From the NCBI GenBank assembly GCA_039680575.1, contig JBDKSP010000094.1, positions 1 through 28,884 on the forward strand: a stretch of DNA of 28,884 nt, in the 5' to 3' direction. Origin of the DNA: Armatimonadota bacterium (GTDB lineage Bacteria; Armatimonadota; UBA5829; DTLH01). Under the pieces are notes generated by a model. The model had not been told where the DNA came from. It did not search any database and saw only the letters and a list, made by a program, of their open reading frames with translations. The position numbers and the translations under genes were made by a program. Shown in pieces: positions 1 through 28,884 of the stretch (position 1 is the first letter of the stretch; every line of letters starts with the position of its first letter).

Positions 1-1
1 C

Positions 2-322
2 CCTACGGGGACATATGAGTTCGTGACATCAGCAAATGCAAATGACATGACCGGTGATTCTATCACCAGGTTTGCCATCTCGGGAGCTCTGGCCTTCACT
101 AATGCCAGCTCCAGCTCAGCCGTAATAAGCGCGGATGGTTCATACACCGAATTCAACACAGGTGAGAACGGTGGGGAATACGGAGCAGGCTACATAGCCA
201 AGTGGACTGGCATCAAGCCATCAGCGGACGGCACAATCACCGTAAGGGCCTCAACTGGCAATGGCAGCACAACTGGAGTCTCTTATGGATTCAGCGGATT
301 CATGCTGAAGAGGACCAACTAA
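2..322 (+). CDS. C-terminal fragment of a probable extracellular beta-rich protein (start outside window)
   Basis: Frame open from position 2 (PTGTYEFVTSANAN...) to TAA 320-322; Ser/Thr/Gly/Asn-rich; followed by an intrinsic terminator. Confidence 0.7.
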   Translation, partial: PTGTYEFVTSANANDMTGDSITRFAISGALAFTNASSSSAVISADGSYTEFNTGENGGEYGAGYIAKWTGIKPSADGTITVRASTGNGSTTGVSYGFSGFMLKRTN

Positions 323-364
323 CTACTCATGATGCTTTAACAAAGCATCTGTCTATCTAGAGAG

Positions 365-398
365 AGCCGTCCGGGGAGACTCGGGCGGCTTTTTTCTT
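365..398 (+). terminator. Rho-independent terminator
   Basis: AGCCGTCCGGG-GAGA-CTCGGGCGGCT: 11-bp stem with two G-U pairs, GNRA loop, followed by TTTTTCTT. Confidence 0.85.
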
Positions 399-474
399 CT
401 ATGGCTGTTATCAACAATCGAAGTGGACCCAAACCCAATCCTGGAATGCTCTATTACCCCGAATTTCACAAATA

Positions 475-504
475 TTGACGCTTTATCGGATGAGCTAGTA
501 GAAT
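475..504 (+). promoter_or_regulatory. sigma70-type promoter of the metal-uptake operon
   Basis: TTGACG (475-480), 18-bp spacer, TAGAAT (499-504); strong SD AGGAGGTG at 526-533 before GTG 541. Confidence 0.6.
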
Positions 505-540
505 ACAATCGGTAATTGATATGAGAGGAGGTGATTATCT

Positions 541-894
541 GTGCTGTTCACACGCGCCACACGGATAATGCGATATGATCGCAGATTGATGCTTTTTGTG
601 GCCGCAATCTACCTGTGGATAGGTGTTTGGGCTAATCTGGGGCATAACCATGCTATTCTCAGGTTTTCGGACCATCAATCTCCGGCACTGATCGAATCAT
701 GTGTGTGCGCGCATCAGGACAATCACGCAGAGTGCCCGGCTTGTGTGTGGACACAAACCGCAACTGCCATCACAGCACCGGCGCCAATCAGTATCGTTAC
801 ATTCCTGATGCTGACAAACAACTTCCAAAAATCGACTTCAAGGTCAATCCAAAGACCAAGTTCACCCTCTATACCCCGAGCACCTCCGGTCTAG
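541..894 (+). CDS. DUF2946-like (CruR/CutF-type) leader protein with TM segment, His/Cys motifs and C-terminal RAPP
   Basis: Strong SD; N-terminal hydrophobic segment; HNH, CVCAH, HAECPAC; ends IPRAPPV*; directly upstream of metal-transport genes. Confidence 0.8.
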   Translation: MLFTRATRIMRYDRRLMLFVAAIYLWIGVWANLGHNHAILRFSDHQSPALIESCVCAHQDNHAECPACVWTQTATAITAPAPISIVTFLMLTNNFQKSTSRSIQRPSSPSIPRAPPV

Positions 895-1014
895 TAAGTA
901 ATTTCTCAAAACATATTTGATCAATATCGACAGGACCGATGATACAAGCCGTCGCACATCGCTGCTTGGGCATCGTCGTCGCGCCTGCGCATATCATAAC
1001 CGGAGGGAATTCAA

Positions 1015-2103
1015 TTGAGAAAATTCATAATTCTGCTGGCGCTTATGCCTGCAATCGCATTAGCACAAACAGAACAACCCGACGCCCAGGCAGGCTCTGC
1101 CGGACGGGCATTACAGTTGCCGGACATCAGCGTTGTCGGAAACGTGCTTGGCAACTTTACGACAGATAAATCATTCACAGACAGAAACAACCTGAACCTC
1201 AATGAACTGGAAATAGCGTTTCAGAGCGGCGTATACCCCGGAATCCGGGCAGACGTAATCGTGGCGATGGAAAACGAGGAATCTTATCAGGCATCGCTTG
1301 AAGAAGGCTATCTCACTTTTTCAGAACTCGGCGCCCGGGGACTCGGAGCCCGGCTGGGTAAGTTACGAGCGCCTTTCGGAAAGGTCAACCCGATCCACCC
1401 GCACCACCGCCCTTATGCAGACCAACCGGCTGCGGTAACTGCGTTTCTTGGAGAAGATGGATTATTGATACAGGGTGGCAGCCTGACATATCTTTTCCCT
1501 TCCACAACGACGTTTATCAACTTCGAGGGCGGAAGGTTCAGAGTCGGTGAACAATCAGACGAAGAGGAAACCGAAGCTGAGCCGGGAGTCGGTATCGATG
1601 ATTTTGTCTCGATCGGCAGGTTGTCGTTCGGAAGAGCTATGGACGAACTTTCCGAAGTCGAGTTAGGCCTCTCCGCGCTTCATGGCAGCGGTGTTGATCC
1701 ACTGAACGCCAGTGATCGAGATCATGTCACATTGACCGGAATCGACCTAAGCTACCAATGGTGGCCTACGGCTTTCGGCAAGCTCCTTCTTCGAAGCGAA
1801 TACATGATGTACCGGAGCGACCCCGGTGGTAAAAGCGATACCCGAAGCGGTTATTACCTGCTGGCGACATACAAACCCGGCAGGTACTGGGAATACGGAG
1901 CAAGATACGATAACACGCAATTTCCGGCCCCCACCCCGGGAAAAGAGACCGGATGGACAACATTCGTTACGAAGTATCTGAGCGAATCCACCTACCTCCG
2001 AGGCCAGTTCAAACACAGTAATGCCCCCGACACAGGATCTGCAAACCAGGTGTATTTGCAGATGGTATGGGGCATCGGACCGCACAGTCACACACTGCAA
2101 TAG
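1015..2103 (+). CDS. Outer-membrane beta-barrel/porin-like protein of the type found ahead of Zn/Mn ABC operons
   Basis: Signal peptide (ALA-Q); FGKVNPIHPHHRPY motif; amphipathic beta-strand pattern; His-rich C-terminus IGPHSHTLQ; TTG start with GGAGGG SD. Confidence 0.75.
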   Translation: MRKFIILLALMPAIALAQTEQPDAQAGSAGRALQLPDISVVGNVLGNFTTDKSFTDRNNLNLNELEIAFQSGVYPGIRADVIVAMENEESYQASLEEGYLTFSELGARGLGARLGKLRAPFGKVNPIHPHHRPYADQPAAVTAFLGEDGLLIQGGSLTYLFPSTTTFINFEGGRFRVGEQSDEEETEAEPGVGIDDFVSIGRLSFGRAMDELSEVELGLSALHGSGVDPLNASDRDHVTLTGIDLSYQWWPTAFGKLLLRSEYMMYRSDPGGKSDTRSGYYLLATYKPGRYWEYGARYDNTQFPAPTPGKETGWTTFVTKYLSESTYLRGQFKHSNAPDTGSANQVYLQMVWGIGPHSHTLQ

Positions 2104-2116
2104 GAGTATACAAAAA

Positions 2117-3019
2117 ATGAAACTCAAATATATAATCTCGACCGTCATATTCGCTCTGATGGCCATACCGGCCATTGCAAAAATCGATGTCGTAGCAACA
2201 TCGACCGACCTTGGAGACATTGCAAAGGCCGTAGGCGGCTCCCGGGTCTCGGTATCGACACTGATGCTCGGCACCCAGAACCCTCACGCAGTAGAACCAC
2301 GGCCCAGCCAGGTCGTCAAGCTGAGAAATGCTGATGTGGTAGTGAGGATCGGAATGGACCTCGATATGTGGGCAGACAGCCTGATCGAAGCCGCCCGCAA
2401 CTCGAAAATAAGCAGAGGCGGAAAAGGTTACATCGACGCATCGGACAACATCAGAAAGCTGGAAGTCCCCAGAGGCAAAATCGATGGTTCGCATGGAGAT
2501 ATCCATGTTTACGGCAACCCGCACTACTGGCTGGACCCCGAAAACGCCAAGGTAATTGCGTCTACGATCTTTGTCGGGCTCAAACGGGTTTCTCCGTCCG
2601 ATGCAGACTACTTCAGGAAAAACTATGAAGCCTTCGCGGCTAAAATCAATGGAAAAATGCCGGAATGGAAAGCACGGCTTGCTTCCTGCAAGGGCGAACA
2701 GGTCGTCACTTACCACAAGACATGGATCTACTTCCTGCACCGCTTCGGATTGAAAGAATTCGACAACGTCGAGCCCAAGCCGGGAATTCCGCCGTCACCG
2801 TCACACATCAGTGAGTTGATATCGAGCATGAAACGTGAAAAGGTGAGACTGATCCTGACCGAACCGTTCTACTCACGTAAATACTCCGATATGATCGCTC
2901 GTGCGGCCGGCGCAAAAGTAGTCGTAGTCCCCGCATCCATAGGCGGTGCAAAAGGGATCAATAACTACTTCGAGCTTATGGACAAGATCACAAGCGAAGT
3001 TGCGAGGGCGCTCAAATGA
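2117..3019 (+). CDS. Zn/Mn ABC transporter substrate-binding protein (ZnuA/TroA family)
   Basis: ATG 2117 after AGGAG; signal peptide; NPH..EPRP, GNPHYWLDP, TYH and EPKPGIPPSPSH motifs. Confidence 0.9.
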   Translation: MKLKYIISTVIFALMAIPAIAKIDVVATSTDLGDIAKAVGGSRVSVSTLMLGTQNPHAVEPRPSQVVKLRNADVVVRIGMDLDMWADSLIEAARNSKISRGGKGYIDASDNIRKLEVPRGKIDGSHGDIHVYGNPHYWLDPENAKVIASTIFVGLKRVSPSDADYFRKNYEAFAAKINGKMPEWKARLASCKGEQVVTYHKTWIYFLHRFGLKEFDNVEPKPGIPPSPSHISELISSMKREKVRLILTEPFYSRKYSDMIARAAGAKVVVVPASIGGAKGINNYFELMDKITSEVARALK

Positions 3020-3762
3020 TAATCCGGCTCGAAAATGTCGAGCTGGCTTACGGGCGCGGATGGACACTCTCCGGGATCGATTTTTCGGTCCCGGAGGGGG
3101 ACTTTCTGGCAATAGTCGGACCGAACGGATCGGGAAAAAGCACGCTGCTCAAGGCGATGCTGGGTATTATCAAGCCCAGGCATGGCGAGGTAAAGCGAGC
3201 TCCCGGCATAAGGTTCGGCTATGTCCCCCAAAGCCAGCATATAGATGAGATTTACCCCCTGACAGCGCTCGATATAACACTGATGGGACGCTATTCACTC
3301 ATGGGACCGCTTTCGCGGCCCTCGCGCAAGGACCGTGAAACGGCGCTAGGGTGCCTTTCGGATGTCGGAATGGGACATCTCGCAGACCAGCCTTACAGAA
3401 ACCTGTCCGGCGGGCAAAAACAGAGGACTCTGATAGCGAGAGCGCTTGCATGTGAGTCCAGAGTTATGATACTCGATGAACCTACGAACGATATGGACAT
3501 CGCAGGCGAGGCAGCCATAATGGACCTGCTTCATCACTTGCATAAAGAACATGGGATGACGGTCGTTATGGTAAGCCACCTGCTCAATGTAGTCTCAGGC
3601 TATGCGAAAAACATCGCTCTGATCATAGACGGGAAGATTACGGTGGGGACAGTCGATGATATCCTGTCTCCGGTCAATCTTGCTACGGCATACGGGACAG
3701 AAGTCCGGGTTGCCGATATGGAAGGCCATCGGATAGTAATTGCGGGAGGCACGCGATGCTGA
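3016..3762 (+). CDS. Zn/Mn ABC transporter ATP-binding protein (ZnuC-like)
   Basis: Walker A GPNGSGKST, LSGGQ signature, Walker B ILDEPT, H-loop VSH; ATGA overlap with upstream gene. Confidence 0.93.
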   Translation: MIIRLENVELAYGRGWTLSGIDFSVPEGDFLAIVGPNGSGKSTLLKAMLGIIKPRHGEVKRAPGIRFGYVPQSQHIDEIYPLTALDITLMGRYSLMGPLSRPSRKDRETALGCLSDVGMGHLADQPYRNLSGGQKQRTLIARALACESRVMILDEPTNDMDIAGEAAIMDLLHHLHKEHGMTVVMVSHLLNVVSGYAKNIALIIDGKITVGTVDDILSPVNLATAYGTEVRVADMEGHRIVIAGGTRC

Positions 3763-4559
3763 ATACGTTTCAAGACCCTTTTATGAGGAGCGCGCTTATG
3801 GCGAGCCTGATTGTCGGGGCGGTCTGCGCGTATCTGGGCGTGCATGTCGTGCTCAGGCGGGTGGTCTTTGTCGGAGCAATGCTTTCGCAGGTCTCGGCAG
3901 CAGGCATCGGGCTTGCGCTTCTCTTCGGTTTGAACCCGTCGCTCATCTCGCTTGCTCTCACAATCGTGGGAGTGATCATATTTTCGTTCAGGTCGACCGA
4001 CCGCAGGACCACCAGAGAGAGCCTGATAGGTGTCGGATATGTAATGGCCTCGGCGCTTGCGGTGTTGTTCGTCGCAAAAAGCGCACAGGGAGAGGCGCAT
4101 CTACTGGATGTCCTCTCAGGGAATATCCTGACGGTTATGCCGCAGGAGATCATGTATATGGCAATCGTGGCCGGTGTGGTAGCCTGCCTGCACTTTGCTT
4201 TCGGCAAGCAGTTCCTGTTCACCGGACTCGATGCCGATACCGCACGAGCGGCAGGGTATCGCTCAGGAGCGTGGGACCTGTTGTTTTTCCTGACACTGGG
4301 GGTAACGATAGCGCTTGCGATCAGGCTTGCAGGAGCCCTTCTGGTATTCGGCTTCCTTGTAGTCCCCGCAGTAACCGCGCTTCTTATAACCGACCGGCTT
4401 GGAAGAGCATACGGCATTGCCATCGCTGCTGCAGGAGTGGCTACATTCGCGGGGCTCAACCTATCGTTCACCAAGGACCTGCCTTCCGGTCCGACCATTG
4501 TGGCGGTGCTTTCTGTCATACTTGTAATTACCGCAGGGGTAAGAAAGCTCTGTCACTAA
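3756..4559 (+). CDS. Zn/Mn ABC transporter permease (ZnuB-like)
   Basis: Multiple TM helices; LGVHVVLRR, GNIL, GALLV..FLVVPA and DLPSGPTIV motifs of ABC-3 permeases. Confidence 0.9.
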   Translation: MLNTFQDPFMRSALMASLIVGAVCAYLGVHVVLRRVVFVGAMLSQVSAAGIGLALLFGLNPSLISLALTIVGVIIFSFRSTDRRTTRESLIGVGYVMASALAVLFVAKSAQGEAHLLDVLSGNILTVMPQEIMYMAIVAGVVACLHFAFGKQFLFTGLDADTARAAGYRSGAWDLLFFLTLGVTIALAIRLAGALLVFGFLVVPAVTALLITDRLGRAYGIAIAAAGVATFAGLNLSFTKDLPSGPTIVAVLSVILVITAGVRKLCH

Positions 4560-4587
4560 CAAATCCGTTTGCTTCTTAACACTTACA

Positions 4588-4679
4588 GGATGGATATTAC
4601 GGGTAAACATGAAGGGATGTGGGATGCTCCGGTATAGTTTATGGATCCTACATCCTTTCCCATCCGTAATATCCGTTCC
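4588..4679 (+). repeat. Long imperfect inverted repeat / stem-loop downstream of the permease
   Basis: GGATATTACGG (4592-4602) pairs with CCGTAATATCC (4664-4674); 4611-4625 pairs with 4645-4659 (15 bp, two G-U). Confidence 0.7.
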
Positions 4680-4727
4680 GGAAAGCGCCGCCTCGCATTC
4701 GGGAGCATCCAACGATCTTAATCCCTT

Positions 4728-4756
4728 TTGTATCCTTGCCTGCTATGTAGTATTAT
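4728..4756 (+). promoter_or_regulatory. Putative sigma70 promoter giving a leaderless transcript
   Basis: TTGTAT-17 bp-TATTAT; ATG 4763 begins 7 nt after the -10; no SD. Confidence 0.45.
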
Positions 4757-4762
4757 TGAGCT

Positions 4763-5935
4763 ATGAAATCTATAATAATTGCATTATGCGCATTTCTGTT
4801 GGTGCTTTCGGGTTTGGCGGGGTGTAATGCAGCCGGTCCGGATGATGTGCTGGTGGTATGCAACTCGAACTCTCCGGTATCTATGCGAATCGCGGCGTAT
4901 TACATGTCGAAACGAGGCATATCCGATTCCAGACTCGTTACAGTCAAGACAGTCGACTCATCAGCGTCCGCCGCAAACGAGTCCATTTCTCCCGATGATT
5001 ATATAGAACAGATTCACAAACCGATCGCTGATTATCTGGCGAAACACTCACTGGTAAACAAGATCAAGTATATAGTGTTGACCAAAGGTATACCGTTCCG
5101 GTTGAGCGGCGACCCGACCGGCGGCACCTCCGGCGGACTGTCTGTGGACAGTGTCCTGACTACTCTAGGTATGTCCAACCCGATATCCGTTAACTTGGGG
5201 GACAAGGGACATCCGGTAGTAAACAGATACTGGCGATCCAAGGAGCCGTTCTCCCATCAGAAGTACGGCGGTTACCTTGTTACGAGGCTTGATGGCTATA
5301 CGGAGGGAGATGCCAAGGCGCTGGTGGATAGAGCGATCGCGCCTGCACCCGAACAGCGTGTAATTCTGCTCGATGCAGACGCCAAAAAGGGGCTCGGTGA
5401 CGCGGCAGTCCAACCGAAATCCATCCTGAATGACTCCGGCACCGGCGTCAACGATGTTCCCGTGAGCTTCCCCGACTTCAATGCGGATATGATACACCTG
5501 AGCAATATGCTCCCGGACAAGTCCAACACCCAGGTGGTCTTGGACAAGACAGACAGCTTCATCTGTATCTCCAAACCGTTGACGGTATACGTATCCTGGG
5601 GAAGCAACGATGGAAAGTTCAACACTGATGTGTATCACAATATCAAATTCGGGCCGAGAAGCCTTGCGGAGACTGCAGTGTCATCGAGCGGCCGGACCCT
5701 GCTCAAGACCACCGGAGGACAATCTCTCATCGCTGACCTCATAGCTCAGGGAACTGCCGGAGCAAAAGGTTACGTGACAGAACCATATCTTGTTTCTATG
5801 GCTTCCCCGAGCGTGTTTATAGACCTCTATCTTTCCGGGCGGAACCTGGCAGAGTCGTTCTATGCAGGTTCTCGGTTCCTGGCATGGAAGGATATTGTGC
5901 TGGGGGACCCGCTTTGCAGCTTGGCGGAGAAATGA
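4763..5935 (+). CDS. TIGR03790-family protein (exosortase-associated), probable lipoprotein
   Basis: VLVVCNSNSP.S..IA.YY...RGI, YIVLTKGIP, LVTRLDG, GYVTEPY, GRNLAESFY and GDPL motifs; LAGC lipobox after hydrophobic signal. Confidence 0.8.
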   Translation: MKSIIIALCAFLLVLSGLAGCNAAGPDDVLVVCNSNSPVSMRIAAYYMSKRGISDSRLVTVKTVDSSASAANESISPDDYIEQIHKPIADYLAKHSLVNKIKYIVLTKGIPFRLSGDPTGGTSGGLSVDSVLTTLGMSNPISVNLGDKGHPVVNRYWRSKEPFSHQKYGGYLVTRLDGYTEGDAKALVDRAIAPAPEQRVILLDADAKKGLGDAAVQPKSILNDSGTGVNDVPVSFPDFNADMIHLSNMLPDKSNTQVVLDKTDSFICISKPLTVYVSWGSNDGKFNTDVYHNIKFGPRSLAETAVSSSGRTLLKTTGGQSLIADLIAQGTAGAKGYVTEPYLVSMASPSVFIDLYLSGRNLAESFYAGSRFLAWKDIVLGDPLCSLAEK

Positions 5936-5959
5936 TACATATTCCACTCAAAATCCGCA

Positions 5960-6931
5960 ATGGTAAAGCTCGTTATACGGCAGGATATACTAAATAATAA
6001 CATGGGTACGAATAAAAAAAAGCAGACATTTTGTTCAAATGCGAGGCAACAGGTTAAGCACGAAATCGGCCTGATAAAGCAAGAATTGGGCATCAAGTGG
6101 GGTCCTTTGCTTACCCCAAAGAGGAGTCGAATCCTAATAGCAGCACTCGTAATTTGCATTATCGTGGTACCGTTTTTTGACATGTTCGTCTATGAGCCGA
6201 GGCATATCGAGCTGAATACCTACTATGTGCCGGTGCAGAACCTGCCGCAGGGGCTGGATGGCCTGCGAGTCGTTCAGATGAGTGACTTGCACCTGGGGGC
6301 TACCACTTCGAACGGCATTATCTCAAAGGCTGTAGACATAGCCAACTCCGCCCGCCCTGATATTGTGGTCCTAACAGGGGATTTCGTGACATACCACGAA
6401 AGCGCTTCCATCCCGCTCTCAAGAATCCTCTCCGGGCTGCACCCGCGCATAGGCACATACGCGGTGCTGGGAAACCACGATTACGATGTGGGGAAGGAAA
6501 TAGTGACGGACGCTCTGAACAAGTGCGGCATACAGGTCCTGGTCAATAGAAGCATGCAGCCTGCCAGGGGACTGTATATAGTCGGGATGGATGACCCGCA
6601 CGGGGGAAAACCCGATGCAAAGGCCGCGTTCACGGGGATAGATGAGAACAAATGCTACATAATGCTGGCTCATACCCCGGAGCAGGTCTACCGGCTGAAG
6701 GACCACCACGGGCTGCTGCTCACCGGCCATACCCACGGCGGGCAAGTGAGGTTACCCTGGATGTCAGGGCGAATGGTCCCCGGCTATGTAAACGGCAGAT
6801 ACATAGCGGGGTGGTACCTGGACGGGGAGCTGCGGACCTACGTAAACCGGGGCATCGGAATGACGAACGTTCCCATCCGTTTCCGGTGCAGACCGGAGGT
6901 AACGGTGTTCGTCCTGAAGGCTGTGAGGTAG
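5960..6931 (+). CDS. Membrane-anchored metallophosphoesterase (YkuE/YaeI-like); start may be ATG 6002
   Basis: SDLH, LTGDF, VLGNHD, LAHTP, GHTHGGQV and NRGIG calcineurin-like motifs; N-terminal TM. Confidence 0.88.
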   Translation: MVKLVIRQDILNNNMGTNKKKQTFCSNARQQVKHEIGLIKQELGIKWGPLLTPKRSRILIAALVICIIVVPFFDMFVYEPRHIELNTYYVPVQNLPQGLDGLRVVQMSDLHLGATTSNGIISKAVDIANSARPDIVVLTGDFVTYHESASIPLSRILSGLHPRIGTYAVLGNHDYDVGKEIVTDALNKCGIQVLVNRSMQPARGLYIVGMDDPHGGKPDAKAAFTGIDENKCYIMLAHTPEQVYRLKDHHGLLLTGHTHGGQVRLPWMSGRMVPGYVNGRYIAGWYLDGELRTYVNRGIGMTNVPIRFRCRPEVTVFVLKAVR

Positions 6932-6993
6932 GAGTTCACTCTTGCAAGAATAAGCTCAACTGCTTAAGAGGCGAAAATCTGAAGAAGATAATA

Positions 6994-7021
6994 GCCATTG
7001 AGACTGCATTCACTCAATGGC
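6994..7021 (-). terminator. Hairpin after the PEP-CTERM gene (probable terminator); paralogous copy at 8016-8041
   Basis: GCCATTGAG-10 nt-CTCAATGGC 9-bp stem followed by TATTATCTTCTT on the - strand. Confidence 0.5.
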
Positions 7022-7059
7022 CAATGTGCTAAAGCGACAATCAATTGTTTTAGTGTGAA

Positions 7060-7815
7060 TTACTTGCGCCGTCGTCGGAAGACGAAACCTACCGGCGCCA
7101 GAATTGAGCAGGCAGCAAAGATGGTGCCTGGCTCAGGAACTGCCGCCACGAAGTTTTGGTTCACATCGCTGCTGATTATCTTATAGTCGCCGACCTGTCC
7201 CGTCCCTGTGTAGTTATATCCCAATGCAAGGAACTCAGCGGCCTTATTCTTGACACAAGCATCAGGAGTGTCGCCCAAATAGAATTGGGCGCTGTTTCCG
7301 TCACCAGAAGTCCAGAAGTTATCTCTGCTGCTGCTGTTCCAGTCGCCCACTTCACCTTTCCACGTTGCAAGCTGCAGCGCAGTCCGGTCATATTCCGTTA
7401 TAACAATGGCCTTGCTCCACATATAGGTCAATTTGTTCCAATCACCTTGTGACTCGATAGTCGGAATGCCATTGGAATAGTTACCGACTTTGTAATTGGT
7501 ATAGGACGTTCCGGTGTTGATGAGATGAGCTGAATCTACACAAACAGCAAAGACATCCCAAGATTTCGTTCCTTGCGTAATATGGAGCTCAGGCTGTTTC
7601 CAGTAGATATTATTGCTATAGGTCACGCCACCCCATGTGGAATAAGCCCAGCCGCTTCCAACACCAACATCGCTCTTAATTGCCAGGGTGTCGAGCGGCC
7701 CATTACTCAATCCACTGGCTGAGCTAAGTCCTGGACCCGCAATGACAGAACTGCTGATGCCCAAGCAGAGTGCCAGAGCAAGTGTAATTGCCAAGAGCAA
7801 TTGATAATACTTCAC
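7060..7815 (-). CDS. PEP-CTERM sorting-domain surface protein
   Basis: Signal peptide; C-terminal VPEPG + hydrophobic TM + RRRRK; GTG start with purine-rich SD. Confidence 0.92.
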   Translation of the reverse strand: MKYYQLLLAITLALALCLGISSSVIAGPGLSSASGLSNGPLDTLAIKSDVGVGSGWAYSTWGGVTYSNNIYWKQPELHITQGTKSWDVFAVCVDSAHLINTGTSYTNYKVGNYSNGIPTIESQGDWNKLTYMWSKAIVITEYDRTALQLATWKGEVGDWNSSSRDNFWTSGDGNSAQFYLGDTPDACVKNKAAEFLALGYNYTGTGQVGDYKIISSDVNQNFVAAVPEPGTIFAACSILAPVGFVFRRRRK

Positions 7816-7901
7816 TTCATATCCCCCTCTCCATCTTTATTTACAGTTGAGATACACCGGCATTAACCCGGTGATTTCAAAAAAAAATACCCCTTTGGAT
7901 A

Positions 7902-7984
7902 TTACGCGCGTCTGCGGCGAAAACCATACCTGACTCAGGAACTGCCATCACAAAAACAATGCATGCGATGATAATTCCCCTTAT
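7902..7984 (-). pseudogene. Collapsed remnant of a second PEP-CTERM gene
   Basis: GAGGTG SD then ATA-RGIIIACIVFVMA-VPESG-MV and, after a 1-nt frameshift, RRRRA*; 7929-7946 matches the VPEP-coding DNA of the intact gene at 17/18. Confidence 0.65.
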
Positions 7985-8056
7985 ACTTTCACCTCATTTC
8001 GCCAAAAGATAGTGGCCATTGAGACTGTATTAACTCAATGGTTGTCTGATAGTAAT

Positions 8057-8084
8057 ATTTTATCTATAATATGCACGATGTCAA
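8057..8084 (-). promoter_or_regulatory. sigma70-type promoter for the PEP-CTERM region
   Basis: TTGACA (8084-8079), 16-bp spacer, TAAAAT (8062-8057). Confidence 0.55.
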
Positions 8085-8254
8085 TAAGCTCGACATCTTT
8101 GGAGGCAAAAACTGGTATATTTGCCAGTATAAGATTCGACATTACCTCATATATTGTTCATTTATCAATATATTGAGCCGACACATCACCAGTATATTAC
8201 TCATGAGGTAATAGTTCACTTTTATAAGGATTATATATCACTTAAAGAGTTAGA

Positions 8255-8364
8255 CGTCACCATTGAGCTTGATTCAGGGCCTATTATTTTCCTGGATGCT
8301 GAGTCAAGCTCAGCATGACGTGGTGGGCATTTGGAATGACGTTGTGGTAGTTCGGAATGATGCT
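8255..8364. repeat. REP-like palindromic element (GTCA-type), paired copies plus trailing ~21-bp degenerate units
   Basis: 34-bp core TTTCCTGGATGCTGAGTCAAGCTCAGCATGACGT (8288-8321) identical to 20477-20510 and to the reverse complement at 28780-28813. Confidence 0.8.
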
Positions 8365-8473
8365 ATACTCATCAACGCTGAACACTTACGACTTGAGTTG
8401 ATCTGCCGGGTATATGGCAGTATTATATTCTCGTTCGCCGGGCATATAAGCCTGGGGCATTGGAGTCAATATT

Positions 8474-9829
8474 ATGAGCGGTGATGATAATCTACGCGAG
8501 CGACTGATCCATCTCAGAGCGGAGAAACTCGCTGATATACTGGTCGAACTCCGGGGTGAAAGTGACAAAGTGGGCGACATGATAAAACGCACTACAGCAA
8601 CTCCATCAGAAAACAAAAAGCGTTTCAAAGCAAAGCTGGCCGGCCTCAAAAGAGCGCGCAGGTTCATCGACTGGCGGGGAGCGTCAGACTTTGCGGATGA
8701 ACTGGAACAGATGCTTGCGGACCTTGAGGCGGGTGTCGATGATCCCAAGACCGGTGTCGAGATGGTGGCTGCTTTCTTTGAAGCGGACGATCCCATATTT
8801 AACCGGTGTGATGATTCCGACGGCTCGGTGGGTGATGTGTTCAGGGGAACGGCCTGCGCTCTGTTTGTTCATTACGCATCTCGCTGTGCCGACAAAGCAT
8901 GGTTGGTAGATAAGCTGATGGAACTCTATGCCGAGGACGAGTATGGCGTCCGCGATGTTCTGCTCGCTGCAGCGCACCGGTTCTTGCCACAGGAATCTCT
9001 GCGTGACCTGGCGGATCGTCTGTGGCAGCGTTCTCAAATGGAACGGCCGGATACATATGAATCGCGGCACTGGCTTCTTGTGCTGGAGTCGGTTGCACGA
9101 CAGCTGAAAGACGCGGCACTATATGAGAAAGCACAGCGCGCAGCGCGACCGGAGCTTTCCACTTCGGCACAGATTGATATCGCGCAGGTGTATCTGGAAG
9201 CAGGTGACCCGCAGACTGCGCTAACGTGGCTGGAGCGTGTTCAGGGCGAGACATTTAGATCATCCGACCGGGACGACCTGCTGCTGGCGGTCTATCGCGA
9301 GCTGGGTGATAAGGACAAGGCTGCCGTAGTTGCGTGGCGCATCTTTCGCAGTTACCGAAGCGACGACACCCTGAAAACGTTGCTCTTTGTCATTGGTGAC
9401 AGCGAGCGGGAGCGGGTAATAGCTGATGAACTGCCGGTCATTCTCTCTGAGAAGGAACTATCTTACTCCGACGTCGAGTTTCTCATCGCATCAGGCAGAA
9501 TAGATGAAGCGGAAACCTACCTGCTCAGCCACGCCGACGAGTTTGAAGGTGATTACTACACGAGGCTGCTGCCGCTTGCCGAGAGCATGGAGAAAAATAG
9601 GCGATGGCTCGCTGCCAGCCTGATCTACCGGGCGCTGCTGAACTCCATACTTGCGCGAGCTGTCTCCAAGTATTACCATCACGGGGTCAAGTATCTGAAG
9701 AAACTCGATAGCTTGGCTGGAAAAGTCTCCGATTGGAAGCAGTTTGAAAACCATGCAAGCTACAAATCGGAGTTGAGCCAAATACACGGACGCAAGACAA
9801 GTTTCTGGGCGAGGTACGCTGGGGAGTAA
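8474..9829 (+). CDS. Hypothetical alpha-helical protein, DUF6880-like
   Basis: 451-aa ORF; FIDWR, RCDDSDGSVGDVF and C-terminal HGRKTSFW motifs recalled for DUF6880; TPR-like helices. Confidence 0.65.
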   Translation: MSGDDNLRERLIHLRAEKLADILVELRGESDKVGDMIKRTTATPSENKKRFKAKLAGLKRARRFIDWRGASDFADELEQMLADLEAGVDDPKTGVEMVAAFFEADDPIFNRCDDSDGSVGDVFRGTACALFVHYASRCADKAWLVDKLMELYAEDEYGVRDVLLAAAHRFLPQESLRDLADRLWQRSQMERPDTYESRHWLLVLESVARQLKDAALYEKAQRAARPELSTSAQIDIAQVYLEAGDPQTALTWLERVQGETFRSSDRDDLLLAVYRELGDKDKAAVVAWRIFRSYRSDDTLKTLLFVIGDSERERVIADELPVILSEKELSYSDVEFLIASGRIDEAETYLLSHADEFEGDYYTRLLPLAESMEKNRRWLAASLIYRALLNSILARAVSKYYHHGVKYLKKLDSLAGKVSDWKQFENHASYKSELSQIHGRKTSFWARYAGE

Positions 9830-9913
9830 GCGCTCTACAACCTCTCAAGCGCAGTTTCCACCCCGTGTTGACTCTAAATCCCCGCGCAGATCGGAAACCG
9901 AAGCAGCTGCGCC

Positions 9914-11119
9914 TTAGCGGGAAGCTTCTTTCATAACGGACTTCACCGAATCGGCGACGCGGCGCATATAGTCCTCTGTAAGAGTAGGGTGGACCAGGAA
10001 CATCAGAGCCGTCTCCCCCAATTCCCTGGCAACCGGCAGACGCTCAGGTGGCTGAAGCCCCGCGTCGGCAAACGCCTTCTCCAGATAGATCTCGCTGCAA
10101 CTGCCCACAGTGCAGGGAATGCCAAGAGAGTTCAGAGTGACCATAATCCGGTCCCGAGACCACCCATCCTTCAACCTTTCCGGCACAACGTAGGCATAGA
10201 ACTTATAATAAGCATGCCCGAAATCCGAAGACGGCACAGGAACCCTGAGAGCAGGGATTTCACTAAAAGAATCGATCAAAACAGCCGCATTCCGCCGCCT
10301 TGCAGCAACCCAGCCATCGAGCTTGGTAAGCTGCACCCGGCCAATGGCCGCCTGAACCTCAAGCATCCTCCAGTTGGTCCCAAAACTCTCGTGCAGCCAC
10401 CGGAACCCGGGGGCATGCTCGCGGTTATAGACAGCATCATAGCTCTTGCCATGATCCTTATAAGCCCAAGCCTTCTCCCAGACAGCCGGATAGCCGGTAG
10501 TAAGCATCCCGCCCTCACCGCCGGTGGTCATGATCTTGTCCTGGCAGAAGGACCAGGCTGCAGCATCCCCCAGGGAGCCGCAAGGGCGGCCTTTATAAGC
10601 CGCACCATGGCACTGGGCGCAGTCCTCTATAACCTTGAGGTTGTGCTCCTTGGCCAGAGCAAGGATCGGGTCCATATCGCAGGGCCAACCTGCCAGATGC
10701 ACGGTTATAATTGCTTTAGTCTTTGGAGTCAGCGCAGCCTCGACAGTAGCTGCAGTGATATTACCGCTGTCACGATCCACATCGGCAAACACAGGCCTGC
10801 TGCCGCGCACAACAGCCGCACTAGCGGAGGCCAGGAAGGTCCTGGGAGTCACCACTACCTCGTCTCCCGGCATAATTCCCAATGCATAAAGCGCAAGCTC
10901 AAGCGCCAAAGAGCCGTTATGCAGAGCAACACCAAACTCACAACCCACAGCCTGTGCGAACTCCTTCTCAAAAATCCGCCCAACCTCCCCGGTCCAGTAG
11001 TTGACTTTGCCGGATTCGAGGACTGCGGTTACAGCCTCGACCTCGTCCGGGGCAAAGTACGGCCAAGGACCTTGACCTGTGATTGTTTTGTTGCCTGAGT
11101 CGGTGTTGATTTCTTTCAT
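9914..11119 (-). CDS. DegT/DnrJ/EryC1/StrS sugar aminotransferase (PglE-like)
   Basis: IEDCAQCHGA, SFCQDKIMTTGGEGG (PLP lysine), GTNWRM. Confidence 0.93.
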   Translation of the reverse strand: MKEINTDSGNKTITGQGPWPYFAPDEVEAVTAVLESGKVNYWTGEVGRIFEKEFAQAVGCEFGVALHNGSLALELALYALGIMPGDEVVVTPRTFLASASAAVVRGSRPVFADVDRDSGNITAATVEAALTPKTKAIITVHLAGWPCDMDPILALAKEHNLKVIEDCAQCHGAAYKGRPCGSLGDAAAWSFCQDKIMTTGGEGGMLTTGYPAVWEKAWAYKDHGKSYDAVYNREHAPGFRWLHESFGTNWRMLEVQAAIGRVQLTKLDGWVAARRRNAAVLIDSFSEIPALRVPVPSSDFGHAYYKFYAYVVPERLKDGWSRDRIMVTLNSLGIPCTVGSCSEIYLEKAFADAGLQPPERLPVARELGETALMFLVHPTLTEDYMRRVADSVKSVMKEASR

Positions 11120-11164
11120 TACGGAACCTCTGCAAAGAATGTGATGTTCATATTTCAGATTGTG

Positions 11165-11863
11165 CTAAGGGCACTTTTGTATTAAAGCCTGTATAAGTGA
11201 AGCCAAAGACTTGATACTCGAAACCTCATGCTGCGCTGCGTGATCTGCTGATGGCGGCTCAACATGATAATGTAATTGCGGTTTGGTTCTCAACCGGATT
11301 GTATGCCATCCCATTTTGTTAGGTGCAAGAAAATCCTTCTCCGGATTGTCCGCAACATATAAATAGCTGCCTGGCTTACCACCGAACACGTCCCGGCACA
11401 ATTCAAATGCCCGCTGATGAGGTTTCCAGAAGGACTTACCCCAATCATCGGTAAAAACCGGCAATCTGATTACATGCTGCAAGCCCAGAGATGCGAACTT
11501 CAACCGCTGCGAGATTGCTGGACCATCGCTGATAACGCCAAGCTGAATATTATCTTTAGAAAGGTCACTCAACAATTTCCGTATACCGGGATAGAGTCTG
11601 ATGTTCGGAATATGTGACCGGTAAAGAGTGACCAGACTTTCTATATCGAAAGCCCGTGACACCGGTAAAAACTCCTGCATTAGAAGATCGAATGCATTGC
11701 CCCTTATACCGGATTGGAACCCACTCCAAAGATGTGAGAACACCTGAAGCTCATCGACGCCGCAATTCATAGAGACAAACTGGGCAATCCACTTGAACCC
11801 GCTTTTTACATAATCTGACTCTGGATAAAGAGTATCATCGAGATCGAATATTACAACGGCCAA
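11165..11863 (-). CDS. HAD-superfamily hydrolase
   Basis: FDLDDTLY (motif I), ISDG, WKPH, YVADNPEKD; overlaps end of upstream gene. Confidence 0.88.
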   Translation of the reverse strand: MAVVIFDLDDTLYPESDYVKSGFKWIAQFVSMNCGVDELQVFSHLWSGFQSGIRGNAFDLLMQEFLPVSRAFDIESLVTLYRSHIPNIRLYPGIRKLLSDLSKDNIQLGVISDGPAISQRLKFASLGLQHVIRLPVFTDDWGKSFWKPHQRAFELCRDVFGGKPGSYLYVADNPEKDFLAPNKMGWHTIRLRTKPQLHYHVEPPSADHAAQHEVSSIKSLASLIQALIQKCP

Positions 11864-12822
11864 AGCGGTTCCTCAGTAAAATGTTCGACATAGTATCTTG
11901 TCATGTAGAGTCCAGCCTTATAATTACCTATCTCAAGAGGTGGAACTACGCCTCCGGTAAGGGTTTGTACGATCCACTGGGGATAAAGGCCTCCGGCTGC
12001 ATATGCAAGAGGAAACCCACCACCAAACCGAGGGTTGACCTCCGTCAGCACAGGACCACTATCCGTAAGGAATGCCTGCAGCGTCATTGGCCCCCTGCCA
12101 CCAGCCCGGCCAAGTAATGCAAGGATATTCAGAATCCAAGGTCTCAGTTCGCCATCCGCTATGGTTACACCCTCCATGGATTCACCCCCGATAGTCTTCA
12201 ACCGGCGGCGCGGAACATAGTGAACAGGCTGTCCGTCAAAATCCAACAATGCATCAATGGTTATCTCCGGCCCATGAAGCTCCTCCTGGATTATCGGATC
12301 CGGCACAAATTTCAGGGCTGTATCAAGCATATCCTTATGCACCTTGTGAACATGCTGACTGGCGCTGCCATTTCTGGGTTTTACAACAAGATTGTCGGGA
12401 ATACTCGCGTGATCAATGGAACCCGGCAGCCAAGACATCGGCACGGAGATGCCTTGGCTACTTAAAACCTTAAATGTGAGCCACTTATCTCCACATGCGT
12501 TTATTACCTGTTCTGAAGACACAAGTGCCTTGCATCCGTTTGATTCCAGATCAGGTGCGATATGAGCCAGAACAGGGAGTTCCGTATCTATTGCAGGAAC
12601 AACAAGCCCTATATTATGGGCCTTGATTATACCCCACAGTTGCTCCACGTACGCCGGATTTGTATTTTGCGTCAGGAACGCAGTTTTGTCTGCAAGATAT
12701 AATGCAGGTGCCAAAGGATCGATATCAGCAGCAATTATCTCATTGCCTGTTTCTATGGCTGCATCCCTAAATGCCTTGAGCAGCGAAGTCCTGCGTCCAG
12801 CGCTTAGTAGAAGTATATTCAC
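11851..12822 (-). CDS. ATP-grasp protein (carbamoyl-phosphate-synthase-like, polysaccharide-cluster type)
   Basis: MNILLLSAGRR, VPAIDTEL, DKW, KPRNGSAS, EVNPRFGGG. Confidence 0.88.
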   Translation of the reverse strand: MNILLLSAGRRTSLLKAFRDAAIETGNEIIAADIDPLAPALYLADKTAFLTQNTNPAYVEQLWGIIKAHNIGLVVPAIDTELPVLAHIAPDLESNGCKALVSSEQVINACGDKWLTFKVLSSQGISVPMSWLPGSIDHASIPDNLVVKPRNGSASQHVHKVHKDMLDTALKFVPDPIIQEELHGPEITIDALLDFDGQPVHYVPRRRLKTIGGESMEGVTIADGELRPWILNILALLGRAGGRGPMTLQAFLTDSGPVLTEVNPRFGGGFPLAYAAGGLYPQWIVQTLTGGVVPPLEIGNYKAGLYMTRYYVEHFTEEPLWPL

Positions 12823-13448
12823 TGGCTGTGTCCTCTCAATGGTTGGACTCGGGCTGGATTACCAAAAGCTGTGACACCATCGGGAATATCGGACACTACA
12901 ACCGAGCCTGCGCCTATAATGCAACCCGAGCCGATTGAAATAAGTGGGCGAGCGCAGGACCCAATGCCTACAAGGGTTTCACATCCGACATGCACCCCAC
13001 CAGCCAACCTAACTCCGGATGATATGTGGGCCAGGTCCGAGATAACGCAATCGTGACCTACCGAACAGGAAGTATTGAGTATACAGCCCTGCCCGATGAT
13101 AGCCTGGCTATTTACCACAGCTTGCGCCACCACAACGGTGCCTTCGCCGATAGATGCGCTTGGAGATATAATCGCGCTCGGATGGATGATCACCGGAAAG
13201 ATCCAGCCATGTGACTTCCCATAATCAAACAATTCTCTGCGTGTATTGTTTAAGCCTATTCCCATGACGACCATAGAGCCATCCGGGATCAGTTCCTTCG
13301 GTCCTATCACGCGATATCCGAGGACCTCGCAGTCGCACTTTTGGGAATCATCATCGACAAAACCTAAAATATCATATCCGGTCAAACCGGCAATTTCGGC
13401 AACAACTGCACCGTGTCCCCCGGCTCCGACTACATATATCCTCTTCAA
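12819..13448 (-). CDS. Sugar acetyltransferase, NeuD/PglD family
   Basis: GAGGHG N-terminus, IIHPSA, hexapeptide repeats, catalytic GHD, GNPAR. Confidence 0.92.
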   Translation of the reverse strand: MKRIYVVGAGGHGAVVAEIAGLTGYDILGFVDDDSQKCDCEVLGYRVIGPKELIPDGSMVVMGIGLNNTRRELFDYGKSHGWIFPVIIHPSAIISPSASIGEGTVVVAQAVVNSQAIIGQGCILNTSCSVGHDCVISDLAHISSGVRLAGGVHVGCETLVGIGSCARPLISIGSGCIIGAGSVVVSDIPDGVTAFGNPARVQPLRGHSQ

Positions 13449-14065
13449 TGCTCCACCTTTTCCCTCGATGTACCTGTACTGCCTGTAAAGATCGGCATTG
13501 TAGCATCGGCAGCATGTGAAATCCCTTCACGTTTAAAGACCTTAACAACAGTCATAAAGAGTATCTTTATATCGAGCCAGAATGAGTGGTTATCGACATA
13601 CCACACATCCAGATCGAACTTCTCTTCCCAAGACAGCGCATTTCGACCGTTCACCTGCGCCCATCCGCTGATACCTGGCCTCACCTCATGCCGCCTTGCC
13701 TGGTGGGGCGAGTATAAAGGCAAATACTCCACCAGCAGAGGTCTCGGTCCGACGAGGCTCATATCGCCCTTCAACACATTAAACAACTCAGGTAATTCAT
13801 CGACACTTGTAGCTCGAAGTAACTTTCCAAGTCGAGTTAACCTTTTAACACCGGGAAGCAGGTTTCCCTTGCTGTCGAGTAGATTCCGCATAGAGCGGAA
13901 CTTGTACATTTTGAATATCTTCCCATTGAGACCGGGACGCTCCTGGCAGAACAGCACAGGGAAGCCCATACTAACAGCAACGAGACCAGCAACAATAAAC
14001 AGAAACGGCAGCAGAACCAAAAGTAAACTTAACGATACACATACATCAAATATGCGCTTAACCAT
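13445..14065 (-). CDS. Monotopic undecaprenyl-phosphate sugar phosphotransferase (PglC-like)
   Basis: KRIFD, YKFRSM, DELPEL.NVLKGDMSLVGPRP, RPGISGWAQVNGRN. Confidence 0.93.
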   Translation of the reverse strand: MVKRIFDVCVSLSLLLVLLPFLFIVAGLVAVSMGFPVLFCQERPGLNGKIFKMYKFRSMRNLLDSKGNLLPGVKRLTRLGKLLRATSVDELPELFNVLKGDMSLVGPRPLLVEYLPLYSPHQARRHEVRPGISGWAQVNGRNALSWEEKFDLDVWYVDNHSFWLDIKILFMTVVKVFKREGISHAADATMPIFTGSTGTSREKVEH

Positions 14066-15272
14066 TTACGGATGCCTCGCTTGTCGCTGTATGTGCTTCC
14101 GGAACATCCAATCCCTTCGACTTCAGAAGACGGATATACTCCTGATAGACAGCTTCCCATATATCTTCTGGTCGGAAATCACGCAGAACGCGTTCACGAC
14201 CTGCTTGACCATGCTTTCGGCGTAGATCTGGATCATCCAGATACGCTTTAATAGCTCTGGCAAGTGACTGGCTGTCACGAGGTGGAACAAGAGTGCCTGT
14301 TACACCATCCTGTACAGCATCAATACAGCCGGGTATTTGGGTCGCTACCACTGGAAGTCCCATAGCAGCTGCCTCCATGGGCACGTTAGGAAACCCTTCC
14401 CTATAAGTTGGCAGAACACAGATATCCATTGCAGTATAAAATGGAGCAGAATCTTCCTGCCCACCAGTCAAAACGATTCTATTGCCGTTCTTAATCAACT
14501 GTATAGTTTCGGACGGAACAGGGTCTTGAGGCTCAAATGGTCCTATTAGCATCAAGTAAACCTTCGGATACTGATCAACAATACTTTGCCATGCTTCTAT
14601 CAGCTCAACAATTCCTTTATCTCGAACAATGCGGCCAACAAATCCAATCACCACTGCATCTACTGGAATACCGTATTGCAACCTTATATCGCTGCGATTG
14701 GTGCCCCAGCTTGCAGGATTAAACCGCTGCGCCGCATCCACACCATTCCCGCTGCCACTGCGCAACGCTTTGATCTTATCAGCAGAACATATCCCTTCAT
14801 TGACCGCAACATCTCGAATCGAATGGCTGACGCAAAGCACTTGATGGGCCAATGAACAGGAGATATTTTCGGTAGCTATTAGTATTTTTCGCTTCAAACC
14901 AGTTGCCGTCATAAAAGGCAATCCTCTGATATGGTAGATCCTGACGGGAGCACCAGCCATCCAAGCACTGATCATCCCTAAAAGGCCACCCTTAGGTGTA
15001 TGTGCATGAACTATCTCCGGTTTGATACGCCTTATGCTACGCCAAAGCTGCCATAAAGAGCGAATATCCTTTACGGGGGTTATACTCCGAAGCATCTCAA
15101 CAGCAGAAACAGTTATCTGCTCTCTATCTGCAAACTCCTCAAGCTGCTTGCCTGGTGATGAGATAGCGTGAACCTCAAAGCCACGATCTTTCATATAGCT
15201 TACCTGCCCACGCACAAAATTGAGGGACTGGGGTACTGTTGTTATATGGCATATTTTCATAGGAATATTCAT
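14058..15272 (-). CDS. Glycosyltransferase family 4 (CapM-like)
   Basis: HAHTPKGGLLG, GSGNGVD, FVGRIVRDKGI, REGFPNVPMEA. Confidence 0.92.
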   Translation of the reverse strand: MNIPMKICHITTVPQSLNFVRGQVSYMKDRGFEVHAISSPGKQLEEFADREQITVSAVEMLRSITPVKDIRSLWQLWRSIRRIKPEIVHAHTPKGGLLGMISAWMAGAPVRIYHIRGLPFMTATGLKRKILIATENISCSLAHQVLCVSHSIRDVAVNEGICSADKIKALRSGSGNGVDAAQRFNPASWGTNRSDIRLQYGIPVDAVVIGFVGRIVRDKGIVELIEAWQSIVDQYPKVYLMLIGPFEPQDPVPSETIQLIKNGNRIVLTGGQEDSAPFYTAMDICVLPTYREGFPNVPMEAAAMGLPVVATQIPGCIDAVQDGVTGTLVPPRDSQSLARAIKAYLDDPDLRRKHGQAGRERVLRDFRPEDIWEAVYQEYIRLLKSKGLDVPEAHTATSEASVNG

Positions 15273-15311
15273 TCACATATTTTCCTAAAATCCAGGTATT
15301 CAAGGAACAGC

Positions 15312-16676
15312 TCATTCACTAACATTGTTTACTATTAGCCGATATTTCCCACTTCTTTCGCAAGGAATATCTTCTACTAAGTCAATGGCAATGTCCATAT
15401 CCTTGCCAAATTTATACTGGATCTCATTACGCACTAGCGCCTGATGTCCCACCACAAAACGATCAGTATCGACAACCAGTTTCACATTAAGCTTTGATAT
15501 CTCATCCTGTATAATCTGCATCTTCACAATAGAACATGGTAAGTTCTTCACAATGTTAGCAACGTTGCCCAAATTAATTTTCGTTCCATTTGTTGCAACC
15601 AGATAGTCTGCCACCCGTCCATCTATTCTAGTAATTAATGGAGTATGCATGCCACATGGGCAGCATTTTGAAGGATCATCTAATACCATACTGTCGCCTA
15701 TTCGGTATCTGATGAGTGGAGTGCCATATGTCGTGAAACTAGTTACCAATATCTCGCCTGTATCATCAAGTGTTTCAATTACACCGGACGATAAGTCATA
15801 GTGCATGTTTCCTTGAGAGCATTCATACACAAACGGTGCACCCTCGGACGAGGCATACTGATCTCGCACCGGACAACCGAAGACTCTTTCTATTACTTCT
15901 CTGTGTGCCGGAGTAACAGTTTCAGACGTCGGAAAGACCGCAACAGGAGAAAAGCTGAACCTTAGTCCATGTCTTTCTACAAACGCTGCAATGTCATATA
16001 TGGATGAAACAAAACCATCTATTGCAGCAGGTTGGAACTTATTTAGGGCTGCTATGTAATATGGTATATTCTCATTATTATGATGGAATGACGAAAATAC
16101 CATTTGCTTCGATGCTGCATTATAACGCCAGAATACTTTATTCCTCTGATTTGGAGGCACAATATGCTTTCCGTTGAACGTTGCTTTCTTCATACGGAGA
16201 TTCACGAAACCATGCTTCATCTTGAAATGATCGAGTGTGGCCATGCGCTCGCAACTATTATCTTCTGTAAAGTACACAATCAGCGACTTGCCCGTAGTTC
16301 CGCCTGTATGAGATTCACAAGCGCTGCTTTTATCAACGGCAACAACAAGATCAATATTTTCCCTTAGCTGCTCTTTGGTTACTATTGGCAGTATCTTGAT
16401 GTCTTCTATGCTCCCGATAGCATTGATATCGATGCCAGCGTAGAGGTCCCGATAGAATTTGCTATTACGCACGGCATGTGCCAACAACTTCACCAACTGA
16501 TCCAGTTGATATGCTTGCTGCTCTTGCCTCGACAAACAATCAAATTGTTTGAGAAACGACAAATATTCATAATAGCGTTTCCCGTAGCGCTGCCTGTTTA
16601 CCATGTATCCATAGATGGTTGCCATGGCATTCTGTGAGAAAATAGGCGATCTATCATAGATATTCTGATACTTCAT
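15312..16676 (-). CDS. CapK / phenylacetate-CoA ligase-family adenylate-forming enzyme
   Basis: IYDRSPIFSQN N-terminus, TGGTTG P-loop, YASSEG, PLIRYRIGD, SGKYR. Confidence 0.88.
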   Translation of the reverse strand: MKYQNIYDRSPIFSQNAMATIYGYMVNRQRYGKRYYEYLSFLKQFDCLSRQEQQAYQLDQLVKLLAHAVRNSKFYRDLYAGIDINAIGSIEDIKILPIVTKEQLRENIDLVVAVDKSSACESHTGGTTGKSLIVYFTEDNSCERMATLDHFKMKHGFVNLRMKKATFNGKHIVPPNQRNKVFWRYNAASKQMVFSSFHHNNENIPYYIAALNKFQPAAIDGFVSSIYDIAAFVERHGLRFSFSPVAVFPTSETVTPAHREVIERVFGCPVRDQYASSEGAPFVYECSQGNMHYDLSSGVIETLDDTGEILVTSFTTYGTPLIRYRIGDSMVLDDPSKCCPCGMHTPLITRIDGRVADYLVATNGTKINLGNVANIVKNLPCSIVKMQIIQDEISKLNVKLVVDTDRFVVGHQALVRNEIQYKFGKDMDIAIDLVEDIPCERSGKYRLIVNNVSE

Positions 16677-16773
16677 TATTGCACCCCATCAAACTACTAG
16701 CAAATGGAAGGAGAATATTTTCTTTATCAAGCTGAATATCACTGTAACCAATATAACTTTGCCTTAATACGAT

Positions 16774-18108
16774 TTATGATGCATTATTGGTTATAGAATA
16801 CCTGGACTTCATAGCGATTAACAAGCCAAAAGCAACCCAAAAAGATCTATGTGAGTCAAAGTTCCCGAAGCAACCCTGTAGAGCAAAAGAAATAAAAAGT
16901 ATAAAGACAGTTTGAGCATATAGTTGCTTGTTTTGCCGATAAAAATTCCAAGCAGCCTTTAGAACACTAGCAAACACAGCAATAAATAATACACCTCCTA
17001 CAACACCTGTTTCCGCGAAGTATGTTAAATATATATTGTGAGGCATCTGCAAGACATCTGACATACGAGATTTTAAAAAATGCGTGAATTGCGCGAGTCC
17101 AATACCGGTCAACGTATATTCGGAAATAGCTTTAAGTGCCGTTTTCCATAATTCGAAGCGTCCATTATCGACATTTTCTGTTCTTGTTAATCTTGTGATG
17201 ACATATGCATTTGATGTGTATAAAAGATATCCAACTGATATAGCTGACAAAGCTATCTTTAAAACTGCAGAAAACACTTTTCGTGTATTCCGCCAGTCTA
17301 CTGCAGACAGTATTATTATAAGCATAGCAGCTAGTAAAGCAGACCGCGAAGCAGTACCTAAAATACCACCAAATAGAAGCGGTATAGGTAAAAAAGAAAA
17401 GATATTGCGCCTTGGAGACAATCTTGCAATTATAAAGCACATCGCGACATTGAGAAACAAATATTCGCCCAATAAATTAGGATTTTCAAAAGTGGCAGAA
17501 GGTCTCAAAACCCCAACGACAAATGACTCATATATTGTATACGTGGCAATGGCTGTAGAGGTAAGAATGGAAACTGTCAAGAATAAAACAACCTTTTGGA
17601 TAATCAGCCCTTCCAAAAGAAATACAATTGCCATACACCAGACCACACCGATTACTAATTTGGCACATTGCAAAAATGCTTCTTTGGGCGAGCCATATAA
17701 AGATAAGAACGAAAGAGGAAAAACAGCTTGTATTATAGTTAGTACCAAAAGATAAATAATAAAAACCATGTAGGGTTTCATTATTCGATATACAGTTAAT
17801 CTCCCTGTACCACATATATTAATGATAATTAGTAGTAAAACAACTGCAACAACAGCATCTCCTAATGACATATTTATACCAGCAATCACTTTGTGAAAAG
17901 GCCAAGTGATTGCTAGTAGAAATAATAGGAGATTATTAGCTATATACAATCTCTGGGTATTGCAGGAATCCATCTGCCTGTTCGAGGATAGTAGATTATT
18001 GTAAACCCTCTTGCCATAAACGCGTCCTATGTTGTTATAGTATGCAGCAATGTGACTCATATCGAATATGTTCTTATAACTGGAAAGCACAACATGATTA
18101 GTATGCAA
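16774..18108 (-). CDS. O-antigen ligase / Wzy_C-family membrane protein (true start may be downstream, e.g. ATG 18060 or 17973)
   Basis: Many TM helices; RPSATFENPN, TASRSA, GRFELW, GIGL, PHNIYL...ETGVVG. Confidence 0.82.
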   Translation of the reverse strand: MHTNHVVLSSYKNIFDMSHIAAYYNNIGRVYGKRVYNNLLSSNRQMDSCNTQRLYIANNLLLFLLAITWPFHKVIAGINMSLGDAVVAVVLLLIIINICGTGRLTVYRIMKPYMVFIIYLLVLTIIQAVFPLSFLSLYGSPKEAFLQCAKLVIGVVWCMAIVFLLEGLIIQKVVLFLTVSILTSTAIATYTIYESFVVGVLRPSATFENPNLLGEYLFLNVAMCFIIARLSPRRNIFSFLPIPLLFGGILGTASRSALLAAMLIIILSAVDWRNTRKVFSAVLKIALSAISVGYLLYTSNAYVITRLTRTENVDNGRFELWKTALKAISEYTLTGIGLAQFTHFLKSRMSDVLQMPHNIYLTYFAETGVVGGVLFIAVFASVLKAAWNFYRQNKQLYAQTVFILFISFALQGCFGNFDSHRSFWVAFGLLIAMKSRYSITNNAS

Positions 18109-18114
18109 TGTTAA

Positions 18115-19407
18115 TTAGCTTAACTTGGTTGACTTGATCCGCAACACCACTTTTGACATATAGAATATCGCTCCAAGAAGGAGAATAACGGATGAGCAAC
18201 ACAAAGCATATGCGGCTCCTGCTAAACCGTATCTGGGGATTAAGTAAAAACTTAGAATGCAGGTTGCTGCCGTTGCAAGTAAGTATAAGGGAATCTGATT
18301 TACAAGACATCTAGCGGCAGTTAAGGCATAAATAAATATGCTGCCAGTAAAACTTATTGCTGAAGCTATGGCCATAATAGTAAATACCTCAGTATGTTCT
18401 GCATATTCAGGTGTATATAGCACTGTGAGCAACTCTTTACCAAAACAGGCAGCTAACAAAACACCTAACGCACCAAACACGATGAATACTATAACAAGTC
18501 TTATTAGCAGATGCATAAATGCTGACATATCAGCAGCTACATAATATCTGGCCAATCTAGGTGCAGCAGATTGTCCTAATGCGCCAGAAACTGTAAGGCC
18601 TGCAACCATAGAATAGGCCATGGCCGCATATATGCCTAGTTCCCTTTGCCCCATAAATCTCTCAATAGTATAACGTGGAATGTTTGCATTTAGTGAGACT
18701 AGCATAGTTACAATTCCAAGTGGTAAAGCAATAACGGCTAATTGTGTTAGTTTCGTTGGTATCCACAGAGGACATATACTAGTAATATTGACTTGTTTTT
18801 TGATAATTCTACTGACTCGCAACTCATAAAACACCAGCACTGATAACCAAGCTAAAAGCAATCCCAAACTTCCAAATAGAATTGATTTTGTGTAGTATAT
18901 TCCGCATGCTAGAAAAACTACAGATAAAGGCCCTTTAATCATTTGCGCAATTGCAATGAGATTCATCCGTTCGTGTAATTGAAACAGTCCTTGGAATATA
19001 TCACTAATAGACTCTACAAATTTCGCAGCACCAATTGTTACAACAACCAGCATAACATCAAGATGGTAACTACTTACTAAGGTAATACCAATCACAAGAA
19101 TCAAAGCCAAACACGACATCAGTAGTCGCAACCCCAGGTAAATATTAAATGAGTAATTGCCTCTTGCATCAGTGGCTTGAATAGACCTAAGTTGCAGATT
19201 CGTAAACATAAAAATAGGCGCTGTTAGTGCTAATCCCAAAGAGAATTGTCCAACCATTTTTGGATTCCCAAACTTAGCAATAAGCATCAACATCGCCCAC
19301 TGGCTTGCTGCATACACTACATTCCCAGCAAAAGTCCAAGAGAAGTTCTTGCGCAGGCTCAGGCCAGTGGTAAGTGGTTGTTCAGATTGCAGACTATCAA
19401 CAGCCAT
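18115..19407 (-). CDS. wzx: Polysaccharide flippase (Wzx/MOP family)
   Basis: [15 protein letters not shown], about 12 TMs, [21 protein letters not shown] 19407 overlaps end of epimerase gene. Confidence 0.85.
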
Positions 19408-20407
19408 AGTACTCTCTGTACCACCCCACAAACCTCTCTATCCCCACCTCAATCGGCGTATCAGGCTTGAAGCCGACATCATTCATCAGCGCATCCACGT
19501 CCGCAAATGTCGCCGGAACGTCGCCGGGCTGCATAGGCAAGAGGTTCATCTGCGCTTTCTTGCCGAGGCACTTCTCCAGCACTTCTATGAAATGCAGCAG
19601 CTCCGTTGGGCTGTGGTTTCCGATGTTATAGACCTTATAAGGCGCAGGGCTTTGTGCCGGAGTCAGGAACTCTGCATCGGCATAAGCGGCGTTCGGCTGG
19701 GGGACGTTGTCCAGCACCCGCACAACACCTTCCACAATATCATCTATATAAGTGAAGTCCCGCTTCATCTTGCCGTAGTTGTAGACATCTATCGGCCTGC
19801 CTTCCAGAATGGCTTTCGTGAAGATGAAAAGCGCCATATCCGGCCTGCCCCAGGGGCCGTAGACCGTGAAGAACCGGAGGCCCGTGGTCGGCAGCCCGTA
19901 GAGGTGGCTGTAGGTGTGCGCCATCAGCTCGTTTGCCTTCTTCGTGGCAGCATAGAGGCTGACCGGATGGTCGACGTTGTCATCCACACTGAAGGGCAGC
20001 TTCTTGTTCGATCCGTATACCGAGCTGGATGAGGCATACACCAGATGCTCGACCCCATTGTGGCGGCAGCCTTCCAATATATTGCAAAAACCTACCAGGT
20101 TGGAGTCGATATAGGCGTGCGGGTTCTGGAGAGAGTATCTCACGCCTGCCTGCGCGGCGAGATGGACTACCCGCTGCGGTTTTTCCGCTGCGAAGTATTC
20201 CGCCATTCCGGCACGGTCGGCTACATCCAGCTTTGTGAAACTGAAGCCTGGCCGCTCCACCAACTGGGCAAGTCTGGCTTCTTTCAGCCTTATATCGTAA
20301 TAGTCGTTTAGATTGTCGATGCCGACGACCTCATCTCCACGGTCAAGCAGCCGCTTGCTTACGTGAAACCCTATGAAACCAGCAGCACCTGTGACTAATA
20401 TCTTCAT
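19397..20407 (-). CDS. NAD-dependent epimerase, UDP-glucuronate 4-epimerase/CapI type
   Basis: [44 protein letters not shown]. Confidence 0.95.
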
Positions 20408-20476
20408 TGGTTATGATTTGACCTTTTCCAAGCAACGTTGTTCTTCTTACTCGCCATTATGTAGACTACATAATGC

Positions 20477-20640
20477 TTTCCTGGATGCTGAGTCAAGCTC
20501 AGCATGACGTTTTTGGCGTCAGTATGACGTTTTGGACCCGGTATGACGTTGTAGACCCAGATTACCAGCCGTGCAAGCACGGCTATGGCCGGCACGGAGA
20601 CCGGCCACTACGTTAAAACACAGAGACCGGCGCCACTACG
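20477..20640. repeat. Composite REP-like cluster (GTCA-type core, ATGACGTT units, GTAG-type REP hairpins)
   Basis: 34-bp core at 20477-20510; ATGACGTT three times at ~20-bp spacing; 20543-20615 matches 23596-23668 at 72/73. Confidence 0.85.
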
Positions 20641-21927
20641 CTAAAGTCCGTAGCAAACTATATCCGGCCTTAGTTCCCCTTGCGGGATCACTGATTTGAC
20701 GTCTACTACGACACCGCCGGGCTTGACCCTTTCCACTAATTCAGACAGTCCATTATTAAGATAATGCCTATGCGGAACTGCCAGTATGAGTGCGTCCAGG
20801 TCATTGAATACGTCCAGAGAAGATAATCGGACTCCGTATTCCTGCAATGCTTCGCCCGGATCCGCCATCGGGTCGTGCACAAATGGTGTTATTCCATACT
20901 CTTTCAGCTCTGCGATGATGTCCGGGACCCGGCTGTTGCGCAGGTCCGGCACATTCTCTTTGAAAGTGAGCCCCAGCACACCGACTTTTGCCTGCCTCAG
21001 CGGGACATCGCAGTTTACTAATAGCTTAACCGTTTTCTGAGCCACATAGCTGCCCATTCCATCGTTTATGCGGCGTCCGGCCAGGATTACCTGCGGGTTG
21101 TAGCCCAGTTCTTCGGCCTTTGTCGTGAGATAGTACGGGTCAACCCCGATGCAGTGTCCTCCCACTAACCCCGGAGTGAACGGCAGAAAGTTCCACTTGG
21201 TCCTTGCGGCAGCCAACACATCCTTCGTGGCGATGCCCAAAAGGTCGAATATCTGTGCAAGCTCGTTCATGAGCGCTATGTTCAGGTCGCGCTGAGTGTT
21301 TTCTATGACTTTTGCCGCTTCCGCAACCTTTATTGAAGGTGCTTTGTGGACGCCTACGTCTACGATGGCTGCATAGGCCGATGCTACACGTTCCAATGTC
21401 TCCTGGTCTTCACCGGAGACCACCTTGGTTATGGTCTGAAGTGTATGCAGCTTATCTCCGGGGTTGATCCTCTCCGGCGAATAACCTAGTTTGAAATCTA
21501 TGCCCTGCTTCAGCCCGGATTCGCGGGCGAGGATGGGACCGCATATCTCTTCGGTCACACCAGGATAGACGGTGGACTCGTAGACAACCACTGCACCCCT
21601 GCCGAGGACACTTCCTACTGTCTCAGAAGCCCGTTTGACCGGCGTAAGGTCAGGCCGGTTGGCATTATCTATCGGTGTCGGGACGGCCACGACGAAAAAG
21701 GTGACATCCTTCATATCCAGGGGATCGCTTGTCCAGATTATCGTCGTATCTGCCAGCTCCCGCTCTGTGCATTCGCCGGTTTTATCCCGGCATTGCTTCA
21801 GCGATTCGACCCGGTCTTTATTAATATCGAAGCCGATGGTACCCGGGAACTTCTTCGCGAATGCCAATGCAACGGGAAGCCCGACATATCCGAGGCCTAC
21901 TACCGCGATTTTCTCACTCATATCCAC
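20641..21927 (-). CDS. UDP-N-acetylhexosamine 6-dehydrogenase (WbpO/TviB/CapL-like)
   Basis: GLGYVGLP, VYESTVYPG, YSPERINPGD, AKVIENTQRD, GLVGGHCIGVDPYY, GLTFKEN. Confidence 0.95.
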   Translation of the reverse strand: MDMSEKIAVVGLGYVGLPVALAFAKKFPGTIGFDINKDRVESLKQCRDKTGECTERELADTTIIWTSDPLDMKDVTFFVVAVPTPIDNANRPDLTPVKRASETVGSVLGRGAVVVYESTVYPGVTEEICGPILARESGLKQGIDFKLGYSPERINPGDKLHTLQTITKVVSGEDQETLERVASAYAAIVDVGVHKAPSIKVAEAAKVIENTQRDLNIALMNELAQIFDLLGIATKDVLAAARTKWNFLPFTPGLVGGHCIGVDPYYLTTKAEELGYNPQVILAGRRINDGMGSYVAQKTVKLLVNCDVPLRQAKVGVLGLTFKENVPDLRNSRVPDIIAELKEYGITPFVHDPMADPGEALQEYGVRLSSLDVFNDLDALILAVPHRHYLNNGLSELVERVKPGGVVVDVKSVIPQGELRPDIVCYGL

Positions 21928-21928
21928 G

Positions 21929-23539
21929 TCACTCCACCATAGAATGCTTGACCTGCGCTGAGTCCTTCATATTTGAAAGGAACTCTAGAACGAATTCCTT
22001 GACTGATTGTTCGCCGCTATCATAGTCCGGCACATTGGCGAAGAACCTGAACCATGTGACTTCGCGCGTTTGTATGCGATGCTGGACCCTGGACAGGCTG
22101 CCGGGGCTTGCCAGCAGGTCTACGACATCACCCAACCTGTTGCGATAGTCGAACATGCGGAGTTCTTCTCCGCTTCGGATTGTTATGTCTCCGAATTTAT
22201 ACCAGTAGAGCATGATCCCCGGACCGCTGTCGCTCTCTATATGCAAAACAGTGACATTGAAATCAGCCTTATGCGGCTTGTCTATGTGCAATACTTCTTT
22301 ATTATTCTTCAGAATCTTGACGCCGCTTTTGGGAAGGCAGTCGTACGGGTTATGGAACGCTGCCAGATCTGCCGATACATTGACCAGAACCTGCACAGAT
22401 GGTGCGGCAGGATCATCGCTTGTATATGCGCGGCTCATCAGATCACCCTTGGCAAGCCGCTCTTTGGTGCTCTCATCAATCTCCAGATCACTCCCATGCC
22501 AGCCATCAAACGACAATGGGATGCTCCCCTTAAGCAATGTCCCCTTTGGGATGCTGTCGTATGCCCTGCCTATGGCAAACCCGAGAGGCGCAAGCACGGC
22601 AAGCATTAACATCGCACACACGAACGGCAGAGTCACACGGACCGGTTTCCACGGCATCAGATTTTTGTACGACTCCGGGTCTCGCAAGTGTTTCAGCCCG
22701 ATCAACCGCGCAAAGCCGAGCACCGCAAAAGCGCCTATCACCAGCACAATGTAGCCGCTCGTATCGTGAAACTTATGGACTGCGCTGCTGGAAAAAGTGC
22801 AGATGCCGATTGTCCCGATCAGGATTATCCTGAGCCCGTTAAGTATTATTGCAAACGGCAGGGACATCACCAAGAGCAGCAGCTTCTTGACCCTTGCGCC
22901 TTCAAGCACAAATATGAGAAAAATGCTGCTCATCACCAGGGCGATGAACAGTTTCAGCCCGCTGCACGCTCCGCCGACAACCAGCGGTGCAGGAAAATCC
23001 GGTGAGAGCAGGACATTTCCTTCCCGTGTTATGGAATGTCCCGCTATCTGGAATACACTGGCCGCAAGCGCTGAAGCTATCAGAGTAAACTTTCCCGTGA
23101 TCTTGTCCAGGACATATGACGGCAGCGGTATCATGGTAATAAGGAATACAATCGGAGCTGCAAGCCCTTTAAGCGCCCGATACCCCACTGTCGACCAGAC
23201 CACTCCGACAACAGCCATGAAAAAAGCTAATCCATAGAGCGGTTTCCAGGCAAACATCACTGTGGTGAGATACACTATGCATCCCAGCAACAACACAGGG
23301 AGCCCCAGCCATGAACCTGAGGCCTTGATGCCTGACAGCTTATCTCGCCGCAGCCATACCATAATCCCGGCCAAAACCGGCACTATCGGCCCATGTGAAT
23401 AGTAACTGTCCTTGAGATCCCAGATGTGCCAAAAATGGCCGACTGACCGATACTGGCCGGCTATCAACAATGCCAGTGCTATCAACAGCACATAATTCTT
23501 GCTCAAAATAGAAAGACAGCGTCTTGTGCTCGTCGTCAT
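21929..23539 (-). CDS. Exosortase fused to C-terminal EpsI-like domain
   Basis: YYSHGPIVP, ACSGL (Cys), NGLRI (Arg), FHD..G (His) in a multi-TM core; EpsI-like HNPYDCLP and LYWY; SD GGGGAG. Confidence 0.88.
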   Translation of the reverse strand: MTTSTRRCLSILSKNYVLLIALALLIAGQYRSVGHFWHIWDLKDSYYSHGPIVPVLAGIMVWLRRDKLSGIKASGSWLGLPVLLLGCIVYLTTVMFAWKPLYGLAFFMAVVGVVWSTVGYRALKGLAAPIVFLITMIPLPSYVLDKITGKFTLIASALAASVFQIAGHSITREGNVLLSPDFPAPLVVGGACSGLKLFIALVMSSIFLIFVLEGARVKKLLLLVMSLPFAIILNGLRIILIGTIGICTFSSSAVHKFHDTSGYIVLVIGAFAVLGFARLIGLKHLRDPESYKNLMPWKPVRVTLPFVCAMLMLAVLAPLGFAIGRAYDSIPKGTLLKGSIPLSFDGWHGSDLEIDESTKERLAKGDLMSRAYTSDDPAAPSVQVLVNVSADLAAFHNPYDCLPKSGVKILKNNKEVLHIDKPHKADFNVTVLHIESDSGPGIMLYWYKFGDITIRSGEELRMFDYRNRLGDVVDLLASPGSLSRVQHRIQTREVTWFRFFANVPDYDSGEQSVKEFVLEFLSNMKDSAQVKHSMVE

Positions 23540-23587
23540 CTATCTCCCCGCAGGTATGGATTTTACTTTTACGACACTGAACAAACG

Positions 23588-23756
23588 ACGTCAGCATGAC
23601 GTTGTAGACACAGATTACCAGCCGTGCAAGCACGGCTATGGCCGGCACGGAGACCGGCCACTACGTTAGGGCATAAAGACCGGCTACTACATTAACGGAG
23701 ACCTTTAAAGGCAGTCCGAGGCAATGAATGATGCCGTATAGTTCAGTATGATGCTG
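23588..23756. repeat. Second composite REP-like cluster
   Basis: 73-bp near-identical copy of 20543-20615, decayed GTAG-REP copy near 23675-23691, and degenerate ATGATGC units resembling 8335-8364. Confidence 0.8.
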
Positions 23757-23987
23757 CGATACCGTGCTTACGCTTGTGGTGTATATGTGAGGCTATTATC
23801 TAAAGAAGAAAATCTGTCTTTAAGGTGTAGTGTCTGACACCTGCAGCCCCATGCCAGCACCACATCAGCATGCATCATGGAATGCATGCCATATATCGGA
23901 CTCTTTTGGCTATCAAATTAGTCGCATATAATACGCAGAACCCCAAGATGTAAACTACACTGGCAAATCTTATGCACATCCTATTAT

Positions 23988-24016
23988 AATTTAGCTTATC
24001 AGGCAGGCATTGTCAA
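23988..24016 (-). promoter_or_regulatory. Internal sigma70-type promoter upstream of the exosortase gene
   Basis: TTGACA (24016-24011), 17-bp spacer, TAAATT (23993-23988), with an overlapping TATAAT just downstream. Confidence 0.55.
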
Positions 24017-24092
24017 GGCGAGCAGGCTTTTTGACAGTGATTTCCGGCAAAAACCGGCACATATACCGGGGTTGGTGTCATTTCAGAGGAAC

Positions 24093-25151
24093 TTATACCT
24101 TCTCATTGCCCAGCGTGCTTCTTATGCCAGCCCGCAGACAGCTGATTACGAGCCGAGGCGACCTCGACCTTGTGACGAACCTGGTGATCAATGACCGAAG
24201 CTGTCTCTTGTCCGGCCTGGACTTGACCTGATGCATCTTGGATGTTAGGCAGACTGCGACATCCCGCAGCAGCCAGTAGCAATCGGCGGATATATTCTGA
24301 TGCCGGCAAAAAGATGCGATCAGCCGCTCTACGGCGGGCAGCGCAGCCCCAACGCAGTCGGCGCCCAGGTTCTCTTTTGTTACGAATAACCATCTGAGGC
24401 CCTGAGCCTCCTCAACCGCAGCATCCGGTAAGAGCCGACGAATCGCACGGCTGCTGACCCGGCGCGCAAACTGGTCTTGTTCTTCTTTGCGGCGGACCGA
24501 GACACTGCGCTGGTTGAAGTGATAGTCTACCAGCAGATCAGGTATATAGATGAATCTCTCGCCGTTAGCTACCAGCCTGTCGTACAGGTCGTAATCCTGA
24601 GCATACCGAAATGACCGGTCATAGCCTCCAATCGAAACCACCGGCAGCCTTCTAAACATCAGCGCCGGGTGCAGCCCATACGAGCACCCGAACAGGCCAT
24701 GCCAGCAGGCCCTGTCCCAATCAATTTCAGCCCACTTGCGGCTGGTCCCATCAACGTCGTTGTGGAACACAGCTCTGCAGAAACAGACATTGGCTCCGCT
24801 TTGCTCCAGTGCTTTTACCTGGGCGGCCAGCCTGTGCTCCTCACAGGTGTCATCGGCATCTATCCGGCAGACGTATTCGCCTTTGGACTCCTGCAACCCG
24901 ATTGCCAGCGAAGGGCCGCACCCCAGATTGGCTGCATTATCTATAAGCCTTATTCTCGGATCGGCGTACGATAGTACTGCATCCCTAGTCCTATCAGTCG
25001 AGCTGTCATTGACTATCAGAAACTCGAAATTCTCCAGCGTTTGAGCCAGTACGCTGTCCATGGTACGTGCTACGGAATCCCGGCAGTTGTACACCGGCAT
25101 CAAAACTGTCACTAACGGGCTGGGTGCTACTTTCAAGCGCCTGCCTTCCAT
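24093..25151 (-). CDS. Glycosyltransferase family 2
   Basis: VTVLMPVYN, IVNDSSTD, RIDADD, HPALMFR, AQDYDL. Confidence 0.92.
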   Translation of the reverse strand: MEGRRLKVAPSPLVTVLMPVYNCRDSVARTMDSVLAQTLENFEFLIVNDSSTDRTRDAVLSYADPRIRLIDNAANLGCGPSLAIGLQESKGEYVCRIDADDTCEEHRLAAQVKALEQSGANVCFCRAVFHNDVDGTSRKWAEIDWDRACWHGLFGCSYGLHPALMFRRLPVVSIGGYDRSFRYAQDYDLYDRLVANGERFIYIPDLLVDYHFNQRSVSVRRKEEQDQFARRVSSRAIRRLLPDAAVEEAQGLRWLFVTKENLGADCVGAALPAVERLIASFCRHQNISADCYWLLRDVAVCLTSKMHQVKSRPDKRQLRSLITRFVTRSRSPRLVISCLRAGIRSTLGNEKV

Positions 25152-26440
25152 TTCGAGAGCAGCTCAGGATCATTATTGATGATAAACCGGCGCTTTCCGC
25201 TGGGCGTGGTTTCTATACGGTCAACAAATTGATAGGTTATATGCATCCCGCAGCATATTCGTTCGACCTGCTCCTTTAGGCGGGCAAAATTGCTGTCTTT
25301 ATACAGGTCGTTTTTGACCATGTTAACCATCAGGCAGTAACCGGGGCTCTGAATATACTGCACCTGTGCAAATCCTGAGTTGAAGGTCTGGCCGGTCTTT
25401 GCGTCACACCCACTACCCCAGTGCAGCAAATAACTTGGTGACACAGGCCCGTTTGGAGTGACCAGAACGTCGTTCATGCGCCCACGCACGCGGATCCGGG
25501 GCAGCGTCCTGCCGCATTCGCATTTATCCAGTACCCTTTCGACCAGATAGTCACCATTTTTGTATCTGATAAACGGCATGGCGCGGTTCCAAAGGTCCGT
25601 GACCAGCATCTCCCCATCGGAAGCAGGTTCAATGATGGCTCTTTCGATAGCTTCGTGCAGCCCGGAGTGGCAGCTGCACTCCCAGGCACTGGCCCCGCCA
25701 TCGTTACAGCAGTACTCCTCATAGACATCAGCATGCGTGAAGGCGGTCTTGATCACATCGCGCTGCCAGTCATAGAGGTTTTCGGAGATAAGGTTGAAGA
25801 CCTCCACTTTTTTGTTCTCTATGCCATGCTGAAGCATATATATTGCGACGATGGCTGCGCTCGACGCGTACGCGCGGACATACGGATTGCCGTCGGAGTT
25901 GAGTGCATCGACTACCTTACCGATATTCTCGTTGTCCAGTTCGCCGCTCAGGTATTTACCATTGGCAACTTTTCCCTGGGCAGAAGTTATCAGTGTGAAC
26001 TCACATCCATCCTGAAAGCCGAAGTAACCCCAGCCTCTCTGGTGGGCACCGTTTCGCAGGGTATCATAACGTCGGCAGCCGATGTACTCAAAAGGTTCAC
26101 CGGTAGACCCGCCTGTCCGCATCATGCTGCCTCTGAAAAATTTCGAGTCTCTTGGGCTGCAGTTCATACGCATCCAATCGCGGTCTACTGCCGGCAGCTT
26201 GTGCAGGTCCTCAATGCCGGAAATACTTCGTCTTGTGAGCCCGTGCCGGCAGCAGAGTTGTCTGTAGGCCGGAGTGTTGTCGTAATGGTATGTGTAGATA
26301 TCGACAAGTCTCTCGCTTTGAAATGCCTTCTGACGTTCCAGCGGCCAATACTGGCTTTGCGCCAATGGGGGCAATGGCCACGTATCAGCCAATGATATTA
26401 TGCGTCCAAAAGCAGATTTTATAGTATGTATTGCCGCCAT
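25133..26440 (-). CDS. Second CapK / phenylacetate-CoA ligase-family enzyme
   Basis: RTGGSTGEP, VTDLWN.AMPFIRYKNGD, CECGR.LP, SGKRRFI. Confidence 0.85.
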   Translation of the reverse strand: MAAIHTIKSAFGRIISLADTWPLPPLAQSQYWPLERQKAFQSERLVDIYTYHYDNTPAYRQLCCRHGLTRRSISGIEDLHKLPAVDRDWMRMNCSPRDSKFFRGSMMRTGGSTGEPFEYIGCRRYDTLRNGAHQRGWGYFGFQDGCEFTLITSAQGKVANGKYLSGELDNENIGKVVDALNSDGNPYVRAYASSAAIVAIYMLQHGIENKKVEVFNLISENLYDWQRDVIKTAFTHADVYEEYCCNDGGASAWECSCHSGLHEAIERAIIEPASDGEMLVTDLWNRAMPFIRYKNGDYLVERVLDKCECGRTLPRIRVRGRMNDVLVTPNGPVSPSYLLHWGSGCDAKTGQTFNSGFAQVQYIQSPGYCLMVNMVKNDLYKDSNFARLKEQVERICCGMHITYQFVDRIETTPSGKRRFIINNDPELLSKWKAGA

Positions 26441-26508
26441 TATTCTAGATTTCTCGCTAAATCATTCATTATTTGAAGCTGTTGCGTCAGCATGACATCG
26501 TGCCCGGC

Positions 26509-27762
26509 TTACGTGTCTGCCGCAGTCGCAGCAGGTGAAGGTTCGACCGTCCATTCCGCGCCCACACGCACACACCCGAATACCCGGCCTTGTTTTTGGC
26601 TTGAACTCTCAACAGCGAATGACAAACAGTCGCCCGCGCGGTCATTGAGGATATTCATGCCGTCTCCAAGCCAGACTGTTACATAGTACTTGCCGTCGAC
26701 AAGTATATTGTCAGGAAGCAGGATGCCTATCTTTGACAAATCAGATGGAAGCTGCAGCCCGTCGGTATCGTTGGCGCTGTTGAACTGAATAACGATGTTG
26801 CCGAGGTTGTTTCTAACCGTAACTGCAAGTGTTATGTTCCGTCCCTTTGCACCATCGACCTCGACCTCGAACATGATGGGCTCGCCGTAGTCAAACGATG
26901 CCTTGATGCGGCCCTGCGCATCCGACGTAGCCAGAGAGGTGACTTTCATAGGGCCGTCGCCTGTCCGATCAGCATCGAACGCTGTCAGATCGATACGGCC
27001 TGAAGACTGATTGGATTCCAGGTAACCGGCAATAACATCTTTCGAGCGGCCAGTAGAGTACACTTGCCCTTTTGACAGGTGAACGCACCTCGGACAGAGC
27101 TCGGATATGGCTCCCATATTGTGGCTCACGAAGAGCACAGTCCTGCCGCTCTTCGCTACATCCCCCATCTTCCCCAGGCATTTCTTTTGGAACTCTGCGT
27201 CGCCTACGGCAAGCACCTCATCCACAACCAGGACCTCCGGCTCCAGGTGTGCAGCCACGGCAAAAGCCAGCCGGACATACATTCCGCTGGAATAACGTTT
27301 TACCGGTGTATCCAGGAACTTCTCGACCTCTGCAAATGCCACAATCTCATCGAACTTACGGGCTATTTCCCTGCGGGTCATTCCAAGAATTGCGCCGTTC
27401 AGGTAGATGTTCTCCCGGCCGGTAAGCTCAGGATGGAAGCCCGTGCCGACTTCCAGGAGGCTGGCAATACGCCCGCGCAGCTTGATCTTGCCTTCTGTGG
27501 GAGGCGTTATCTGCGACAATACCTTGAGCAGAGTGCTCTTCCCCGCCCCGTTACGGCCGATAATGCCGACAGCTTCGCCTTCCTGCACAGAGAAACTTAC
27601 GTTCTTCAGCGCCCAGAATTCCCCCTTAGCGGCTCGTGCACGCCTGGCTGCCGGGGACACGAAATCAGCGATTTCATCGCGCAGGCTCAGATACCGCTCT
27701 TTGTTCGCGCCGATCCTGTATTTCTTGCCGATATTCTCGATTTCTATAATAGGCTTAGACAT
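26509..27762 (-). CDS. wzt: Polysaccharide ABC exporter ATP-binding subunit with C-terminal Wzt_C domain
   Basis: GRNGAGKST, YSSGMYVRLAF, DEVLAVGD, VSH; C-terminal extension. Confidence 0.93.
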   Translation of the reverse strand: MSKPIIEIENIGKKYRIGANKERYLSLRDEIADFVSPAARRARAAKGEFWALKNVSFSVQEGEAVGIIGRNGAGKSTLLKVLSQITPPTEGKIKLRGRIASLLEVGTGFHPELTGRENIYLNGAILGMTRREIARKFDEIVAFAEVEKFLDTPVKRYSSGMYVRLAFAVAAHLEPEVLVVDEVLAVGDAEFQKKCLGKMGDVAKSGRTVLFVSHNMGAISELCPRCVHLSKGQVYSTGRSKDVIAGYLESNQSSGRIDLTAFDADRTGDGPMKVTSLATSDAQGRIKASFDYGEPIMFEVEVDGAKGRNITLAVTVRNNLGNIVIQFNSANDTDGLQLPSDLSKIGILLPDNILVDGKYYVTVWLGDGMNILNDRAGDCLSFAVESSSQKQGRVFGCVRVGAEWTVEPSPAATAADT

Positions 27763-27763
27763 G

Positions 27764-28609
27764 TCAGGCTATATCAGCAAAATACCTTTCTGTGCTTCTA
27801 AAGTAATAGAGGCCGAACAAGAAAAAAACAATGCTCACTGATAAAGAGATGGCGAGCACATCCCACTGAACCGGGGACTTGCCGAGTATTCCTGCCCGCG
27901 CGTTCGATATTACGCCGGAGATTGGGTTGAACCAGAGCATAAGCCCTTTGGCAAGCGGGTGCTTGTCCAGCAGACTCACCGGATAGATGACCGGAGTGAC
28001 ATACATCAGCGTCTGTATGAAGAACGGCAGCGCATACCGGACATCTCGGTACTTAACGTTAATCGCCGACAGGAACAGCCCCAGCCCCATTGCGCTGAGC
28101 ACCGCAGTCAGCAGCAGGACCGGTAGAATGAGAATACCGACCAGGCTGGGAACAAAGCCGTAATAGACCATCATCCCCGCAAGTATCAGGGCTGATATGC
28201 ATAAATCGACCAGCCCCGTCGTGGCCGCCGTGGCAGGTATAATGAGCCTCGGAAAGTATACCTTCTGGATAAGCTGAGCATTGGTGACAAGCGAATTCGA
28301 CGCATTCGTCAATGTACCCGAGTAGTATATCCAGAAAAGCTGGCCTACGTACAGGAATATCGGGTAAGGTGTGCCGTCTCCGCTTCCGATCCCAGCCATC
28401 CTGTTGAATATGAAAGTGAAAATCACCATATTCACGATCGGCTGAAAAATCGCCCAGAGCACCCCCAAAGCCGTCTGCTTGTAGCGGACTGATATATCGC
28501 GCCAAGCTAACACCAGGAAGAGGTCGCGATAGCGCCAGAGTTCCTTCCAGTTGATAGCTATCAACCTCTTAGGGGGGACAATTACATGCTCTTGTTCAAT
28601 CATACTCAC
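27764..28609 (-). CDS. wzm: Polysaccharide ABC exporter permease
   Basis: RYKQTALG.LW, KVYFPR, YRDVR, TPVIYP, NPI, FADI. Confidence 0.93.
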   Translation of the reverse strand: MSMIEQEHVIVPPKRLIAINWKELWRYRDLFLVLAWRDISVRYKQTALGVLWAIFQPIVNMVIFTFIFNRMAGIGSGDGTPYPIFLYVGQLFWIYYSGTLTNASNSLVTNAQLIQKVYFPRLIIPATAATTGLVDLCISALILAGMMVYYGFVPSLVGILILPVLLLTAVLSAMGLGLFLSAINVKYRDVRYALPFFIQTLMYVTPVIYPVSLLDKHPLAKGLMLWFNPISGVISNARAGILGKSPVQWDVLAISLSVSIVFFLFGLYYFRSTERYFADIA

Positions 28610-28758
28610 TCATATTACCAAACGGGGAAGACTTATCTTACTGCAGACCGAGTTCAGTTCGCGCAAGCGCTCGACTCCATTATAGCGGCAACCTTCTATA
28701 TATTACCAAAACCTACCGGGTCAGAGTCAATAGTAAGAGTTCAGAGTTGATGAGTACA

Positions 28759-28876
28759 ACATCATGCTGAATTATCACAACGTCATGCTGAGCTTGACTC
28801 AGCATCCAGGAAAAAAATGGACCCTGAATCTATGGATTTTCGGCTATAGCCGAAAATCTTCCGGGGAGAGTTTCAG
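28759..28876. repeat. Inverted copy of the GTCA-type REP-like element with a nested perfect palindrome
   Basis: 28780-28813 is the reverse complement of the 34-bp core; GATTTTCGGCTATAGCCGAAAATC (28835-28858) is a perfect 24-bp palindrome. Confidence 0.8.
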
Positions 28877-28884
28877 GTAATACC

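Follow-up and report, generated by a model that had tools for sequence, protein, structure and literature searches.

The window, by which we mean the whole 28,884-nucleotide stretch of Armatimonadota DNA that was analysed, carries on its forward strand a short leader gene, which is the first gene of a metal-homeostasis-type operon consisting of a porin gene and then a ZnuA-family gene with its transport partners. Homologues with named sources likewise put the relatives of this genome in Armatimonadota. The features referred to below are as follows, with coordinates, strand and basis (SD, Shine-Dalgarno sequence).

475..504, + strand: putative sigma-70-like promoter preceding the leader (10 of 12 consensus matches)
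527..533, + strand: strong SD of the leader gene (sequence)
541..894, + strand: leader ORF of 117 aa, a DUF2946/CruR-CutF-like arrest-peptide candidate (sequence and orthologue alignment)
586..636, + strand: hydrophobic N-terminal segment, a presumed signal or anchor (hydropathy peak at residues 16-30)
643..651, + strand: His-x-His (His35-x-His37) following the hydrophobic segment (leader alignment)
733..744, + strand: CxxC, C65-C68, 44 residues ahead of the Arg of RAPP (sequence)
820..879, + strand: C-rich, G-poor stretch ahead of the stall site, a candidate Rho loading site (20 C, 6 G)
877..888, + strand: Arg-Ala-Pro-Pro codons; the ORF ends R-A-P-P-V-stop (sequence)
883..890, + strand: anti-SD, predicted 5' arm of a long-range helix (folding)
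906..994, + strand: two predicted spacer hairpins, 906-920 and 924-994, joining the arms (fold)
999..1007, + strand: 3' arm 999-1006, with the porin SD at 1002-1007 (sequence and folding)
1015..2103, + strand: outer-membrane porin with a TTG start, no Pfam family (AlphaFold2 barrel, pLDDT 83)
2117..3019, + strand: ZnuA-family metal-binding protein (best NCBIfam model AztC, below its cut-off)
3016..3762, + strand: ZnuC/AztA-like ABC ATPase (profile matches)
3756..4559, + strand: ZnuB/AztB-like ABC-3 permease (profile matches)

A promoter-like site is found at the same place in the locus L002 of the same genus. The His35 column is invariant in an alignment of 54 leaders, and the distance from CxxC to RxPP is 43-45 residues in 77 of 81 leaders, a set that had been pre-selected for a CxxC 36-56 residues upstream. 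The 60 nt ahead of the first proline codon of the motif (Pro1) have a mean C>G skew of about 0.3 over 80 leaders, compared with 0.01 in the porin coding sequence. RAPP is an established stalling motif (PMC10951233, PMC12992588). The ApdA/ApdP structures, as described in the open text of PMC10951233, show RAPP peptides arrested with the P-site tRNA carrying RAP and with Pro in the A site. This geometry places 883-888 in the decoding centre; by analogy, the stalled ribosome would have Pro1 (883-885) in its P site and Pro2 (886-888) in its A site.

The leader itself has no Pfam match. The DUF2946 profile (PF11162) did not match it at E<=1, and a search of its own genome with this profile gave no match either. 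The same profile was matched by 12 of the 54 orthologous leaders at E<=0.1, with a best value of 3e-6, and the leader feature matches an Atlas cluster with 12% DUF2946. By profile, the leader is not a formal member of DUF2946. It agrees with two published rules for leaders of the CruR/CutF type. The spacing of 44 residues between CxxC and RAPP is within 1-2 of the 45 given in PMC9426467. The open text of PMC9973294 describes an N-terminal export signal or membrane segment, a length below 150 aa and PP within the last 15 residues, and our leader has 117 aa, a hydrophobic N-terminal stretch (judged by hydropathy only) and PP at residues 115-116. We regard it as a metal-sensor-like arrest-peptide candidate, for which both arrest and metal response are predicted. 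A second leader with HxH, CxxC and RSPP exists in the same genome (C28:5036-5353, reverse strand, locus L220; profile E 5e-10, hhalign 94%), where it precedes an ABC ATPase-permease cluster with His-rich genes. Over the 224-nt spacer of that locus no clear helix between stall site and SD was found (-6.7 kcal/mol, rank 0.87).

The structural model of the porin gave Foldseek matches to the porins OmpM1, ChiP and OmpT with E of about 1e-11. Its family is unnamed (no Pfam match) and comprises 523 relatives with conserved HPH and C-terminal GxHxH motifs. The gene after the porin belongs to the ZnuA family in 41 of 46 loci tested (of 79), and the porin, being nearly always ahead of such a gene, is a candidate metal-selective porin. 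Copper-related targets like those of CruR and CutF were not found in the operon, which consists of the porin and a ZnuA/AztC-type ABC importer. From this content zinc is the likeliest ligand of the leader, and manganese is also possible. No Fur/Zur-family gene was found in this genome although it has two ZnuA-family systems and one DtxR/MntR gene; at 96.8% completeness this does not prove that such a gene is absent. The genome also contains rho and efp.

An earlier note on this DNA had proposed that the arrest codons are themselves an anti-SD for the porin gene, so that a ribosome parked on RAPP frees the porin SD and release of the arrest hides it. The coordinates are confirmed. Positions 883-890, that is, the codons of Pro115 and Pro116 and two bases of Val117, are the exact reverse complement of 999-1006; GGAGG lies within this 3' arm and the SD (1002-1007) is 7 nt ahead of the TTG at 1015, the spacer between leader and porin being 120 nt. 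When 860-1030 was folded, the 8-bp helix was present in the minimum free energy (MFE) structure, where it closes a three-way junction over the hairpins 906-920 and 924-994. The whole fragment has z = -2.0, with 7 of 200 shuffles equally stable. The pair probability of the helix is 0.89-1.0 in four local windows, and equally so at 20-60 C. In longer folds of the naked RNA the probability falls to 0.54 (700-1100), 0.43 (541-1100) and 0.06-0.07 (480/505-1100), because 881-885 pairs with 621-625 and 888-890 with 920-922; the leader SD (527-533) also competes slightly for the anti-SD when the naked RNA is folded at full length (P 0.05-0.12). The probability of the helix is 0.96 if the leader upstream of 862 is kept unpaired, as it would be under translation. 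The expectation that the helix belongs to the low-energy folds thus holds for the local MFE, and a fold of the whole naked mRNA does not retain it.

With the stall footprint kept unpaired, the porin start was predicted to open at a cost of 6.9 kcal/mol in place of 12.4, an easing of the kind that the earlier note had anticipated, and a block at least 5 codons ahead of Arg113 had no effect on this cost. An elongating or terminating ribosome anywhere at 868-892 also melts the helix in the model. In these calculations SD opening by the footprint block is partial, with about 7 kcal/mol left. As for chance, CCT-CCG accounts for 103 of the 937 Pro-Pro dicodons in the long ORFs of this genome, and synonymous recoding of the locus gives a duplex p of 0.23; ranked by SD opening cost, the native letters at the third positions come 2nd of 64. 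The caution of the earlier note that an 8-nt match can arise by chance is therefore justified, and the match at this locus alone proves little. Since it is compatible with chance, the claim of more than chance rests on the orthologue tests. In the locus L002 the helix has 10 bp and both spacer hairpins are retained, with one double change. Rfam gave no match in 410-1200, its four sub-threshold matches being confined to 322-405, and a known riboswitch over the leader and spacer was rejected on this ground. A consensus scan called no intrinsic terminator in the spacer on the + strand.

Orthologous loci were collected by a porin search, which found the gene in 138 of 401 Armatimonadota genomes. 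We took 110 of the better matches together with two metagenome loci, one of which duplicated L084, giving 112 loci. Both a CxxC...R-x-P-P leader and a signal-like porin start were found in 81 of these, and one duplicate was dropped, so that 80 loci were analysed, spanning 20 family codes and one metagenome contig. Among the others, 27 had no leader by the criteria used (3 of them with less than 400 nt upstream), 2 had a leader without a usable start, and 2 were unprocessed. The 16S tail was not found in this genome; start codons were chosen with a generic anti-SD, partly by SD strength. The p-values given here are overstated, because kin are not independent and the starts were picked partly by SD strength. 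One locus (L022) has two tandem RAPP leaders ahead of a single porin gene, at about 1035 and 1402 on the porin strand.

For the duplex test a 24-nt stall region, beginning at the codon ahead of Pro1, was matched either to the SD region of its own locus or to those of other families. Over the 80 loci the mean is -15.9 kcal/mol for the own partner and -11.1 kcal/mol for other-family partners, with the own partner better than the median in 65 loci and within the best 5% in 32. When one locus per genus is used, the values are -15.5 vs -11.1 +/- 0.4 kcal/mol, and the best of 20,000 permutations reached -12.6 kcal/mol. The difference has the expected direction in 19 of 21 family groups; partner specificity is missing in family f20 (5 loci). 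The excess is sharply limited in position. On the leader side it appears only in 18-nt windows whose first base lies between -6 and +12 from Pro1 (peak -3.9), and on the SD side only in windows whose last base lies between -14 and +4 from the start codon (peak -4.3), with own/other differences elsewhere within about 1 kcal/mol. Because the excess is confined to the stall-site and SD windows, shared base composition does not explain the pairing.

Folds of the whole region gave a similar result: at least 4 bases of the SD region are paired with the stall region in 63 of 80 loci compared with 75 of 160 swapped controls, and the helix is absent in 11 of the 80. Spacers range from 29 to 376 nt (median 101), and the helix forms in 20 of the 22 loci with spacers of 150-376 nt. 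The mean opening cost over the 80 loci is 13.9 kcal/mol for free RNA, 13.6 with a ribosome 15 codons upstream and 8.4 with a ribosome on Pro1. The stall block eases opening by at least 2 kcal/mol in 60 of 80 loci. These comparisons establish the anatomy of the present sequence, the conservation of the leader and its context, and, across the phylum, a complementarity of stall footprint and SD that is specific to the partner. The switch reading of the earlier note is accordingly backed in its stall-footprint geometry, and the opening that it requires is predicted to be partial.

The codon at Pro1 is CCT in 45 of 80 leaders, compared with 323 of 2174 (15%) porin Pro codons and 88 of 413 other Pro codons of the leaders. 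It accompanies a GGAGG SD (28/36 vs 17/44, p = 0.0006; counted per genus, 12/16 vs 12/31, p = 0.03), and in 65 of 80 loci synonymous recodings pair less well than the native codons. In the 28 loci from 14 genera that share the register of the window, covariation is seen outside the fixed CCTCC/GGAGG core, in columns +5 to +7: 19.3 of 42 cells are Watson-Crick, against 11.6 +/- 2.8 (p about 0.01). Within one genus (12 loci), 85% of cells pair, where slid partners give 41-55%, and in 7 cells both sides have changed (11/500 shuffles), but the overall covariation score is not above shuffles (125/500). The orthologue check proposed earlier, namely that the codons are kept and covary with the SD, is partly borne out, by the enrichment of CCT, its tie to GGAGG and the columns +5 to +7, and is not borne out by the one-genus score.

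The stronger statement that the Pro-Pro codons are always the anti-SD was rejected. They play this role (at least 3 of their six bases used) in only 25 of 80 loci, while in 44 of 80 the helix lies mostly just downstream of Pro-Pro, with its first base at +9 or before in 30, at +10 to +15 in 11 and later in 3. The slid anti-SD sits on the next codons or on the stop codon, and the slid helices are perfect 9-14-bp stems of unrelated sequences, without CCTCC at Pro1. The idea that the same nucleotides serve as stall site and RNA switch would therefore apply in 25 of the 80 loci, and gives way to a displaced anti-SD in the 44. Judged from these alignments and folds, the conserved feature is an anti-SD inside the footprint of the stalled ribosome, and the Pro-Pro register is one case of it.

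A search with the leader profile gave 40 further places outside porin loci, of which 35 were usable. Their own partners pair at -13.6 kcal/mol vs -11.3 +/- 0.46, a value reached by 0 of 20,000 permutations, and 17 of 35 fold. The targets are TonB-system, prepilin-type, efflux and ATPase genes. In the loci L207-L245 they include ExbB/TolQ genes (5), TonB-dependent receptor-like genes, a heavy-metal P-type ATPase, an outer-membrane efflux protein, ABC ATPases, and PEP-CTERM and PHP proteins. Since both import and export targets occur, the sign of the metal effect may differ between loci. Eight leaders (L221, L229, L232, L233, L237, L238, L240 and L242) stand ahead of prepilin-type N-methylation/DUF1559 genes. 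In all eight the stall region folds onto the SD, with 6.9-10.8 bases paired, and this arrangement suggests that prepilin-type/DUF1559 proteins behind such leaders may be metal-regulated.

Acidobacteriota loci were obtained from one Acidobacteriota protein query, and 44 of 63 porin loci were usable (13 without a leader, 6 without a start). Leader and spacing are conserved and 25 of 44 fold, with weak partner specificity (-16.5 vs -15.2 +/- 0.45 kcal/mol; best 5% in 4 of 44). CCT is enriched there too (17/44 vs 102/1301) and is not associated with GGAGG (p = 0.75, 44 loci), so it may have a second cause. On the sequence evidence, the rule of an anti-SD in the footprint is firm within Armatimonadota and no more than suggestive elsewhere.

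When compared with known systems, for which we rely largely on the open text of the cited papers, the locus resembles CutF-cutO of Rhodobacter capsulatus in its DUF2946-like exported leader with a Cys motif and a C-terminal Pro motif (PMC9973294, PMC8456105, bioRxiv 10.1101/2025.02.05.636593), and there, too, stalling opens a stem that hides the downstream SD (PMC9973294). In CutF the stem-loop lies in a 40-bp intergenic region, copper induces stalling and the target is a detoxifying oxidase, whereas here the 5' arm lies in the stall footprint, the spacer has 120 nt (29-376 in orthologues), the leader is of the form CxxC-44-RAPP and the target is an importer. The CutF authors expect stem unfolding to be limited to short intergenic regions (PMC9973294). 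Their construct (Fig. S2A) kept the last 4 cutF codons with the stem, so the CutF arm may also begin near the gene end. CruR (Bp2923)-bfrG of Bordetella pertussis shares the CxxC about 45 residues ahead of RAPP, the export signal and the long spacer (PMC9426467). It likewise heads a metal-uptake operon, with stalling as the ON state that metal releases and a C-rich stretch ahead of the stall site. It differs in its output, which is Rho-dependent termination, in its metal, copper, and in its target, a TonB-dependent transporter (PMC9426467). The word 'Shine' is absent from the available text of that paper, which says that RAPP uses frequent codons and notes the lack of any described riboswitch for Cu or Zn (PMC9426467).

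In SecM-secA, MifM-yidC2, CliM-yidC2 and uDF_RQH-secDF2 an arrested ribosome likewise unfolds a stem that sequesters an SD (PMC7897499, PMC10987492, PMC13183943), and the CliM stem includes the 3' end of the leader coding sequence (PMC13183943, PMC10987492, PMC7897499, LudP preprint 10.64898/2026.10.26.761930). These systems monitor protein export rather than metal, and their accessible descriptions are of local stem-loops. For the RAPP peptides ApcA, ApdA and ApdP no SD-sequestering hairpin was predicted, according to the open text of PMC7897499. The RAPP/RGPP small ORFs of Fujiwara et al. are a genome-wide class that includes small secreted RAPP proteins before TonB receptors and copper genes, and they were proposed as metal sensors (PMC12992588). 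That survey differs in having no mRNA-level output, and 'stem-loop', 'Shine' and 'zinc' occur 0 times in its main text (PMC12992588). A stem that hides a downstream SD and has its 5' arm beneath the stalled ribosome, as in SecM, MifM and CutF, is predicted here by computation, and the view that a CruR-like sensor peptide would here drive a translational attenuator of the SecM/CutF type is partly supported. Stall-opened SD hairpins are already known from SecM, MifM, CliM and CutF. In the literature covered (largely open text; figures and supplements may show overlapping stems) we found no report in which RAPP codons, or an anti-SD in the stall footprint, pair across a long spacer in DUF2946-like leaders, nor, figures and supplements again aside, one in which a zinc-type importer is controlled by a leader of this sort. 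What was not found in print is thus the long-range sliding form placed ahead of such an importer.

We conclude that the leader and the helix probably form a stall-operated translation switch, of a known general kind but in a long-range form, and that this switch is likely a translational attenuator under the control of a metal-sensing arrest peptide. The leader would be translated from its strong SD, and the ribosome would arrest as in ApdA/ApdP, with RAP carried by the P-site tRNA and with Pro in the A site. Its footprint would cover 883-890 and leave the porin SD (1002-1007) freer, so that the porin and the ZnuA/C/B-type importer would be made when metal is scarce (ON). Metal, most likely zinc in view of the operon, would be bound by the nascent HxH/CxxC region and release the arrest, as proposed for CruR. 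With the ribosome gone, the helix would close over the folded 120-nt spacer and hide the SD before the weak TTG (OFF), and Rho-dependent polarity may come after the masking of the SD. For an importer operon the sign of CruR would be sensible, with scarce metal giving stall and ON and bound metal giving OFF. We infer stalling, ligand, direction and folding in vivo. Distal anti-SD elements have been reported to repress translation in vivo in B. subtilis (open text of PMC12697547).

The C>G bubble in the 60 nt ahead of Pro1, seen here and on average in the 80 leaders, together with the rho gene of this genome, the spacing of 44 against 45 residues in CruR and the uptake operon as target (PMC9426467, open text), also fits a CruR-type mechanism. 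In that case the stall would protect a C-rich Rho site, Rho-dependent termination would take place in the spacer, and the helix would be secondary, deepening repression or setting mRNA decay. We consider this unlikely as the main mechanism, since it leaves unexplained the partner-specific complementarity that is confined to stall site and SD. The two are compatible, because masking of the SD would in itself leave the porin mRNA open to Rho, and a Rho layer on top of the switch is plausible. More improbable still is a helix that is real but static, keeping basal translation low and being opened by any ribosome that finishes the leader, as a form of long-spacer coupling without metal-regulated arrest. 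The melting of the helix by any ribosome at 868-892 in the model would agree with it, but without ligand-controlled arrest it is difficult to account for the invariant His, the CxxC and RxPP and the fixed distances between them, and RAPP is, in the accessible text of PMC10951233 and PMC12992588, a stalling motif already established.

Chance is the least probable of these accounts, and we give it very little weight. It holds that Pro-Pro codons resemble an anti-SD by nature and that any GGAGG will match them, and the commonness of these codons here, the recoding p of 0.23 and the pairing of swapped controls in 75 of 160 folds all speak for it. Against it stand the own-partner excess over a generic match, the sharp positional limits and the sliding 9-14-bp anti-SDs that lack CCTCC, by which chance at the level of the phylum is largely refuted.

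The attenuator reading has consequences for related leaders. The signal output of RAPP/DUF2946-like leaders with long spacers varies, being Rho in CruR and a short hairpin in CutF, with no hairpin found for ApcA, ApdA and ApdP. A footprint-anchored long-range anti-SD would offer this class one simple and testable output, for which exact silent mutations are predicted. It also calls for caution, in that published Pro-to-Ala or codon changes in RAPP leaders may have changed RNA pairing as well. The locus points to a post-transcriptional sensor for a zinc-type importer. A broader reading is possible, and we offer it tentatively: the RAPP metal-sensor leaders of Armatimonadota would form a general long-range switch, in which an anti-SD, free to change in sequence and register, always lies in the stall footprint and can pair with an SD as far off as about 380 nt, with no limit to short intergenic regions, and at the present locus a zinc-responsive arrest peptide would replace Zur in the control of zinc uptake.

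Elsewhere in the window, a GC-rich hairpin with a T run at 364-395, after the gene at 2-322, reads by eye as a terminator and is unlisted by the consensus scan. Judged from translations only, a PEP-CTERM-like gene lies at 7060-7815 and a polysaccharide/exosortase-type biosynthesis cluster extends over 9914-28609.

Follow-up and report, generated by a model that had tools for sequence, protein, structure and literature searches.

The window, by which we mean the whole 28,884-nt stretch of DNA analysed, carries near its start a small leader gene that heads a porin and ABC transporter operon, all on the forward strand. The upstream gene is closed by an intrinsic-terminator-like hairpin with a U run (362–402). 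Its stem-loop at 362–393 folds at −24.2 kcal/mol (z −4.66), and none of 200 shuffles was equally stable; a consensus terminator scan did not list the hairpin near 362–402. The Rfam search returned no riboswitch, its single chance-level match falling on this hairpin. A 15-bp palindrome at 332–346 lies 5′ of the hairpin, away from the predicted promoter. The latter is sigma-70-like and spans 475–504 (TTGACG, 18 nt, TAGAAT), with 10 of 12 matches. Taken alone the prediction is weak, since three such sites were found against 1.4 expected; both hexamers are conserved in G001, a genome of the same genus. No Zur-like palindrome was seen at 475–504.

The leader ORF (541–894) runs from a GTG start to a TAG stop and encodes 117 residues, behind a Shine-Dalgarno (SD) sequence AGGAGGTGA at 526–534. 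Its first 15 residues are basic (five K/R against one D/E). They are followed by a hydrophobic segment, residues 16–34 (586–642; mean Kyte-Doolittle 1.86, from hydropathy only), which hydropathy and a structural model suggest to be a signal anchor or signal peptide of N-in orientation. Potential metal ligands come next: His35-x-His37 (643–651), then His45, His58 and His62, a CxC (Cys54 and Cys56) and the CxxC motif C65-P-A-C68 (733–744). A spacer of 44 residues (745–876) leads to RAPP at residues 113–116 (877–888), a motif whose arrest geometry has been reported (PMC10951233, PMC12992588), and only a Val codon separates it from the stop. The first-pass annotation had described this ORF, with its SD, hydrophobic segment, His and Cys residues and RAPP, much as the translation now gives it; the spacer, put there at about 45, measures 44. 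In the predicted structure, of low confidence overall (pLDDT 63.6, pTM 0.31), residues 6–34 form a helix with pLDDT of 85–92, and no metal site is visible. Two overlapping ORFs, 699–920 and 939–1169, are unsupported.

Of 14,819 six-frame segments in this genome, two contain CxxC-(42–45)-R[AGSD]PP close to a stop, against 0.17 expected from shuffles. The other match is a paralogous leader on contig C28 (5030–5365, minus strand), the only other leader of this genome; it ends in RSPP after a 45-residue spacer and is followed by a 224-nt intergenic region. That the leader is a real gene is close to certain.

A 120-nt intergenic region (895–1014) separates the leader from a gene (1015–2103) for an outer-membrane barrel of predicted porin fold with conserved His motifs. 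Its model has a pLDDT of 89.7, and the best fold match is OprP (Z 27.8, rmsd 3.6 Å over 303 residues). In Pfam and NCBIfam the porin has only a sub-threshold match to LbtU porin, and its profile finds no solved relative by sequence; the closest named relative, at 89%, comes from an Armatimonadota MAG. The porin family aligns over its whole length with a porin of Vibrio campbellii (hhalign 99.9%), which has two boxes 5′ resembling the Vibrio Zur site and, on its 3′ side, a gene for a similar binding protein (28%).

Next come a ZnuA-family, cluster A-I solute-binding protein (2117–3019), an ABC ATPase like ZnuC and AztA (3016–3762) and an ABC-3 permease like ZnuB and AztB (3756–4559), so named from family searches. 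Together with the porin model, they agree with the porin and ZnuACB-like operon proposed earlier. The best PDB match of the binding protein is Synechocystis ZnuA, with whose three His its residues His57, His136 and His200 line up; all 23 of 23 aligned binding proteins retain them. The Mn-type ligand set of cluster A-I is His-His-Glu-Asp; no such Glu/Asp pair was seen. From the earlier label of Zn/Mn-type cargo we thus retain the zinc part (three His) and drop manganese. The binding protein scores below all NCBIfam equivalog cut-offs. A stable hairpin after the permease (4611–4660; region z −3.1) is a possible operon end. The rest of the window is ordinary, with a TIGR03790 protein (4763–5935), a PEP-CTERM protein (7060–7815) and, at 9914–28609, an exosortase and a polysaccharide biosynthesis cluster. 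Elsewhere in the genome (contig C11, 3471–5858), another ABC system of cluster A-I, whose binding protein is atypical, lies behind a pilin-like gene; no leader was seen there.

The first-pass annotation had called for a survey of RAPP-encoding ORFs upstream of homologous porin operons. Among 61 related genomes, 26 have a porin match, and in 22 of these 26 loci the porin is preceded by a leader, called as an upstream ORF with a hydrophobic segment, His, CxxC and R[AGSD]PP. The four without one are G055, G056, G059 and G007, the last of which is a marginal porin match. Of 201 genomes of the phylum searched by profile, 86 have the porin. We then took the upstream DNA of 60 further loci, from 59 of 71 previously unsampled genomes; the 12 omitted comprise six that are redundant within a single genus, one contig start and five split matches in family f33. 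Two loci are cut by contig ends, and 41 of the 58 informative ones have a leader (40 by motif, one by profile alone).

Only H35, C65, C68, R113, P115 and P116 are invariant in the 25 aligned leaders, whose mean column identity is 24%. RAPP conservation, on which the earlier proposal had been staked, is hence upheld for R, P and P. Over 76 leaders, the residue two positions after the conserved His is His in 43 and Cys in 21 (64 together), the distance from this His to CxxC varies from 11 to 52, and the spacer from CxxC to RAPP is 42–45 residues in every case. The sensor would thus be narrower than first drawn: the His-x-(His/Cys) and CxxC motifs are conserved, while the CxC at 54–56 and His45, His58 and His62 are not. 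A single-sequence search with the leader gave four candidates, none at E ≤ 1, and a profile was required. At E ≤ 0.001 the leader profile matches 1,121 cluster representatives; in 148 of the best 150 of them, CxxC stands 43–45 residues before R-x-PP.

Two further ideas about the leader were discarded. A conserved signal-peptidase cut directly before His35, which would make an N-terminal Cu/Ni site, is not supported by residue −1, which is Ala, Gly or Ser in only 32 of 76 leaders. The codon comparison with G001 (14 synonymous against 25 non-synonymous codons) is not evidence of purifying selection. Tandem leaders before a single operon occur at L037 (5860–6732, genome G028), L111 (G177) and L075 (G033); the first of the two G033 leaders appears frameshifted. 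Such tandems could be double gating or the scar of an operon loss.

Neither Pfam nor NCBIfam gives any match for the leader. The HMM search against DUF2946 suggested in the first-pass annotation was run, and the window leader does not match PF11162 at E ≤ 1 (gathering cut-off 23.7 bits). Seven of the 25 aligned leaders match it at E ≤ 1; of these seven, rescored, only L007 passes, with 28 bits. L007 belongs to the same family as the window's genome and is 30% identical to the window leader. Most Atlas neighbours at 0.96 lack a name, and in one cluster 12% of the members carry DUF2946. Since L007 passes the cut-off that the window leader misses, the latter is best called, by sequence, a divergent DUF2946-like branch of CruR/CutF-like leaders, and not a member by score.

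The likeness to CruR- and CutF-type leaders, noted from the start, holds up in layout and conservation. Like CruR (Bp2923) of Bordetella pertussis, the leader is the small first gene of a metal-uptake operon, with an export signal, CxxC, a C-terminal RAPP and a long intergenic region. Its spacer of 44 residues is within one or two residues of the 45 in CruR, where adding five residues is reported to break regulation (PMC9426467). A spacer fixed in length and free in sequence matches the need of a ribosome-tethered sensor, and CruR has the same. Contrary to CruR, the window leader has no PF11162 match and bears an invariant His-x-(His/Cys) after the membrane segment. Its cargo is a porin with a cluster A-I ABC system instead of a copper TonB transporter. 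Copper-homeostasis genes downstream, a trait of DUF2946 and CruR, are absent here, the genes being those for the porin, ZnuA, ABC ATPase and ABC-3 permease.

CutF of Rhodobacter capsulatus is likewise a small exported leader, in which the SD of the next gene is hidden in a stem that the stalled ribosome can reach, as modelled here. It does not share the TM-CxxC-RAPP/RGPP layout first ascribed to it: CutF has CxxxC and an EF-P-dependent PPP, whereas the window leader has CxxC and RAPP. In ApdA, ApdP and SecM, as reported in PMC10951233, a stalled ribosome exposes a downstream ribosome-binding site (RBS) and force releases the stall; RAPP is the arrest module shared with this group. These peptides monitor protein export, control sec genes and have no metal site, in contrast to the His and CxxC of the window leader.

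Altogether, arrest-based control by the leader is very probable. A small exported metal-binding protein that acts in trans, with no regulatory stall, would also account for a His/Cys cluster behind an export signal. This we consider extremely unlikely: the leader always comes first in the operon, its spacer is fixed in length only, RAPP stands within a few codons of the stop, and CruR and CutF are reported to act in cis (PMC9426467; 10.1101/2022.11.11.516240).

The arrest codons hold a candidate coupling element that was absent from the first-pass annotation. Nucleotides 883–890 (CCT CCG GT; CCUCCGGU), within the Pro-Pro-Val codons, are the reverse complement of 999–1006, the site of the porin SD (ACCGGAGG). 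In the predicted fold, an internal hairpin of the intergenic region (about 924–994) brings this anti-SD to the SD, with pair probabilities of 0.89–1.0, and the porin RBS would be sequestered unless a ribosome is stalled upstream. The folding z-score is −3.07 for 881–1010 and only −1.10 for 850–1040. When RAPP peptides and CruR stall, these Pro codons occupy the P and A sites (for CruR, PMC12992588), so that an arrested ribosome would cover the anti-SD. With such a ribosome, the modelled cost of opening the porin RBS falls from 13.0 to 8.5 kcal/mol, which brings it only to the control median (9.6). In the stalled-state equilibrium model, some weak pairing persists between the porin SD and the first porin codons.

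A drop of at least 2 kcal/mol is found in 27 of 34 loci (median 4.4; L012 was left out for a mis-called start), against 21 of 150 control pairs (median 0.05). The controls were sampled from 342 candidate co-directional gene pairs of the window's genome, and seven of them reach 4.5. For the further leaders, 27 of 41 show such a drop (median 3.3) and four are reversed; by family, the median gain is at least 2 in only 9 of 16. Cognate footprint–SD duplexes are stronger than swapped ones (−12.7 against −11.2), with a permutation p of 0.0003 that is overstated, as kin are not independent. The helix reaches 10 bp in G001 and has compensatory pairs in G005; where it extends, its position 6 is G-C, U-A or C-G in six loci, and 7 of 13 CCUCC/GGAGG helices do not extend. 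We see the anti-SD within the RAPP codons as the predicted coupling route.

Coupling would differ in this respect from CruR, for which Rho termination was shown. A zinc-sensing stall could here too be coupled mainly by Rho-dependent termination, the anti-SD pairing being a by-product of Pro codons, which are C-rich in any case. The genome has a Rho gene, and the C/G ratio just 5′ of RAPP is 2.55, with a median of 2.0 over 35 leaders (there is no control set for this ratio). Natural codons outdo synonymous recodings in 25 of 35 loci, with p ≤ 0.1 in only 14, and at the window locus this control is weak (p 0.13). Intergenic regions after leaders are long (median about 100–115 nt), as reported for CruR (PMC9426467). 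Rho as the main route is nonetheless improbable, given a helix probability near 1, the helices of G001 and G005 and the preference for cognate pairing. With Rho present and C-rich mRNA before RAPP, the CruR-type route may also act beside the anti-SD.

The metal sensed is probably zinc. We infer this from the three-His binding protein, the porin homolog under Zur-like boxes, the zrg-like operon of the paralogous leader and the lack of a Fur/Zur hit. The paralog heads genes for an ABC ATPase, an FtsX permease, a PPIase, a His-rich protein and a DUF3299 protein. In bacteria, zinc uptake is by the textbook under transcriptional control of Zur. No FUR-family gene was found in the window's genome (96.8% complete) or in its genus mate; two DtxR-family genes lie elsewhere in the former. 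In V. parahaemolyticus, zinc limitation is reported to induce omr-znuAII-znuBII 283- to 1,034-fold and zrgABCDE, which includes DUF3299, 76- to 206-fold, both belonging to the Zur regulon (PMC9817125). The omr operon is equated with that of V. campbellii by gene order, not by sequence comparison. The cargo of these Vibrio operons is thus homologous to, or built like, that of the two leader operons here; there the DNA-binding repressor Zur is in charge, whereas here a leader heads both operons.

Leader and FUR gene may also replace each other locally. Within family f8, three porin operons that lack a leader (G055, G082, G146) carry a FUR gene, and six leader-bearing loci have no nearby FUR gene. 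The two are not exclusive, since leader-bearing genomes mostly also have a FUR-family gene (Zur, Fur and PerR taken together) and FUR genes adjoin leaders in G026 and G031. Genome-wide exclusion was accordingly rejected: FUR genes occur in 43 of 57 genomes, and seven f33 genomes have neither. Also set aside were Zur-like boxes before the leaderless porin of G056. They resemble the Desulfovibrio consensus (PMC545781), and 24 of 200 shuffles match it as often.

The same stalling switch might instead sense copper, or nickel or cobalt, in the manner of CruR, and the operon import that metal. The CxxC-RAPP spacing is that of CruR, which is reported as a copper sensor with zinc merely a weak effector (PMC9426467), and a relative of the leader passes the DUF2946 cut-off. 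Other leaders head TonB receptors and ArsP/DUF1980 permeases, besides DUF1559 pilin-like and PEP-CTERM genes; in L072 (G031, contig C6), a leader-like ORF that ends prematurely, before the RAPP region is reached, lies 5′ of an OEP/CusB/CusA-like RND efflux set. CutF-like proteins with His only are reported to be tied to nickel and cobalt genes (10.1101/2022.11.11.516240). Several observations make this reading unlikely. No copper chaperone or oxidase was seen among the downstream genes here; the cargo matches operons of the Zur regulon and includes the three-His binding protein. Only 10 of 76 leaders have a Met in the ligand loop. Moreover, His2Cys2 and HisCys3 are typical zinc sites.

We propose, as a rather likely model, that zinc scarcity stalls the ribosome at RAPP and frees the porin RBS, and that zinc releases the stall. 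Stalling, metal, direction and membrane side are what we infer, the RNA helix and its opening what is computationally predicted. When zinc is scarce, the ribosome would stall on its own leader and cover the anti-SD in the Pro-Pro codons, the porin RBS would be free, and the cell would make the porin–ZnuACB importer. Ample zinc would instead link His35/His37, where the membrane segment ends, with Cys65/Cys68; as this His2Cys2 site folds, it would pull on the taut chain and set the ribosome free. Pairing between anti-SD and SD would then be restored and porin translation would cease, and Rho might in addition terminate transcription on the C-rich mRNA.

In the arrested state, Pro115 would lie at the catalytic centre of the ribosome, 47 residues after C68 and 50 after C65, and about 50 extended residues are reported to span to the periplasmic end of SecYEG (10.1101/2021.02.06.430026). 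His35 and His37 would lie at this same end if the hydrophobic segment is an N-in anchor. In an engineered construct, zinc-driven folding is reported to release SecM arrest (PMC11370347). This reach and this precedent together favour a low-zinc stall that turns the importer on and a high-zinc release that turns it off, which is, by analogy, the logic of CruR, where metal would relieve the stall and switch import off. Periplasmic sensing is possible, as for CutF. Membrane targeting is however reported as dispensable for CruR, which works without its signal peptide (PMC9426467), so that cytoplasmic sensing would fit the same distance.

It is also conceivable, though very unlikely, that the leader monitors secretion or periplasmic redox, by a SecM/ApdP-like pull or by a CxxC disulfide, and not metal, or that stalling is favoured by metal, as it is in CutF. 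Sec and Dsb genes are reported to be regulated by RAPP peptides that carry export signals (PMC10951233), and CutF to stall when copper blocks its disulfides (10.1101/2025.02.05.636593). The His beside the membrane segment is however invariant, and the downstream genes are of metal-uptake types in nearly all loci seen. CutF stalls in the presence of copper and so turns on a detoxifying oxidase, whereas the cargo here is an importer, which a metal-promoted stall would turn on during metal excess.

The class of mechanism is already published, so the leader is not categorically new; it is likely a zinc variant of the CruR/CutF class, from Armatimonadota instead of Bordetella, in a genome without detectable Zur. 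Our literature search, with most subscription papers outside its reach, found no tested zinc-sensing arrest leader. Metal-switch leaders of this kind have so far been tested only for copper. In the available supplementary files of the CruR paper, ZnuA, zinc, ABC-3, Armatimonad and DUF3299 do not appear (PMC9426467), and the available text of the CutF paper allows nickel and cobalt variants and makes no mention of zinc (10.1101/2022.11.11.516240). The neighbour table of the CutF survey (10.1101/2022.11.11.516240; PMC9973294) may list ZnuA neighbours, and a published source-data table holds nine such leader–cargo pairings without discussion. According to Roy et al., in the text available, no riboswitch is known for zinc or copper (PMC9426467). 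If the model is true, a natural zinc-sensing arrest peptide carries the principle of CruR and CutF over to another metal and to importers of the ABC type, and explains how zinc uptake is controlled in a genome without detectable Fur/Zur.

A bolder and more tentative reading, which we regard as possible but rather doubtful, is that in this Zur-less lineage every operon for zinc uptake is governed by a membrane-tethered His2Cys2 leader of its own. Each leader would sense zinc on the periplasmic side, where SecY opens, turn its binding into a pull on the ribosome and thereby flip the anti-SD in the arrest codons, leader and Zur being swappable on the same operon. The leader, if it senses zinc, would also mark unrecognised zinc-starvation genes, such as those for DUF1559 pilin-like, His-rich PEP-CTERM and ArsP/DUF1980 proteins. 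At L070 (G026, contig C128), a FUR gene lies between two leader-headed operons, one of them zrg-like, the other side having DUF1559 pilin-like and His-motif PEP-CTERM proteins. In family f12 (L035, L135, L141 and L142), a leaderless porin–ZnuA operon has at its head a BlaI/CopY-type repressor together with an M56 peptidase whose C-terminus bears His/Cys, possibly a third control module.
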